Of a stretch of 64,000 bases of DNA, positions 1 to 64,000 are shown piece by piece. A program made the translations under genes and the position numbers. Source of the DNA: a virus; the IMG/VR virus record IMGVR_UViG_3300023208_000003, positions 1 through 64,000 of that record. One strand, given 5' to 3'. The stretch's first letter is position 1; every line of letters starts with the position of its first letter. Under the pieces are notes generated by a model. That model saw nothing but the letters and a program-made list of their open reading frames with translations, did no database searches and was not told where the DNA came from.

Positions 1-2
1 TA

Positions 3-482
3 AATGTTTCATTTCATTTTCAACACGGAAATGAAAGTGAAGTCGTGCTTGCGCCAGGTATGCGATTAGCGCGAGTTGTTAAAAAATACACTGTACACGG
101 TGAAGTTGATCCAGTTGAACACGCGCAATTAGGCGCAAAAAAATCAGCTGATTTAACGGATAAATTTTTAGTTTACAAGGAAAATAATGAAACTTCTGCA
201 TTTTTAGAATCTATTTCTGATTTTGATTTTGAATCATTTCATTCTAATCATCTTGGAAATCTTCTAAAAAATGAAAATATTTTAAAACGATTATCAAATC
301 CAGCTTTTACAAAAAATGTAAATTCACTTCATGAAAAGTGGTTAAAGTTTGCCAAAACCATTGCTGATTATGACAAGTCGGCACTTAATGGAATTGATAA
401 CCCTGAAAAAATTCAAGCGTTCAAAAATTTAATTGACGCAGCAAATGAATCAGTTAGAACCAAAAAATCAAAAACAGGTTAA
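3..482 (+). CDS. 5'-truncated ORF, putative ADP-ribosyltransferase (Alt/Mod/VIP2-like) C-terminal part
   Basis: Frame is open from base 3 (NVSFHFQHGNESEVVLAPGMRL...), so the ORF-track start at 45 is internal. ESEVVLAPG matches the ExEhhLxxG catalytic motif of R-S-E clade ARTs; the upstream R and STS motifs would lie outside the window. Confidence 0.45.
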   Translation, partial: NVSFHFQHGNESEVVLAPGMRLARVVKKYTVHGEVDPVEHAQLGAKKSADLTDKFLVYKENNETSAFLESISDFDFESFHSNHLGNLLKNENILKRLSNPAFTKNVNSLHEKWLKFAKTIADYDKSALNGIDNPEKIQAFKNLIDAANESVRTKKSKTG

Positions 483-854
483 TTGCGTCTCATTGACTTG
501 CCTTTAGATGAAGTGAGAAGTCACTTAGGTTCATTTTACGAACTCAAAGATTTTGAAATGCAAATTTCTTCAAACAGACCAAAAATTGAAGATCGCTCTC
601 TTGCCAATATTTTTACAGATCTTTACAAAAGGATTACTGGCGAAGAAGCTCCCGCCAACTTTAATCGTTTCGGATCTGAAAAGCAGATACAAGTTATTGA
701 ACCAGTTATAGATTATATTTTAAGCATAACTGATCCAAGTTCTAAAATCGAGAATAAATATTTTTCATTCCTAAATTCTATGCGTCGTCTGTATCGTAAT
801 ATTAAAATATTACGGAGCTTGAATAATATACAACGCAATTTGGAGAAAATTTAA
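483..854 (+). CDS. hypothetical protein
   Basis: 123-aa ORF, TTG start directly after the upstream TAA; N-terminus MRLIDLPLDE. Confidence 0.6.
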   Translation: MRLIDLPLDEVRSHLGSFYELKDFEMQISSNRPKIEDRSLANIFTDLYKRITGEEAPANFNRFGSEKQIQVIEPVIDYILSITDPSSKIENKYFSFLNSMRRLYRNIKILRSLNNIQRNLEKI

Positions 855-1133
855 ATGCTATTAAGTGAAATTCACTCATCACAAACTTCAGTTTCACGAA
901 AGTCAATTACTATTACTTGGCCATTTCAATTAACTGGAGAGTTTCACGATGATAAAAAAGTTAATGAGCTTCTTCAACGCTATCACTTAATGGCAGTGCT
1001 ATTACGGCGCGGTGATCAATATCATGGTCCTGAAGTAAGAGTATCTGGTTCGTATGAAAATTTGCAACAGTTCGCATCAAAAGAATTAAAAATGTCACCA
1101 TCACTTTTCGCAAGAAAAATAAATTTGAAATAA
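855..1133 (+). CDS. hypothetical protein
   Basis: 92-aa ORF with GGAG SD about 9 nt upstream; N-terminus MLLSEI. Confidence 0.7.
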   Translation: MLLSEIHSSQTSVSRKSITITWPFQLTGEFHDDKKVNELLQRYHLMAVLLRRGDQYHGPEVRVSGSYENLQQFASKELKMSPSLFARKINLK

Positions 1134-1145
1134 TGGAGAAAAGAA

Positions 1146-1736
1146 ATGAAACTAATGGAAATTGTTATCCTTGCGGAAGCGCGTGATCCTGAACTTAAAT
1201 ATACTGAGAAAAAAGTAAAGGACAAAATTGACCGCGTAATTGTTGCTTTAGAGGGCAACCAATCAGGAAAATTTACAAAGCTTGCTAAGCGTTATAAAAT
1301 TTTGCAGCGCGCATTTGCTGTTTTAACTGAAAAACAAAGTCAATTAAACGCACAAATTAAAGACCAAGCGCTTGAATTTTTTAATGCTGAAGACGAAGTT
1401 CTTACTCGTGTGGTTGAAACAATTTCTTTGACAATTACTATTTCAAAGAAAACTGTTACTACGACTACTAAGGTTGATTACGACGCAATTCTTGCTCAAC
1501 TTGTTGAAATGGTTCCTGAGCTTAAGGACAAGGTTGACGAGCTCATTGCTGCGCACACTGAAATTAAGAAGACTGAAAAGTCACCTTCACTTCGAACTGA
1601 ACTTAAGGAAGGCGTTGTGGAGTGGGTTCGTCAAGTCAAACAAATCGCAAAGAACATCTTCAAGTCAATGAAACTTTGGGGCAAGAGCTACGATAAGAAA
1701 CTTGCGCTTTTAAGCAAGCAGCTTGGAACAGCATAA
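1146..1736 (+). CDS. hypothetical helical protein, possibly head-associated
   Basis: 196 aa, GGAG SD; N-terminus MKLMEIVILAEA contains an L-x-E cleavage-like motif. Confidence 0.75.
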   Translation: MKLMEIVILAEARDPELKYTEKKVKDKIDRVIVALEGNQSGKFTKLAKRYKILQRAFAVLTEKQSQLNAQIKDQALEFFNAEDEVLTRVVETISLTITISKKTVTTTTKVDYDAILAQLVEMVPELKDKVDELIAAHTEIKKTEKSPSLRTELKEGVVEWVRQVKQIAKNIFKSMKLWGKSYDKKLALLSKQLGTA

Positions 1737-1978
1737 TGCCAAACGCGGTTGTAAAATCATTTGCTAAAAAGGCAGGTAAGTCAGTCAACGATGTTGAAAA
1801 ACTGTGGGATGAAACAAAAGCTGACACAAAGAAAAAGTTCAAAAAGAAAGATAAGCATTATTGGGCTTATGTAAACGCTGTAACTCAGCGTAAATTAGGT
1901 ATTTCAGAATCACATACATTAAGTTCATTTCTTTTTGAGAATGATGAATCAAACTATGATGCGGATTCTGATAAATAA
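1736..1978 (+). CDS. small basic hypothetical protein
   Basis: 80 aa, TAATG overlap with the upstream gene. Confidence 0.7.
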   Translation: MPNAVVKSFAKKAGKSVNDVEKLWDETKADTKKKFKKKDKHYWAYVNAVTQRKLGISESHTLSSFLFENDESNYDADSDK

Positions 1979-2006
1979 TTTTTGGTAATAAAAAAGGTAT
2001 GAGGTA

Positions 2007-2192
2007 ATGACTCAAAAATACGAAACATCTTACGAAAAGTCTTCTCGCGAAATTAGAAACAAACGCAAGAAAGGTAAAAAGCAATTCAATGAAAATAGTG
2101 ATCATCAATCTCGTCGTCAGCAAAGAATCAGCTTTAAAAATTTCTTAGAAGAGCAAGACAAAAAATTTTATGAATCTGACGATTTTGAGTAA
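2007..2192 (+). CDS. hypothetical protein
   Basis: 61 aa, GAGG SD, ATAAATA motif at 1971-1977. Confidence 0.65.
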   Translation: MTQKYETSYEKSSREIRNKRKKGKKQFNENSDHQSRRQQRISFKNFLEEQDKKFYESDDFE

Positions 2193-2204
2193 ATGAGGTA
2201 ATTA

Positions 2205-2678
2205 ATGTTTGTTGTTCCAATTAAAAATGATATCATAAAAACTAAAGATGGCGGAACTTTTACTGTTTTGGAATACACTAATTTCAAATCTAAGGGGCCT
2301 GCTGTTTACGTTAAAGCTGATACTCCTTTTGTGATTTACTTTTTTGACATTGATGAAATCAATGATGTAAAAGTTGATTTTAATGGAGCAACTAAAGTTT
2401 TTTCAGCGTTAGGTCATTTAAAAAGAAAAATTCACCTACCGCAAAAGCATGATACTGTTACTTTAATTGACGGTGATAATGAAAAAACACTTTTAGTAGA
2501 AACTTTAAAACTTCATAGTAAATCAATTGGTCTCTCTAGAGGACTTGTTTTTATTGATTCAGAAGGAAATAAACACTCTCTTGGATCGATCGGTGATATT
2601 GAACGTTCTACCGGCACGAGCTTTTTTGATCGTAAAAAATTCGCACATTTGTATCGTGATTATTTTGGAGAAAAATAA
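2205..2678 (+). CDS. hypothetical protein
   Basis: 157 aa, GAGG SD, tightly packed. Confidence 0.75.
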   Translation: MFVVPIKNDIIKTKDGGTFTVLEYTNFKSKGPAVYVKADTPFVIYFFDIDEINDVKVDFNGATKVFSALGHLKRKIHLPQKHDTVTLIDGDNEKTLLVETLKLHSKSIGLSRGLVFIDSEGNKHSLGSIGDIERSTGTSFFDRKKFAHLYRDYFGEK

Positions 2679-2884
2679 TGAATTTCATGGCTGATATTGA
2701 AAGCTTAGACGGTAAAAAGCGTTATCAATCATTCTTAATTGAAATGGGAATTGAAAAAACAACGGTTCTTATTCCAATTGCGGAAGCAAATGATTTTGAA
2801 GCCAAAGCGTTAGATTTACGTCCTAAAACAAAAGCAGCTCTTTCAAAGCTTGTTTCAAAATTTAACGGTATTATTCAAGATTAA
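2678..2884 (+). CDS. hypothetical protein
   Basis: 68 aa, TAATG overlap, GGAG SD. Confidence 0.7.
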   Translation: MNFMADIESLDGKKRYQSFLIEMGIEKTTVLIPIAEANDFEAKALDLRPKTKAALSKLVSKFNGIIQD

Positions 2885-2894
2885 AGGTTAATAC

Positions 2895-3542
2895 GTGACT
2901 CAACTATTTACAAATAACGCGATTTCGCTGTTAACAACATCACTTTCATCAAGCGGTCTAACATTTAGTGTTATAAGTGGTGATGAACACGCATTTCCAC
3001 AGCCAGTTCACGTTGATGATTTTTTTCTTGTAACGTTTGAAGATCCTCACACGCATGACATTGAAATTGTAAAAATATCTGATAGAACTGGAAATATTTT
3101 TCACATTGATCCAGCAGGTCGTGGCTTTGAAAATACAACGATTCGTGCGTGGGCACCTGACACATTAGTTGATCATCGTTTAACTGCCTATACATTAAAT
3201 AAAACCAACACTATTTCACCTGGTGATACATCAGCACCTATCATTGTTCCAAGCGCCGATATTCGTCCAGTTAATAACTTAGTAGTTACAACTTTAATTC
3301 GTACTTGTAAATGGCTAGTAACTGTAATTGATATTTCTGGTAATCGCGCTTCAATGTGTGAAGTAATGGCAGTTTATCGTGGAGCTTCAATTCTACCAGC
3401 ATATACAGTTTATGGAAAAGTAGGCGACGCACTTCGCTACTCTATTTCCGTTACTCAAAGTAGCAATGAAATGACTTGCAATGTCATTAACAATGATACA
3501 GTACCTCTTACTACTTCTATAGTAAGAATCAGCGCTATCTAA
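2895..3542 (+). CDS. putative virion structural protein (fibre-associated)
   Basis: N-terminal NNAxSxL...FP motif seen in tail-associated proteins; C-terminal KWLVTVID...EVMA segment resembles the C-terminus of 3629-5173. Confidence 0.65.
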   Translation: MTQLFTNNAISLLTTSLSSSGLTFSVISGDEHAFPQPVHVDDFFLVTFEDPHTHDIEIVKISDRTGNIFHIDPAGRGFENTTIRAWAPDTLVDHRLTAYTLNKTNTISPGDTSAPIIVPSADIRPVNNLVVTTLIRTCKWLVTVIDISGNRASMCEVMAVYRGASILPAYTVYGKVGDALRYSISVTQSSNEMTCNVINNDTVPLTTSIVRISAI

Positions 3543-3570
3543 ATTTTTCCTAAAGAAATATATGCGGTTG

Positions 3571-3577
3571 ATAAATA
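3571..3577 (+). promoter_or_regulatory. T4-late-like promoter ATAAATA
   Basis: Intergenic, about 50 nt before a structural gene; overlaps a small hairpin aataggt-gaaat-acctatt. Confidence 0.65.
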
Positions 3578-3628
3578 GGTGAAATACCTATTTTAATTTT
3601 CTACCAACATATCCTTTAGGAGAAAACA

Positions 3629-5173
3629 ATGTCTGAACAATTCTTTCGTATTTTTAGAGGCCTCGAGATTGACGAGACCATTCAACTCCTTCAGGGCGCC
3701 GGCGATCCAGGTGTTTCCGGCGGCGACACTGACGCTGCTCCTGTAGGTTCCTTTTATCTTGATAATCTTACCGGTAACGCTTGGACTAAAGTAACTCCAG
3801 GTACTGGCACAGGTCACTGGTCGCTTTTAGCTTCTCAGACTTGGGTTAATAACGTTGTTGGCGCCAACATTTCTTGGCGTGAACCTGTAACCGTTTTAGA
3901 TAGCGCTGCAACTACGTTACCTACTGGTGCTCCAGCTGGAACAATTGACGGTGTTACACTTGCTACTGGTGACCGCGTTCTTTTCACCGGCGTAACACCT
4001 GCTAACGTTTATGTGTACAATGCAACATCTCAGTCATTCACTCAAGACGTAAATGCAGTATCACAGGGTGATACTGTTTATGTTGACGGTGGTACTTCAG
4101 GTGGTACTCGCTGGACTTACAACGGCACCGCGTGGGTACGCTTTGACTCGATGTCACTTGACGAACTTGCTTACATTCGTTCTTTCATTGGTAAGCCAGC
4201 GTCTGGTAACATTTCTCCAGTTTACACTTCAACTTTAGTTATTTCACAAAACTCTGATCTTACGGCTGCTATTTCTGCATTGGATTTTGAAGTTGGCGCC
4301 CAAGTTTCTACTGGCAACTGGATTTCTGCAGCAAACAAGGTTAATCAGAACCTTCAAGCTCTTGATACCGAGCTTGGCGCGAACGTAACTGATGGCTTCT
4401 ACATTCTTGCTGCTAACAAGATGAATGGCAACATTCAGGCTCTTGATAACGCTCTTGGCACTCCAACCGGTACGCACTTCTGGATTTCTGACGCGCAGAA
4501 AGTTAATGGCAACTTGATTGCTCTTGACGCAGAAATTGGCGCAAACGTTACCAATGGTAATTTTGTTCTTGCTATCAATACAGTCAATCAGAACATTCAG
4601 ACTCTTGATACTCACTTAGGTGGTGCTGTTACAACTGGCGCTTATGTTGTTAACAGTAATTCTGCAAATCAGAATATTCAAGCATTAGATACTGCTCTTG
4701 GAACTAACGTTACTAATGGCAACTTCATTCTTCATTCTAATCCTATCAATACCAACATTCAAGCAATTGATAGTGAAATTGGTGCAAATGTTACCTCTGG
4801 TACTTACATCCTTAACTCCAACTCAATCAATGAAAATATTCAGGCAATTGATGTTGCACTTACCGAAGTTTCAAAGGAATCTACTGCTTCTAACGTTACA
4901 TCTACAACAGTTGTTGATTCAATCAATGCGACCGTTGTGAAATGGATCGTTAAGGCCGTCGACACTGCAAACTCTGCAAATGTTTACGCTGCTGAAGTTT
5001 TTGCATCTTCAAATGGTTTGACTGCAGACTTTACGAAGTTCGCTGTTCTTAAGCTTGGCGCCAATATTCCAGGATTAACTTTCAGCGTTGCTCTTGCTGG
5101 TTCTAACTTACAGCTTTCTGTTGCTTCAACTGCAGCTGTTAACGTGGTCGTGAGAAGAGTTAGTTCGCTATGA
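3629..5173 (+). CDS. putative fibre/decoration structural protein with 27-aa tandem repeats
   Basis: 514 aa, G/T/N/A rich, strong AGGAG SD; eight NxxNxNIQALDxxLG repeats. Confidence 0.75.
   Translation: MSEQFFRIFRGLEIDETIQLLQGAGDPGVSGGDTDAAPVGSFYLDNLTGNAWTKVTPGTGTGHWSLLASQTWVNNVVGANISWREPVTVLDSAATTLPTGAPAGTIDGVTLATGDRVLFTGVTPANVYVYNATSQSFTQDVNAVSQGDTVYVDGGTSGGTRWTYNGTAWVRFDSMSLDELAYIRSFIGKPASGNISPVYTSTLVISQNSDLTAAISALDFEVGAQVSTGNWISAANKVNQNLQALDTELGANVTDGFYILAANKMNGNIQALDNALGTPTGTHFWISDAQKVNGNLIALDAEIGANVTNGNFVLAINTVNQNIQTLDTHLGGAVTTGAYVVNSNSANQNIQALDTALGTNVTNGNFILHSNPINTNIQAIDSEIGANVTSGTYILNSNSINENIQAIDVALTEVSKESTASNVTSTTVVDSINATVVKWIVKAVDTANSANVYAAEVFASSNGLTADFTKFAVLKLGANIPGLTFSVALAGSNLQLSVASTAAVNVVVRRVSSL
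4250..4870 (+). repeat. about 8 x 81-bp (27-aa) degenerate coding tandem repeat
   Basis: Example unit NKVNQNLQALDTELGANVTDGFYILAA is 27 aa. Confidence 0.85.
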
Positions 5174-5175
5174 AA

Positions 5176-6345
5176 TTAGGATATCGATAAAACTAAGTTT
5201 TTATCAAATACCCAAAATTCAAAAGAGAAGCCTTGAGAAATTGAGGCTTCTCTTTTTTTCATATTTTTTTCATAATCTTTTTTAAAAGTATATTCAGACT
5301 TTACTTCAATTAAAAGATTTTTCGATTTGATATAAATGTCTGGATGGTATTTTTTTGTTTGATAACTTATTGTAAATTTTGGATTTACAATAATATCATC
5401 AATATCAAATATTTCTTCCAGTATTTTTAGTGCTAATGGTTCGTATCCTATAACTTTAACAGCTTTCCCATTTTTAAAAATAAAATCTTTTTGTTTATAT
5501 TTTTGGGATTTTTGAAAAACTATTGAAGATTGCATTGGATATTCTACACCATATCTTTCAATATTTGTTTGTTTAATTTTTTCTTTTATTTCTTCTGCTT
5601 GAAATGGGGTTTTTACTCCATATTTTTTCATATTAGTATTTTCAACCTTTTGAGGATTCCATCCATCTTTTCCATATAACTCAATTTGTTTATCTTTTGA
5701 TTTTTGTCTTATCTTTTTATTTTGTTGCGGGTTTTCAACACCATATCTTTCAATATTTGTTTGTTTAATTTTTTCTTTTATTGCTTCTGATTGAAATATA
5801 AAATCTACTCCATATCTTTCAATATTTGTTTGTTTAATTTTTTCTTTTATTGCTTCTGCTTGAACTGTGTAATCTACGCCATAACGGTCTCTACAAGTTT
5901 CAACAGACTTACGTTTTATTTCTTCACTCTGTCGTGGATTCTCAACACCATATCTTTCTAAGCAAGTTTGCTTAATCTTGTTTTTAGTAGTTTCACACTT
6001 CATTGGATTCTCAACACCATATCTTTCTAAACAGGTTTGTTTAAACTTGTTTCTATTTTTTTGTAAATTAGAAGCGCATTTAATTGAGCAAGTTTCTTGA
6101 TAATTTGTTCTAACAAATGGCGTTAAATTTCCGCAATAACATCGTGGTCTAATTAACGTTTTATTAAATAAAGCCCATCGTTTTTCTTGAAAAGTTTTAA
6201 ATTCATTTAATTGCTTATTTTGTAAAATTTCTTTTTTTAATTCTTGCCCCTTAACACCAGTCCAAAATCCACTTTTTTTCTGCATTCCATTGGTAACAGC
6301 AAGCTCATAAAATTTATTCATTAATTTATTCATTAAAATTCTCAT
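5176..6345 (-). CDS. free-standing homing-endonuclease-like protein (PD-(D/E)XK nuclease with 23-aa DNA-binding-type repeats)
   Basis: About 8 KxxxTxxERYGV repeats, a CYCG zinc-finger-like segment and C-terminal YHPDIYIKSKNLLIEVKS; antisense insertion between two fibre genes. Confidence 0.7.
   Translation of the reverse strand: MRILMNKLMNKFYELAVTNGMQKKSGFWTGVKGQELKKEILQNKQLNEFKTFQEKRWALFNKTLIRPRCYCGNLTPFVRTNYQETCSIKCASNLQKNRNKFKQTCLERYGVENPMKCETTKNKIKQTCLERYGVENPRQSEEIKRKSVETCRDRYGVDYTVQAEAIKEKIKQTNIERYGVDFIFQSEAIKEKIKQTNIERYGVENPQQNKKIRQKSKDKQIELYGKDGWNPQKVENTNMKKYGVKTPFQAEEIKEKIKQTNIERYGVEYPMQSSIVFQKSQKYKQKDFIFKNGKAVKVIGYEPLALKILEEIFDIDDIIVNPKFTISYQTKKYHPDIYIKSKNLLIEVKSEYTFKKDYEKNMKKREASISQGFSFEFWVFDKNLVLSIS
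5549..5858 (-). repeat. near-identical 49-bp copies within a 69-bp period coding repeat
   Basis: ccatatctttcaatatttgtttgtttaattttttcttttattgcttctg at 5741 and 5810, and at 5549 with one mismatch. Confidence 0.85.
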
Positions 6346-6367
6346 TAAGATACTCTACAAACAGATA

Positions 6368-6404
6368 TATTTATTGCTGTAAATAAATCTTTTTTCAATA
6401 AATA
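6368..6404. promoter_or_regulatory. divergent pair of late-like promoters
   Basis: TATTTAT 6368-6374 (minus-strand ATAAATA, toward the endonuclease) and ATAAATA 6398-6404 (toward the fibre gene). Confidence 0.65.
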
Positions 6405-6434
6405 AAACAAAACTTATACCTTTGGAGTAGATTA

Positions 6435-9400
6435 ATGGCAAGCCGTCTAGATCGAGCTTTTAATTCTGACGCAATTTCAATTAATGATGAATTGCTTATT
6501 TTTGGTGGAAGCACAAATCCTGTTACAAATGCAGAGGAAGCTCCTATTGGTTCGCTTTATCTTCAAACTAACGGAAATATTTGGTTAAAAATTGGTGTAA
6601 ATAATACTGATTGGACATCATTACCATTAGTTGACTCTAAAGTCTCAGTTTCAATTAATGACGCAGCCCCTGGCAATCTTTTATCAAAGCTAAGTACTTC
6701 ATCAAATTTTTATGTCAATGTTGCGAACGGAAGTGCAAATGAACAATTAACAATTGATTTAAGTCCTACCGGAATAACTGCTGGAACTTATAAATCTGTT
6801 TATGTTGACACGTTCGGCAGAGTAACAGCCGGAACTAATCCTTCAACTCTTGCTGGTTATGGAATCGTTGATGCGCAAGGACTAAATGCAGCTCTTACTG
6901 CAATTAGCAACTTAACAACTCCTGGATTGTTAACCTTAACTTCAACGGGTGTTATTGTTTCACGGTCATTAAGCTCAACGACTCTTTCAATAACTAATCC
7001 TGCTGGAACTGCCGCAAACCCTACTATTGACTTATCAACGATTGGCACACCAATTTCAGATGGCTTTGTACGAATTACAACTGATGTATATGGTCGCGTT
7101 ATAACGTCAAGCGCACCGAATTCAACGAATATAACAACAGCTCTTGGTTACACACCTGTTAATAAAGCTGGTGATACGATGACTGGTATTTTAACGCTTT
7201 CAGCAGACCCAACTAATCCACTAGATGCCGCAACGAAGCAATACGTTGATAACGCAATAACCGGGCTTGATATGAAACAATCCGTCCGCGTTGCTACAAC
7301 CGCTAACATTACCTTGTCAGGAACACAGACGATTGACAGTGTTGCTGTCGTTGCTGGTAATCGCGTTCTTGTTAAGAATCAAACAACTGCTTCACAAAAT
7401 GGTATTTACGTTGTTGCAGCAGGCGCTTGGACTAGAGCGCCTGACGCCGACAATTCTGGAAATGGTTCAGAGGTTACTGCCAATCTTTATTGCTTCGTTG
7501 AGGAAGGAACAACAAATGCTGATAGTGGTTGGGTACTAACAACAAATAATCCGATTACACTTGGCACAACTGGTTTAACATTTACACAGTTTACTGGTAC
7601 TGGTCAAATTACAGCCGGTGCAGGCTTAACAAAAACCGGTAACACTCTTGACGTAGGTACTGCAGCAGTCGGGCGCATCGTAGTTAATGCGGATAACATT
7701 GACTTGGCCACCACGGGCGTGACTGCTGGTACTTACAATACAATTACTGTTGACGTGTATGGCCGCGCAACAAGTGGTTCTAATACTGTATATCTTACTG
7801 GAAATCAAACAATTACGCTTTCAGGCGATGTGACTGGTTCTGGAACAACTGCAATCACAGCAACACTTGCAACTATTGGCGCTGGCGGGACTGGAACAAA
7901 AATTACTTATAACGCAAAAGGACTTGTTACAGGCTCAAGTACTCTTGTTGCTGCGGATATTCCAAATATTGATTGGTCAAAAATTACAAGTGGCACACCA
8001 ACAACTCTTGCTGGTTACGGAATCACTGATGCTGTTAGAAATGCTGGTAGCTCGCCAAGTATTCAACAAGGCATTATTTCAGCAATGCCTGCAGCAGGAA
8101 CTTTAGGACGACTATATTACGCAACTGACGCATTTGCTTGGTATAGAGACAATGGTACTACTTGGGATTTAATTACACCTGCTCTTTCTGGCGATATTAT
8201 CAAAGCTGCAGGTTCAATAGTTACTACTCTTGCAAGCGTTGGAACACCTGGAACTTACAATAATGTTACAACTGATTTGAAAGGACGTGTTATTTCAGGT
8301 TCAAACGTTGCATACTTAACAGGCAATCAAAATATTTCAATTAGCGGTGATGCAACTGGGTCTGGTACAACGTCAATTGCTTTAACTCTTGCTACAGTAA
8401 ACAGCAATATTGGAAATTTTGGTGGGGCAGTTTCTGTTCCTATTATTACTGTAAATGGAAAGGGATTAATAACGGCTGTTTCTTCTCAAAACATTAATTT
8501 TCCAGTTACATCAGTGGCTGGAAAAACTGGAGTAGTTTCTCTAACATCGACAGATGTAGGTTTAGGAAATGTTACAAATTCACTTCAAGTTATTAACGCT
8601 GGAAATTCTCCAAGTATTGCTTCTGGAACTCTTGCTGGTCGTCCTGTTGCTGGAACTACAGGCAGACTTTATATTGCAACTGATATTTTTTCTATTTATC
8701 GTGATAATGGCACTACTTGGGATTTAATTATACCAGCTTTTTCTGGCGATATTAGCACAAGTGCAGGTAACGTTGTTACAACCTTGAGCAATACAGGAAT
8801 TACTGCAGGGACTTATTCTAAACTTACAGTTGACGCAAAAGGTAGAGCAACAGCAGGTACAAATTTAGCTCAAACTGATATAACAACAGCTCTTGGTTAC
8901 ACACCTGTTAATAGAGCTGGTGATACGATGACTGGTTTACTTACATTGAGCGGTGACCCTACGGATGCTTTACACGCGGCGACCAAGCAGTATGTGGATA
9001 ACGCGTTAAGCGGATTAATCATAAAAGATGCGTGTCGTGCGTGCACGACCGCAAATATTACATTGTCAGGCCTGCAAACAATCGATGGCGTTGCTCTTGC
9101 AGCTAATGACCGTGTCCTTGTTAAAAATCAAACAACAGCTTCTGCAAACGGCATTTATGTTGCGGCAACTGGATCTTGGACACGTGCTGAAGATGCAAAT
9201 AATGTAGGAAATGGAAATGAAGTAAAAGCAAATATTTTTACTTTTATTTCAGAAGGAACAACAAACGCAGACACTGGTTGGGTGTTAACAACTAATAATC
9301 CAATTACTCTTGGTTCAACGAACTTAACATGGACACAATTTACAGGTTCTGGTGCAATCGGCGCCGGCGCTGGTTTAACATTGGCTGGAACAACTTTAAA

Positions 9401-11330
9401 TGTAGGAACAGTAAGCTCTGCAAGAATAGTTGTAAATGCAGATAATATTGATTTAGCAACAACAGGAGTAACTGCCAGTTCTGGTTATAATACATTTACT
9501 GTTGACGCTTACGGTAGAATTACCGCAGCAAGTACAACCGCTTATCTAACTAGCAATCAAAATATTTCAATTAGCGGTGATGCAACTGGGGCTGGTACAA
9601 CAAACATTGCGTTAATATTAGCAAATTCTGGTGTAACTGCTGGTACTTATAATACAGTAACAGTAAATGCGAAAGGTTTAGTTACAAGCGCTACAAATAC
9701 TGCGTACTTAACGTCAAATCAAACAATTACATTAACTGGTGATGTAACTGGTTCTGGCACAACGTCAATTGCAGCAACTTTAAATACTGTACCTATCAAT
9801 AAAGGTGGAACAGGCGCCACTACAGCTTTAGCTGGTTTTAATGCAATTTCTCCATTAACTACAAAAGGCGATATTTTAGCGCACACTGGAGCTAATAATG
9901 TTCGTGTTCCTGTTGGAGTTGACGGAACGTTCTTAAAAGCCGATAGTACAAATATAAATGGTGTTTCTTGGGCAAGTGCAATTACAACTGATCAATTTGT
10001 TAAAATTTCAGCAACTGACACTACGTCAGGTTATGTACTAACAAAATTAGCTGCTGGTAATGGAATTTCATTAACACAAAATAATATAGGCGGAAATGAA
10101 ACTGTAACTATTGCAAGCACGATAGTTACGGGTAATGTTGCGGCTTTACAAGTAAGAACAACTACAACGGTAGCGTTATCTTCAACTGCTGTTTCAGTCA
10201 CTTGGGGAGTCAACGATTATGAAAATTTAGCAAGTGTAATTGATTGGACTACCGGCCCTAATATAACTATTGGTGAAACTGGACCATATCTAATTACTTA
10301 TACCTTACCATTTGCGGCGTTAGCTGGAACTAGAACAATTACAGCGTCAGTGCGTGTAAATGGTGGAACTGTTATAAATGGCTCACAAAAGTCAGTTGCT
10401 GCTTTAGCATCATGTGCACCAGTTCTAACAAACACATTCGTTGTTAATTTAACAGAAACAGATATTTTAGATTTACGACTAGTTTTAGCTTCAAACACTG
10501 CTACCCTTGCTGCTGGTGCCACGTTAACTATCACTCGTTTAACTGGTATGATTGGCCCAGCAGGACCTCAAGGTGTTCAAGGTATAGCAGGACCAGTAGG
10601 TCCTGCTGGGTCTCAGGGTGTTCCAGGTCCACAAGGCCCAGCAGGTTCAGGCTCTAATATTAATGTTCAGAATGAGGGAACTTATGTTCTTCCTGGTTCA
10701 TATACAGCGTTAAATTTCGTAGGCAACGCAGTAGAAGCTGTAAATGGTTCGGCAGGCGTTGTAAATATAACAGTTGACCCTAAAATGACAAATCTTTCTG
10801 ATGTTGTTATTACATCACCTGCTACAAATGACATTTTACAGTATAACGCAACAACTAGCAAGTGGGAAAATAAGGCGCTTGGCGCATATAATATGGTTGG
10901 CAGCTTGTTTACGCTTGATATGTGCGCGTATCAAACAGTTAGTAATAAATATCTCGGTGCTGATGACGTTGTTGCGAATTCTGACGCAATGCAGCATATT
11001 ATACCTTGGGATTGTAAATTAGTTGCTTGGACTTTTAGCTCAAATACAGCAAATGTTGGAACAGATTTACAGCTTAAGATGCTTCCTTGGGGAACAGGTA
11101 ATACGTCAACGTTAATTTATACCTGGCCATTACGAAATACACGTATTGCAAGAAAAACAACATTTTCACCTAAAATAACCTTTTCTGCTGGTGATAGAAT
11201 AGCACTTTACGCATTAGCTGTTTCTGGACAAACTAATCCAGCTGCAGTTAATTGTACGCTTCACTTTATGATTACTGATGATGCCGGAGGCGATGACGAC
11301 ACTAATTGGACTGGCACTACAATTGTTTAA
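6435..11330 (+). CDS. long tail/whisker fibre-like structural protein
   Basis: 1631 aa, T/G/A rich; two copies of an AATKQYVD...RVLVKNQT...NGIYV...WTR module, repeated GTYxxxTVDxxGR motifs and a short collagen GxY run. Confidence 0.8.
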   Translation: MASRLDRAFNSDAISINDELLIFGGSTNPVTNAEEAPIGSLYLQTNGNIWLKIGVNNTDWTSLPLVDSKVSVSINDAAPGNLLSKLSTSSNFYVNVANGSANEQLTIDLSPTGITAGTYKSVYVDTFGRVTAGTNPSTLAGYGIVDAQGLNAALTAISNLTTPGLLTLTSTGVIVSRSLSSTTLSITNPAGTAANPTIDLSTIGTPISDGFVRITTDVYGRVITSSAPNSTNITTALGYTPVNKAGDTMTGILTLSADPTNPLDAATKQYVDNAITGLDMKQSVRVATTANITLSGTQTIDSVAVVAGNRVLVKNQTTASQNGIYVVAAGAWTRAPDADNSGNGSEVTANLYCFVEEGTTNADSGWVLTTNNPITLGTTGLTFTQFTGTGQITAGAGLTKTGNTLDVGTAAVGRIVVNADNIDLATTGVTAGTYNTITVDVYGRATSGSNTVYLTGNQTITLSGDVTGSGTTAITATLATIGAGGTGTKITYNAKGLVTGSSTLVAADIPNIDWSKITSGTPTTLAGYGITDAVRNAGSSPSIQQGIISAMPAAGTLGRLYYATDAFAWYRDNGTTWDLITPALSGDIIKAAGSIVTTLASVGTPGTYNNVTTDLKGRVISGSNVAYLTGNQNISISGDATGSGTTSIALTLATVNSNIGNFGGAVSVPIITVNGKGLITAVSSQNINFPVTSVAGKTGVVSLTSTDVGLGNVTNSLQVINAGNSPSIASGTLAGRPVAGTTGRLYIATDIFSIYRDNGTTWDLIIPAFSGDISTSAGNVVTTLSNTGITAGTYSKLTVDAKGRATAGTNLAQTDITTALGYTPVNRAGDTMTGLLTLSGDPTDALHAATKQYVDNALSGLIIKDACRACTTANITLSGLQTIDGVALAANDRVLVKNQTTASANGIYVAATGSWTRAEDANNVGNGNEVKANIFTFISEGTTNADTGWVLTTNNPITLGSTNLTWTQFTGSGAIGAGAGLTLAGTTLNVGTVSSARIVVNADNIDLATTGVTASSGYNTFTVDAYGRITAASTTAYLTSNQNISISGDATGAGTTNIALILANSGVTAGTYNTVTVNAKGLVTSATNTAYLTSNQTITLTGDVTGSGTTSIAATLNTVPINKGGTGATTALAGFNAISPLTTKGDILAHTGANNVRVPVGVDGTFLKADSTNINGVSWASAITTDQFVKISATDTTSGYVLTKLAAGNGISLTQNNIGGNETVTIASTIVTGNVAALQVRTTTTVALSSTAVSVTWGVNDYENLASVIDWTTGPNITIGETGPYLITYTLPFAALAGTRTITASVRVNGGTVINGSQKSVAALASCAPVLTNTFVVNLTETDILDLRLVLASNTATLAAGATLTITRLTGMIGPAGPQGVQGIAGPVGPAGSQGVPGPQGPAGSGSNINVQNEGTYVLPGSYTALNFVGNAVEAVNGSAGVVNITVDPKMTNLSDVVITSPATNDILQYNATTSKWENKALGAYNMVGSLFTLDMCAYQTVSNKYLGADDVVANSDAMQHIIPWDCKLVAWTFSSNTANVGTDLQLKMLPWGTGNTSTLIYTWPLRNTRIARKTTFSPKITFSAGDRIALYALAVSGQTNPAAVNCTLHFMITDDAGGDDDTNWTGTTIV

Positions 11331-11348
11331 AATTAAGAGATAAATTAA

Positions 11349-12284
11349 ATGGCAAAAATAATAAAAATTACAAATCAAGCTCATCGAGATTTAACAATTC
11401 TTGGTAAAACAATTCTTGATGGTGAAACAATTGTTTTAACTCCAGCGGAAATAGATAGTTGGCGACAAAGCGAGGAAGCATTTGATCATGTCGCTGATAA
11501 AGAAGTGCTAGTATCAAATGATAAAATGGATTTTACAAATCCAATGCTTGGGTGGAATTATATTTATGGTGAAGATCTTCCTATTTCTGAAGTAGGAAGC
11601 AAAGTGTGGGTTCACAGCTCATCTAAACCTGTTATTCCTGGAAAAGCCCTTTATGTTCAATGGATTGGTCGTGGTGATGATATAGTTAATCATGTTTTAG
11701 GTCATGGTGATTTACTTCATTTTGAATTAACAGCTGGAACGCCTGTCTTATCAAAAGACATTAAATTTGATCCTCTTTTTGGAAATGTCTACGTTCACGA
11801 AGGGTACTGCTCATGGCATAATGCAGGTTCAGGCGACACAATGTCTGCTTTGATTATGGCAGAAGCAACTCCACTTCAACCGTATATAAATTTAGATTTA
11901 ATTATTGATGAAAATGGAAATGTTCATTATTCACCGCAAGGGTCTGGTACTGGAACCCACGGTTTTGCTGCAGTACCTCATTTACTCTCTAGATCATATT
12001 CACAAGATGGAGAGTGGGATTATGATGAACAAAATGGTCTAAGACCAAACTTTACGAATACTGGATTATATAGAATATCAATCTATGAACAGGTGGTTCA
12101 CAGATTTGTAAATGATGCTCCTGTTTTCGGAACATCTGATAATTTTTTCCGAATGGTTTCTGAAGACACATTTTTGTTGCCTCTTGGTTATTTCATGAGA
12201 ATAACAGCTAATAATAATTCTAATTCAAATTGGCACTCAAGCGTAATGATGACTGTTTATCGTGAAAGAACTTTCCAACCATAA
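11349..12284 (+). CDS. hypothetical protein, probably structural
   Basis: 311 aa, directly downstream of the fibre gene. Confidence 0.7.
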   Translation: MAKIIKITNQAHRDLTILGKTILDGETIVLTPAEIDSWRQSEEAFDHVADKEVLVSNDKMDFTNPMLGWNYIYGEDLPISEVGSKVWVHSSSKPVIPGKALYVQWIGRGDDIVNHVLGHGDLLHFELTAGTPVLSKDIKFDPLFGNVYVHEGYCSWHNAGSGDTMSALIMAEATPLQPYINLDLIIDENGNVHYSPQGSGTGTHGFAAVPHLLSRSYSQDGEWDYDEQNGLRPNFTNTGLYRISIYEQVVHRFVNDAPVFGTSDNFFRMVSEDTFLLPLGYFMRITANNNSNSNWHSSVMMTVYRERTFQP

Positions 12285-12315
12285 GGTAAAATAGTGAATT
12301 ATTTAGAGTTTTAAA

Positions 12316-12678
12316 ATGCCAATTAACGCATGTTCGATTAACGGATTTACGATAAACGGCATTCGTTGCAGTTCTCGTTATTCACACATTATTCCGCCTA
12401 TTTTAGAAGAGGATGCCAAGCCGTTTTCCATTCCACAGCTTATACCTCAGCGCTGGAAAGGCGAAGAAATAGAAGTTGAATCACCAATTGAAACATCTGC
12501 AATTAATGTAACAATTGAATTTAATGGAATCAAAGGCTCTGTTACACATGATGTTGACAAGTATAATCCAACAGTGTTTGTTACTGGCTTAACAATGACA
12601 TTAGCTTCTTCTAATGTAACAATTGAAAATCTCGTAATAAATAAGAAAGCAGATTACGAAACGGAATTTGACAAATGA
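12316..12678 (+). CDS. hypothetical protein
   Basis: 120-aa ORF in the same run. Confidence 0.65.
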   Translation: MPINACSINGFTINGIRCSSRYSHIIPPILEEDAKPFSIPQLIPQRWKGEEIEVESPIETSAINVTIEFNGIKGSVTHDVDKYNPTVFVTGLTMTLASSNVTIENLVINKKADYETEFDK

Positions 12679-13478
12679 CAGATTTTACCTACAACATTGG
12701 TGATACTGTAGAGCTTGACTTTACAGTAAATGTAACAGGCACTAGTGCTAAACCCGCCCTTGTGCGTGTGGTTTTTTCATTACCAGGTGGTAATCAAGTA
12801 AGCATGCCTGCTAACGAAGTTGGTGACAAGCACAAGGCTATTTTTCATTTTGATCCTTATTTGTTTAGTGATGATGGTGAAATTCCGTTTAGAATTGAAG
12901 TTTTAATTGGCAATAAGCTATTTGTACCTATTAAGAAGAATGTTATATTAAAGAGAGTTTTACGTGATTTACCAAAAGACGAAATTAGAGATATTCCAAA
13001 AGACGAAGTAATAAATATTCCAGATAATCCGTTTACAGTAGAAAAGTCTGAAAAAATTGTTTTACCTAAAATTAAACAAAATGCATTTGCCGAATTTGAA
13101 CAAAGTTTACCAGTTCCTAAGATAAAACCAAGATCTGAAGTAAATTACACTGAACGTTTAGAGACTTTAAGAAAACGTCGCGACGAAACAAAAGAAGAGT
13201 TTAAAGAAGACATAAGTAAAGCAATTGAAGAACCAATAAAAAAGATAGATGTTTCACAAGAAATTATAAAATTGTTTACTAACATTGAAAACGTTTCAAT
13301 CAAAAAAACTGATATAGTAAAAGAAATTTCATCTAAATTACCAACAATTTCAGACTTAGAAGAAAATGTAAAGTTAGAAACTAAAACTTTAAATGAAGAA
13401 AAGAAATCAGTTAAAAAAGTAAAAATTAAATCTGAAATTCCATTTAGCATAACCCGTCAAAAAATTATAATGAAGTAA
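12675..13478 (+). CDS. hypothetical protein (beta-rich N-domain, charged C-terminal half)
   Basis: 267 aa, ATGA overlap; ATAAATA at 12637-12643. Confidence 0.7.
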   Translation: MTDFTYNIGDTVELDFTVNVTGTSAKPALVRVVFSLPGGNQVSMPANEVGDKHKAIFHFDPYLFSDDGEIPFRIEVLIGNKLFVPIKKNVILKRVLRDLPKDEIRDIPKDEVINIPDNPFTVEKSEKIVLPKIKQNAFAEFEQSLPVPKIKPRSEVNYTERLETLRKRRDETKEEFKEDISKAIEEPIKKIDVSQEIIKLFTNIENVSIKKTDIVKEISSKLPTISDLEENVKLETKTLNEEKKSVKKVKIKSEIPFSITRQKIIMK

Positions 13479-13481
13479 AAT

Positions 13482-13637
13482 ATGAAATCATACTCTGACA
13501 ACATGTTATCCACCGAAGACATCACGGCGCTACGTAAACAACAAAAAGTAATGAGAATTTGTCTTCGATCGTTTATGATAATTTCAACACTTAATCTTAT
13601 AGCGACAAGTTTTCTATTTTTTAAGTTGTTTTATTAA
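13482..13637 (+). CDS. small protein with a hydrophobic C-terminal helix (below the ORF-track cutoff)
   Basis: Translated by hand: MKSYSDNMLSTEDITALRKQQKVMRICLRSFMIISTLNLIATSFLFFKLFY (51 aa); starts 3 nt after the upstream stop and ends at the terminator. Confidence 0.5.
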   Translation: MKSYSDNMLSTEDITALRKQQKVMRICLRSFMIISTLNLIATSFLFFKLFY

Positions 13638-13680
13638 AAAACAAAAAGCTACCATTTTCACGTGGTAGCTTTTTGTTGTT
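13636..13680. terminator. intrinsic terminator, probably bidirectional
   Basis: aacaaaaagctacca / tggtagctttttgtt stem with A-run and T-run flanks. Confidence 0.85.
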
Positions 13681-13688
13681 ATTTTTTA

Positions 13689-13716
13689 TGTACATTTTTT
13701 CAACATTTGTTATAAT
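13689..13716 (+). promoter_or_regulatory. sigma70-like early/middle promoter
   Basis: TGTACA-N16-TATAAT with extended -10 TG. Confidence 0.7.
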
Positions 13717-13754
13717 TCTTAATAACGATAACAACCTCAAAAAGGTACACTACG

Positions 13755-14024
13755 ATGAGCCGTTCTAACAACACCAACCAAGGTCGCATTTCCAGGCTTC
13801 ACAGCAGCAAATGGTCCAAATTGGTTAATGGTCGCTACAATGGCACGCTTACTCTTGATGAACAAGCCGATCTTCAAGAGGAACTCGACACTACTGGTTA
13901 CGTTCCCACTGGCACACTTCGCTTCGGCAACAATCGTGGGTACGAGCGTGATCTCAAAACCGAAGCTCGACGGAAACAACGTCGTCAAAAGCGCGTCGAA
14001 TTTTTCCAAGAACTGGATTCTTAA
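13755..14024 (+). CDS. small basic hypothetical protein (early/middle)
   Basis: 89 aa, own promoter, AAGG SD, Arg-rich C-terminus; locally GC-richer (45% and 53% in two 60-nt spot counts). Confidence 0.7.
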   Translation: MSRSNNTNQGRISRLHSSKWSKLVNGRYNGTLTLDEQADLQEELDTTGYVPTGTLRFGNNRGYERDLKTEARRKQRRQKRVEFFQELDS

Positions 14025-14026
14025 AA

Positions 14027-14056
14027 TTGTATTTTTTCTGAAAATTGTGTTATAAT
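14027..14056 (+). promoter_or_regulatory. sigma70-like promoter
   Basis: TTGTAT-N18-TATAAT with extended -10 TG. Confidence 0.55.
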
Positions 14057-14088
14057 AATTTCAGTAAAATCAATTCTGGAGAATTATC

Positions 14089-15204
14089 ATGCTGCCCAAT
14101 TTTCCGATCATTACGACAATTGATGATCTTCGCTCGCACGTAAGTCACCTTCCCGAAATTCGTTTTGCTGTCCAGCCAAATGGATACACAGTTGTTTGTG
14201 CAATGATCGCCGACACTGATACCTACGCTGGACCAAGCGCACCTTGGGCTCGCGAATGTCGCGGTATAACCTTTGACAAAAATGGTTTAATCGTAGCCCG
14301 TCCACTTCACAAGTTTTTCAATATGAATGAACGTGAAGATACGATGGAACATAAGCTGAACTTTAACGATGCTGTTCGCATTATGGACAAGCGGGATGGA
14401 TCAATGATTCACCCCGTAATGATGGCTGATTGTTCGGTTGTAATGAAGTCAAAAAAATCTTTTGAAAGTGACGTTGCAATTGCGGCAACTAAGTATCTGC
14501 AAGCAAATACGTTAATTAAGAATTTTTGCGAGCGGATGACGGCACACGGTAAAACACCAATTTTCGAATATACTGCGCCTACCGCACGAATCGTTCTTGC
14601 ATACCCTTTTGAAGAACTACGGCTACTTCACATACGTGATAACCTAACTGGTGAATATCTCGATCTTGACGTTTTTGCGCCTAACATCCCGCGAGTTGAC
14701 AATACGAATTACGTTGATTTAGCCCCGAGCAAACCAAATTTTCTATCTTCGTTGAAAACTCACCTTGAGCTAGATTCTGGATACGAAGGCTTTGTAATTC
14801 AGTTCAGCAACGGTGATATGGTAAAAGCGAAGACTGCCTGGTATCTTGATCTTCACCACAACGTGACATTCCCTACTTACCGGTCTGTCGCAACGATGGT
14901 GCTCAATGAAACAGTTGACGATTTTCGGTCTTACCTACACCAAGCTGGTGAAAATGATCGTCTGTTAGAGATCATCAAGATAATCGAAGATCAGGTAGTC
15001 AGTGAGCTCAAAGTTATTGAACTTGACATTGAATCTGTGCTTCAAAAAGACGGAACGCTTGAACGCAAGAATTTTGCTATCAAGTACCGCGAGCACAAGT
15101 ACTTCGGACTGCTAATGGCCACGTATGTTGGCAAGGAACCAAGCTACCGTGACTACTATACAAAAAATCTGCTGAAAGATCGTTTCTCAACGGATCAAAT
15201 CTAA
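14089..15204 (+). CDS. rnlA: RNA ligase, T4 Rnl1 family
   Basis: ECRG, KFFNMNE, motif I KRDGS, motif IV EGFV and motif V KAKT. Confidence 0.85.
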   Translation: MLPNFPIITTIDDLRSHVSHLPEIRFAVQPNGYTVVCAMIADTDTYAGPSAPWARECRGITFDKNGLIVARPLHKFFNMNEREDTMEHKLNFNDAVRIMDKRDGSMIHPVMMADCSVVMKSKKSFESDVAIAATKYLQANTLIKNFCERMTAHGKTPIFEYTAPTARIVLAYPFEELRLLHIRDNLTGEYLDLDVFAPNIPRVDNTNYVDLAPSKPNFLSSLKTHLELDSGYEGFVIQFSNGDMVKAKTAWYLDLHHNVTFPTYRSVATMVLNETVDDFRSYLHQAGENDRLLEIIKIIEDQVVSELKVIELDIESVLQKDGTLERKNFAIKYREHKYFGLLMATYVGKEPSYRDYYTKNLLKDRFSTDQI

Positions 15205-15482
15205 TGTGCAGGGTTCTCAACAAACATCACGACCAAATTCCTGCTGATGCAGTTTACATTGGCAGACCATCTAAATGGGGGAATCCCTTTGTAATTGGTC
15301 GCGATGGTGATAGAGAACAAGTAATGCAAAAGTACTGCAATTGGATTGTAACACAAACTGGGTTAATCAGGGACGCTCAGAGAGAACTTGTAGGAAAAGA
15401 TTTAGTGTGTTATTGCTCTCCGCAAGAGTATCATGGCGATATTCTGCTAGCAATTGCGAATGCGGAGTTTATTGAGTTGTGA
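15204..15482 (+). CDS. DUF4326-like protein
   Basis: VYIGRPSKWGNPF and LVGKDLVCYCSP..HGD signature. Confidence 0.8.
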   Translation: MCRVLNKHHDQIPADAVYIGRPSKWGNPFVIGRDGDREQVMQKYCNWIVTQTGLIRDAQRELVGKDLVCYCSPQEYHGDILLAIANAEFIEL

Positions 15483-15493
15483 GGTGATGTGTC

Positions 15494-16558
15494 ATGATCA
15501 TTGTTATCGCTATAGTAACTATTATTTTGATGTTGAATGCTTTTAGATTAGCAAGAAAATATGCTAATTGGCACACACACCCAACTATTAAAAAATTTCA
15601 TTTTACTTTTTTCGTTCTTCTTTTACCAGCTATTGTACTGATTGCTTTATGTTATTTAGAAGAAGTAAAGATTGAAATACCTCACTCAATTCAATCTTTT
15701 ACTTCAGATAGACCAAAATGTTCTGCTGGAATTGCCGAAATGCAAAAACGAGAATATAGCAGTTCATTTGAAAATTTTTCAAACAATAATGGTTCAAGTT
15801 CAAAAGAATATACAGATGCAATGGATGCACAATATGGAATTGGTAAAACGTGTTGGACTGAATGGGACATTAGATACGCTATAGCAGACAACATTGAAAG
15901 ATCTATATTTTTTAATTTGATTTTTGTCGGGTTTCCATACGCAGGTTATGTTATTGTTGTTCTAATATTCTTTCCAATGAATTGCTTAAAAAACAATTCA
16001 TTGACAGATGTTGAAAGAGAACAAATTGAAATTTTTGGTGGTCATATTAACGATTATGAACAACTAGAGCAAAATGTAGATCCGCACAGACGACCTGATG
16101 ATACAAGTTTTAAGCGAGTCGGGCTTGACTCATATCTCAAAAATAAAGATGATCCTGAGTTGGTGTTAGGCCCAACTGATATCACACGGATCGAAAATCT
16201 TGAAAATTTATTTTATAAAGAATTAGAAGAAGAGTGGGTTGCTGAAGGTCATTACTATGAAATAACACCCGATATTGAAATCCAGCATGAGCAAAGTCAT
16301 GAATTTTGGGAAGACATTAGAAGTTCTAACAAAAAGCACTACAAAAAGAAGAAGTTGGTTCCTATATCAGTAGCATTAGAAAAAGATGGAAAACGCTATG
16401 GTAGATTTGAACATTTTCCAGTTTTTTTCTATGGTTGGAGATTCAATGATGAACCTTACAGAATTAAAGCAAAGCTAATGGCTATTGCTCGAGTATTTAA
16501 TCTAAGTGAAGAAGAAACTAAAAAGTTTGTTAACGGTAAAAAGCTTTGTGTTAATTAA
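15494..16558 (+). CDS. hypothetical membrane protein (about 3 TM segments)
   Basis: 354 aa with hydrophobic stretches near residues 1-20, 35-55 and 135-165; GAGG SD. Confidence 0.7.
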   Translation: MIIVIAIVTIILMLNAFRLARKYANWHTHPTIKKFHFTFFVLLLPAIVLIALCYLEEVKIEIPHSIQSFTSDRPKCSAGIAEMQKREYSSSFENFSNNNGSSSKEYTDAMDAQYGIGKTCWTEWDIRYAIADNIERSIFFNLIFVGFPYAGYVIVVLIFFPMNCLKNNSLTDVEREQIEIFGGHINDYEQLEQNVDPHRRPDDTSFKRVGLDSYLKNKDDPELVLGPTDITRIENLENLFYKELEEEWVAEGHYYEITPDIEIQHEQSHEFWEDIRSSNKKHYKKKKLVPISVALEKDGKRYGRFEHFPVFFYGWRFNDEPYRIKAKLMAIARVFNLSEEETKKFVNGKKLCVN

Positions 16559-17457
16559 GCTTGTGCAACATTTTTGAAAATTACTACACACGCAATTTCA
16601 CGTGGATTGCAAAGCTTTAGCAGTCTAACAGTATCTTGAAGACTTGTTCCACTTGCGTAAATATCGTCTAAAACAAACACTAGCTCGTTTTCTAAATATT
16701 CTAAAGCATCGGTATGCTCAGTAGGAAAATCCATAAAATTCTTAAAGAATTTTCTATAAGGTGCGTAAATGCGTTTTACTGCTAAAGAACCTTGTCCACC
16801 TGCTATAGCACGTCGAGCTGTTGCAAATATTTCTTTTTTTGTTTTATCAGTTAATGAATTCCAATCTGGATGTTCAGTATTGACTACAGAATTAATATCC
16901 AATTCATTTTCGTGATTTAAATTACGTTTTATAAACAAATCATCAACAATTCTGATTTCTCTTTCAATTTTAGGACGTAATTTGTTTACTACATCTTTTA
17001 AAAATGGTGAACTTGAACGAGGATAAACTAAAAATGTTGGTTTAAATTTTTTAGCATGTGGAGTGTCTTTTACATTTAATAGACTTTTTGGTAACCAGTC
17101 TGCTAAATAATTTACTACAAAATTTATTAACTTTTCATAAGTTTGTGAGTTAATATGCAAATGAGCAAAATCTCCTCTTGGCGGAAGTCCTTTAATAACT
17201 CTAAGCATTTCAGAAGTCAATTCTGTTCTGCGATATGTACAAACAAAAAACAACTTGACCTTATCTTCACCAGTTTCTTCATTAGGCCATTTTTTATCGC
17301 TTGAATAACCACGTGCTTTAGATGCGGTGCTAATCGCGTCTGTCATTCCGCCAGCAGATGGATCACCTTGCTGGAAAATTAATTCACCATTTTCTTTATT
17401 AACATGAATATGTTCAACTATAAGTTGCTCTAGAAATTCTTTAAGTGAAAGTTTCAT
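16555..17457 (-). CDS. type I phosphoribosyltransferase-fold protein
   Basis: PRPP-binding loop FVLDDIYASGTSL; N-terminus MKLSLKEFLEQLIVE. Confidence 0.7.
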   Translation of the reverse strand: MKLSLKEFLEQLIVEHIHVNKENGELIFQQGDPSAGGMTDAISTASKARGYSSDKKWPNEETGEDKVKLFFVCTYRRTELTSEMLRVIKGLPPRGDFAHLHINSQTYEKLINFVVNYLADWLPKSLLNVKDTPHAKKFKPTFLVYPRSSSPFLKDVVNKLRPKIEREIRIVDDLFIKRNLNHENELDINSVVNTEHPDWNSLTDKTKKEIFATARRAIAGGQGSLAVKRIYAPYRKFFKNFMDFPTEHTDALEYLENELVFVLDDIYASGTSLQDTVRLLKLCNPREIACVVIFKNVAQA

Positions 17458-17490
17458 AAAAATCCAAATGGTTAGAAATTAAATTTGAAA

Positions 17491-17506
17491 TATTTATTGA
17501 TAAATA
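17491..17506. promoter_or_regulatory. back-to-back late-like promoters
   Basis: TATTTAT 17491-17497 and ATAAATA 17500-17506. Confidence 0.65.
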
Positions 17507-17524
17507 GTTGAAATTAACAATTAA

Positions 17525-17746
17525 ATGGAAAATACCATGCTTTTTGAACCGAATATTCCAGCCATTATTTCATCACACCCTTTAATTAACAAGCCTGTTA
17601 CTTCTACAGCTCGCTTGCTTTCCGTTGTCACTCTAAAAGATTTGTCTCAAGTCGAATTATACATTGATGACAAAAAATTCTACGGAGTTGTTATTAGCTG
17701 TCCAATCGGTCGTAATGTAATTTTTCCCATTTTAAATACTCAATGA
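17525..17746 (+). CDS. hypothetical protein
   Basis: 73 aa, downstream of ATAAATA; 3' end overlaps the NTase gene. Confidence 0.5.
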   Translation: MENTMLFEPNIPAIISSHPLINKPVTSTARLLSVVTLKDLSQVELYIDDKKFYGVVISCPIGRNVIFPILNTQ

Positions 17747-18466
17747 TTTGTCGTGAAGATGCAGTTCTAGATCACTTAGCTTATCGAGATAACCAATATT
17801 TCTGATTGCTTTCCAAGCTAAATTTTCCACTGAATTTTCGCCCCCGTTAGAAAGGCCGGCCTGACGAAGTTGTTTTAATTTTGATTTGATCTGTTCAACT
17901 GCGGAATAATCATCGGCGTGATTATCAAGCAGATCATCTATTTGCTTTTTAATTTCTTCTGCTTTTGCTTTTACGCTAATGTTGTCATAAGATGGTCGTT
18001 CGCTGCTAGGCTTTTTTAACCAGCTATTTGAGTTCAAGCTATACACTCCAGCAGCTATCAAATCGTCATCATCTGGTTGTGCGTAGAGTTCCACTGGGTA
18101 ACCTTTTATCGTTATATTATGTTCCATATTCCATAATTGTTTCTTAGCCCAGAAACAATCCAGGATGAAATCACCTTCGCAAGTCGGGCAAAAGCCAGGT
18201 TCTTTTTCATTTACAACAATGTGAAGATCAATGTCAGAAAAACCTACTGCGTAGTTGAAATTACAATTTGACCCGGTAATGATTACATCACTTACTGCAC
18301 TTTTTGAAATCTCTAAAAATTCGATAAATTCATCTGCTATTTTTCTGAGAGCATCAGCAACCTCAGGTCTGAGTTGTTCACCATCCCAAAGCGCAGGATT
18401 TAAATCGCTGTGAAACTCAATGTGAGTTTCAAAATCATCATTAATAAATTGTCTAAACGTAATCAT
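17732..18466 (-). CDS. Pol-beta superfamily nucleotidyltransferase
   Basis: hGS..DhD motif TGSNCNFNYAVGFSDIDLH and third acidic residue in VELYAQ; N-terminus MITFRQFIND. Confidence 0.75.
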   Translation of the reverse strand: MITFRQFINDDFETHIEFHSDLNPALWDGEQLRPEVADALRKIADEFIEFLEISKSAVSDVIITGSNCNFNYAVGFSDIDLHIVVNEKEPGFCPTCEGDFILDCFWAKKQLWNMEHNITIKGYPVELYAQPDDDDLIAAGVYSLNSNSWLKKPSSERPSYDNISVKAKAEEIKKQIDDLLDNHADDYSAVEQIKSKLKQLRQAGLSNGGENSVENLAWKAIRNIGYLDKLSDLELHLHDKSLSI

Positions 18467-18681
18467 ATTACCTTTACATATTTGTTAATTAACAGTGTTT
18501 CAATTTTATCAAGCGCTTGTTTTAAATCGTTAGCATATGACGCGTTTCTTTCCAAAAGAAAAATCCAACTATCATAAAGTGTATTTTTAATCTCTAAAAG
18601 CTGCTCAGCTGGTAGTGAAGCCCAAGTATCGGGGTGAGGAATTGTATTGCTATCTTCAGGAGCAGATGAAATGACTTTCAT
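18463..18681 (-). CDS. hypothetical protein
   Basis: 72 aa, ATGA overlap with the NTase gene. Confidence 0.65.
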   Translation of the reverse strand: MKVISSAPEDSNTIPHPDTWASLPAEQLLEIKNTLYDSWIFLLERNASYANDLKQALDKIETLLINKYVKVI

Positions 18682-18708
18682 TTTAAATCTCGATTAAAAA
18701 CTATGTTG

Positions 18709-18733
18709 TATTTATTATGACAACCAATAAATA
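18709..18733. promoter_or_regulatory. divergent late-like promoters
   Basis: TATTTAT 18709-18715 and ATAAATA 18727-18733. Confidence 0.6.
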
Positions 18734-18769
18734 AATCAAACAATAATATCTTTGTGAGCGTCAATCAAC

Positions 18770-19138
18770 ATGAGACTTTTTGAAATTAAGCAACTTAACG
18801 AAGGACTAGTTCCTATTCATCTTACGATGATTCTTCGTGAAATCATAGCTGCCGGTAAAGCAACGAATACCGTACATTTTGTTATTCTTGCCCAACTCAT
18901 CGAATTTTTTAAGTACTGCTCAGCAACAGCAATTCATAATTACAATGAGCATCCTTCTAATAAGGAACTCTTAGACTCTATCAAAGAACTTTCTGATAAA
19001 GATCAAACTGGGTTAGCAACTTGGTTATTAGAAAGATTTGAAGCTGGAGAGCTTGAAGCTGAACAATGCGCCCAATGGGCATGTCCTCAAATGACATTGA
19101 ACCAATGGGTAGGTTGGGTACTGCGAAAACAAGATTGA
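18770..19138 (+). CDS. hypothetical protein
   Basis: 122 aa; N-terminus MRLFEIKQLNEG. Confidence 0.7.
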   Translation: MRLFEIKQLNEGLVPIHLTMILREIIAAGKATNTVHFVILAQLIEFFKYCSATAIHNYNEHPSNKELLDSIKELSDKDQTGLATWLLERFEAGELEAEQCAQWACPQMTLNQWVGWVLRKQD

Positions 19139-19187
19139 AGTAATATAACGAAGTACGCAGTGCCTCTTTTAATTTTCTGGAGGCAAT

Positions 19188-19976
19188 ATGACAAAACGTG
19201 CGTTATCTTCTAAACAAAAATATCCACAAGATATCAAGGAGAATGAATTAAGCTTAAAAAGAAAAATACTTTCCAAAAATTCAGCACAATCCTATTATCT
19301 AGATTGTCTTGAGCATGAGACAATTACATTTGGTGTCGGGCCTGCAGGTACCGGCAAAACCTATTTGGCCGTTGGCGTCGCTCTTAAAAAACTCATAGCG
19401 AACCAAGTTGCCCGTTTAGTAATAACGCGTCCTGTTGTTGAAGCAGGCGAAAAGCTTGGTTTTCTACCTGGCACACTCGAAGAAAAAATTCACCCATATT
19501 TACTGCCAATTGTTGATTCTATCGAAGATTGGGTAGGTCCAACAAAAGCTAAGCAACTCTTTACAGGAGGAAAAATAGAGGTCGCCCCTCTAGCTTACAT
19601 GCGAGGCCGCACATTCAATGACAGCTTTCTTATTCTTGATGAAGCACAAAATGCAACAGTAGAACAAATGAGAATGTTTCTTACACGCTTTGGTTATGGA
19701 ACATTTGTTGCAGTTAATGGAGATTTGACACAGTCGGATTTACCAAATAGCGCAATTCGTGAAAATGGATTAAGATGGGCTGCCAGAAAATTAAGTGGCA
19801 AACTCTCAAACATTTGTGTAGTTAACTTTAAGGAGGAAGATATCGTAAGACACCCACTCATCACCGATATTTTAAAACACTTGGATTCACCGGACCCAAG
19901 AGTCACCAATTTTAAGTCAAAAGGAGATTTTGTTACCCAAAAACAAGAGATGTCATTGTTAGTTGCAAGTGCTTAA
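19188..19976 (+). CDS. phoH: PhoH family ATPase
   Basis: GPAGTGKT, TRP, GFLPG, RGRTF, ILDEAQN and GDLTQSD motifs. Confidence 0.95.
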   Translation: MTKRALSSKQKYPQDIKENELSLKRKILSKNSAQSYYLDCLEHETITFGVGPAGTGKTYLAVGVALKKLIANQVARLVITRPVVEAGEKLGFLPGTLEEKIHPYLLPIVDSIEDWVGPTKAKQLFTGGKIEVAPLAYMRGRTFNDSFLILDEAQNATVEQMRMFLTRFGYGTFVAVNGDLTQSDLPNSAIRENGLRWAARKLSGKLSNICVVNFKEEDIVRHPLITDILKHLDSPDPRVTNFKSKGDFVTQKQEMSLLVASA

Positions 19977-19978
19977 CG

Positions 19979-19985
19979 ATAAATA
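19979..19985 (+). promoter_or_regulatory. late-like promoter ATAAATA
   Basis: Immediately after the phoH stop, about 90 nt before a structural gene. Confidence 0.55.
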
Positions 19986-20002
19986 GTTAAGCAACTAATT
20001 TT

Positions 20003-20043
20003 AAGGAGGGTTGCTAAAAAACCGGGGCAGCCCTCCTTTTTTA
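20003..20043 (+). terminator. intrinsic terminator
   Basis: aaggagggttgc / gcagccctcctt stem, 12-nt loop, T-run. Confidence 0.75.
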
Positions 20044-20075
20044 TGCACGTGAACCGGCGCGTCTAGGAGAAAAAT

Positions 20076-21572
20076 ATGACAAATTATGTTATTAAACACA
20101 CAGATGATACTCTTCCAGCTATTGAGCTTGTTCCAAATACAACAATAACTCCAATACATCCTGCTTCGCAAACTAGCTTAACACTTTTTGGTAAAGGCGC
20201 TGCTAATTATGGCGAAGGTCAACAACAAAATTTCTTACAAATTCTTGAAAATTTTGCGCTTGATACTCCTCCAGTCCACCCTCAAAAGGGTCAGCTTTGG
20301 TATAACACGATTGAAAAACGCGTTAAGGTTTATGATGGAAATCACTGGAAACCAGTATCAGGCATTATTGTTGACGATGGTTTACCAACAGAGCCACCAG
20401 CTTTTGATTTCGGAGATTTTTGGTGGGATACTACATCACAAAAACTTAAAACTTGGGATGGTGGAAAATGGGTAGTTGTTTATCCAGTTCCAATCAGAGT
20501 TGCTTATATTGACGAATACAATGATATTGTTTCAACAATTAATCAAATTATTGGAGCTCCTCAAGGCAGTACGTCAGCTGATGCAATTGGTTATGGTCAA
20601 ACACCTATTTCAAGCTGGCCAACAGATATCGAATTAAAAAATGACGATTGGACATTTTTACTTGACATTATACGTCGAATTGGGCAAATTGAAGGTCAAC
20701 CTTCTGATATTGTTTCAGACGTTAGTGCGTTTGGATTTATTCATGATAACACAAGCGCGATTTCTTTTGGAATCATTACATCAATCCAAAACTTCACAAC
20801 TACGTATAATACATTAAACATTTTTAAAGATAATGTTAATTCATTTGGCTATTATGGTTCACCAGTTTTATTTGATTCACAAGCTTTAACAATAGGTTCT
20901 CCGCAACGAACTGCTGCGTGGAATTCAACAAAGAGCTTTACTGAAACATTTACATTTACTAGTGCAACTGCAGCAAAAGCATTTTTTAACACGGGTGGTT
21001 TATTAACTCTTGGAGGTTCCGTAGACACAACTGGACAACCTCCAGGCAGTCCTGGTGAAGCGTGGACTTCCTTATTTGCTGAAATGGGGCAAATCTCAAT
21101 TGGTAAAATTGCAACTTTTCAAAATGGAAATGTTTATTTAAACTTCGGTGGTTCTGGAAACGTTGGAACTGGTGGATTTGGTCATGGGCCTTTTGGCACA
21201 GGAACATTCTTATTTGGCGGAAGTAATTTTATCCCAAATACTTCATCGTTGGGCTTCTATGATTTAACTAGCGTCAATCAAGTTTATTTCCAACTTATGA
21301 GTGAAGATGGATTTAGACAGCTAACAATTTATTTTCGTTTAATTAATGGCGGAACTACTGTTGAAGCAACTATTGAAATGGCTGTTTTACCAGGAATGCC
21401 AGGCCCAATAAATGGTCGCGTTCAATTAAATACCTACATAACAAAGTTAATTGACAGCAACGACCAAGCTGCGCTTTGGCAATTTTCATCAGGAAATCAT
21501 TGGAACGTACAAGTTGCTTTACCAGTTGTAGCAAAGGATCTAACTTCTACATTTTTAGATTCAAATCTTTAA
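20076..21572 (+). CDS. putative virion structural protein
   Basis: N-terminal LTLFGK..NYGE..QNF..ILENFA...P..P..GQLWYN domain shared with 34230-35657. Confidence 0.7.
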   Translation: MTNYVIKHTDDTLPAIELVPNTTITPIHPASQTSLTLFGKGAANYGEGQQQNFLQILENFALDTPPVHPQKGQLWYNTIEKRVKVYDGNHWKPVSGIIVDDGLPTEPPAFDFGDFWWDTTSQKLKTWDGGKWVVVYPVPIRVAYIDEYNDIVSTINQIIGAPQGSTSADAIGYGQTPISSWPTDIELKNDDWTFLLDIIRRIGQIEGQPSDIVSDVSAFGFIHDNTSAISFGIITSIQNFTTTYNTLNIFKDNVNSFGYYGSPVLFDSQALTIGSPQRTAAWNSTKSFTETFTFTSATAAKAFFNTGGLLTLGGSVDTTGQPPGSPGEAWTSLFAEMGQISIGKIATFQNGNVYLNFGGSGNVGTGGFGHGPFGTGTFLFGGSNFIPNTSSLGFYDLTSVNQVYFQLMSEDGFRQLTIYFRLINGGTTVEATIEMAVLPGMPGPINGRVQLNTYITKLIDSNDQAALWQFSSGNHWNVQVALPVVAKDLTSTFLDSNL

Positions 21573-21575
21573 TTA

Positions 21576-21604
21576 TGTACAATTAGAGAAATACATTATA
21601 AAAT
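21576..21604 (+). promoter_or_regulatory. sigma70-like early/middle promoter
   Basis: TGTACA-N17-TAAAAT. Confidence 0.6.
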
Positions 21605-21633
21605 AATCATAGTCTTATAAAAGGATAAAAACA

Positions 21634-22209
21634 ATGTCAAAGGTAATTGCTATTTCAGGAACACAAAATACTGGTAAATCTACCATTCTAAATGAACTAA
21701 ATGATTTAGATTGGGATGTTGATGATTTTAAAGTTTCACGCGTTATCCAAGCTGAATGGAATAAAACGCTTGCTGAAATCGTTCAATTTGAACAGCAAAT
21801 GATTGATTTTCAGGAAGAAGTTATTAAGCGAAAATATGAACATGATCTCGCGCTTGTTAATGATGGACACAATGATATTATTTTAACTGAGCGCTCATTT
21901 GCTGATATTGCAGCTTACGCTCAACAGTGGGTTGAGCAATCAGAAAATGATCTCTACGCGTGGTTAAATTCTTATCGTGAGCGCTGTAAAAAATATCAAC
22001 AAATTTATAGCGCTATTATTTTGCTTCGCCCATTTAAGAACATTAAATTTGAAAAAGATCCAAATAGAGACAGTGAGCAAAATCAAAGCAACATTGATAA
22101 GTTGCTAGATAAAAATTTAAAAGATTTTGACGTAAAAATTATTGAAATAACAGAGTCAAATCATAAAATACGTATATCACAAATTAGTAGAGCTTTAGCG
22201 GATATTTAA
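21634..22209 (+). CDS. P-loop NTPase (AAA_28 / nucleotide-kinase-like)
   Basis: GTQNTGKST Walker A and LTERSFAD. Confidence 0.7.
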   Translation: MSKVIAISGTQNTGKSTILNELNDLDWDVDDFKVSRVIQAEWNKTLAEIVQFEQQMIDFQEEVIKRKYEHDLALVNDGHNDIILTERSFADIAAYAQQWVEQSENDLYAWLNSYRERCKKYQQIYSAIILLRPFKNIKFEKDPNRDSEQNQSNIDKLLDKNLKDFDVKIIEITESNHKIRISQISRALADI

Positions 22210-22210
22210 A

Positions 22211-22816
22211 ATGACAGTTAAACAAAAGCAGCCGATATTTGGAATGTGTATTGATTGGGAAACAACTGGTATTGACTGGAATAATCCAACAAATACTCCA
22301 GTTAAATACCAAGGCATTTCATTTGGTCTTGTAATCTTTCGTTTCAAAAATTTTGAAATTGTTGATACATTGTATCGTGAAATTAAGTTTGTTGAATCTG
22401 AATACAAATGGGATGATTCAGCAGAAAAAATTCATGGGTTAAGTCGAGAACATCTCGAAGCAAATGGAATAAGTCAAGAAGACGCTCTGTGTGATTTCAT
22501 TGAATTTACTGAACCATATTTTGGTTCACCATTATCAAATGTTTGGTTAATGGGGCATCACATTGATTTTGATATTCGAATGACAGATCACCTGTTTAAA
22601 AAGTTTGGAATAGAACTTCCATTTGATAAGTTTTTTAAACTTGACACTGTCGCAGCATCAATGATTGCGTTTGGTGATTACAAATCAGAAGCGCTATTTC
22701 AACGCTTAGGGTTTGAAGAACGAACCACGCACAATGCACTTGAAGATGCAATTAAAACCGTAGAAGCTGCCCAAGCAATTCACGCGCTAGTACAAATAGG
22801 GTTAGGTGAAATTTAA
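22211..22816 (+). CDS. DEDDh 3'-5' exonuclease (DnaQ-like)
   Basis: IDWETTG, GHHIDFDI and HNALEDA motifs. Confidence 0.85.
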   Translation: MTVKQKQPIFGMCIDWETTGIDWNNPTNTPVKYQGISFGLVIFRFKNFEIVDTLYREIKFVESEYKWDDSAEKIHGLSREHLEANGISQEDALCDFIEFTEPYFGSPLSNVWLMGHHIDFDIRMTDHLFKKFGIELPFDKFFKLDTVAASMIAFGDYKSEALFQRLGFEERTTHNALEDAIKTVEAAQAIHALVQIGLGEI

Positions 22817-23004
22817 TGGATACATTTGTTTTTGATGGAACTGAAGTAACAAAAACTGGAAGAATAGCCTCACGTACAAAAATGCGGCGCTCTAAAACCG
22901 AAAATCAGGAAATTGAAATATTAGTTGAAGTTGTGCCAGTTGATGATCCTATTTGGAAAAAGTGGGTAAAGGAAACAGATCTTTTTTTAATTGAGCAAAA
23001 ATGA
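22816..23004 (+). CDS. hypothetical protein
   Basis: 62 aa, overlaps both neighbours. Confidence 0.65.
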   Translation: MDTFVFDGTEVTKTGRIASRTKMRRSKTENQEIEILVEVVPVDDPIWKKWVKETDLFLIEQK

Positions 23005-24104
23005 AAAATTTTATTACATATCGCTGTGATACTTGTAAGAGAACAAAAGATGTAAAAACTGACATTATTAGAAGCTTTATAAATCGCTGCACGATAACAT
23101 ATGGTTGTTTAGGGACTTTATTTCCAATTGGTTATAAAAGTGTTCGAAACATTTTACCTACTTCACCAGCGTCTGGTCTTGAAGATTGGAGACCGGCTAA
23201 TTCATCTATTATTAATGAAGCTCAGTCACAAGTAAATAATGTGTCTCTTTATTCAGGAATTGGTTCTGTTGCAATTGCTGTTAAGGGAATAAATGGTGAT
23301 ACGTTAGATGTTCAATTTTCAATTTTAAAAAATAATTCTCAGGATTTTCAGGATTTTACATTTGAAATGCCTGTTGCATTTACTATTATAAGTGGGCAAG
23401 ATAGCTCAATCCCTCGTAAAAATCTTCTTTTTAAACCAACTGATAGCTTACAGGTTTTTGTAAATGAAGTTGAATTTACTGAAGACGAACCTGGTGAAAC
23501 AGGTTTTATTCGCATTGATAATAACATTATCAAATTTAACGTTGAACAACCACCTCAGTCTATAGTAAGAGTTGCTGCGTTTTCAGCAGTTAATCTCGAT
23601 AGCATAACTCTTAGATTAGTAAGAGTTTCTGGTTTAAATTTTGAAGGAAATGCTTGGGGTAATATTGACAACTTTACATTTGAATCAGATGATAAATATT
23701 ACATCTATGCAACGAAAGATTTATCAGCTATACCGGTTAACTCGACTTTAAAGATATTTCCTGGCAATCAAGCAAAGGTAAATGTGGGGAGCGGGCACGC
23801 TGATATACCAGTTGATAATATGTTCTTTTTACTTGCTGATGAACCATATAGTCGCGTTGACCGTAATATGCGTCAATTTGTAAGACTTGAAAGCATTGGA
23901 ACTTCTCAAGATTTTCAAATTGATTATAAGCAAACAGCTAACGAAGGCTTGTTATTAACAGGCAAAGCTGAAATAATTGATAGCGTGTTACCAATATTTT
24001 TTTCACTGAGAGTAATTGATGTAAATTTTGAATTAGATATTCCTACTAGCGTTGGTGTGACATCAGGTAGCGCGCATCCTAACATTATAGGACCGCATAA
24101 ATAA
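23001..24104 (+). CDS. hypothetical protein with N-terminal Cys4 motif
   Basis: 367 aa; CDTC...RCTITYGC. Confidence 0.7.
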   Translation: MKNFITYRCDTCKRTKDVKTDIIRSFINRCTITYGCLGTLFPIGYKSVRNILPTSPASGLEDWRPANSSIINEAQSQVNNVSLYSGIGSVAIAVKGINGDTLDVQFSILKNNSQDFQDFTFEMPVAFTIISGQDSSIPRKNLLFKPTDSLQVFVNEVEFTEDEPGETGFIRIDNNIIKFNVEQPPQSIVRVAAFSAVNLDSITLRLVRVSGLNFEGNAWGNIDNFTFESDDKYYIYATKDLSAIPVNSTLKIFPGNQAKVNVGSGHADIPVDNMFFLLADEPYSRVDRNMRQFVRLESIGTSQDFQIDYKQTANEGLLLTGKAEIIDSVLPIFFSLRVIDVNFELDIPTSVGVTSGSAHPNIIGPHK

Positions 24105-24115
24105 AGGAGTAATAC

Positions 24116-24532
24116 ATGTACTTTTACTTTTTAGACGCAACTGATGATTTAATTGAAAAAATTTGTCCACGTTTAATAAAATATGGAATTGAACGTGTTT
24201 CAGTTGTTTCAAAAGATTTTGACCACGATATTTCAGCGCTAGTTAGTGCTGAAACAATGATTGAAAATATTACAGGCGCTAATATTTCTCAACTTCAAAA
24301 TCTTGAAAGAAAATACAATTCTAATTTCTTTCCAAAAAGCTTACATTTAGATTTTTTTCCTGATGATTCTGTAGAATCAAATGATGTAGATGAAAATCCT
24401 GTTATAAGAGAACTAAGAATGGAAGATTATCTTGAAACAGAATATAATTTAAACGTTAATACTAACTCTCATCTTAACATTAAGTTATACTTGCACCCCA
24501 GCTCAACTCACGAACAATCAAATGTCCATTGA
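24116..24532 (+). CDS. hypothetical protein
   Basis: 138 aa, AAGGAG SD. Confidence 0.7.
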   Translation: MYFYFLDATDDLIEKICPRLIKYGIERVSVVSKDFDHDISALVSAETMIENITGANISQLQNLERKYNSNFFPKSLHLDFFPDDSVESNDVDENPVIRELRMEDYLETEYNLNVNTNSHLNIKLYLHPSSTHEQSNVH

Positions 24533-24923
24533 ACAAGGTAAGTACTTTTTTAAAATTAAAGTGGCTCTATCAAGTGATGATTTTAAGAATTACACGTTAA
24601 CTAAATTTTTTCCTGATGGGCAAGAAGCTGAGTTAGAATCAATTACTTACAACAATTATAAAGATTGTGCAGATACTATAAGCGGCATTATTCAAGATAT
24701 TGCTGTTGAATTGAATTCAAAAAGTGATAATACTTTTTCAATAACTTGGGAAGCGAATCCTAAGTTTGACACAAAAAACAGAGCCCGTAATAATTCAGTA
24801 CGCTCAATGCCTTGGCGTGACAATGAAATTATTAGAATGTACATTATCAATGTTTCTGCATTTAAAACTAAAAATATAACTGCAAATGCATTTGGTTCTA
24901 TATTTAACAATTTGCAAGATTAA
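24522..24923 (+). CDS. hypothetical protein
   Basis: 133 aa, overlapping start. Confidence 0.65.
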   Translation: MSIEQGKYFFKIKVALSSDDFKNYTLTKFFPDGQEAELESITYNNYKDCADTISGIIQDIAVELNSKSDNTFSITWEANPKFDTKNRARNNSVRSMPWRDNEIIRMYIINVSAFKTKNITANAFGSIFNNLQD

Positions 24924-24927
24924 TTGT

Positions 24928-24956
24928 TTTACTTTCAATAGTTTAAGTTGTATAAT
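24928..24956 (+). promoter_or_regulatory. T4-early-like sigma70 promoter
   Basis: GTT-TTTACT-N17-TATAAT upstream of the dsbA-like/pol operon. Confidence 0.7.
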
Positions 24957-24996
24957 ACAACCTTAAATCTATCTCACCAACAAATAGGAGACTACC

Positions 24997-25290
24997 ATGG
25001 CTAAACAAGCTAAAGCAGAGTCGCGCGACTTGACAAGCATTATTAACAATCCTTCTGATCGTGTAAAGCTTCAGAATTTTGTTGATGAAGCTGCAAATTG
25101 TATGACTCGAATTGCTGATGAGCGCCTTTCAATTAAGGACATTCGAGATGAAGCGATTGACAAACTCGGTATTGATCCAAAGCTTTTCAATTTTCTTGTA
25201 AAAACAACATTTGATAATTCTTCAAGCGAAAAGAAAGCTGAAATTGAAGCTTTCGAAATTGCACTTACAACTTTTTTTAACATGGAATAA
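24997..25290 (+). CDS. dsbA: DsbA/GapR-like double-stranded DNA-binding protein
   Basis: 97 aa, helical; RIADERLSIKDIRDEAIDKLGIDPKLFNFLVK pattern; replication gene context. Confidence 0.55.
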   Translation: MAKQAKAESRDLTSIINNPSDRVKLQNFVDEAANCMTRIADERLSIKDIRDEAIDKLGIDPKLFNFLVKTTFDNSSSEKKAEIEAFEIALTTFFNME

Positions 25291-25293
25291 CGC

Positions 25294-27699
25294 ATGTCAT
25301 ATATCGGAGCATCAATAAGCGCCGATGAATCAAAAGTTTTAGTGTGGGAACGTATTAATGGCGAGCGTGTTGTCAAAGAATACGATATTCCATATTATTT
25401 CTATTATCCTGATGAAAATGGTCCGTACACATCAATGTACGGTGACACTCTATCAAAAAAAGAAATCTATTCAGAATTTCAATATACAAGAAAAGAATGG
25501 GATAAAATTCGCGATTCACATTTAGCAGAGTTTGGAAAGCTCTTTGAATCTGATATTGACCCCGTAGTAAAAGTTCTTATGAATAATTACTACGGAAAAC
25601 CAGCTCCTAATCTAAATGTAGGTTTTATCGATATTGAAGTTGACGCTGACCCAAATATTGGGTTCTCAACTATCAATAATCCGTATTCTGAAATTACTGC
25701 GATAACAATCTACAAGCGCTGGCTTGATGAATATATCGTACTTGCCGTTCCCCCTAAAGAATATAAAGGCAATCTTGGTGAAACGTTAAGTCTTGATGAA
25801 TTTGATGATTACAAAGATGAGAAAGCTAAGCTTTTTCTTTTCAAATCTGAAAAAGAACTTTTAGGTAGATTCATAACAGAAATTAGAGATGTTGACGTTT
25901 TAACCGGTTGGAACTCTGAGTTTTACGATATGCCAATGTTACTACGTCGAGTTGCCCATGTTCTTGACGGAGTTTCAATAAAATCTAACTCTCAAGAAAA
26001 TACATACGCTCCAACATTATTTCGTTTTGATGATTACAAAAAAATTAACAATCAAGTTAAACATTTCTGCTTTGAAAAAGCAACTCCACCAAGTTTAAAA
26101 ATAAAGCCTGATCGCTTCGGTGTTGACTCTATCGTAAGTAAAATTTGGGGGAGAAGTCACCTTGATTACCTTCGTCTTTTCAAAAAATTTACGTTTGAGG
26201 GCAGAACGTCTTGGTCATTAAACTCAGTTCTTGAAGATGAGCTAAACATTCAAAAGCTTTCATATGAAGGAACTCTTATTGACCTATATCGAAAGGATTT
26301 TGAGCACTACATTAAGTACAACTTAGTTGACGTAGTTGGTCTTAAGCGACTTGATGATAAGCGAAAATTCATTCAGCTTGCCAATAACATGGCGCATCAA
26401 AACACCGTTCTTTTAGAGAGCGTGTTAGGTACTGTATTAATAACTGAAACAGGCGTCGCTAATCACGCTCATAACGTTCTTAATGTCATTGTGTGCGATA
26501 AGCCAAAACATAAGTCGCATGATAAAGTAGAAGGAGCAATTGTTCTTAATCCAAAAATCGGATTGCATTGGTGGTTAGGATCGGTTGATATCAATTCTCT
26601 ATATCCAAATACTATTAGAAGCATTAATATTTCTCCTGAGTGTATTATTGGTCAGTTTGAAGAATTTGAAAAAGCATGGTTTGGAATTCGTAATAAAGAC
26701 AATCAGCAGTATACTTTAGCATTTGAAGAACCAGGAAAAACTCGTACTTTAACTGGAGCTGAGTGGAATGAAGAGTTGTTAAAGTCTTCATGGGCCGTTT
26801 CAGCTTATGGCACTGTCTTTAACCAAGAAAAAGAAGGAATAATTCCTTCGATGTTAGGATACTGGTACAGTGAACGTAAGAAAATGCAGGCTGAAAAGAA
26901 AAAATGGACAAAGAAAATTATCGAGCTAAAAGAAGCAGGTGCAAGTAAAGAAGAAATAACTGAAGCACGTGTAAAAGAAGAAGAATTTGATTTGTTACAA
27001 CACACAATGAAAATTTCCTTGAACTCAGCTTATGGCGCGCTTCTCAATTTATTCTTTCGATTTAGTGATCCACGAATGGGGGCTTCTGTTACTGCTACTG
27101 GACGTCAAATTACAACGCATATGATGGGTATAATTGGTGAGGTAATTACTGGTTTATTTGCTGAACTTATAAAAACTACAACAGGCAAAAAAGAAGATTC
27201 AAATAAGGAAGATTTTGTAAATTTTATTGAATATGAAAATAAAGATTCTTATCTAGCTCTTCCATCATCAAGAGATATTAATGTTGTGATTGTTCAAAAT
27301 TCATACGTAACTGACAATGATGCTATAATTTATGGCGATACTGACTCCGTTGAGGAAAATTCTCTTATTACGATAAACGGAATTAAAGATACTTGCAAAA
27401 ATCACTGGCAAAATTTAAATGGAACTAGAATAGGTCATAAAAAGAAAGAATTTCTTTTAGGTAATTTCAAAACACTAGCGTTTGAAAATAATGAAATAAA
27501 AGAGAAAAACGTTAAAGCGTTTTATCGACATAAAGTAACAAAAGACAAATGGAAAATAACTCTTGAAAATAATCAATTTGTTATTGTAACAGAAGATCAT
27601 TCTATTATGGTAAAGCGTAACGGAAAACTAATAGAGGTAAAACCTCAAGATATAAATAGAGATACTGATATTTGTATCTCTATAAAGGAAACAAAATGA
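25294..27699 (+). CDS. 43: family B DNA polymerase, N-terminal gene, fused to the N-half of a split intein
   Basis: ExoI DIE, ExoII GWNSEFYD, ExoIII YNLVDV, motif A DINSLYP, motif B KISLNSAYG and motif C YGDTD followed by intein sequence. Confidence 0.92.
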   Translation: MSYIGASISADESKVLVWERINGERVVKEYDIPYYFYYPDENGPYTSMYGDTLSKKEIYSEFQYTRKEWDKIRDSHLAEFGKLFESDIDPVVKVLMNNYYGKPAPNLNVGFIDIEVDADPNIGFSTINNPYSEITAITIYKRWLDEYIVLAVPPKEYKGNLGETLSLDEFDDYKDEKAKLFLFKSEKELLGRFITEIRDVDVLTGWNSEFYDMPMLLRRVAHVLDGVSIKSNSQENTYAPTLFRFDDYKKINNQVKHFCFEKATPPSLKIKPDRFGVDSIVSKIWGRSHLDYLRLFKKFTFEGRTSWSLNSVLEDELNIQKLSYEGTLIDLYRKDFEHYIKYNLVDVVGLKRLDDKRKFIQLANNMAHQNTVLLESVLGTVLITETGVANHAHNVLNVIVCDKPKHKSHDKVEGAIVLNPKIGLHWWLGSVDINSLYPNTIRSINISPECIIGQFEEFEKAWFGIRNKDNQQYTLAFEEPGKTRTLTGAEWNEELLKSSWAVSAYGTVFNQEKEGIIPSMLGYWYSERKKMQAEKKKWTKKIIELKEAGASKEEITEARVKEEEFDLLQHTMKISLNSAYGALLNLFFRFSDPRMGASVTATGRQITTHMMGIIGEVITGLFAELIKTTTGKKEDSNKEDFVNFIEYENKDSYLALPSSRDINVVIVQNSYVTDNDAIIYGDTDSVEENSLITINGIKDTCKNHWQNLNGTRIGHKKKEFLLGNFKTLAFENNEIKEKNVKAFYRHKVTKDKWKITLENNQFVIVTEDHSIMVKRNGKLIEVKPQDINRDTDICISIKETK
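27346..27696 (+). mobile_element. split intein N-fragment (117 aa, Ser1)
   Basis: Block A-like SVEENSLI directly after YGDTD; block B VTEDHSIM; ends at stop 27697-27699. Confidence 0.88.
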
Positions 27700-28673
27700 T
27701 AGAATGTCTTGAATGCGGAAAAAAACTAAAAGTAATAAAACACACACATTTAAAATTTAAATGCACAGGCAAATTAAAAAATGTCGCAGAATATTTAACA
27801 AAGTATCCGAACGCTTTAACAGTTTCACCTGAAATAAGCGAAAAGATAGGTAAAGGAAACACTTTAGCTGGGTTTATTGAAAAATATGGTAGTGAAGAAG
27901 GTGAAAAACGGTTTAATCAATATCGTAAAAAGCTAAGTGACAAAAATTCATTTGAAAATATGTCTAAAAAACGTAATTGGACATTTAAACAATGGGACGA
28001 ATATAATAAAAGTAGAGGAATAACCGAACAAAATTTAATAAAAAAATATGGTGAGGAAGAAGGTAAAAAACGTTTTTCACAGTACTGTGAAAAACAAAAA
28101 GATGCTGGTAATTCATTAAAATATTTTGTTGAAAAATATGGTGAGGATGAAGGTTCTCAAAAATATCAAGAAGTCTGTAAATTAAAAGGCATTACTTTAG
28201 AAAATATGATACGGGTTCATGGAACAGATAAAGGACTAATTAAATATCATAAATGGCTTGAATCAACAAAGGGAAACTTTATTTCATTAACTGCTTCACA
28301 ATTTATAAAAGATATTACTGATGAATTACCAGATACCTTTATATTTCACGATGGAATTTATTCAAAAGAATTTTGTATCTATAATGAGCGTCCATTTTTA
28401 TTTGATTTTGTAATTACGGATCCAATTAAACTTTGTATAGAATTCAATGGAGATTTTTGGCACGCAAATCCAAAAGTCTATAAAAAAGATGATATAATAC
28501 CCTTGCGTGGTGGATCATTAACAGCTGGCGAAATTTGGACGCGAGACGCGCATAAGCTAAATCTGATAAAAAATAGAGGATTTGAAGTTTTGGTTATTTG
28601 GGAAAATGATTACTTATCAGATCGTAAAAACACTATTAAAAGAGTTCAAGAATGTATACAGTCTCTGAGTTAA
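27696..28673 (+). CDS. free-standing Vsr-like/PD-(D/E)XK homing endonuclease between the polymerase halves
   Basis: ATG at 27696 (ATGA overlap, AAGGA SD); CLECG...H..C finger, four KYGxEEG repeats, FDF...IEFNGDFWH and IWEND motifs. Confidence 0.8.
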   Translation: MIECLECGKKLKVIKHTHLKFKCTGKLKNVAEYLTKYPNALTVSPEISEKIGKGNTLAGFIEKYGSEEGEKRFNQYRKKLSDKNSFENMSKKRNWTFKQWDEYNKSRGITEQNLIKKYGEEEGKKRFSQYCEKQKDAGNSLKYFVEKYGEDEGSQKYQEVCKLKGITLENMIRVHGTDKGLIKYHKWLESTKGNFISLTASQFIKDITDELPDTFIFHDGIYSKEFCIYNERPFLFDFVITDPIKLCIEFNGDFWHANPKVYKKDDIIPLRGGSLTAGEIWTRDAHKLNLIKNRGFEVLVIWENDYLSDRKNTIKRVQECIQSLS

Positions 28674-28786
28674 AAATTTCAGCTGTTGAGAAACTTCCAA
28701 ATTTTGATGATGAATATGTATATGATGTAGTAATGGAAGATGATTCTACACCTTATTTTTTTGCAAATGATATTTTAGTTCATAAT
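28652..28786 (+). mobile_element. split intein C-fragment (45 aa)
   Basis: Block F YVYDVVM and block G FFANDILVHN followed by Ser+1. Confidence 0.9.
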
Positions 28787-29629
28787 TCCTGTTATTTCCA
28801 TACTTTCGCAAATAATAAAGAGGATGCGGTCGTTATAGCTGACAGCGTAGCTGAAGAAGTTAACTTAAGCTTTCCAAGTTTTATGAAAGAAGCATTCTTT
28901 TGTAAACCAGGTTTTGTAGACTACATTAAAGCCGGTCGTGAAATCGTTGGAAAAAGTGGTTTATTCCAGGCAAAGAAAAAGTATACAATTAAAATTGTTG
29001 ATTTAGAGGGAAATGCCGTAAGTAAGATAAAATCAATGGGTTCAGAAATTAAAAAATCTGATACACCTCGGGTTGTTCAGAAATTTCTAAAAGAAACAGT
29101 TGATATGATTCTAGAAGGGCACACGTATCAAGAGCTTGAAGCCTTCATAAATTCTAAGCGTGAAATAATGTTTAGAAATATTGATCCAAATGAAAGCATA
29201 AAGATGGGAATTGCTAAAGCTGCAAATAAAGTTGAATACTTCACACAAGCTTATAAAGCTGAGCAGAATAAAACTCCAATGATTAACGATAAAACAGGAA
29301 GAAAAGTTACTGTTCCAGGCCACATTAGAGCTGCTATTAACTACAATATTTTAGCGCAAGAACACGAAGGAATGAGCGCAATTCAAATTAAATCAGGAGA
29401 TAAAGTTCTTGTCTTTTACTTGAAAGGAAATCATCGAGGATGGAATTCTATAGGAATTCCATCCGATTTTGACTCATTTCCAACATGGCTACTGAATGAA
29501 GTTTCGATAGATTTAAAAACCACTGAAATGAAAATGATTGATAGTAAATTAACCGGGGTTTTTACAGCTTGGGGTTATGAAGTACCAACCATGCAATCCG
29601 CGTTCTTAAACGCCCACATTGTTTGGTGA
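28652..29629 (+). CDS. 43: family B DNA polymerase, C-terminal gene, preceded by the C-half of the split intein
   Basis: After VHN the sequence continues SCYF (completing YGDTDSCYF), then KKKY and KSMGSEIKKSDTP. Confidence 0.92.
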   Translation: MYTVSELKISAVEKLPNFDDEYVYDVVMEDDSTPYFFANDILVHNSCYFHTFANNKEDAVVIADSVAEEVNLSFPSFMKEAFFCKPGFVDYIKAGREIVGKSGLFQAKKKYTIKIVDLEGNAVSKIKSMGSEIKKSDTPRVVQKFLKETVDMILEGHTYQELEAFINSKREIMFRNIDPNESIKMGIAKAANKVEYFTQAYKAEQNKTPMINDKTGRKVTVPGHIRAAINYNILAQEHEGMSAIQIKSGDKVLVFYLKGNHRGWNSIGIPSDFDSFPTWLLNEVSIDLKTTEMKMIDSKLTGVFTAWGYEVPTMQSAFLNAHIVW

Positions 29630-29658
29630 TATAATAGACAAAACTTGAGAATTATATT

Positions 29659-30411
29659 ATGAATTTTAAACCAGCAGATTTAACTGCGCTTGAAAAAATA
29701 TTAAAAATTGCGAATATTGCTGATATAAATAGTGTATTAGTTAATGGTTCTTTTGTTTCAGGAATCAATGATACGAATACATGTGTCATTACAAGCAGCA
29801 CATCAGGAATTGAGTTATCACAAGATGATGAACCAATTAAGCTTGCAATCAATCGTCTTGATTTATTGCAAACGCGTCTTAATATCTTCAAAAATGATGC
29901 TTATACTATAACAGCTAATGTTAAAGAAGATAAAAAGTTTGATTTTAAATTAATTGATCTTCTTGATATTAAAGGAAAAAGCGCAAAATGCTCTTTTAGG
30001 GCTGCCTCACCTGAAGCAGTAAGAGCTCCAAAAGGAGTAAACACAAATATAGTTGCTGAATTTTTAATTCAAAAGGATGAATTTTCTCTAATTATGGCAG
30101 CATCAAAAGCAATGGGTGAAAAAACAATGCTTTTAGCTTTAAAGCGTGACGGTATGGTTTCGTTTGAATTCAATGATTCAGTAAAAGATCGCTTTACAAT
30201 TGATCTTCAAAACCCATTCACTATCTTATCTGACGACGACAAACTTTCAATCGTAGCAAAATATTTTTCAGATTTGTTTTTTGCGTTTGTCAAAAAAGCA
30301 GGATTTGATAATCCTAATACAACTGAATTCAAAATAAAAATTAGCGATAATGGAATTCTTAAATTTGAGCTAAATGATTTTGAAATAACAATAATGCCCG
30401 CAAAGGAATAA
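29659..30411 (+). CDS. 45: probable sliding clamp (gp45-like)
   Basis: 250 aa with a two-domain alpha/beta pattern, directly after the polymerase; called on size and context only. Confidence 0.5.
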   Translation: MNFKPADLTALEKILKIANIADINSVLVNGSFVSGINDTNTCVITSSTSGIELSQDDEPIKLAINRLDLLQTRLNIFKNDAYTITANVKEDKKFDFKLIDLLDIKGKSAKCSFRAASPEAVRAPKGVNTNIVAEFLIQKDEFSLIMAASKAMGEKTMLLALKRDGMVSFEFNDSVKDRFTIDLQNPFTILSDDDKLSIVAKYFSDLFFAFVKKAGFDNPNTTEFKIKISDNGILKFELNDFEITIMPAKE

Positions 30412-30415
30412 TATT

Positions 30416-30757
30416 ATGGAACTCCCAAAACACGCGCTTGATGATTTTAAAACTGATCAAGCAATTAAAATACTAAGAGAAGACCGCGATCGTTATAAAA
30501 CACAAGCGCATCTTTGGACACCAAATTTTGATATTACACGAGATGCAGAAACAAACAACGTTATAATCATTGTAAAAGTAAGAGATCAATCAAAGCGATT
30601 TACTCTGGAAGCTGAAACAATAAAAGATTATCCGGTAGAACAGATAACAAGAATTGTTGTCGATGAAGCGCTTGAAATTTTTCAAAATCTTTTAATAAAA
30701 GATTTAGGACCTGTTTTCAATGGAATAAAATGGAATGTAGAGGAAAAAACAAAATGA
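30416..30757 (+). CDS. hypothetical protein
   Basis: 113 aa. Confidence 0.7.
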   Translation: MELPKHALDDFKTDQAIKILREDRDRYKTQAHLWTPNFDITRDAETNNVIIIVKVRDQSKRFTLEAETIKDYPVEQITRIVVDEALEIFQNLLIKDLGPVFNGIKWNVEEKTK

Positions 30758-31062
30758 TAAGATTAGCAAAATTTACAAATTGGCTTACTGAAAAAATTCA
30801 AAACAGAAGTAAGAAACCGTGGGGTCAATTCACTGTTTCAGGTGTAAGTGATGGAATGTTGCGTTTTGAAATGGCTTGGAACCCCGCGTTTTTAAAAAAT
30901 CTCCATGATAATGGGTTTAGAGGTGTTTCAGATGAAGAAACAGTTCAGAACTTTCTGCTTGGTTCCTTAATGTGGCCGAAAGAAATGAACGTTGATAACA
31001 CCATTAATTCTGATGCCCATCCTTTCCTTGACAAACCAGAAGATGGACGAATTGTTCAATGA
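30754..31062 (+). CDS. hypothetical protein
   Basis: Start moved to ATG 30754 (ATGA overlap, AGGA SD). Confidence 0.7.
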   Translation: MIRLAKFTNWLTEKIQNRSKKPWGQFTVSGVSDGMLRFEMAWNPAFLKNLHDNGFRGVSDEETVQNFLLGSLMWPKEMNVDNTINSDAHPFLDKPEDGRIVQ

Positions 31063-31949
31063 TGAAAATAAGATAAAATTTTAGAAATTTCATTCTGCGA
31101 TATTCTATGTGATTTTACGCAATTTTCATATTCAGAAATGAATTGTAAATTGCGAATATCACCAATAATTAATGGATCAATTTTATTCTTAAATCCTATA
31201 ACAATAGGAATTTTATGATCAAGATGAAATTTATTTTTACCTCTACCTCTTTTTTCAAAATTCAATAAAATATGTATTGGTTGACAATTTGTAATTTGAC
31301 GCACTTTTTTACGGTATTTTAAATATTCATCTTTTTCGTTGAAACTAATCCAATCACCTCTCAGTTCTCTGGTTTTACGAATTTTATTTAATCGTTCATC
31401 GTATAAAAACGTGTTTCTAATTTTATTATGATAATTTTTCGTCGCTGCTGATAATTTTAAATTACCAATATTTGATTTACGAATTTTTTCTCTAACTTCA
31501 GCTGTATGTAAATGATTGGTTTTTACTTTTATATTACGCTTAATTTTTGTAATATTTGCCTTTGCGGCTCCTCGTTGAGATGATGTTAATCCATCTTTAC
31601 CAACAATTGAAAGAGCTTTTTTAATTTTAGCATTTATTAAAAGCCTTTTATCTTCAATTTTCGGTTTTGAAATTTTACAAATATGGATGTAATGGCAAGC
31701 TTTAGAGCATGTTTTTGAATAACAATATTTTCCATCAGTTTTTATAAAACGCGCGCTTGTTTGGCAAACAACACATTTTGGAACTTCATTTAAATCATGT
31801 TGAATATGAAACAAACGTTCAATAATTTTACAATTTTCAGAAAGATATTTTGTTCGTTCTTTAATTATTAAAAAAAGATCAAAACGTTTTTCAACCATTT
31901 TAACTGCTTGTTTTTTCAGATGAGAACCTGAAAACAGTATGTTTATCAT
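31056..31949 (-). CDS. HNH homing endonuclease
   Basis: CVVC/CSKAC finger, NUMOD-like HTAEVREKIRKS, and HLDHKIP...NLQFISEYEN. Confidence 0.8.
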   Translation of the reverse strand: MINILFSGSHLKKQAVKMVEKRFDLFLIIKERTKYLSENCKIIERLFHIQHDLNEVPKCVVCQTSARFIKTDGKYCYSKTCSKACHYIHICKISKPKIEDKRLLINAKIKKALSIVGKDGLTSSQRGAAKANITKIKRNIKVKTNHLHTAEVREKIRKSNIGNLKLSAATKNYHNKIRNTFLYDERLNKIRKTRELRGDWISFNEKDEYLKYRKKVRQITNCQPIHILLNFEKRGRGKNKFHLDHKIPIVIGFKNKIDPLIIGDIRNLQFISEYENCVKSHRISQNEISKILSYFHH

Positions 31950-31967
31950 GAAATGTCTCTTAACTCA

Positions 31968-31983
31968 ATAAATAAGTATTTAT
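31968..31983. promoter_or_regulatory. crossed late-like promoters
   Basis: ATAAATA 31968-31974 (+, toward rnh) lies upstream of TATTTAT 31977-31983 (-, toward the HNH gene). Confidence 0.6.
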
Positions 31984-31994
31984 AGGAAATAAAA

Positions 31995-32978
31995 ATGAAA
32001 AGATTAATTTTTGACACTGCGAATGTTCTTTTTAGAACTCACGCGGCGCATTCAAAATATCATTCTGATGGTGAAAATTTAGGTTTATGTCTTCATATTG
32101 TGTTAAACACTTTTCTCAAATATTATCGTCAGTTTCAACCAGATCAAATCGCGTTGACTTTTGAAGGTTCAAATAACTGGAGAAAAAATTATACCAAATC
32201 ACACGCATGTGTTTCAAAAAGAATCTATAAAGCCAATAGAGTAAAGGATCCATCAATGGAACCATATTTTGCTTTAATGAGATCATTTGAGCAGCTAGTG
32301 CGTGAACATACAAGTCTTGTTTGTCTATCGGCGCCCGAAGTTGAAGGTGATGATCTTTTTGCTGGATATGTTCAACGATTTACTGAAGAAGGTGATGAAG
32401 TTATTGGAATCTCTGGTGACAAAGATTTTGTTCAGCTCTTAAAATACCCAGGATTTAGATTGATTAATCCTGACGATGGTAAAGATAGAACATGTGAAGA
32501 TCCACTTTACTTTATCTTTGAAAAATGCATTCGTGGAGATTCTGGGGATAATGTAATGTCAGCATTTCCACGAGTAAGAAAAACTCGTTTGAATAAAGCG
32601 TACAATGATGAATATGAGCTCATTCAATTAATGCAGGAACAGTGGGAAAGTTCACATCCAGATACTGGTGAAACTTTAAAATTCACGGTGCAAGATTTAT
32701 TTATCGAAAATATTTTACTAATGGATCTTGAAGCTCAACCTACAAATATTCGTGAAATTATTAGTAAAACTCTTGATCATGAGCTAACAAATCATGGAAA
32801 ATTTTCATTATTTCATTTCCAGAAGTTTCTTGGAAAATATGATTTGCGTCAAATTTCTGATAATGTAATGCAATACGTTGATATGTTTAGCGTAACTGGA
32901 TTACGCTCACCACATCACCAAACTGAACAACCAGTTAAAAATTCAATTACATCACCTGAATCGGCAATTATGTTTTGA
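31995..32978 (+). CDS. rnh: T4-type RNase H / 5'-3' flap exonuclease
   Basis: IFDTANV, EGDDL, SGDKDFVQLL and KCIRGDSGDNV. Confidence 0.9.
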   Translation: MKRLIFDTANVLFRTHAAHSKYHSDGENLGLCLHIVLNTFLKYYRQFQPDQIALTFEGSNNWRKNYTKSHACVSKRIYKANRVKDPSMEPYFALMRSFEQLVREHTSLVCLSAPEVEGDDLFAGYVQRFTEEGDEVIGISGDKDFVQLLKYPGFRLINPDDGKDRTCEDPLYFIFEKCIRGDSGDNVMSAFPRVRKTRLNKAYNDEYELIQLMQEQWESSHPDTGETLKFTVQDLFIENILLMDLEAQPTNIREIISKTLDHELTNHGKFSLFHFQKFLGKYDLRQISDNVMQYVDMFSVTGLRSPHHQTEQPVKNSITSPESAIMF

Positions 32979-33300
32979 AGTTTGAAATTAATTGCTTTGG
33001 ATCTTCGCGCTTTAGAACTGACCAACCTTTACTCTTTCCTCTTGATACTGGGCTACTGTCTTTTTGCTGCGCCTTATGACGTAAAATTGAGTAGCCCAGA
33101 TTATAGAGTTCACAAAAACCTGTAATATCCTTTGTTATAAAAAATTTGCCTGTTGGGCTTTCTAATGTCCAAAGCAGCGCTCTGTGATGTCTGCCTCCCA
33201 TTAATCGTATTGAAAGTTTTATTCTCGTTGACATTGAACGAGTTTTACCGATTTTTGCTTGACTAATTTTTTGTTTGTGTTCAAATGTTAAATTGCGCAT
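32968..33300 (-). CDS. NUMOD3-like DNA-binding-only ORF (probable homing endonuclease remnant)
   Basis: EHKQKISQAKIGK repeats, no recognisable catalytic motif; GGAGG SD and own TATTTAT at 33316-33322. Confidence 0.6.
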   Translation of the reverse strand: MRNLTFEHKQKISQAKIGKTRSMSTRIKLSIRLMGGRHHRALLWTLESPTGKFFITKDITGFCELYNLGYSILRHKAQQKDSSPVSRGKSKGWSVLKREDPKQLISNFKT

Positions 33301-33315
33301 TTGCTCCTCCTTTAG

Positions 33316-33353
33316 TATTTATTGATAAAACACTTTAAAAAAGCAAATAAATA
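33316..33353. promoter_or_regulatory. divergent late-like promoters
   Basis: TATTTAT 33316-33322 and ATAAATA 33347-33353. Confidence 0.6.
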
Positions 33354-33395
33354 CTTTTGAAATTAACACAACCTATTCCTTGGAGAATAATAAAA

Positions 33396-33902
33396 ATGTC
33401 ATCAAATCAAATAGAACAACGTTCACGTCAGAATTCTCGTCAAGCCGCAGTTAAAAATCAATTTGAAGGCAAAAAAACTAATCTTCCTCACATTGAATTA
33501 ATTGACATTGATGAAACTGGTCTTTTAAAAGAAGTTGCAGTTGTTAAGCGTGAGTCAGATGGAACTCTTTATTACATTGACATTGATGTTTTACATCCTG
33601 TCGATAAGGCACGAATCAAGAAGATTGTAACTTCTGTACACGCCGATAAATACCCCCTTTGGGAACTTATGAGTCAAGCCACTTTGAATAATGGTCTTAA
33701 TGCGCTTGATTATTTCCACTATAACATGGTTAAAGTAAAGCGTCCAAAGGGTGTACGCGCTGCTAACCAAGTTAACTCCATCGCTAATGTAAACGTCAAC
33801 ATGTCTGAAAACATGATCGGTTCTGAATTTACTAATCCAGCAGAAGCTGAACTTGATATGAACACACAGTTATTTAATAACGGTGTTCGTTCTGCGCTAT
33901 AA
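33396..33902 (+). CDS. hypothetical protein
   Basis: Start moved to ATG 33396 (GGAG SD). Confidence 0.75.
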   Translation: MSSNQIEQRSRQNSRQAAVKNQFEGKKTNLPHIELIDIDETGLLKEVAVVKRESDGTLYYIDIDVLHPVDKARIKKIVTSVHADKYPLWELMSQATLNNGLNALDYFHYNMVKVKRPKGVRAANQVNSIANVNVNMSENMIGSEFTNPAEAELDMNTQLFNNGVRSAL

Positions 33903-33955
33903 AACCATAAATTTTATAAGACCATAGGCTAATCTCCTGTTAACTTGGATGCCTT

Positions 33956-33987
33956 AAGAGGGAAGCTAATAACTTCCCTCTTTTTTT
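33956..33987 (+). terminator. intrinsic terminator
   Basis: aagagggaag / cttccctctt stem plus T-run. Confidence 0.85.
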
Positions 33988-34176
33988 ATGTCATATAAAA
34001 ATCCATTAAAAATTCAAAAAATGAGAAAGCTTCGTTTTCGAAAATTGCTTTCTTTTAAGATCAAAGCGTCTCAAAAAATCCCAATAAAATTACGTGTACG
34101 AATTTCTAGAGCTAAATATATCAGACTTTTTTGGAAATTCTTCAACAGAAGATAGCCAAACTATTTTAACCTCTAC

Positions 34177-34184
34177 TATAAATA
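34177..34184 (+). promoter_or_regulatory. T4 late promoter consensus TATAAATA
   Basis: Exact T4 consensus 45 nt before a structural gene. Confidence 0.75.
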
Positions 34185-34229
34185 AACTAGAAAATTCTTA
34201 AAAATCTCGTTAAGGGAGCAACAAGACAA

Positions 34230-35657
34230 ATGGCTTATATAATTAATAGAACGGCTAATGGAGTAGTTTTAAACATGACTACTTCTGAAATAAATGGACC
34301 AGGCCAAACAAATAGCAATTTTGACTTTTCGTTAATTGGTGAAAATAACACCAATTGGGGTGAAGCTTTAAACGAATCGATATTTCGGTTAGCTGAAAAT
34401 TTTGCGTGTCCTGAATTAACATCGGGAGTGCCAAAAAATTCATCTAATCTTGGTGTCGGTTTTGGTATCAATAACCCAGTTATTGGTCAAACTTGGTTTA
34501 ATACATCAACTGATACTCTATATGTTTACACTACAGCTAATACTTGGGCGCAAGTTGGTGCAGGATTGCAAGCAATTCCCGACCCACTAACTCTTGGCCA
34601 AGTTATTTTAACTACTGTAGTTGATGATGCATCAGCAGATAATGTTGCGGCAACGAAAAAATATGTTTTTGACCGTTCATCAGCGTCATATAATTCAGGA
34701 ACTGGTGTTCTAACAATTGGAACGCAATCGTTCAACCTACCGACTGCAACTGGTGGCGCACAAGGTCCTACAGGTGCAACTGGCCCACAAGGTCCTACAG
34801 GTGCAACTGGCCCACAAGGTCCTGCTGGTCCAACTGGCCCACAAGGTCCTGCTGGTCCAACAGGACCACAAGGTCCTGCATCATTTGGATTTGGTGTAAT
34901 TGATACTAACAAGTCATTGACAGCAACTGATCAATGGACATTAAAATACAAAGATTTTATTGGTCCTGCAGCTGGCACATCAGGTAATACTTATTCATGG
35001 ACTCCTCCAAATACTTTAATTAATGCAGGTGGTTTAGTATTCATTGAACTCGTTGGCGGTGGTGGCGGTGGTGGTGGCAACGGTCATAAAGCGGTAAGTG
35101 GATCTACTTGGTTCTCTGCCGGTGGTGGTGGTGGCTCTGGGTATTATGTTTCATATTGGGGTCGCTTAACATCGACAGCAGCAATTAGCATTACTGTTGG
35201 CGGAGGCGGATTGGGTGGAACAGGAAATTCAACAAATGGTGATGAGTATGGTCACTCAGGTTACAGTACAACTGTTTCAGGAAACGCATTGCCTTCTTTA
35301 ATCGCGGCAGGCGGAGGTGGTGGCCATGGTTGGCAAGATATGTCAAGAGCAGGATATGGTGCTGATCCTGGTAATAATGGTGTTTTTTCAACTACTGCTA
35401 ATAGAAACGGTGGAGCTGGTGGTAGTGGTAAAACTTTTTACGGAGTTTCAGCAAACTTAGCATCAGATGGTACTAATAACTCAGATGTATCGGTTCCAAT
35501 TGGAGGTTGGGGCGGGCCTAAGGGTGGTGGCAATGGTGGTGGCGGAGGTGGTGGCGCATCACGCCCATCTAGCGTAAATGACATCTGTCCTGGCGGCAAA
35601 GGTGCCACTGGCCATGTTCGAATTTGGGCATGGGTACCAAGTAACGTGACACTTTAA
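34230..35657 (+). CDS. putative short fibre/structural protein with collagen-like and Gly-rich domains
   Basis: Shares the ENFA..P..GQTWFN N-domain with 20076; GxY run; poly-Gly C-terminal domain. Confidence 0.75.
34761..34880 (+). repeat. 4.4 x 27-bp tandem repeat (collagen QGPxGxTGP)
   Basis: caaggtcctacaggtgcaactggccca twice exactly, then two variants. Confidence 0.9.
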
Positions 35658-35668
35658 GGAGAAAACAC

Positions 35669-36079
35669 ATGACAACATTCGCTTTAATTAATTCAAACAA
35701 CATTATTGAGCATTTGCTTTTAGCTGAATCAAAAGAAGCAGCTGAAGAGTTTGGATTTACCGCTATTGAAATAAATGAGACAAATCCACCTAAACTCGGT
35801 TTCGTCTATGATATTGATTCTGATACATTTTCTAATCCAGATGCTGGTGTAGAAGATCCAAATAAAATTTTAGATCATGAAGTTAATTTCATGACATTAT
35901 TTTCGCCGGCTGATTTAGGAGCAATCTATACCAATGCAGGCTCAAATATTCAAACTGCAATTATGTTAGATAAACTCAGAACTACAAATATGATTTTTAT
36001 GAGTTCTGACACTGAGGTTTCTACGTGGCTTGACGCACTTGTAACTGCAGGTGTACTTAGCGAGAAGCCAGTGATATAA
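35669..36079 (+). CDS. putative fibre assembly chaperone
   Basis: 136 aa, acidic, directly after a fibre gene; FALINSNNIIE N-terminus. Confidence 0.5.
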   Translation: MTTFALINSNNIIEHLLLAESKEAAEEFGFTAIEINETNPPKLGFVYDIDSDTFSNPDAGVEDPNKILDHEVNFMTLFSPADLGAIYTNAGSNIQTAIMLDKLRTTNMIFMSSDTEVSTWLDALVTAGVLSEKPVI

Positions 36080-36080
36080 T
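36052..36080 (+). promoter_or_regulatory. sigma70-like early/middle promoter
   Basis: TGTACT-N17-TATAAT with extended -10 TG, within the 3' end of the upstream gene. Confidence 0.7.
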
Positions 36081-36099
36081 TTAACAACGTAATAGCTTA

Positions 36100-36123
36100 T
36101 AAGGGCAGCACGTGCTGCCCTTA
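36100..36123. repeat. perfect 24-bp GC-rich palindrome
   Basis: taagggcagcac-gtgctgccctta. Confidence 0.9.
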
Positions 36124-36223
36124 GTAATCTATAGGAGGGTATAATTAGCGCGTAAAATCATTATCATTTAATTTTTGTTTTTAAAATCAAACACGCACCG
36201 GCTGAAACACGCCACACTTCAAA

Positions 36224-36242
36224 TTGACATGCCTAATGTCAA
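36224..36242. promoter_or_regulatory. operator-like dyad TTGACAT-N5-ATGTCAA
   Basis: Perfect 7-bp inverted repeat; followed by TAAATA at 36246-36251. Confidence 0.45.
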
Positions 36243-36356
36243 ATCTAAATACTTAGCGCTACTATAAAGGCTGAGACCAGAGTTACCAACAAAAAAGGAA
36301 GTCTGTTGGAAACCGCAATCTAAACACTTGCGTGTTACAATTATGAGGGAGAACTC

Positions 36357-37076
36357 ATGAGACTCACTAAAACACTAGTGACGGCTGCGTCTCTGTTATT
36401 TTTTACAGGTATGACCACCGTCGTGGAAGCGAAATCCCATAAGGCTAAACATCACGTTGTTGGGCATTCGTCACACAAAGGGGGAAAGCATGATCATGTA
36501 CGTCATGGCAGCTTTTCAGAAGAGCAACTCAACATTTTATCATTCGCACACAAGGTAGGTGTACGTGATAGACTGTGGAACCCTAAGATATTACAGGGTA
36601 TTTTGCTTCAAGAATCAAGTGCAACCAACCCGCCAATCGGTAAGCATAGCTACTATGGTGTAGGTCAAATAAAGGTTGGTACCGCAATGGAGGTTCTTGA
36701 TCAATATCCTAACTTGAAGACCGATTATGGGGTGAAAACGAGAAATCATCGTGAAATTGCTAGAAAGTTAGCAAATGATCCACACTTCAACATTGAAGTT
36801 GCATCAAAGCTTTTGAAAAATTATCACGCTGAAAAGTCTAACGATTCATTTGCCATAGCGGCATATAATCTTGGGTTAGGAGGAGCTAGACATCGACGTA
36901 ATCACGACAGTCTTGGTTATGTTAGAGGAGTAAAACACAAGATGACTTGGCTAGCTTCAATTGAACCTTGGCAGCAACCAGAAGTTGCAAAGCCTAAACC
37001 ACTTTTTGGCGTAGATGCACCATTTCCTACACATTCAGAGAAAAAGGGAAGGGTCTACGCAGTCTTGATGCCTTAA
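36357..37076 (+). CDS. lytic transglycosylase (SLT/lysozyme-like) with N-terminal signal peptide
   Basis: Signal-like MRLTKTLVTAASLLFFTGMTTVVEA, His/Lys-rich linker, catalytic ILLQES, YGVGQI, FNIEVA and AAYNLG. Confidence 0.75.
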   Translation: MRLTKTLVTAASLLFFTGMTTVVEAKSHKAKHHVVGHSSHKGGKHDHVRHGSFSEEQLNILSFAHKVGVRDRLWNPKILQGILLQESSATNPPIGKHSYYGVGQIKVGTAMEVLDQYPNLKTDYGVKTRNHREIARKLANDPHFNIEVASKLLKNYHAEKSNDSFAIAAYNLGLGGARHRRNHDSLGYVRGVKHKMTWLASIEPWQQPEVAKPKPLFGVDAPFPTHSEKKGRVYAVLMP

Positions 37077-37082
37077 ACATTT

Positions 37083-37113
37083 AGAGGGGAACTTTGGTTC
37101 CCCTCTCTTTTTT
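37083..37113 (+). terminator. intrinsic terminator
   Basis: agaggggaac-tttg-gttcccctct plus T-run. Confidence 0.9.
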
Positions 37114-37114
37114 G

Positions 37115-37143
37115 TGTACTAAATCATAAGTTATTGATATAAT
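37115..37143 (+). promoter_or_regulatory. sigma70-like early/middle promoter
   Basis: TGTACT-N17-TATAAT with extended -10 TG; start codon only 7 nt downstream (possibly leaderless). Confidence 0.7.
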
Positions 37144-37150
37144 ATTACAT

Positions 37151-38113
37151 ATGATTGCATTAGGCCAACTTATAAAAGAACATGTTTTGCTTGGAAAAGA
37201 ATCCAATAAAGGTTTCTTTCCATTAAAATGCCCACTATGCAATGATTATAAAGAAAGAGCTGGATTTAAATTTTCTGAAACAAGCGTTGGATTTCACTGT
37301 TTTAATTGCAGTGTCAAATTAATTTATAATGAAGGTGATATTTCACTTTCACATAAATTTGAAAAACTTCTTAAAGAACTCGACGTTCCAAATTATGAGC
37401 AAGCAATTGGTCAGGGGTGGATTAAAAAACAATCTGAGCCCGAAATAATCACGCTTCAGTCGCTCACTGCTAAAAAGACTACGACTCCTGAAATTAAATT
37501 ACCACAGGGTAGTATCCTTTTAGGTAAAGTTGGTTTGGAAGACGCACAAAAACAAGCGATTGCGTACCTAGAAAGTCGTAAAATTAACCCAACTTCTTAC
37601 CCATTTTATGTAAATGGTTCAGATTGGCTAAAAAACAGAATAATTATACCGTGCTATAGAGCCCGCAAATTAATTTACTGGCAAGCTAGAACCGTTGTAA
37701 ATAACCAGCCACGTTATTTAAGTTGTTCTGCCGTTAAAGACGCTGTTATGTTCAACATGGATGAATTAAATCGCTGGTCAAGTCTTCCACTTTTTATTAC
37801 TGAGGGGATTTTTGATGCCTTACAAGTAAATGGTGTAGCACTTTTAGGTTCTACTTTAACAGAACCTAAGTTAGAATTACTTAGTAAAAGTAAACGACGT
37901 CTTATCTTTGTCATAGACCAAAATCAAAATGGAAAGCTTCTTGGTGAAGAAGCCTTAGCTAATAACTGGGAAATTACATTTCCTCCTGGAAACAAAACTG
38001 ATATTAATTCGGCTATACTTCAGTATGGTCGTCTCTTTACCACCTATACGTTGATGAAAAGCGCTGCTCGTGGTTTTGATGCGCAAGTTCAATTAAACGT
38101 AAGGTGCACTTAA
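37151..38113 (+). CDS. 61: DNA primase (gp61-like)
   Basis: CPLC..CFNC zinc finger; TOPRIM ITEGIFDA and VIDQN. Confidence 0.85.
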   Translation: MIALGQLIKEHVLLGKESNKGFFPLKCPLCNDYKERAGFKFSETSVGFHCFNCSVKLIYNEGDISLSHKFEKLLKELDVPNYEQAIGQGWIKKQSEPEIITLQSLTAKKTTTPEIKLPQGSILLGKVGLEDAQKQAIAYLESRKINPTSYPFYVNGSDWLKNRIIIPCYRARKLIYWQARTVVNNQPRYLSCSAVKDAVMFNMDELNRWSSLPLFITEGIFDALQVNGVALLGSTLTEPKLELLSKSKRRLIFVIDQNQNGKLLGEEALANNWEITFPPGNKTDINSAILQYGRLFTTYTLMKSAARGFDAQVQLNVRCT

Positions 38114-39447
38114 TGGATTTAGAAAAACAAAAACTTCTTCTTCAATGTCTTCTCTCTTCCCCTGATTTATTTGCCCGTTGCTCCGCAATTTTAAAGCCGG
38201 ACTATTTTGATGCCGCGCTTAAAAAATCAGTTAACTTTGCATTAGCTTTTTTTGAACAATATCACATTGTTCCAAAACTTGAAATAATGAAAGCAGAAAC
38301 TGGCTTTAATTCTGAACATATCAGTTTAGATAAGCAAGAGTTAAAATTTGTAGCTGATGAAATTGAACATTTCTGCAGAGAACAGGCAGCGCGCCTTACA
38401 ATTCTACAAGCACCTAAGCTAATGGAAAAAGGCGATATGATGGGTGTTCTTGAAATGATGAAGCAAGCTGTTACAATTAGCTTGCTTCGTGATTTAGGGC
38501 TTGATTATTTCAAAGATATTGAAAGCAGATTGCTTGGCGAACTTGAAAATCCACCTCTTATTTCAAGTGGGTGGAAAGATGTTGACGCAAAGCTTGGTTA
38601 TCTTGAACGTCAAACGCTGTTATTATTTTCTGCAAATTCCGGCGTAGGTAAATCAATCAGCATGGCCAACCTCGCTGTAAATTTACTGCAGCAAGGTTTA
38701 AATGGAATTTATTTTACACTTGAGATGTCTGAATCAAGAATCGCAAAGCGATTTGATTCAATGATTTCAGGCGTCAGTCAAGCCGAAATTCTGAAAAATA
38801 TAGGAGTTGTTGCCAACACGATTGAAGGTGCTAGCGTTAAGATGGGCAACCTTTACGTTAAACGTTTGCCTGAATCTACTACAAACGCAAATCACATCCG
38901 CGCCTACTTAAAGGAGTTTGAACAAACAAATGGATTCATACCTGATTTTATTGTTGTTGATTATCTTGATTTGATGGCGTCAACGCGAAATGTTTCTGCT
39001 GAAAATTTATTCATCAAGGATAAGTACGTAGCAGAGGAACTTCGCGCTATTGGTTTTGAATATGACTGCTTAGTTATTACTGCATCGCAGTTAGGACGAG
39101 GGGCGATTGAAGCTGAAAAAATTACTCAAGCTCACGTTCAAGGTGGTATTTCAAAAGTTCAAACAGCCGACGCAATGATAGCAATCGTTCAAACAGAAGC
39201 AATGAAAGCTGCAGGTGAATATATCTTTGAATATCTCAAAACGCGAAATTCTGATGGTGTAGGTAAGAAAACGGTTCTTCGTTGGAACCCATTAACTTTA
39301 CGAGTTACCGATCTTGATGTTCAACCTGAGTTTAAAATTGACACAAGTGTTAAAAATAAACCAAAGCTTTCAAGCTTAGGAACAAAATTCAATCCAATGG
39401 GTTCAGCTGACGCAGTGTTTGCTGCGTTTGATGCGTTTGATACCTAA
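38113..39447 (+). CDS. 41: replicative DnaB-like helicase (gp41-like)
   Basis: Start moved to 38113 (TAATG overlap); NSGVGKS, FTLEMSE, VVDYLDLM and TASQLGR. Confidence 0.9.
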   Translation: MDLEKQKLLLQCLLSSPDLFARCSAILKPDYFDAALKKSVNFALAFFEQYHIVPKLEIMKAETGFNSEHISLDKQELKFVADEIEHFCREQAARLTILQAPKLMEKGDMMGVLEMMKQAVTISLLRDLGLDYFKDIESRLLGELENPPLISSGWKDVDAKLGYLERQTLLLFSANSGVGKSISMANLAVNLLQQGLNGIYFTLEMSESRIAKRFDSMISGVSQAEILKNIGVVANTIEGASVKMGNLYVKRLPESTTNANHIRAYLKEFEQTNGFIPDFIVVDYLDLMASTRNVSAENLFIKDKYVAEELRAIGFEYDCLVITASQLGRGAIEAEKITQAHVQGGISKVQTADAMIAIVQTEAMKAAGEYIFEYLKTRNSDGVGKKTVLRWNPLTLRVTDLDVQPEFKIDTSVKNKPKLSSLGTKFNPMGSADAVFAAFDAFDT

Positions 39448-39466
39448 AAAGTGCTTTCTGGAAAAG

Positions 39467-39473
39467 ATAAATA
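39467..39473 (+). promoter_or_regulatory. late-like promoter ATAAATA
   Basis: Followed by the 5' hairpin agcgg-atac-ccgct (39479-39492). Confidence 0.6.
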
Positions 39474-39528
39474 ATGTTAGCGGATACCCGCTCAAAACCA
39501 TAACAATTAAAAATGGAGATTTATACAA

Positions 39529-39795
39529 ATGGCAGAAGAACTAAAAACATTAACAATCGACGGCGTTGAATATCCTATCGCTGATTTTTCTGAAAAAGTA
39601 CAGAGACTAATTGGAATTCACCAGGCTTGGGAAGCTGATGCAGCTTCTAAGCGTCTTGAAGTTGCTAAGTCAGAAGCAGCACTTCGTGATCTTACTCGTG
39701 AAATTCTTTCTATTGTAAAGGAAGAAATTGAAGCTAAGAATGCACCTGCTGAAGTCGTTGCTGATAACACAGTTTCTACTGAATCAGTAAATTAA
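39529..39795 (+). CDS. small coiled-coil hypothetical protein
   Basis: 88 aa; LTIDGVEY N-domain, GGAG SD, own promoter and terminator. Confidence 0.8.
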   Translation: MAEELKTLTIDGVEYPIADFSEKVQRLIGIHQAWEADAASKRLEVAKSEAALRDLTREILSIVKEEIEAKNAPAEVVADNTVSTESVN

Positions 39796-39848
39796 TATGC
39801 TTTAAAAAGCATATTGTTTAGCTTTAGAAGCTTTTTAAAGCACATATT

Positions 39849-39878
39849 AATGGGAAGGGTTTTACTCTTCCCATTTTT
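39849..39878 (+). terminator. intrinsic terminator
   Basis: aatgggaagggt-ttt-actcttcccatt plus T-run. Confidence 0.85.
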
Positions 39879-39879
39879 G

Positions 39880-39887
39880 TATAAATA
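39880..39887 (+). promoter_or_regulatory. T4 late promoter consensus TATAAATA
   Basis: Exact consensus directly after the terminator. Confidence 0.75.
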
Positions 39888-39922
39888 GCAAATCAATAAT
39901 ATTATGTTTGAGTTAAATTGAA

Positions 39923-42196
39923 ATGCTACCTAATTCATTCTTTTTTCTTACTGAAGGAATTGCTCATTTAGAAGACTTACCAATAGATGATTTTTTAAAT
40001 ATTATGTCTCGTATTGGTGTGCTTGACGCGACAGAAAAAATGGATGGTGTAAATCTATGGTTCGGGTTTGATAAAGACGGTAGTTTCTTTACTTCTCGTG
40101 AAGGTAAAAATTCACACGCTGAACGTCGCTACTCAATAAATGATTATCCTGAAATTGGATCATCAAATGTTTTTAAGGTAGCTCATTCTGTTTTAAGTAA
40201 AAAACAAAAATTTTTGGCGCGGCTAATTAAACCTGGCCAAATCGTCGAAATAGAAGTAGCGCTTGGTAGTCAACCAAATTCAATTGCTTATAATGCTGGC
40301 AATCGTGTTATTTTAATAAGAGGCGTTGGAGATAATCCTGTTTCTGGTGAAACACTTGATAAAATAGCAGAAGTTTTAAACAAGCCGATTAACGTAAATG
40401 TTGACTTACTAAAAACTTCTGATGGTAAAACTTTAAGCTCAACGCCAACTGCCTTAAGCGTTAAAATAGAGCGCGTTAAAAAAATTGATAAATCAAAGCT
40501 TCAGATTAACGCAGCTAAAAAGCTCACAACGCAACTTCAAGATTTTCTTAAAAAACCAAGTGACATAGATTCTTCAAAGTCAAATCATGACATCGCAACT
40601 TTAAACCTTACGAGCATTGATAAAAGTGAACGTGACAAGTATAAAGATGCGCGAAAAAAACTTCAAAAACAGCTTCATGATAGCTTTATGTTACCAATAA
40701 AGCAAAAACTTCTTGGTAAAATTTCAAAAGAAGATGAAACAAATGTTGAAGGAGTTGTTCTTAGTGATCCTAAAACAGGCGAGCAAATTAAGCTTGTTGA
40801 TAAGGACGTGTTTACCGCTATCAATGAATTCACACATAAAATTCGGAAAGAAATTGCTGATGTTGTTGCAACCGATGACCCCTTAGCGTCAGAGGAACTT
40901 AAAGGTGGTATCTTTGGTGAAGCAAAGCTTCGTATTGCCAGACTTCTTGGTAACTCAGCTTTAGCTAGAGGCGGCGAAGCTCGCAAAATGCTTGAAAGAT
41001 ATAAAGGGGCTAACGCAACTGAGACAGCGCAAAATTTCGCAGACGCAATTGAAGGCTTAGAATTTGAAGATGCTAAAATAAAAATTAATGCAATTTTAGA
41101 TAGTACTCAAAAGCAAATTGATAAAAAACTCGAAACATTCAAAAAGAATTCAAGTAGCTACAAACTTAAGTTAAAAACTGGAAAGGAAATAAGTTATAGT
41201 CCTGAAACAATTGATAGAACTCTACTAGCGTTTGCTGAATTAAATAAAGACATCGGAAAGTTGCGCGCTCAAATGAAAAAAGCTGATTCATTTGCAAAAA
41301 TTATTACAGTGCTTTATAGCAACCAATTAAAGTCAATTCACACTGCAAAAACAATTAAAGAAAGCTTGTTAGTTGAATACGCGAATCCTTCCACAAAGGC
41401 GCTTGATACTCTTACACATAAACAAGTTTGCGCTGCTTACACTGCTTCATTGCTTGCGTCACAGCTAATTTTACGCTGTAAGGATCGTCGTGGTGCAAAT
41501 ATTATCAAGGATCAAAAACACGTTTCACTTGCAAAGCTTGAAACTAGTGCCAGCCCGCTAAATTTTTGGGGAACAATTCTTTTTAGCTCTGATAAAGCTA
41601 AAGTAAAAATGCTTCTTAGTTCTAAAACAGCTCGCGAGTTAGAAAAAACAGCTGGTAGGTTTGTAAATAGAAGAATAAACTTTATTCATAAATCACTAGG
41701 AACTGGTAACTTTAGTCAAGATTGGTCAGAGCAACAAAAAAGCGCGCATTTAGTAGCATTAAGATTAGATACTTGCTCAAAACTAATAAATACCATAACA
41801 GTTGGTATTGCGAACTGGGATGAAATTGATCTAAGTGATAAAGCAGAAGTTGTTTCACGATTAATTATTTACGTAATGCAAAGCTGCCCAAATTCACCGC
41901 TGCTTGAACCACTTAACAGAATTTCTCAAGGAATATTGACTACTGCAAAAACAGCGGATAATACTGATAAACAAGAACTTTCAAAAATGGTTGAAAATTT
42001 AATTAAATGGGTTATGGAAGACGGAGAAGAGGGTGGTGATGCTGCTCCAGCTCCTGCTCCAGGTATAACATCAAGCAGCGCAATTGCAACTATTCCTCAA
42101 CGATTATTTAGAGGCAAGCTCGTCAGTCGCATCAAACGCACGTTTACTCGTAAACCAAAATTTCCTCGACCAAATACACAGGCAAAAACAGAGTGA
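39923..42196 (+). CDS. large protein with an N-terminal ATP-dependent ligase-like nucleotidyltransferase domain
   Basis: TEKMDG (motif I), VEGVVL (IV) and IKLVDK (V); N-terminal FLTEG cleavage-like site. Confidence 0.55.
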   Translation: MLPNSFFFLTEGIAHLEDLPIDDFLNIMSRIGVLDATEKMDGVNLWFGFDKDGSFFTSREGKNSHAERRYSINDYPEIGSSNVFKVAHSVLSKKQKFLARLIKPGQIVEIEVALGSQPNSIAYNAGNRVILIRGVGDNPVSGETLDKIAEVLNKPINVNVDLLKTSDGKTLSSTPTALSVKIERVKKIDKSKLQINAAKKLTTQLQDFLKKPSDIDSSKSNHDIATLNLTSIDKSERDKYKDARKKLQKQLHDSFMLPIKQKLLGKISKEDETNVEGVVLSDPKTGEQIKLVDKDVFTAINEFTHKIRKEIADVVATDDPLASEELKGGIFGEAKLRIARLLGNSALARGGEARKMLERYKGANATETAQNFADAIEGLEFEDAKIKINAILDSTQKQIDKKLETFKKNSSSYKLKLKTGKEISYSPETIDRTLLAFAELNKDIGKLRAQMKKADSFAKIITVLYSNQLKSIHTAKTIKESLLVEYANPSTKALDTLTHKQVCAAYTASLLASQLILRCKDRRGANIIKDQKHVSLAKLETSASPLNFWGTILFSSDKAKVKMLLSSKTARELEKTAGRFVNRRINFIHKSLGTGNFSQDWSEQQKSAHLVALRLDTCSKLINTITVGIANWDEIDLSDKAEVVSRLIIYVMQSCPNSPLLEPLNRISQGILTTAKTADNTDKQELSKMVENLIKWVMEDGEEGGDAAPAPAPGITSSSAIATIPQRLFRGKLVSRIKRTFTRKPKFPRPNTQAKTE

Positions 42197-44010
42197 AAAA
42201 TTTACTTCAAGAAATTGACAACGCAATAGCTAATCCAGATCATCCTGCAAAAATTTCACCATTTGCACCTGTAGAAGATCCAAAGCTAGTTCAACAACAT
42301 TTGGATAATGCGGTAAGCGTTGATGACGGTGTTGATACGATAACATTTGGATTAGAAACTGATGATGGTGAAATAGTAAAAGTTTACGTAAATGCTTCTC
42401 AAGCTGATGAATTTGAAAAGAAGATGGGTGAGCTTTTAGGTCAAGAAGACGATATTGAAAAAGCCATTGACGCGATGGCTACTGAATTTGATATCGTTCA
42501 TGTTGAGTGGCCAGAAGATCGTCAGCATTCAGCTGATACAGAGGATGAGTTTAGTACCGATAATTCTGATATTGATGATTCTTTAGAAGATGAACCACAA
42601 TCTTTAGACATTAGCATTGATCCAGAAGAAGTAGAAGATGATAAAGAAAAAGATGATAAAGAAAAAGATGAAGAAGATCCTGACAATCTAAAATTAGATG
42701 GTGATGATGATAACATTGATGTTGGTGACTTTGGTGGTGATTCTGATAATCTTTCACTTGATGATGAAGACCTAGAAAAAGATTCAAAAGACAAGGAAGA
42801 TTCTGACGATCTTTCATTAGATGACGAAGAACCAAGTGAAGATGATGAAGATACTGACGAAGAACCTGCAAATGATGATGAAGAACCAGAAGATGATGAA
42901 TCAGAAGATACTGAAAAGAAACCAAAAAAGAAAAAATCAAAGAAAACTGACAAACCAGAGAAAAAGGAAAAAACTATGGACCACTTAGAAACAAAAAATC
43001 TTTCTATTGGTCAGCAATTTGCGCAGAGAATTCTCGGCGAAGCGAAGGACGTAAAGCCAAATTTCGATAAAGAACAAGAAGAAATAATGAGCTTAGCTAC
43101 GTCTAAGATGCAAGAAAAAATCTTAACGATTATTTTGCTTCTAAACTTTCCGCCTAAAATTCTTCGCTTAGAAAAGCCTGACCTAAAACGTAACGTTCGT
43201 GATATTGCTGTTGATTTAGTAGGCAATGCGCGCGCCAAAATGTGGATGAATCGCTTAATTAAGGAATTAGTTGGCGGTAACTCTAAAAAAGATGACAAAG
43301 AAGAAATTAAAGAGGCACGCAGCGCGTTTGATGACGCTTATGTTACTCGTACTCAGGAAATTCTTGAACAGCTTTTTGTTAAGCTTGGTGTTCCAGCTTC
43401 TTTCTTTAACCCCAAGAAGGCAATTGTAAAAACAGCTTTACGTGAAACATCAGTAATGGTTATTTCAAAGAACAGAGTTAAAACTATTCTTTTCTTACTT
43501 GCTGAATCCCTTGGCATTGATGTTAAAGTTGTAAATCAACCACCTAAAATTGATGATAAAAAAGACAACAAGAAAAAGAAGGACAAGGTAACAGAAGCTC
43601 GTGCTGACATTGACACGAAGGACCCTTATATACGCTTAGTCCTTAAAATTGTCGATGCTCTCGGTGTCCCTGCGGAACATCTAGAATGGCACCAGATGAA
43701 TTTGATAAACTCATTGAGGCAGAAAAAGAGAACCCTTAACTTTGGCTTAGTTCGCACAAAAGCAAATCAGTTACTTGATGCACTTGGAACTACAAATGAA
43801 GATCGCGAAGAAATCAACTCACTTTTCACGTTAGCTGAAAAGGAAAGTGACTACGTAGGAAAGCGCTTCATTATTAAGGAAAAAGCTAAAATCGTAATCA
43901 TTGGTCACGATAAATCTACTGATGTTCTTACTTACACGGTTGAAGGTCTTTCAAAGAAACACGAAATGACTGTTGACGCGCTTAAATTGATCGGTAAGGA
44001 GATTGCGTGA
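42193..44010 (+). CDS. acidic low-complexity protein, possible prohead core/scaffold-like
   Basis: GTG start; about 140-aa D/E-rich tract; three degenerate helical repeats each preceded by xxEA. Confidence 0.55.
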   Translation: MKNLLQEIDNAIANPDHPAKISPFAPVEDPKLVQQHLDNAVSVDDGVDTITFGLETDDGEIVKVYVNASQADEFEKKMGELLGQEDDIEKAIDAMATEFDIVHVEWPEDRQHSADTEDEFSTDNSDIDDSLEDEPQSLDISIDPEEVEDDKEKDDKEKDEEDPDNLKLDGDDDNIDVGDFGGDSDNLSLDDEDLEKDSKDKEDSDDLSLDDEEPSEDDEDTDEEPANDDEEPEDDESEDTEKKPKKKKSKKTDKPEKKEKTMDHLETKNLSIGQQFAQRILGEAKDVKPNFDKEQEEIMSLATSKMQEKILTIILLLNFPPKILRLEKPDLKRNVRDIAVDLVGNARAKMWMNRLIKELVGGNSKKDDKEEIKEARSAFDDAYVTRTQEILEQLFVKLGVPASFFNPKKAIVKTALRETSVMVISKNRVKTILFLLAESLGIDVKVVNQPPKIDDKKDNKKKKDKVTEARADIDTKDPYIRLVLKIVDALGVPAEHLEWHQMNLINSLRQKKRTLNFGLVRTKANQLLDALGTTNEDREEINSLFTLAEKESDYVGKRFIIKEKAKIVIIGHDKSTDVLTYTVEGLSKKHEMTVDALKLIGKEIA

Positions 44011-44675
44011 AATTCACTTATGTTGAATTAAAAGCTGAAACAATTCCTGGTTTTGGAAGGGTGTATGAAACACCTGAAAACAACCTATATCCTTCCATCA
44101 CCACAATTTTGGGAAATACGATGGAAATTAAGAAGCGAGAGATATTAAAAAACTGGTCAGAATCAGTCGGTATTGAAAAAGCAGAAAAGATTACCCAAGA
44201 AGCTGCTGATAAAGGTACTAACGTCCATTTAATGATTGAGCGCAAACTACTCAAACAAGATATTAATTATGCTGAATTTCCTGATGTTGATGTAGCTGCT
44301 TTTAAAGCTTTACTTCCAAAGTTAAAGCATATAGATGAAGTGTGGGGATTAGAAGTTCCTCTTTATTCTGATTTACTGGAAGTTGCTGGGCGTACTGACT
44401 GCGTTGGAGTATACAAAGGGTTGCCTTGCATTATCGACTTCAAAACCAGTCGTCGATTGAAAAGTGAAGATGACATAAGTGATTATAAACTTCAGTTGGC
44501 TTTTTATTCAGTTGCCCACAATGAAAGATTTGGGACTGATATTACTGACGGCGTTATCTTAATGACGGCCGCACAAGGATTTCCAATGGAATTTAGAGTA
44601 GATCTAATTCCAGAAATTGAGCGCTTGGTTGCGCGAATTGACGAATACTATAACAAACTTGCGCAAGTCGCGTAA
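44007..44675 (+). CDS. PD-(D/E)XK exonuclease (RecB/Cas4-like)
   Basis: YPSITTIL, GTNVH, AGRTDCV, IIDFKTS and QLAFY. Confidence 0.85.
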   Translation: MKFTYVELKAETIPGFGRVYETPENNLYPSITTILGNTMEIKKREILKNWSESVGIEKAEKITQEAADKGTNVHLMIERKLLKQDINYAEFPDVDVAAFKALLPKLKHIDEVWGLEVPLYSDLLEVAGRTDCVGVYKGLPCIIDFKTSRRLKSEDDISDYKLQLAFYSVAHNERFGTDITDGVILMTAAQGFPMEFRVDLIPEIERLVARIDEYYNKLAQVA

Positions 44676-44685
44676 TGGAGACACA

Positions 44686-45099
44686 ATGAACACAAATGAA
44701 ATGTTTGGCGATTATGCTACGCTTTCTTATCCTACACCTGAACCTGCAGCTTCTGAAACTGAAATTTCAACAGAACCTACTCCTGAAATCACCGTAGCAG
44801 ACACAGTTGAAGTTTCACCAAGTCTAGAAGGAGAGCTTTACGCTTACCCTCTTGAAGTCACATTGACAAATTCAGACGAGCAATGGGTTTATCTTGCACT
44901 TACTCTTAACGTTTCAGTTGCAAACAATTCAGTTAAGGTTATTAAGAAACTTAAAGTTTGTAAAGAAAGCTTACGTGGGGACTTCTTAGTACAGTTAAAT
45001 AAACCTGCTACTGTTGTTGAATCAATTAAATCAAAAGATGATCTTAACAAAAGAATGCGTGAACTCGCTGGTATTCCTAACAAAAAGAACTTTGTGTAA
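44686..45099 (+). CDS. hypothetical protein
   Basis: Start moved to ATG 44686 (GGAG SD). Confidence 0.7.
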   Translation: MNTNEMFGDYATLSYPTPEPAASETEISTEPTPEITVADTVEVSPSLEGELYAYPLEVTLTNSDEQWVYLALTLNVSVANNSVKVIKKLKVCKESLRGDFLVQLNKPATVVESIKSKDDLNKRMRELAGIPNKKNFV

Positions 45100-45101
45100 T
45101 T

Positions 45102-46613
45102 ATGTCAAAGCTAATTATTTTAACAACTGAACCAGAAAACTTTGTACCGATAGAATTAGAGAAGGCAGCAAAAGAAGCAGGATTAGAAGTTGAAATTCTT
45201 AATCCTGATGAATGCTACATTTCATTAAGTGAAGAACCTTATATCTCGTACAAGGGAACAAAGTTTCTTGCTGCGGATTTTTGCATTCCGCGACTATCGG
45301 AGGAAAATCTTGAATACAAAATTGCTATCGCAAATCACATTGAAAAAATGGGCGTCAAGATTCTCAATACCGGAAAATCTTTACGTGCGGCTTCAAATAA
45401 AGTCGAAACTCAAATATTACTTAATAATGACGGAATTAAAACTCCTAAAACTGCAATTCTTACATCTGATGAACAGCTTGAACACGCAATTGAAGCTATA
45501 GGCGCCGAGTTTCCAGTAATTGTTAAGACAATCTTTGGTACGCATGGTGTGGGTGTTATACGTGCCGATTCCGCGCCCTCGCTTCGTTCGATTGTTCAGC
45601 AGTTATTAAAAGCTAATGTTGAATTTATGATTCAAGAGTTTATTAAACATGAAGAAAGCGGGCGCATTATCACTCTTGGTGAGGATGTACTAATTGCAGC
45701 GATGCGTACAATTCCTGAAGGTGACTTTCGTTCGAACGCGCATCAAGGAGCAGAACTAAAACCACATGATCCATCAGAAAAAGAAATTGAAATTGCGCTT
45801 AAAAGCGCAAAAGTTCTTGGCATAAATTTTGCAGCAGTCGATTACATCTTAAGTAATGATGAAGTTATTGTTCTTGAAGTCAATGGTTCACCGGGCTTTG
45901 AAGCAATGCAAAAAATAGCTGATTTTCAAATTGCAGAAAAGATTATTACCTACATTAAAGGTGAAACTCCTGAAGAAGAGGAGGAAGAAGCTGAAGTCGT
46001 GGACGTTGATCACGAAAAAGCGGTTGAACACGACAAGGAAGAAAATAAAGATGATGAAGCTAAAAAAACTGTGACAGTTCCAGATTCTGATCCTGAAGCT
46101 CAAGTAGCAGAACCTAAGAAAGACGAAGACGAACATAAGGAAGTTGACGTAACTGGGCAAGATGATAAAGTTATTGGAACATTAACTTCAGTTATTGTTA
46201 AACACTTTAATGATGAGGCGCCAATTGAAGCTCGAGTTGATACTGGTGCGCACGTTAGTTCTATTTGTGGTCAAGATATAAAAATTTCTGGTAATACTGT
46301 TTCATTCCGCTTTAATGACACGATTTACAAATTTCACCTTTTACGAATGGCAAAAATTAAACAGGCTGACAGTGAAAAAGCTGAAGAACGCCCTGTTATT
46401 CGCGTCGATATCGTAATCAACGGTGAAACTTTACGCAACGTAGAATTCACTGTCAATGAACGTAAACATATGAAGTATACAATTCTTCTAGGTCGTCAAA
46501 CGCTTGCTGCTGCTGGAGTTCTAGTTAACCCCGCAGCAAATCTAATTGACAAGGATAATAATTACAAAGTTGATAAAAATGATGATTCAAAAACAAGCAA
46601 TGAAGAAGAATAA
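45102..46613 (+). CDS. rimK: RimK-like ATP-grasp ligase fused to a retropepsin-like aspartic protease
   Basis: KTIFGTHGVGV, IQEFI, FRSNAHQG and LEVNGSPG; acidic linker; ARVDTGA and ILLGR. Confidence 0.85.
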   Translation: MSKLIILTTEPENFVPIELEKAAKEAGLEVEILNPDECYISLSEEPYISYKGTKFLAADFCIPRLSEENLEYKIAIANHIEKMGVKILNTGKSLRAASNKVETQILLNNDGIKTPKTAILTSDEQLEHAIEAIGAEFPVIVKTIFGTHGVGVIRADSAPSLRSIVQQLLKANVEFMIQEFIKHEESGRIITLGEDVLIAAMRTIPEGDFRSNAHQGAELKPHDPSEKEIEIALKSAKVLGINFAAVDYILSNDEVIVLEVNGSPGFEAMQKIADFQIAEKIITYIKGETPEEEEEEAEVVDVDHEKAVEHDKEENKDDEAKKTVTVPDSDPEAQVAEPKKDEDEHKEVDVTGQDDKVIGTLTSVIVKHFNDEAPIEARVDTGAHVSSICGQDIKISGNTVSFRFNDTIYKFHLLRMAKIKQADSEKAEERPVIRVDIVINGETLRNVEFTVNERKHMKYTILLGRQTLAAAGVLVNPAANLIDKDNNYKVDKNDDSKTSNEEE

Positions 46614-46622
46614 AGTTTTTTC

Positions 46623-46629
46623 ATAAATA
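46623..46629 (+). promoter_or_regulatory. late-like promoter ATAAATA
   Basis: 46 nt before the large tail gene. Confidence 0.65.
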
Positions 46630-46675
46630 GAAACATTGAATAAAAAATGCTCATTTACTGAGGAACAAGTAAAAA

Positions 46676-49600
46676 ATGCAATCTAAATATGGAACACTTG
46701 TAGGCTTTTTATCAGAAACCGACCTACAAAAAATTAAGGCACTTCCTGAGTTATCTGAACTTCAAGGTCAATTTGCTTCTAAAGATTACATTGACAGCGC
46801 AGTTGCTATTGCAATTGAAGCTGCAAGCTACGGGCTTTTAACAAGCAAAGGCGGTTCATTTGATACTCAAGCGCTTGCAGCAATTACTGCGTCAGTAAGC
46901 AACTTAGATGCAAAAATTAATCAAGAAGTTTCTATTAGAGCGCAGGGAGATTTAAATGGACAAGCGTTAATTAATAGTGAAATTCAAGCTCGTATCACAG
47001 GTGATGGTTTTCAAACCACAAAACGAGAAGAATTAAGTTCACTTCTTTTAGGTGTTCCAGATCCAAATGGTATTTCTTCATTTAGTTCAGGTTACATTAA
47101 AGACGTTTCAGATACTCTTGCGTCATCAGTACAAGCCGAAGCTTCAAAGCGCTCCGATTTAGTTGCTACGCTATTTGGACCAAATATTGATCCAGATAAT
47201 CTAAATGGTGTTACCCCAGCAAACTTAACCAGTGGCTTTATTAAAAGTGTAATGGATGTTACTGCTACTCCAACGGGAGCTACAGCTACTGCTATTACAA
47301 ATCTTGGCACTCAAGTTAATGATGCAATTGCTAGCGTTCAACAGGCAATGGATTCTATAGATGGTATTAAAGCTCATTACGGAGTAACCATTGATAATAA
47401 TGGCTATGTTTCAGGATTTGATTTAATTTCAGAACCTGGAATTACTGGAACCCCAGTTAGTTCATTTATTGTTCGCGCAGATAAATTTGCCGTTATTGAC
47501 CCAGCAATTTCTAACTCAGTTGGCGCCTTAGATTTAGCAAATCAAATAAGTAATTATTCGCCATTTTTCATTGAAAACGGCAACACTTACATTAAGAGCG
47601 CGCTCATCAAAGCTGCCTCAATTGATTTCGCGCAAATTTCAGATAGCATTCAATCAAGTAATTATAACGCAACAACTCACGCCGGCTGGAAGTTAAGTAA
47701 AGCTGGAACTATCGAAGCTAATGGCATTACAATTTATGGTTCTAATGGGCAAGTCGTTTTAAGCGCTGGTGGTGCTTTAAATGAAAATGTTCAAATTGGT
47801 TCAACAGGTAAAACCATAGGTCAGCTCGCGAATGATCAAGCGCTTTCACTTAATGCAGTACTAACTAATGATACTGAGCTTGTTTCTGCTTCATCAACTG
47901 GTGTTGTAAATCCAGTCGATTTAACCAATACTGGTGGACAGTTCCAGGTATTTAATGGTATTGACCAAATTGATAGTCAATTTCTTACCTTTAGTGTAGT
48001 TGCAGCTCAAACTATTGGTATCACAGCAACAATAAATTCATCAGGCGTTTATAATGTAACTGCGTTTCCTGATGCTAATGATTCTGGAACAGCAGTGTTC
48101 CAAGCTGTTTATGCTGTTGGTGGTACAACAATAGCAACAGTTCAAAAAACTTATAATATTACGAAAGTAAAATCTGCTACAGGCGCAGCGCCAATTCTTA
48201 CGTTAAAGTGCAGCGCGCTAATGATGAAATTTGATACGTCAGGAACCGCAGCTCCAACAAATCAAAGTATTACACTCGACGCTGTCATTTTAAATGGCTC
48301 AGGAACTCCTACTTGGTCAGCTACTAAATATAATTCTGCAGGTGTTTCACTTGGAGCCTGTACATTAGCAGCTGGAGCAAATGGAAATCAACGAATTCTT
48401 TCTGTTGCTAATTTTGGAAGTGCCGCGTATGTTGAAGTTGTTACATTTCTTTCAGGGGTTGGTCAAGATCAACAGCGCATTGTTCGACTCGGTGATGGTG
48501 CAGCTGGTCAACCAGGAGCAAATGGTGCAAATGGCACCTCGCCATTATTTGGTTATTTAACAAATGAAAGTCAGCCACTTCCTGCACTAGCTGACGGTAC
48601 AATAACTGATTATAGCGGTGCTTCTGGAACATTTATCGTATTCAATGGAAGCACTCAACTTGCAGCAAGCGCAGTTACATTTTCCGTAGTTACACCACTT
48701 CCAACTGGTGTAACCGCAACGATTAATACAGCTGGGGTGTATAATATTACGTCTATTCCGGCAGCAACAGCGAGCGCTGTTAACGTAACATTTAGAGCAG
48801 TTTACGCTGGAATAACAATTAATAAAGTTTTCTCAGTAACTAAATCTAAAACAGGTACTGCTGGTGCCAATGGAGCAGATGCGAAGTTACTTTGGTTGAA
48901 TTCTTCAGCAATGCACTTCTCTTATAACGGTGCAAATCAACCAATTCCAAACACACAATCAATAACTGTAAGTGCGGTTCGTCAAAATCTTGGTAACGCA
49001 ACAACTGACCCAATAACCTGGTCAATTACAAAATATGATTCCGCTGGAAATGTTTTAACGCCAGCAATTACTCCTGTAACAGGCGACACACAGACTATTT
49101 CAGTTGCCAATTTTACACCTGCGTTTAGAGTAGTAATCACCGCTTCACGTACGATTTCACCAGGTAACGTAATTTCTGATACTTTAACGCTATTCAAAGT
49201 GGCTGATGGTGCTGCCGGGGCTGCGGGTGCAGCTGGCGCACCAGGTTTAAATGGTACAAATGGTGTTTCACCAATTATTGGGTACCTTACAAATGAAAAT
49301 CAAGGTCTAGTTGCTGATAACGCTGGAGTAGTAACTGACTTCAGTAAAGCAAATGGAACATTTAACGTTTACAACGGAATAACACCAGTAACATCTGGTG
49401 TTACTTATAGCGTTGTTGCAACAACGGGATTACCTACAGGTGCTGCAACAATTAGCAATACTGGTGCATATACCGTTTCAGCTATAAATGCGGCAAATGA
49501 TTCTGCTTCAGCTACGTTCCGCGCTGCTTATGGTGGAGTTAATATTGATAAAATTTTCTCATTAACAAAAAGTAAACAGGCACAAACTCTTGATATAAGT

Positions 49601-52600
49601 AGCAACGTTTCTGCTTTTTACTTTGATAGCGCAGGAGTCGCAACTCCTGCCAATCAAACTCTTATTTGCACTGCGGCGCTACAGAATGTTTCAGGAACAA
49701 TCACCTGGACAATTACAAAATATGATGCAACGGGTGCTTCAATTGGAACAATTACACCGACCATTTCAAATACGAAAGTAACTGGCGATACTGCAACTAT
49801 TACAATTGCTAATTTTGGTGTTGCAGCAAGTATTAAAGTTGTAGCGGCGGTTGGAACACTTGTTTCCGACTCGCAGACTTTTTACAGAGTTCGTGATGGG
49901 GCAGCTGGGGCGAGCGCAAAGGGATTATCATTAGCTGCAACAAGCTACATTTTCAATTACGCTAAAAATAATACAATTTCACCATCCACAATTACGCTTA
50001 ACGCTGTTCCAATGGGTGGTTTAACAGGTCAAGTTCAATGGGCCGTAACAAGCGGAACCGCGACGCTTCCTACTCCAAGCAGCAGCGGCATTGCAGGTCT
50101 TACGAATGATGTTCTTAACATTACGCCTGCTGCAATTGCAACAAAAAGTGTTACAATTAAAGCTTATATTGGCACTGGCACAGTCGATTATGATTATATT
50201 ACAATTGCTAAAGTTGAAGAAGGAAAAGATGGTCTTGCTGGCTACTTAACAAATGAATCAGTTACGCTTAAAGCTAATAGTTCTGGAGTTGTAACATTAA
50301 CTGGCGCAACAACTGATTTTAAAGTTTATGTGGGCGCAACTGACGTTACTTCAAGCTGCACATTTACAAAAACAGATTCAGCAGGTTTAACTTCTACTCT
50401 GACTACCAGTGGTATTTGCACGATAACAGGCGCACCATTAACTGGTGGTTATGTCGACATTACTGCAACATATAACGGTGTAACTCCTGCTGTAACACTT
50501 GTTAAAAGATTCTCAATTGCAGTTATTCAGCTTGGAGCTTTAGCATCGCGTGATTCAATTGATTTAACCCAAGACGTTACTGGCCAACCACTTGACCCGA
50601 ATAACTACGTTCGCACACCAACCTTTAAAACATCTGGACAAAATTCTGGAGTTCGCACTTGGGGTAATTCACAGGCGAATAGTTTAAGTGTAACTGCAGT
50701 TACCGGGCAAGCTTGGAACGCAGCACTCACGCTTAATTATTACGTTAATACATTTGAAACTACAAACATTTTTCCAGTGCGGGCTGGTGAGGTTCTATAC
50801 TGCTACGCTGACGTAACAACAAGTGGTGAAACATCTCACACCGCTTGGGTAGGTTTAAGATTTTATACATCAGATGGGGTAACTCAAGCTGCTACTGTAG
50901 GTGCGGGGACTCTTGCTCCAAATCTAGCGTGGACAAGAATTGGCGGTCCTATTGTTGCGCCCGCTAACGCGTGTTACGCGCAGCCAATGGTTACTGGCAC
51001 TGGCGCCGCTGGTGCTTTTGCGGGCGGTTCAATCAAGTTTACTAACATTTACGTTAATCGCGTTGATGTAGGTTCGCGTACCCCGGTTACTTATTGGATT
51101 GATGACGTTGATAAGAAAAAAGGCGTGGCCTACGTAGCAGGTACGCCTGACGTATCATATGGTTATGATGGTGATATTTTCATTGACGCGCGGCTTAACT
51201 TTCCAGCAAATGGACCTGGCTCCAAATTAATGTATCTCAAAGATAGTGGAGCGTGGGTAAATATTGGTGCAGGTAGAATCAACGCGTCAAATATTGCTAC
51301 CTTCTTTGAAGGAGCTTGCATTGGCACTGCGCAAATTGGCAACGCTGCGATTGGCAACGCGCAGATCGGAAATTATATCCAGTCAACAAATTTCAACGGC
51401 TCAGCTTCAACTTTTGGTACAGCAACACAGGGTTGGAGAATTCATAAAGACCTAGGCATTGAAATGGCTGGAATTCCATTAACTATCAAAGATAGTAATG
51501 GAGTTGCAATTTTCTCAGCGGGTGTTGCATCAAGTTCAATTCTTAACAGTGCTGTTACGCTTTCATCTCTTGGAGCTGGAGCGTTTGCATCATTAAATGA
51601 AATTACTGCAGCTAATATTAGTACCTATATTGCTGATGGTGCCATTGGAAACGCCTACATTGGAAATACAATTCAATCTGCTGGTTTTACCGGAACTGCT
51701 ACAACACCAGGCTGGAAAATTGATAAGGCTGGAAATATTACAATTACCGGGGGCGCATTTACAATTTATGATACAGCTGGTAAGGCAATTTTCTCTGCAG
51801 GCGGTTCATACACGCCAATTAATTACTTAGGAGCATTTACTGGTGCCGCAGCTCCTGCTATTGCAAGTTATCCAAAAAATTCAACTTGGTATTGTAGTGC
51901 AAATGGAGGTACTCTGCCTTTTGTTAATGGCAATACTTATATTAAATCAACTGATACCGCTACTCAGTGGTCACCATGGTTATTAGCTGGTGCAATTGGT
52001 CCAACTGGTCCACAAGGAGCTCAAGGTCCACAAGGAGCAACTGGCGCTCAAGGTCCACAGGGCGCAGCGGGAACCAATGGAACTAATGGTGTAAATGGTA
52101 ATCGTGGTCCAGGAACTTTTTATTATAACGCTGGCGCAAGCGCTACAGGTTGGAGTGAGCCTCCTACTTCAGTTTATCCAGATGGTACAAAAAGATTTAG
52201 AGATACTGTTACTATGTATGGTGGAACTGGAACTGGTGCCTGGTCTCAAACAAGATTCTGGGATGGTACTACAACAACTTCTGGTACCTCAATTATAAAT
52301 GGTTGGAACAAAATAGATGTTGCTATTGACGGTAACTTGCTTGTAACAGGAACCGTAAACGGAAATAAAATTGTAGCAGGTTCAATTACCTCATCGCAGT
52401 TAACAACAACGTCTGCCGTTATTACTGGAACTTTACAAGTTGGAACTGGCGGTGTTATTACCTCACCATTATCAGCTTCTTTTGCTGATCAAGATTGGGG
52501 AAATGGCGCACATTTAATGGGTGATTACCGCACGGGTGTTAATACTCCTACTTATTATTTTTATAATTTAGGAACTTTAAATGTTCCTGCCGTTGATGTC

Positions 52601-53014
52601 GCTCATACTAAAATTGTTATTTTTTCATTTTTGTTCAAACATTCTGATCCAAGTCCAGGATTTTTCGCTGTTAATATTTTAAGAGCTCCTCAAGGAACTG
52701 CATTACCTCCGGCAGCAGATTCAAATACTACTCCATCAGGCTGGACACAGATTTGGCATGCAAGAATTGACCCAAGCACTAGATTAGCTGGTGATGACAA
52801 CTACACTAATGCCTATGATTATGATAATCAAACACCTTATACAATAGTAGATAAAGATGGTGTTTCAGCTAATGTTTCATATACATATCTTGTTAGAGGT
52901 GCACTAACAAATGCATACTATTATAGTAAAGTTTGGAAAACTTGGACATTAAATACGAATTATTGGTTGCAATTTAAAAATATGAATTTAACTATTTTCA
53001 CAGGTAAACGTTAA
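46676..53014 (+). CDS. large tail fibre / host-specificity (lambda J-like C-terminal motifs) protein
   Basis: 2112 aa; SSFIVRADKFAV, three IxxAxIxxxIQS...GW motifs, alternating LTN[ED] and NQxIT Ig-like modules, a putative carbohydrate-binding beta-sandwich and a collagen run. Confidence 0.8.
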   Translation: MQSKYGTLVGFLSETDLQKIKALPELSELQGQFASKDYIDSAVAIAIEAASYGLLTSKGGSFDTQALAAITASVSNLDAKINQEVSIRAQGDLNGQALINSEIQARITGDGFQTTKREELSSLLLGVPDPNGISSFSSGYIKDVSDTLASSVQAEASKRSDLVATLFGPNIDPDNLNGVTPANLTSGFIKSVMDVTATPTGATATAITNLGTQVNDAIASVQQAMDSIDGIKAHYGVTIDNNGYVSGFDLISEPGITGTPVSSFIVRADKFAVIDPAISNSVGALDLANQISNYSPFFIENGNTYIKSALIKAASIDFAQISDSIQSSNYNATTHAGWKLSKAGTIEANGITIYGSNGQVVLSAGGALNENVQIGSTGKTIGQLANDQALSLNAVLTNDTELVSASSTGVVNPVDLTNTGGQFQVFNGIDQIDSQFLTFSVVAAQTIGITATINSSGVYNVTAFPDANDSGTAVFQAVYAVGGTTIATVQKTYNITKVKSATGAAPILTLKCSALMMKFDTSGTAAPTNQSITLDAVILNGSGTPTWSATKYNSAGVSLGACTLAAGANGNQRILSVANFGSAAYVEVVTFLSGVGQDQQRIVRLGDGAAGQPGANGANGTSPLFGYLTNESQPLPALADGTITDYSGASGTFIVFNGSTQLAASAVTFSVVTPLPTGVTATINTAGVYNITSIPAATASAVNVTFRAVYAGITINKVFSVTKSKTGTAGANGADAKLLWLNSSAMHFSYNGANQPIPNTQSITVSAVRQNLGNATTDPITWSITKYDSAGNVLTPAITPVTGDTQTISVANFTPAFRVVITASRTISPGNVISDTLTLFKVADGAAGAAGAAGAPGLNGTNGVSPIIGYLTNENQGLVADNAGVVTDFSKANGTFNVYNGITPVTSGVTYSVVATTGLPTGAATISNTGAYTVSAINAANDSASATFRAAYGGVNIDKIFSLTKSKQAQTLDISSNVSAFYFDSAGVATPANQTLICTAALQNVSGTITWTITKYDATGASIGTITPTISNTKVTGDTATITIANFGVAASIKVVAAVGTLVSDSQTFYRVRDGAAGASAKGLSLAATSYIFNYAKNNTISPSTITLNAVPMGGLTGQVQWAVTSGTATLPTPSSSGIAGLTNDVLNITPAAIATKSVTIKAYIGTGTVDYDYITIAKVEEGKDGLAGYLTNESVTLKANSSGVVTLTGATTDFKVYVGATDVTSSCTFTKTDSAGLTSTLTTSGICTITGAPLTGGYVDITATYNGVTPAVTLVKRFSIAVIQLGALASRDSIDLTQDVTGQPLDPNNYVRTPTFKTSGQNSGVRTWGNSQANSLSVTAVTGQAWNAALTLNYYVNTFETTNIFPVRAGEVLYCYADVTTSGETSHTAWVGLRFYTSDGVTQAATVGAGTLAPNLAWTRIGGPIVAPANACYAQPMVTGTGAAGAFAGGSIKFTNIYVNRVDVGSRTPVTYWIDDVDKKKGVAYVAGTPDVSYGYDGDIFIDARLNFPANGPGSKLMYLKDSGAWVNIGAGRINASNIATFFEGACIGTAQIGNAAIGNAQIGNYIQSTNFNGSASTFGTATQGWRIHKDLGIEMAGIPLTIKDSNGVAIFSAGVASSSILNSAVTLSSLGAGAFASLNEITAANISTYIADGAIGNAYIGNTIQSAGFTGTATTPGWKIDKAGNITITGGAFTIYDTAGKAIFSAGGSYTPINYLGAFTGAAAPAIASYPKNSTWYCSANGGTLPFVNGNTYIKSTDTATQWSPWLLAGAIGPTGPQGAQGPQGATGAQGPQGAAGTNGTNGVNGNRGPGTFYYNAGASATGWSEPPTSVYPDGTKRFRDTVTMYGGTGTGAWSQTRFWDGTTTTSGTSIINGWNKIDVAIDGNLLVTGTVNGNKIVAGSITSSQLTTTSAVITGTLQVGTGGVITSPLSASFADQDWGNGAHLMGDYRTGVNTPTYYFYNLGTLNVPAVDVAHTKIVIFSFLFKHSDPSPGFFAVNILRAPQGTALPPAADSNTTPSGWTQIWHARIDPSTRLAGDDNYTNAYDYDNQTPYTIVDKDGVSANVSYTYLVRGALTNAYYYSKVWKTWTLNTNYWLQFKNMNLTIFTGKR

Positions 53015-53412
53015 TGCAAAGTTATATTACATATAATTTAACAACAGGCGCTATTTCATCGAAAATAAGTGGTCCTGATAGTCAATTTGCAGCTGAAACA
53101 TCAAATGAAGGTTTTATTGAGGATACTATTGGCATTGATATTGAAAAGTATTATGTTGATTTGAATACAGTGACTCTTTTAGAGCGACAAAAACTTAATC
53201 TTTCAATAAACAAAACATCAATTAATAGTGATGGTATAGATAAAATTATTATTTCAAATATTCCAGTTGGTTCTCAAGTAAGAATTTTAACAGATAATTT
53301 AACAATAAATGATAGTATTTTTGAATTTACTAGTGACATAAAAGGAAAATTTCGAATTTTAATTGATAAATTTCCATTTTTACAAGAAGAGGTTATTGTA
53401 AATGCAATATAA
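53014..53412 (+). CDS. putative tail fibre assembly protein
   Basis: 132 aa, TAATG overlap with the fibre gene. Confidence 0.5.
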   Translation: MQSYITYNLTTGAISSKISGPDSQFAAETSNEGFIEDTIGIDIEKYYVDLNTVTLLERQKLNLSINKTSINSDGIDKIIISNIPVGSQVRILTDNLTINDSIFEFTSDIKGKFRILIDKFPFLQEEVIVNAI

Positions 53413-53719
53413 AGCAACTAAACCACTAACAGAGTTGCAGGCTGAAATAAAAGCACAGATCAATAATCTGGCGTCAGAAACAATTTTAGCTCGTTACCCA
53501 CTGTGGAAACAAAATAATATGTTAGCTAGGGCAACTGAGTTACAGTCTTTAGGACAGATAAACACACCTGAGTGGGTAGATTTACAAGGCGCATGGAATT
53601 GGATTAAGGCGGTTCGTGACGCGTCTAATGCTGCTACAAATGTAATAGATGGCGCTGTTAGCACTCAAACTATTTACCTTGCCGAGGCAACGTTTAAAAA
53701 CACAATTGCTACTTTATAA
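53402..53719 (+). CDS. putative tail fibre assembly protein
   Basis: 105 aa; ILARYPLWKQNN...WNWIKAVRDASN pattern. Confidence 0.5.
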   Translation: MQYKATKPLTELQAEIKAQINNLASETILARYPLWKQNNMLARATELQSLGQINTPEWVDLQGAWNWIKAVRDASNAATNVIDGAVSTQTIYLAEATFKNTIATL

Positions 53720-53722
53720 ATA
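53715..53722 (+). promoter_or_regulatory. T4 late promoter consensus TATAAATA
   Basis: Overlaps the upstream stop codon, 31 nt before the next gene. Confidence 0.6.
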
Positions 53723-53753
53723 ACAAGAAACATAACAATAATTAGAGGCCTAA

Positions 53754-54392
53754 ATGCATAGCCCGTTTCATATCGTTCAGGATTTTTTGTCTCCAAAACT
53801 CTGTGATGAAATATTAAGACAGATTGAACTAAAGCAACCAAATACCGATCGTGAAGGAAAAGCGATTCCATTTGAACGGCACCATGAGGGGCTAGAAAGA
53901 TTAATTTTTCCGCTTCTTAAACAAGAAGTTCCAAACATTGAGCAGCGTTATTTTGCAAAATATAAAGGAACTGAAACTTTAGTTTTTCAGCATTTTCCTG
54001 AACGCGCTAATACAATTGCAAAGCAACCAGGTTGTGAAAACGCGCAGTACACGCGCAAAAAATGGGTTAAAATAAAAGACGTTGATCTTACTGGATTTAT
54101 CTGGTTAAAGGATTTCAATGACTCTGTGCCGCTTGACCCACGAATTGAAGTCTATGGTGGCAAGCTAGAATTTCCAGCGTACAATTTTAGCTTACAACCG
54201 CAACGCGGAACTCTCGTTCTATTTCCTGCTGGTCCTCACTTTATAAATGCAATTTCGCCTGTGCTAGTAAGTGACCTTTATCAAATTAAAGTCAATATCT
54301 GTCTTTCACCAAATGACGGAAGTGGTATTTACCTTTATCAGCCAGCGAAATTTCCTGGCAAATGGCAAGATTGGCTAAAAGAGTTTGTTTAA
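53754..54392 (+). CDS. 2OG-Fe(II) oxygenase-fold protein with apparently degenerate metal ligands
   Basis: DFLSPKLCD, GGKLEFP and PQRGTLVLFP scaffold; no HxD/E...H triad. Confidence 0.65.
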   Translation: MHSPFHIVQDFLSPKLCDEILRQIELKQPNTDREGKAIPFERHHEGLERLIFPLLKQEVPNIEQRYFAKYKGTETLVFQHFPERANTIAKQPGCENAQYTRKKWVKIKDVDLTGFIWLKDFNDSVPLDPRIEVYGGKLEFPAYNFSLQPQRGTLVLFPAGPHFINAISPVLVSDLYQIKVNICLSPNDGSGIYLYQPAKFPGKWQDWLKEFV

Positions 54393-54661
54393 CCAACCTT
54401 AACGTCACCTGACCCTGCTACTACCAACCCGTCATCTGAGTTAGGAATTACAGCGTCACCTATTCTAACAACTGGTTTATTTTCTACTTTAACAGTGCTT
54501 GAAAAAGTCTGAAAAATAGTAGGGCTTTGTCCACCTTGCCCAGCTGTTAAATCAGTTTTTCTAATGATCGGCTTGTTATTAACTTTAACAGTGCTAGATC
54601 CATGCGCGCACTTGTCACCATTTGAGATTGGGTCATTTTGTCTTGCAACTGGTCTTGACAT
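54389..54661 (-). CDS. PAAR-repeat spike tip protein (gp5.4-like)
   Basis: PVARQND, PIIRKTD and PVVRIGD repeats with GSSTVKVN spacers. Confidence 0.85.
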   Translation of the reverse strand: MSRPVARQNDPISNGDKCAHGSSTVKVNNKPIIRKTDLTAGQGGQSPTIFQTFSSTVKVENKPVVRIGDAVIPNSDDGLVVAGSGDVKVG

Positions 54662-54662
54662 A

Positions 54663-54697
54663 TGTACATTCTTATTGAGTTGATATAGAATATTTAT
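54663..54697. promoter_or_regulatory. overlapping sigma70-like (+) and late-like (-) promoters
   Basis: TGTACA 54663-54668, N17, TAGAAT 54686-54691 (+); TATTTAT 54691-54697 (-, toward PAAR). Confidence 0.65.
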
Positions 54698-54698
54698 T

Positions 54699-55124
54699 AT
54701 GATACCACGATTACAGCTTCGTAAGCAAGAATTTTTGAACCCATCAACAGGTAGAATTTTACTTGTTGGCGATAAGCCAGGACCTGGTATTGTAAATGAA
54801 GCAGAAGACTACATTCCTGTACCATTTTATGGTTTAAGACACTCATCAGCTTGGCTAAATAAGCTCTTAGATGATCATAATATTCCAGAGGAACAACTTA
54901 CGTGGATAAACGCGTTTTATTTAGAGAATCAACCATCACAAAATGACGAGCTTTATAAAAGACAACCACGTGCTGTGATCGGACTTGGCGGAGTTGCGCA
55001 AAAATGGTTAAGAACGGCAGACTGTGAAGATTATTATTGCGTAGATCATCCACAATATTGGAAACGCTTTAAATCTAAAGAACTTTACCCTCTCATAACT
55101 TTACTGGAGTATTTAATATGTTGA
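54699..55124 (+). CDS. uracil-DNA-glycosylase-like fold protein
   Basis: Motif A-like LLVGDKPG, VIGLGGVA and motif B-like HPQY. Confidence 0.55.
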   Translation: MIPRLQLRKQEFLNPSTGRILLVGDKPGPGIVNEAEDYIPVPFYGLRHSSAWLNKLLDDHNIPEEQLTWINAFYLENQPSQNDELYKRQPRAVIGLGGVAQKWLRTADCEDYYCVDHPQYWKRFKSKELYPLITLLEYLIC

Positions 55125-55665
55125 AATACATACTTGTTTTTTCTTTCTATGTTCGTCTGCATTTGCTGACATAATGATACCAAATGTGGCCCCAAATGAC
55201 TTAACACCAGATCAAAAAGCACAAATTGCTTTACAAGCTGCTCAATTTGCAAATCAAAACAAAACAATCGTGAACACGACGCCTGAACAGGTCAAACAAT
55301 GGGCAGATGTTGCCGACGCTCTTGCCAATGGTATTGGAAAAACAGCGCATTCATTGAATGTAGAAGTGAATGAATTCATAAAAAGTCCAGTAGGTATAAT
55401 GACCGCAGTTATGTTGTTTTGGAACTACATGGGTAAGGACTTTCTTGGAATTATATTTGGTACAGGTTGGCTAGCTGTCTCTTTACCTATTTGGTTATTT
55501 TTCTTTTGGAAATCTATCAACAAAACAGAAACAGAAGAGCACGGAAGTGGAGAGAATAAACAAAGTGTAACTACTAAAACCCTAGAGTATGATGGCGGGA
55601 TAGTAAGTGGATATTTGATAACACTTGCAGTTATTATATTTATTGGACTTTTTACAATCTTTTAA
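55118..55665 (+). pseudogene. membrane protein with signal peptide, apparently frameshifted in a T6 tract
   Basis: ATG 55118 has a GGAG SD but its frame stops at 55172-55174. One extra T in 55137-55142 gives MLKYILVFFFLCSSAFA-DIMIPN fused to ORF 55174-55665. Confidence 0.6.
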
Positions 55666-57299
55666 GATAAATCAGTGGCGTGCGTTCGGTAATGCCGCAA
55701 AAAAGCAGGGGCGTTATCAGTTCCTTTACGCATGCCACCAAATCCTTGTCCATGAATCATATACATAAACTCACCTTTCGTAGCATTTTGATAAATGGCG
55801 GTGTTTGAATTATTTTGTACCGCTTTACCTCCAATTGTTCCATTTGCCTTATACGTTGTATAAGCCTGCTTTTCCTCCTTAAGCATTATAATCATCGCTT
55901 CGGTTGATTTTTCAGGGTCGCAACGATTCTCACAGGTAGGTTCAATTCCTGCCTTTGCATAATACTCACCAGAAGTTCCATTCAACATTTGGTACAAACC
56001 AGTTGCTGATGATTTTGGATTTTTTGCGTATGGGTTATTACCACCCTCGATTGAACATAATTTTAAAAGATACTTTTTATCTTCTTCATCGAGTTCAGGG
56101 TGCTTGTCAGCCGTAGCGCGAACTTTTGCTTGAACTTCGGCAGCGCTTGGATGATTTTGCTTATAATTAGCTGGTCTGCAGGATGGAGCAGTCGAACCAA
56201 TTATTTGCTTATCTCCTGGAGCCGACTTACCATCATTGTATGTTCTACCATCTGGGCTATTTTCAAACTTAGGGCAACCGGTTTTTGCCTTTACATCAGC
56301 GTCAGATAACTTCTTTGGTGGAGTATTATCTTTTTTAAGCTGCTGGCCTGGCGCGTTTGGATTATCAGAAGCTGGATTAGTTCCTGTCGATTCTATTTTT
56401 TTGTTATCATTGATGTATGGCCATGGGTCAGTCTTACCGCCATTTGGTAAGATTAACTCAAAATGAAGGTGATTGCCAGTTCCAACGCCGGCATGACCTT
56501 CCTTAGCAATTGCTGTTCCCGAAGTTACCTTTTGACCGACACTAACATAAACCTGAGACATATGCGCGTACAGCGTGTCAGCTAAGTGAGTACCGTCTGG
56601 TGCAGTGTGCCGAATAATTACCTTATTGCCATAACCTTGAGATGTTCCATTTGAAACTGCTGCTATAACTTCGCCATCAGCAGCTGCTACAATATCAACA
56701 ATGCGACCACCACGCATCGCTAAGTCAATTCCTTTATGAAAATCAGTACATTTAGGGCAAGGCTTAGCACGGGGACCATAATCACTGGTTTTTACAGAAC
56801 CTGGCAACGGGTTAATTAAAGTAAGTTCGTTACCATTACACTTTTTAGCAGCCATGTTATAAGTTCGCTCATCAATTTCTTTGTTGTTTGCGTCAATTGC
56901 TTTTACTGTAAAAGTCAACGTCTTCTTTTCAAATTCATCTTTAATTGTACCTGATAACTTTCCACTTGTCCCATCGAAAGTTAGCCCTAAATCACTTGGT
57001 TGCTTTTCGGCACCTTGATCATCCTTAATTTTTAACTCATATTTAGGCGGGCTTTGATATGCTGCAGAAAGTGATCCCTCAGTTAAAACAAAAGTTTCAT
57101 CCATTTTCATTTCGCAATTAGCAGAAACAGAATTGTTTTTAATTCGATCAGGCGTTGGCGGAGTCGCTTGCATTTCATCAGCATCATCATCTCTAGCTGA
57201 AGCGCACTCAATGCTCTCTCCTTTTTGAAGATAATTATGAAGAACTTTTGCAATTCCTGATGATTTTTTAGCAGAAACTGAAGCGCAAGGGCAACCCAT
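55662..57299 (-). CDS. multidomain peptidoglycan hydrolase: Ig-like + M23 peptidase + lysozyme/SLT-like domain
   Basis: GLTFDGTSGKLSGT (Ig), HKGIDLA and HLHFE (M23), CSIEGG and ATGLYQML (transglycosylase). Confidence 0.85.
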   Translation of the reverse strand: MGCPCASVSAKKSSGIAKVLHNYLQKGESIECASARDDDADEMQATPPTPDRIKNNSVSANCEMKMDETFVLTEGSLSAAYQSPPKYELKIKDDQGAEKQPSDLGLTFDGTSGKLSGTIKDEFEKKTLTFTVKAIDANNKEIDERTYNMAAKKCNGNELTLINPLPGSVKTSDYGPRAKPCPKCTDFHKGIDLAMRGGRIVDIVAAADGEVIAAVSNGTSQGYGNKVIIRHTAPDGTHLADTLYAHMSQVYVSVGQKVTSGTAIAKEGHAGVGTGNHLHFELILPNGGKTDPWPYINDNKKIESTGTNPASDNPNAPGQQLKKDNTPPKKLSDADVKAKTGCPKFENSPDGRTYNDGKSAPGDKQIIGSTAPSCRPANYKQNHPSAAEVQAKVRATADKHPELDEEDKKYLLKLCSIEGGNNPYAKNPKSSATGLYQMLNGTSGEYYAKAGIEPTCENRCDPEKSTEAMIIMLKEEKQAYTTYKANGTIGGKAVQNNSNTAIYQNATKGEFMYMIHGQGFGGMRKGTDNAPAFLRHYRTHATDLS

Positions 57300-57300
57300 C

Positions 57301-57570
57301 TTACTTCACCTCATAAAAATGTTTTATTGCCTTAAGCTTTTCCTCGATAATATTCATTCTTTCCTCTGAGCGAATAATAAACATTGCAACATCTCGCTGA
57401 GTTATCTTATCAACGTCAAGCTGAAAGTCTTGTGGTGGTATCTCAAGCAGCTCTTGTGGCGGTTGCTTAAAAACATACTCGGTTTTAACTACTACGTTAG
57501 GTTTTGAAGGTGTTGCACAACCGCTTAAAAAAACTAACGAAAATGTTATGATAATTAGAATTTTATTCAT
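57301..57570 (-). CDS. outer-membrane lipoprotein, o-spanin (Rz1-like)
   Basis: Signal peptide with lipobox LSGC, Pro-rich segment and C-terminal helix. Confidence 0.75.
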   Translation of the reverse strand: MNKILIIITFSLVFLSGCATPSKPNVVVKTEYVFKQPPQELLEIPPQDFQLDVDKITQRDVAMFIIRSEERMNIIEEKLKAIKHFYEVK

Positions 57571-57576
57571 TTTTGC

Positions 57577-58218
57577 TTACAATTTTGCGTACTTTGAGAA
57601 ACCTTTTTCAATTAACTCAGCTTTTGTCTCTAAAAGATCAGATTTATTATGCACCGACTGCTTTATAATTGTAAGCACTTTTGTTAAATCTGAATTATCA
57701 TCATCGAAAAAAATACCAGGCTTTGTTTCATCAAATTTAATAAACATAATTTGAAGCGGATTTACAATTGCTTTACAACCATAAAAAACAATAGAAGCGC
57801 CTATTTTTTTCGGCAATCCTTTTAATGATGTTAAATTTACGCATCCCTCAAGAGACAGAAATCCAGTATAAGTAGGAGCGTGCTCAAGGCTTTTTAAAGC
57901 TACACAATTAACAATATACATATCACCAATTACAGTAATCGGCCCACCTTCAAGTGTTTCAAGCTTACTACAATCAGAAAGATCAAAATAGCTTTTAATA
58001 TACGAAGGAGAGCCTTTTAATGATGTAATCTTTGAATGATTAAAATCAGCATACCCCTTTAATTTGCAACCAGGAACATATTGATAAAACTTATATCTTT
58101 CAACTAAGCCATCAAGCGAATCCCAATATTGCGGTATTTCTAAATCGGCGTAGCAAATAGGAATGTTATCCGTATTAGCGACTGGTTCTTTAAAACGTTT
58201 AACTTCACTAAGCTTCAT
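57577..58218 (-). CDS. array member 7: LRR-like repeat protein with conserved C-terminal tag
   Basis: ITSLKGSP, LETLEGGP, LKSLEHAP and LTSLKGLP repeats; ends DLLETKAELIEKGFSKYAKL. Confidence 0.8.
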   Translation of the reverse strand: MKLSEVKRFKEPVANTDNIPICYADLEIPQYWDSLDGLVERYKFYQYVPGCKLKGYADFNHSKITSLKGSPSYIKSYFDLSDCSKLETLEGGPITVIGDMYIVNCVALKSLEHAPTYTGFLSLEGCVNLTSLKGLPKKIGASIVFYGCKAIVNPLQIMFIKFDETKPGIFFDDDNSDLTKVLTIIKQSVHNKSDLLETKAELIEKGFSKYAKL

Positions 58219-58661
58219 TTTTTTTTACTGCTTCTAATGGTCTGAATGTCACGAAGCGTTTCGCGCAGAACCGGTGCAACCGGGCCATCGGCAAGCTTCG
58301 AGAGCTTCTTAGCTATATTGTCATATTGCTCATGGTTTTGGCGTATCACCTCGTTTAACCGGGTGACAGCTTGATATGCTTTAAGTTGTTCTTCCAGCAC
58401 CCGGTTCAAAGTTTCCTGGGTTGTACGGTTGGCATCAACTACAGTGTTTAGCTCTTGGGTAATTTGCCCAAGCTGCTGTTCGGCTTCTTTGTTCTTTTTG
58501 TTGAGGTACATCACGGTTCCTGCGGCGCCAATTAGTGCGATAGCAAGAACCCAGATTGTCCAACCTCGCTTTACAATGTTGGACGTACCTATCCAGGCAA
58601 CGCTAATTCCGTCCTTCGCTTTCTCTAACCAGGTAAGTGCTTGTTCGTTTGTATCACTCAT
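58215..58661 (-). CDS. probable i-spanin (Rz-like)
   Basis: One N-terminal TM segment (WTIWVLAIALIGAAGTVMYL) then a long coiled coil; GC-richer than neighbours. Confidence 0.6.
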   Translation of the reverse strand: MSDTNEQALTWLEKAKDGISVAWIGTSNIVKRGWTIWVLAIALIGAAGTVMYLNKKNKEAEQQLGQITQELNTVVDANRTTQETLNRVLEEQLKAYQAVTRLNEVIRQNHEQYDNIAKKLSKLADGPVAPVLRETLRDIQTIRSSKKK

Positions 58662-58662
58662 T

Positions 58663-59325
58663 TTAGTACTTCGCTATTTCTTTAAAACCATTTTCAATCA
58701 ACAACACTTTTAATCCCAGCGGATCATTTTCCTGAACATATTTTGAAACCTCTCTTTCAAAGCTTCTGCTCATTTCCCACTGTTTCATATCTGTCATAAT
58801 TTCAACAGTTTTTAGTCCTGGAATGCTGCAAAGATTTAGCCAACCCAATGTTTCAAAAGTGATTGATGCTTTTTCAGCGTGTTCAATTGTCTTTACTGCT
58901 TCAACCAAGTTAAAATTTCTATCATACTTATTGCTTGGAAAGCGAACACACTTTGATCGAATTTTTATACCTGATAGAGCGCCTTCATTAAAAGTTGTCC
59001 AGTAAAAATCAAATTTTGCTGGCTGCATTTGTTCATCATTTTTTAACAATAATTTTAAAGGTTCAATAAATTCAACGTCAACATCCATTGATTTTATTAA
59101 CGCAACTCTAAAAATTGAACTGCGAAATTTTGGATCCTTTTCTAAACCTAAGCCGCCGCCTTCAGTTAATTTTACTTTTTTTTCCGTAAAAGCTGGAATT
59201 GAATTTTTTACTTTATTATTGAACCAGCGGTGACCATGCATATTCGCATCATCAATCCAAACACTAATAAGAATTGGGTATTGAAAAAATTTAAGGCGTG
59301 CTTCTGATAATTCAATTAACTTCAT
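58663..59325 (-). CDS. array member 6 (most divergent tag)
   Basis: MKLIELSEA...DPLGLKVLLIENGFKEIAKY. Confidence 0.75.
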   Translation of the reverse strand: MKLIELSEARLKFFQYPILISVWIDDANMHGHRWFNNKVKNSIPAFTEKKVKLTEGGGLGLEKDPKFRSSIFRVALIKSMDVDVEFIEPLKLLLKNDEQMQPAKFDFYWTTFNEGALSGIKIRSKCVRFPSNKYDRNFNLVEAVKTIEHAEKASITFETLGWLNLCSIPGLKTVEIMTDMKQWEMSRSFEREVSKYVQENDPLGLKVLLIENGFKEIAKY

Positions 59326-60191
59326 AACTTTGCGTAAGCTCCTAAGCCGTTCTCAATTAACTCTGTCTTGCACTCAAGAATATCACCTACTTCTCCATCT
59401 GCAGATCGTATATAGTTGTTTATAATTTTTACAGCAGCTTCCATATTTTTAATTTTTGGCCCGGAACTATCAAAAAATGAAGATGTTTTATCAAGATAAA
59501 TTTCCCAAAGACGCACGCACAATAATGCAGATAGTAAATTAACAGGATTTTTCGCAGCGAAGCTAAAAGACTGGAGATGATCAAACTTTTTAAGGTTTTT
59601 TATATTAATGTTATCTGCAAAAAGTTTTAAAGATACTAAGCTCTCAGGTAAACCTTTTACATCAAGACTTGAATTTGCGTAAGCGCCTACAATTCTCATC
59701 CCTTTAACAAAAGAATCTGCTATGTCAAACGCTGGATAATTTGCATTACCAAGACGAATGTCAAATCCATCACTAATCGTAGCAGGAAATTCTTCCCAAG
59801 ATTTAAAGTTGCATCTTGAAAGAAATAGTCTAGTCATTTCATCAGGAAATCCAACAAAATTTTCAAAGCTCACTTTTAAAAATGATAATCTGCCGGCGTG
59901 CGTAATCTTAACGCGAAATTTTTCAACGCCACCATCATTTATAAAAAAGTCATCTGCGGAAACTTCATTTTGGTCAAGATTAACTTCTGATTGAGACACA
60001 TTTTTTATTATAAGTTCACCTTGAGAAATTATAGTATGAAGTGAACGCGGATTTATTTTATAAAAGCTGCTGCTCAAAAGCAAAGTTTCTTCAAAAAATT
60101 TTTCAACAGCGTCATAGGTGTCAAGCATCCAAGGACGATACGGAGTAATCTTTTTTCCAATATGTGGATTTTGTACCTCAAATAATTTCAT
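59322..60191 (-). CDS. array member 5 (degenerate LRR-like)
   Basis: MKLFEV...DILECKTELIENGLGAYAKL; N-half similar to member 4 (TPYxPWML). Confidence 0.8.
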   Translation of the reverse strand: MKLFEVQNPHIGKKITPYRPWMLDTYDAVEKFFEETLLLSSSFYKINPRSLHTIISQGELIIKNVSQSEVNLDQNEVSADDFFINDGGVEKFRVKITHAGRLSFLKVSFENFVGFPDEMTRLFLSRCNFKSWEEFPATISDGFDIRLGNANYPAFDIADSFVKGMRIVGAYANSSLDVKGLPESLVSLKLFADNINIKNLKKFDHLQSFSFAAKNPVNLLSALLCVRLWEIYLDKTSSFFDSSGPKIKNMEAAVKIINNYIRSADGEVGDILECKTELIENGLGAYAKL

Positions 60192-61009
60192 AACTTTGCA
60201 AACTCCTCAAGCTTTGCTTCAATTAATTCTGCTTTACAGTCGAGCACGTCTTTTTCTTTGTGAAGGTGTTTAACGATAATACTGCAAGCTTCGCCAGCTC
60301 TTACCATTGGTTCTTCCTTATCAATACCAGGGCCAGGACCTACAGCTATAAGTTCAGGGCAAAGCAAGAATGAAAGTAGACCAGTCGATTCTTTAAAGTA
60401 AAAAGTAAATTGACGAACGTGCGGGTAAAACTTTCCAACCTTCTTAAAGTTAATTGAGTTTCCGCCTGCAAACATCGAGCGTACATCCTGTGGGCCACCT
60501 TCAAGCGTTGGGATATCACTTTGATCGGTTACACCATAAACAAAATTCTTGCAACTTACGTGTGAGATATCAAAAGGTTTATATCCTTTCAAGTAAAAAT
60601 TTAAATCCTCATGAATAATCTGTGGAAACTCGTCAAAACTTTCAATTTCAGCTTCGTCAAGCGATAAAGTATTAACTGTATCAGGAAAACCTGCAAAATT
60701 TTTAAGTCGGACTCCTGCTGGTATTTGAAGCGTGTTAATATGCGACCACTTTGCTGGCAAAATATGGTAGCCATTTTTTTCAATGAAAAAAGAATCTATA
60801 GTTGGACCAAAAGACCCTTTAGGTTTGACAAAAATTGAATCATGACAGCTTACCTCTAAATTGCGAGGGTTGATTTTTGCCTTGTCATTGTCAAACAGTT
60901 TTAGCCCTTGAAGATACTCTTGTACCTCACGGTATGTTTTTAACATCCACGGGCAGTACGGTGTAACTTCGCGGTCTAAATAAGGTTGTAAAACTTCAAA
61001 TACTTTCAT
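60188..61009 (-). CDS. array member 4 (degenerate LRR-like)
   Basis: MKVFEV...DVLDCKAELIEAKLEEFAKL. Confidence 0.8.
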   Translation of the reverse strand: MKVFEVLQPYLDREVTPYCPWMLKTYREVQEYLQGLKLFDNDKAKINPRNLEVSCHDSIFVKPKGSFGPTIDSFFIEKNGYHILPAKWSHINTLQIPAGVRLKNFAGFPDTVNTLSLDEAEIESFDEFPQIIHEDLNFYLKGYKPFDISHVSCKNFVYGVTDQSDIPTLEGGPQDVRSMFAGGNSINFKKVGKFYPHVRQFTFYFKESTGLLSFLLCPELIAVGPGPGIDKEEPMVRAGEACSIIVKHLHKEKDVLDCKAELIEAKLEEFAKL

Positions 61010-61665
61010 AATTTTGCATTTTGTGAATATCCTTGTTCAATTAACTCAGCTTTAACGTCTAAAAGATCATGATTTGACCTAAGCGCGCCTTGAATTATTT
61101 TTGCCCAAGGAGTTTGATTTCCTGTAATAGTTATAAATTTAATGTAAGGAATTAACATTAGCCCTAAACCACCAACATTAATAAACTGCGGATTGTTTAA
61201 AATTATTTGATTTGCAAATGTAAATTTTTTATTAACACCTATTAAACTATTTAAAAAATTATGCGAACAATAAAGCTTTATTGAATAGTACTCATATGTT
61301 TCAGAATTAGGAAGTTCGCGAAAGCAAAGTTGCATATCATTGTCAATTCCAAGCTTATCACCAGTCACTTTAATTCCAACGTCATTTAAAATTTCATTTA
61401 CTTTATCAAGTTCATCCATTGTTATATTTGGTTTACAATTAAACAAGACTCTTATATAATGATTGCGTTTACCTGATAAAGTACCATTATCAAACATATC
61501 AGAATCAACATATTCAATACCTGGCAGAAATGTAGTGTCGTTAAGCGCGTCAATAACATTTTGTAAAGCAGAATAATCATCAAAGTTATTAGAAAATGAC
61601 ATTTTAGACTTAAGTGTAAGCCAATTTGGCGCCATCTCTATTAAAAATTGCTTAAAGCTTTGCAT
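61006..61665 (-). CDS. array member 3
   Basis: MQSFKQFLIEMA...DLLDVKAELIEQGYSQNAKL. Confidence 0.8.
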   Translation of the reverse strand: MQSFKQFLIEMAPNWLTLKSKMSFSNNFDDYSALQNVIDALNDTTFLPGIEYVDSDMFDNGTLSGKRNHYIRVLFNCKPNITMDELDKVNEILNDVGIKVTGDKLGIDNDMQLCFRELPNSETYEYYSIKLYCSHNFLNSLIGVNKKFTFANQIILNNPQFINVGGLGLMLIPYIKFITITGNQTPWAKIIQGALRSNHDLLDVKAELIEQGYSQNAKL

Positions 61666-62434
61666 ATTGACTAAATCCCTTTTCTATTAATTCTGCCTTA
61701 CAGTCAAGCATGTCACGTTCACCTTTTAAATGATTACTGATAATTTCAAACCATAATTCATTTTTTGTTATTGCGAAATTTGAATGAATAGAAAACTCTC
61801 CTTTTATTAATAAAATTCCAAGAACATTACTTTGAATATACGGAATAGTTCCAGCAGTAAAAACTATTTCACTAAATCCGTCTGCTAAAACACGAATATT
61901 TGAATACTGACTTTTCTTTTCATTAATAATAGTAGGGATCATTTTGTGAATATTCGTAAGTGATGTCGGTGAGCTTGCCTCAATAAAAACATCATCAACA
62001 TTATCAACTACGATACCTTTAAACGGAAGATTAATCCATACAAAACTATTAACTTCCATTTTTATGTCTGAACCAAATTCCGCACGAAGCTGTTGAATAA
62101 ACCCATTCCGTAACTTTAAGCAATCAACGCTTTGAACCAATGGAAATGACATTTCAAGTTCATATACCGGGCCATCAGCTCCAAGTGACGTTAAAATATC
62201 ATCGTCTTCATAATTATGTGTTCGCTTTAATGAAAAAGCGCGCTTAAAGTTATTTTTAACAGTGTTAAACTCTTCGACCGTAGCTGGAAATCTTCGCTCA
62301 AGATCAGATTTGCTTATTTCGTGATCTTCTCCATTAAAAAGTTCATCATCAGATTCAATAAAAATCTTAGGAACTATTTTAAAAGCTGTTACTGGTTGCA
62401 ACCCCTCTTTTAAGAAATGTTTAAAGTTTTGCAT
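61652..62434 (-). CDS. array member 2
   Basis: Start moved to ATG 62434: MQNFKHFLKEG...DMLDCKAELIEKGFSQYAKL. Confidence 0.8.
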   Translation of the reverse strand: MQNFKHFLKEGLQPVTAFKIVPKIFIESDDELFNGEDHEISKSDLERRFPATVEEFNTVKNNFKRAFSLKRTHNYEDDDILTSLGADGPVYELEMSFPLVQSVDCLKLRNGFIQQLRAEFGSDIKMEVNSFVWINLPFKGIVVDNVDDVFIEASSPTSLTNIHKMIPTIINEKKSQYSNIRVLADGFSEIVFTAGTIPYIQSNVLGILLIKGEFSIHSNFAITKNELWFEIISNHLKGERDMLDCKAELIEKGFSQYAKL

Positions 62435-63098
62435 GCTGTCCAAATCCATTTTTAATTAATTCTGTTTTACATTCAAGCAGGTCACGATCTTCACTTTTTA
62501 AGTAACCGTTCAAAGTACTTAACCAAACCGGTATATCATCAGTATCACAACGTAAAAATTCAAGATCATCAATTAATAAAAAACCAAGACCGCCCTCTTT
62601 AAATTCATTAATATCAAAAAGACTTAAAGTCTTAAATGAAAAAGTATCCTTTGTAATTTTAATTTTTTTATGAATACCGCAAAGACTTTCAAATTTAGTG
62701 TTACCATTTAAAAACAACTTAAAACCATCTGGTGACCAGACATTGTTTGGCATTTTAAAAAGATCAGCAAATATATTAACTGAAAATATTGAATATCCTA
62801 ATTCGCTAATTTGTTTTTCAATCCATTTAAATGTAGATTGCGAAATAAGTTCAGTGCACGGTTTAATCGCTTCAAAATCAAATTCAAGTTCACTACCACG
62901 ATCTAGATAAAAATCAATCGGTCGCAAATAAGGTTTAAATGAACTTTCATTCTTAAAGCTATAAACTAAACCACCAATATTATCTTTGAAATGATTAAGT
63001 TCTTCGCTAGATCTAGTAAAATTTACATCTAATACGATTTTAAAAAGTGCGTCATAATCAGGTTCAGCTTCTATTAAAAATTGCTTAAAGTTTTTCAT
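62421..63098 (-). CDS. array member 1
   Basis: Start moved to ATG 63098 (ATGA overlap): MKNFKQFLIEAE...DLLECKTELIKNGFGQHAKL. Confidence 0.8.
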   Translation of the reverse strand: MKNFKQFLIEAEPDYDALFKIVLDVNFTRSSEELNHFKDNIGGLVYSFKNESSFKPYLRPIDFYLDRGSELEFDFEAIKPCTELISQSTFKWIEKQISELGYSIFSVNIFADLFKMPNNVWSPDGFKLFLNGNTKFESLCGIHKKIKITKDTFSFKTLSLFDINEFKEGGLGFLLIDDLEFLRCDTDDIPVWLSTLNGYLKSEDRDLLECKTELIKNGFGQHAKL

Positions 63099-63637
63099 GG
63101 GGTCAACCAACACCTGTATTCTACGTGCATTGCATTTACAAAGATTCGCTCAAGCTCTGCTGGGCTAATACAAGTATCAGTGATTGGAAATCCGCCTTTC
63201 TTCCACATTTTTGCCGCCATTTCAGAACAAAATTCACCTTCTTCATTCACTGCTGGAAGCCAACAATATTGTTTTATGCCAGACCAAATAGCTTTCAAGT
63301 AACTGTATGGAGCTTTATTAATTTTAGAAAGTAAATCATCTGAAAATAATTTGAAATCAACATATGATGGCATCGCAAGAACATGAAGATCTTGTTTTGA
63401 ATATTCAGAAAGTGAAATAATTCTACGATGACTATCCATGGCTTCAACTAAAAACAAACGTTTTTCTTTTGTTAACTCATTTGTTAACCAAATTGCTATT
63501 CCAACATGATAAATTGGCGAGCCAGTAAAAAATGAAATCGTGCTGGCAAAAAGGGAGAATCTTTTAGGTCGAAGTATTGTTACAATATCACCACTTTCAA
63601 TTAACTCTCTACCTTGCGCGTACTGTAAAACTTTCAT
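63095..63637 (-). CDS. permuted papain-like (YiiX/YebB-type NlpC/P60) amidase/peptidase
   Basis: GDIV...TGSPIYHVGI (His), VEAM, Y, and C-terminal FCSE (Cys). Confidence 0.75.
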   Translation of the reverse strand: MKVLQYAQGRELIESGDIVTILRPKRFSLFASTISFFTGSPIYHVGIAIWLTNELTKEKRLFLVEAMDSHRRIISLSEYSKQDLHVLAMPSYVDFKLFSDDLLSKINKAPYSYLKAIWSGIKQYCWLPAVNEEGEFCSEMAAKMWKKGGFPITDTCISPAELERIFVNAMHVEYRCWLTP

Positions 63638-63873
63638 TAGACTATCCTTACTGAGCCAGTGCGAGCTACTGAATGATTTATTGTCAATGAATTGGCCGAT
63701 GTATACTCTATTGCTTCAGGAAACATAACAACTTTCTGCCCATTATAATCAATTCTTACGTCTAAAATTGGATACTGCTGATTTAAATTATGATTGATTA
63801 CCCAAATTGCTGAACTCGTATCTTGTGTAAAATTATAAGAAGGAACTCCAGGTGTCATTAAACTTTCAGACAT
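63637..63873 (-). CDS. small beta-rich protein, probably structural (WxIxHNL type)
   Basis: WVINHNLNQQYP...TGSVRIV; AGGAG SD. Confidence 0.7.
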   Translation of the reverse strand: MSESLMTPGVPSYNFTQDTSSAIWVINHNLNQQYPILDVRIDYNGQKVVMFPEAIEYTSANSLTINHSVARTGSVRIV

Positions 63874-63886
63874 AATTTTCTCCTGT

Positions 63887-64000
63887 TTAAGATGCTATTC
63901 TAGCTACACCAGAATATGGCGCAGAAAAAGTAATAATAACAGTTCCAACAGTATTACAATCAACACCTAATGGCACCATTTTAACCCTGCCATACCCTTC
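63887..64000 (-). CDS. 5'-truncated ORF, probable paralogue of 63637-63873
   Basis: Hand translation EGYGRVKMVPLGVDCNTVGTVIITFSAPYSGVARIAS* aligns with the neighbour's C-terminal half. Confidence 0.6.
   Translation of the reverse strand, partial: EGYGRVKMVPLGVDCNTVGTVIITFSAPYSGVARIAS

What the first reader, a model, noticed from the sequence alone, without database searches (positions are those of the whole stretch)
57577..63098. Array of seven variable-payload proteins with a fixed-length 20-aa C-terminal tag and head-targeting-like N-termini (best candidate for an undescribed system)
Seen: seven co-oriented, mostly overlapping genes of about 213-289 aa whose middles are largely unalignable by eye (one clear LRR-like, two degenerate LRR-like, four other). 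All end exactly 20 aa after a conserved Asp in D[LIVMP]L[EDG]xK[ATV][EL]LI[EK]xx[FLY]xxxAK[LY]-stop, preceded by a GxLxxLLI...II..[YH]L segment. All start MKxxE or MxxFKxFLxE. Knowledge: T4 packages hypervariable internal proteins via an N-terminal peptide, and one (IPI) inhibits a host defence nuclease. Inference: a constant-address/variable-cargo family, such as a packaged and injected anti-defence or host-binding cocktail, whose C-terminal helix docks on a common partner (portal, core, chaperone or host factor) while the cores diversify. Function is not established from sequence alone.
Basis: partly seen in the sequence, partly recalled or inferred. Interest (0 to 1): 0.87.

Follow-up and report, generated by a model that had tools for sequence, protein, structure and literature searches.

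The report
Jumbo-phage LRR proteins with capsid-loading leader
Seven neighbouring genes of an uncultured giant phage belong to a large unnamed family (34 copies on this contig alone) of leucine-rich-repeat binding proteins that start with a peptide like the one phage T4 uses to load proteins into its head, so they are probably a varied set of binders carried in the virus particle and delivered into the host.

Summary
Seven co-oriented minus-strand genes (57577-63098) share a C-terminal module and stereotyped N-termini. Three corrections apply. An Rz-type i-spanin gene interrupts the array. The conserved part is about 90 aa, not 20. The seven are part of 34 paralogs on this 197-kb contig, which CheckV rates 55% complete.

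A profile of the module finds 2,114 protein clusters, always at the extreme C-terminus. Pfam, PHROGs, NCBIfam and PDB sequences hold no matching family.

AlphaFold of member 1 gives one LRR solenoid, and the "tag" forms its three-helix cap. It looks mainly structural, not a free docking helix.

The N-terminal leader of members 5-7 matches the T4 capsid-targeting sequence at all four functionally mapped positions. The phage encodes a gp21-type (S77) prohead protease. A family member of the cultured Ralstonia phage RsoM2USA (ORF89) was published as an abundant virion protein.

Best reading (about 0.5): LRR binders loaded into the prohead, clipped and delivered with the DNA. Their targets are unknown. 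No cleavage or head location has been shown.

The scan reached the same reading before, on other windows of this genome and on another jumbo phage.

The parts
57577..58218 (-). Member 1 (213 aa): four canonical LRR units plus the conserved C-terminal module. It sits between the i-spanin and o-spanin genes.
   Evidence: ORF. AlphaFold pLDDT 85, solenoid plus three terminal helices. LRR folds at Z about 10. LRR-unit HMM hits. Absent from this position in sister contig L010, where the spanin genes are adjacent.
58215..58661 (-). Rz-like i-spanin (148 aa). It is not a family member and interrupts the array.
   Evidence: phrog_214 E 3e-6, phrog_739 E 6.6e-6. 91% identical ortholog in L010.
58663..59325 (-). 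Member 2 (220 aa): class I leader with L-S-E at residues 6-8, a unique middle, and a diverged C-terminus ending AKY.
   Evidence: Ortholog 73% identical in L010.
59322..60191 (-). Member 3 (289 aa), paralog of member 4. Its place in the sister contig is taken by a 45-aa mini-gene.
60188..61009 (-). Member 4 (273 aa): small N-domain plus degenerate LRR.
   Evidence: Ortholog 69% identical in L010.
61006..61665 (-). Member 5 (219 aa): class II (T4-CTS-like) leader MQSFKQFLIE. Its start lies inside the YAKL-stop codons of member 6.
   Evidence: Ortholog 58% identical in L010.
61652..62434 (-). Member 6 (260 aa from the overlapping ATG): class II leader. The N-domain contains long helices and is not a plain LRR.
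   Evidence: (the database gene call P0001 uses this start). AlphaFold pLDDT 66: C-terminal 70 aa confident, N-domain not.
62421..63098 (-). Member 7 (225 aa from ATG 63098): class II leader. Absent from the sister contig.
57301..57570 (-). o-spanin lipoprotein (89 aa). Context: the array ends in the lysis cassette.
   Evidence: phrog_456 E 1.6e-6. Lipobox LSGC read.
61636..61720 (.). Junction DNA repeat of about 85 nt, made of the 3' end of one member plus the 5' start of the next. Copies also lie at 62405-62489, 59306-59390 and 57561-57645.
   Evidence: the repeat finder family D1, up to 80% identity. Double-coding overlap shown.

Best explanation
The seven genes are members of a large, unnamed jumbo-phage family of small binding proteins (about 24-33 kDa in this window) built on a leucine-rich-repeat scaffold. 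Each has three parts. (a) A floppy leader of 5-10 residues that mimics the T4 capsid-targeting sequence and ends in the L/I-x-E motif cut by gp21-type prohead proteases. (b) A fast-diverging N-terminal subdomain and LRR surface, which is the specificity part. Proposed mechanism: the genes are co-transcribed and translationally coupled at the 3' ends of late structural operons. The leader takes the protein into the scaffolding core of the prohead. The S77 protease clips the leader. The mature proteins stay in the capsid and enter the host with the DNA, where each paralog binds a different host (or rival-phage) protein. Shown here: family membership, the fold of member 1, the leader's resemblance to the T4 CTS, presence of the protease, gene turnover, and purifying selection. 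From the literature: virion presence of one homolog. Inferred: loading, cleavage, head location, ejection and targets.
For: Family size: 34 copies on the contig; 2,114 clusters at E<=1e-3, with the match reaching the last residue in nearly all of the 150 best hits listed; 10-16 copies on other jumbo-phage contigs. Leader: T4 IPII/IPIII begin MKTYQEFIAE and IPI begins MKTFKEF. A review states that residues 4 and 7 govern targeting, residues 8 and 10 govern processing, and the gp21 motif is L/I-X-E. Members 5-7 have F4, F7, L8 and E10. The class I or II leaders occur in 18 of 34 members against 3 of 162 other ORFs, and in 83 of 118 non-self representatives. The class II leader also occurs where no upstream gene overlaps it (G000 106707). 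Leaders are disordered in both models. Protease: Peptidase_S77 at G000:114714-115151, 86 bits, beside portal, scaffold and capsid genes. It is also present in RsoM2USA and in the two large IMG/VR contigs that carry the family. Virion: RsoM2USA ORF88-90 are members. ORF89 (28.57 kDa; I compute 28.56) is one of 10 Coomassie-visible virion bands identified by LC-MS/MS (PMC8504454). Context: arrays overlap the ends of structural operons. In another phage the array follows gp5/gp25-like baseplate genes. Fold: LRR, Z about 10 to XopL, YopM, internalin and IpaH LRR domains. Evolution: orthologs are 58-73% identical against 83-91% for neighbouring genes; dN/dS is 0.12-0.23 against 0.03-0.08; three of the seven members are missing from the sister contig.
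Against: No data show cleavage, head location or ejection for any member. The RsoM2USA result is band-level identification of one protein, with no location within the virion. The family is acidic (median pI 5.7) and larger than the basic T4 internal proteins (pI about 9). Members 1, 3 and 4 have weak leaders (F-K-E at residues 9-11; [LV]-F-E at 3-5). 35 of 118 representatives lack a recognisable leader. Two paralogs elsewhere on the contig are preceded by sigma-70-like promoters, which suggests some early expression. Co-occurrence with S77 may only reflect shared ancestry of these phages. The leader hypothesis does not explain the strong conservation of polar residues in the C-terminal helices.
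Confidence: 0.5

Rival explanations
1. External virion proteins: LRR adhesins or accessory receptor binders on the baseplate, fibres or capsid surface. The conserved C-terminal module would anchor them to a common virion partner and the variable N-terminal part would face outward.
For: Arrays are fused to the ends of tail-fibre and baseplate operons. ORF89 is in virions. LRRs are classical adhesion domains, and internalin and BspA/TpLRR folds appear among the matches. A conserved polar surface on the C-terminal helices would suit a shared docking site.
Against: This reading does not explain a family-wide disordered leader that matches the T4 CTS at its four key positions and ends in the protease motif. 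Fitting 34 or more different proteins with one anchor onto a tail is hard. No fibre-like or trimerisation features are seen.
Confidence: 0.17
2. Non-virion intracellular proteins made during infection, such as host-takeover or regulatory binders. The N-terminal motif would serve translation re-initiation in overlapping genes and the C-terminus would be only a structural cap.
For: Gene junctions are double-coding: YAKL-stop is read one base later as M-x-S-F-K, or the genes share ATGA, so part of the N-terminal conservation is forced. Sigma-70-like promoters precede G000 102379 and 104395. The proteins are acidic and unlike DNA-bound internal proteins.
Against: ORF89 is in purified virions. Residues beyond the overlap (F7, L8, E10) are conserved with synonymous codon variation. 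The class II leader also occurs without any overlap (G000 106707, RsoM2USA ORF89).
Confidence: 0.2
3. One reading: the last 20 residues are an autonomous address tag that docks on the portal, the core or a chaperone, and unrelated cargos are grafted onto it.
For: 114 of 118 representatives end exactly with the motif. A 45-aa mini-gene in the sister contig keeps only the leader and the tag, in frame. The L-I-E in the tag fits the gp21 cleavage logo, and T4 Alt is also processed at its C-terminus.
Against: In the model the tag is two helices of a confident cap packed onto the solenoid. Its conserved hydrophobic positions follow a buried-face pattern (my reading). The Glu of L-I-E is replaced by S, T, A, D, Q or N in many representatives. 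Cargos in the window are diverged paralogs rather than unrelated domains.
Confidence: 0.12

Closest known systems
Phage T4 / T-even internal proteins IPI, IPII, IPIII (and Alt) with the capsid-targeting sequence
   Same: The 10-residue N-terminal leader has the same key positions (aromatic at 4 and 7, L/I at 8, E at 10; the first five residues of IPI recur in several family members). The phage has a gp21-type S77 protease. The loci are hyperplastic and differ between close relatives. The mature parts are diverse.
   Different: There is no homology in the mature part. These proteins are acidic LRR proteins of about 24-33 kDa in this window, not basic proteins of 8-20 kDa. There are 34 or more copies instead of 3. 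They have an additional conserved C-terminal module of about 90 aa. Packaging and cleavage have not been shown.
Ralstonia phage RsoM2USA ORF88, ORF89, ORF90 (annotated hypothetical, 'no significant similarity')
   Same: True family members, with the same leaders, LRR middle and C-terminal module. They lie in tandem with overlapping stop and start. ORF89 was found in virions.
   Different: Only about 5 copies in 344 kb. About 29% identity. The terminal residues vary (AQL, AEM, AEI).
Paralogous inner-body / ejection protein families of phiKZ-like phages (phiKZ, 201phi2-1, SPN3US)
   Same: Multi-copy head-internal protein families of jumbo phages, processed by a gp21-related protease after Glu and ejected into the host (review PMC9026906).
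   Different: The cleavage motif differs (S/A-X-E), the propeptides are long, the proteins are not LRR, and the phage lineage is unrelated. No sequence similarity was found.
LRR domains of injected bacterial effectors (YopM, IpaH/SspH, XopL) and internalins
   Same: Best structural matches to member 1 (Z 8.3-10.6). In those proteins the LRR is the target-binding part of a delivered protein.
   Different: The resemblance is at fold level only (8-16% identity). There is no NEL or other enzymatic domain. The repeat type (L.SL.G.P..V.G.F.C) is the phage and giant-virus kind, also seen in Vibrio phage VB_VaC_SRILMA without the leader or the C-module.

Membership tests
T4-type CTS-bearing packaged head proteins (functional class) | N-terminal leader of 10-19 residues with targeting residues at positions 4 and 7, processing residues at 8 and 10, and an L/I-X-E cut site | tested here: met
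   Members 5, 6 and 7 have F4, F7, L8 and E10, compared with T4 sequences fetched and the mapping quoted. Member 2 has L-S-E at 6-8. Members 1, 3 and 4 fit only loosely.
T4-type CTS-bearing packaged head proteins (functional class) | The phage encodes a gp21-type prohead protease and a T4-like head module | tested here: met
   PF03420 at 86 bits, above the cut-off, at G000:114714-115151. Portal, scaffold and capsid genes are adjacent.
T4-type CTS-bearing packaged head proteins (functional class) | The protein is physically inside the capsid and its leader has been removed | not testable with these tools
   Only indirect evidence exists: homolog RsoM2USA ORF89 was identified in purified virions (PMC8504454). 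Its location in the particle and its N-terminus were not reported.
T4-type CTS-bearing packaged head proteins (functional class) | Small basic DNA-associated mature protein; homology to IPI/II/III | tested here: not met
   Window members have pI 5.0-8.7 and the family median is 5.7, against 8.9-9.5 for the T4 internal proteins. No PHROG or Pfam hit to internal-protein families.
Leucine-rich-repeat superfamily | Solenoid of tandem units of about 22 residues with a parallel beta face | tested here: met
   Member 1: AlphaFold pLDDT 85; all top structural matches are LRR or L-domains at Z 8-10.7; four repeat-unit HMM hits. For members 2, 3, 5, 6 and 7 the middle is inconclusive, but all share the last LRR-like turns.
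BspA/TpLRR type (Pfam LRR_5, PF13306) | Pfam model match | tested here: inconclusive
   No Pfam hit at E<=1 for the seven members. Only weak LRR_4, LRRNT and LRR_EndoS hits in relatives. TpLRR appears among weak Foldseek rows.
IpaH/SspH LRR-NEL effectors | C-terminal NEL E3-ligase domain (about 300 aa, catalytic Cys) | tested here: not met
   Only three short helices (about 37 aa) follow the solenoid. No Pfam or NCBIfam hit.

The most novel reading that the evidence does not exclude
Jumbo phages with T4-type heads carry a combinatorially diversifying library of tens of capsid-packaged LRR binders. This contig holds 34, perhaps about 60 per genome, which is roughly 12% of its coding capacity. 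The binders would be injected with the DNA as a pre-made counter-defence or takeover repertoire. The gene architecture is built for expansion: each junction of about 85 nt encodes the constant C-terminus of one gene and, one base out of frame, the loading leader of the next. Unequal crossover would then create new in-frame, translationally coupled, correctly addressed genes. Both termini may be processing signals, because L-I-E in the C-terminal helix fits the protease logo.
Probability: 0.2. Interest if true: 0.85.

Novelty: new variant of a known kind. Interest (0 to 1): 0.7.

Why it matters
If these proteins are packaged and injected, they would be the largest known repertoire of virion-delivered phage proteins. 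They would also be the first built on a dedicated binding scaffold (LRR), extending the T4 IPI paradigm (one injected inhibitor, one restriction enzyme) to dozens of binders per phage. The family is widespread (over 2,000 clusters at 50% identity) yet absent from Pfam, PHROGs and NCBIfam. A profile of the C-terminal module would therefore annotate thousands of 'hypothetical' jumbo-phage genes. The leader plus LRR scaffold could also serve as a natural chassis for loading designed binders into phage heads. A cultured member-bearing phage (RsoM2USA) makes the hypothesis directly testable.

Tried and rejected
- **blastn against phage records:** blastn of the array against 50,697 phage records gave no match.
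- **Family libraries and PDB sequences:** Pfam, PHROGs and NCBIfam scans of all seven members, and a profile search of PDB sequences, found nothing significant.
- **ESM Atlas:** The Atlas model of member 6 was poor (pLDDT 0.44) and its neighbours were uninformative.
- **Foldseek:** Against PDB no match reached E<=1e-3, although every weak row was an LRR.
- **The search for related loci:** The call with the 33-row alignment failed because no stretch was conserved enough. It worked with a narrower alignment.
- **The search for homologous proteins, 'longer':** This returned only self and sister-contig proteins, so it said nothing about fused or enzymatic cargos.
- **XacN1:** The closest cultured relative of RsoM2USA has no member, so its published proteome could not be used.
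- **dN/dS by region:** dS is saturated (1.0-2.1). No positive selection is detectable, and the C-terminal 70 aa are not clearly slower than the payload between orthologs, except in member 5.
- **Late-promoter test:** TATAAATA sits 20-90 nt upstream of several structural genes, but the window array has no intergenic space of its own, so timing is inferred only from operon context.
- **Ideas rejected:**
  - The terminal AKL as a peroxisomal-type or ssrA-like signal was rejected as irrelevant for a phage of a Gram-negative host and not matching.
  - An IpaH-like Cys enzyme was rejected because there is no room for a NEL domain.
Full report
**1. What is there**

The window is the first 64 kb of a 197,099-bp IMG/VR viral contig that CheckV rates 55% complete, so the phage is a jumbo phage of roughly 350 kb. 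On the minus strand between 57577 and 63098 lie seven ORFs of 213-289 aa. All seven end with the same block, and the conserved Asp is the 20th residue from the end. The alignment has invariant D, L, K, L, I, A and K in those 20 residues, plus an invariant Leu in an upstream G.L..LLI block.

The run is not uninterrupted. The ORF at 58215-58661 is an Rz-like i-spanin. The ORF at 57301-57570 is the matching o-spanin lipoprotein, and 55662-57299 is an M23-peptidase/transglycosylase. Member 1 therefore sits between the two spanin genes. Upstream on the same strand are tail-fibre-like and baseplate-like genes with no recognisable terminator or promoter in between.

**2. It is a much larger family**

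- A profile of the seven finds 34 copies on the contig, clustered at 84, 99-108, 124-125 and 135-148 kb. That is about 12% of the sequence.
- The conserved part is about 90 aa: SL.GIHK.I, then LGLLLI, then II..HL, then the terminal helices.
- A profile of this module, searched against 1.84 billion cluster representatives, finds 2,114 clusters at E<=1e-3 and 502 at E<=1e-10. In nearly all of the 150 best hits listed, the match reaches the last residue of proteins of roughly 160-370 aa.
- 114 of 118 full-length non-self representatives end exactly with the motif.
- Pfam, PHROGs, NCBIfam and PDB sequences hold no matching family. The held literature gave no description.
- Other jumbo-phage contigs carry 10-16 copies, including 16 on a complete 360-kb genome.
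- Among 50,697 phage records searched with two family members, only Ralstonia phage RsoM2USA matched the C-terminal module. A profile search of that genome finds about five copies, three of them in tandem as ORF88-90.

**3. Structure**

AlphaFold of member 1 with a 132-row alignment gives pLDDT 85 and pTM 0.79. Residues 1-13 and 26-41 are disordered. Residues 45-213 form a beta-solenoid that ends in three helices at 177-190, 195-204 and 208-211.

An exhaustive structural search returns only LRR or L-domain proteins at the top, with Z 8-10.7: XopL, a designed LRR, Roco, YopM, internalin and IpaH9.8. Foldseek against PDB gives only weak rows, all of them LRR.

Its conserved hydrophobic positions follow a buried-face pattern, which is my reading. 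Several conserved polar residues remain unexplained.

Member 6 folds confidently only in its last 70 residues. Its N-domain has long helices at low confidence (pLDDT 66 overall). Whether all middles are one fold therefore stays open.

A repeat-unit HMM detects canonical LRR units in 12 of 34 paralogs. In the window it finds them only in member 1, plus one unit in member 4.

The payloads in the window are diverged paralogs rather than unrelated cargos:
- Members 3 and 4 are about 30% identical.
- The sister-contig ortholog of member 5 aligns with member 7 at 28% over its full length.
- Members 2 and 6 have no detectable relatives among the other payloads at BLAST level.

**4. The N-terminal leader**

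There are two classes of leader.

*Class II* has the pattern M-x-x-F-K-x-F-L-x-E and is found in members 5, 6 and 7. I fetched the T4 sequences for comparison. IPII and IPIII start MKTYQEFIAE, IPI starts MKTFKEF, and gp24 starts MAKINELLRE. A review of T4 head assembly states three things (PMC9026906):
- The first 10 residues of IPIII suffice for packaging.
- Residues 4 and 7 govern targeting, and residues 8 and 10 govern processing.
- gp21 cuts after L/I-X-E.

Class II leaders have an aromatic residue at 4 and 7, L or I at 8 and E at 10. Some family members share the first five residues with IPI.

*Class I* has the consensus MKLKELFEE across the family. It resembles the gp24 and gp22 propeptides and also ends in L/I-x-E. 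In the window it is clear in member 2 and weak in members 1, 3 and 4.

The leaders are family-specific. They occur in 18 of 34 members against 3 of 162 other ORFs on the contig, and in 83 of 118 non-self representatives.

The phage encodes a gp21-type protease (Peptidase_S77, 86 bits) next to portal, scaffold and capsid genes. RsoM2USA and the two large IMG/VR contigs with the family encode one too. The contig's own scaffold, protease and capsid proteins carry L-x-E or I-x-E near their N-termini.

**5. Gene junctions**

There are two junction types.
- In the first, the last codons TAT GCN AAG CTT TAA (Y-A-K-L-stop) are read one base later as ATG CNA AGC TTT AA, which gives M-x-S-F-K. The constant C-terminus of one gene and the first five residues of the next gene's leader are therefore the same 14 nucleotides.
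- In the second, the genes share ATGA, which gives an M-K start.

The overlap forces part of the N-terminal conservation but not all of it. F7, L8 and E10 lie beyond the overlap and use varied codons. The class II leader also occurs after an intergenic gap (G000 106707) and after a 4-nt overlap (RsoM2USA ORF89).

The junction forms a DNA repeat of about 85 nt, up to 80% identical between copies. It is a plausible substrate for unequal crossover.

**6. Evolution**

A sister contig is syntenic with the window. It is NCBI MAG GCA_038824965.1, binned as Nitrosotenuis, which is very likely a mis-binned phage contig. It holds only four members plus a 45-aa mini-gene that keeps just the leader and the tag, in frame. 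Members 7, 3 and 1 are missing from it, and its spanin genes are adjacent.

| Measure | Family orthologs | Neighbouring genes |
|---|---|---|
| Amino-acid identity | 58-73% | 83-91% |
| dN/dS | 0.12-0.23 | 0.03-0.08 |

dS is saturated, so the dN/dS values are rough. The family is functional, evolves fast and turns over.

**7. Virion evidence from the literature**

The RsoM2USA paper (PMC8504454) excised the most abundant SDS-PAGE bands of purified virions. By LC-MS/MS it assigned one of ten bands to ORF89, 28.57 kDa, described as 'unknown'. Its supplement places ORF89 at 66030-66791. That is exactly the family member I translated, with a computed mass of 28.56 kDa and a class II leader. The paper gives no location within the particle and no N-terminal peptide.

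**8. Interpretation**

Best reading, confidence about 0.5: these are LRR binders addressed to the prohead core by a T4-like leader, clipped by the S77 protease, carried in the capsid and delivered with the DNA. The variable surface gives each paralog its own target.

The C-terminal 'tag' is mainly the structural cap of the scaffold. I cannot exclude an extra docking role.

Evidence against:
- The proteins are acidic, unlike T4 internal proteins.
- Some leaders are weak or absent.
- Two paralogs elsewhere on the contig have sigma-70-like promoters.
- Nothing shows cleavage or head location.

Rivals:
- External virion adhesins anchored by the C-module (0.17).
- Non-virion intracellular binders (0.2).

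**9. Relation to earlier scan notes**

Notes on other windows of this genome (e1-5830434, e1-5856920, e1-5830435) and on another jumbo phage (e1-5656212) describe the same family and the same reading. The CTS lead came from e1-5830435. I checked it against T4 sequences and the review myself. These notes are not independent evidence.

**10. Not available**

Complex prediction and the look-up of sequencing runs could not be used.

Noticed in passing
window 57301-58661 compared with L010 13015-13736: A family member (member 1) is inserted between the i-spanin and o-spanin genes. In the sister contig these two genes are only 2 nt apart. This looks like a recent gene insertion into a lysis cassette.
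   Followed up: partly
L010 12217-12354: A 45-aa mini-gene consists only of a class I leader fused in frame to the last ~20 residues of the family. It occupies the place of member 3 and looks like an internal deletion that kept both ends.
   Followed up: partly
window 1146-1736, 16555-17457, 18770-19138; G000 119117-120238 and 138211-138777: Non-family ORFs begin with the same CTS-like leaders (MKL.E..., MKLSLKEFLE..., MPSFK...). They may be further packaged proteins. The 188-aa ORF at 138211 has the leader but a basic tail instead of the C-module.
   Followed up: no
G000 102325-102379 and 104359-104395 (loci L002/L008): Two near-identical sigma-70-like promoters (TTGTAC, 17 nt, TATAAT, with TG upstream) sit directly before two family members. 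This suggests that some paralogs are also expressed early.
   Followed up: no
window 34177, 39880, 53715; G000 109713, 115508-115575: TATAAATA (the T4 late-promoter consensus) lies 20-90 nt upstream of several structural genes (tail fibre, tape-measure-like, scaffold). This suggests T4-type late transcription in this phage.
   Followed up: partly
window 54389-54661 and 46676-53014: A 90-aa PAAR-like spike-tip protein lies near a 2,112-aa protein whose sister-contig ortholog hits Phage_Tail_Tip and Collagen.
   Followed up: no
window 45102-46613: A 503-aa protein hits the RimK-like 'ribosomal protein S6 glutaminyl transferase' PHROG (phrog_2599, E 5e-23).
   Followed up: no
L010 (GCA_038824965.1, JAWBPO010000002.1) and P0023: Two NCBI MAG records that carry family members are labelled Nitrosotenuis / Nitrosopumilaceae archaeon. 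The 107-kb contig has spanins, an M23 peptidase, PAAR and tail genes, so it is a phage of a Gram-negative bacterium that was binned with low-GC archaea.
   Followed up: partly
P0033 (591 aa, metagenomic): Two complete family units are fused head to tail in one ORF, with the first C-terminal motif internal. This is one of the few cases where the motif is not terminal. It may be a read-through or an assembly artefact.
   Followed up: no
L061 3501-4136 (Vibrio phage VB_VaC_SRILMA): A 211-aa protein is made almost entirely of the same LRR unit type (NNLTSLEGAPQSVQGNF.C) but lacks both the leader and the C-terminal module. The repeat type is therefore older and broader than this family.
   Followed up: partly
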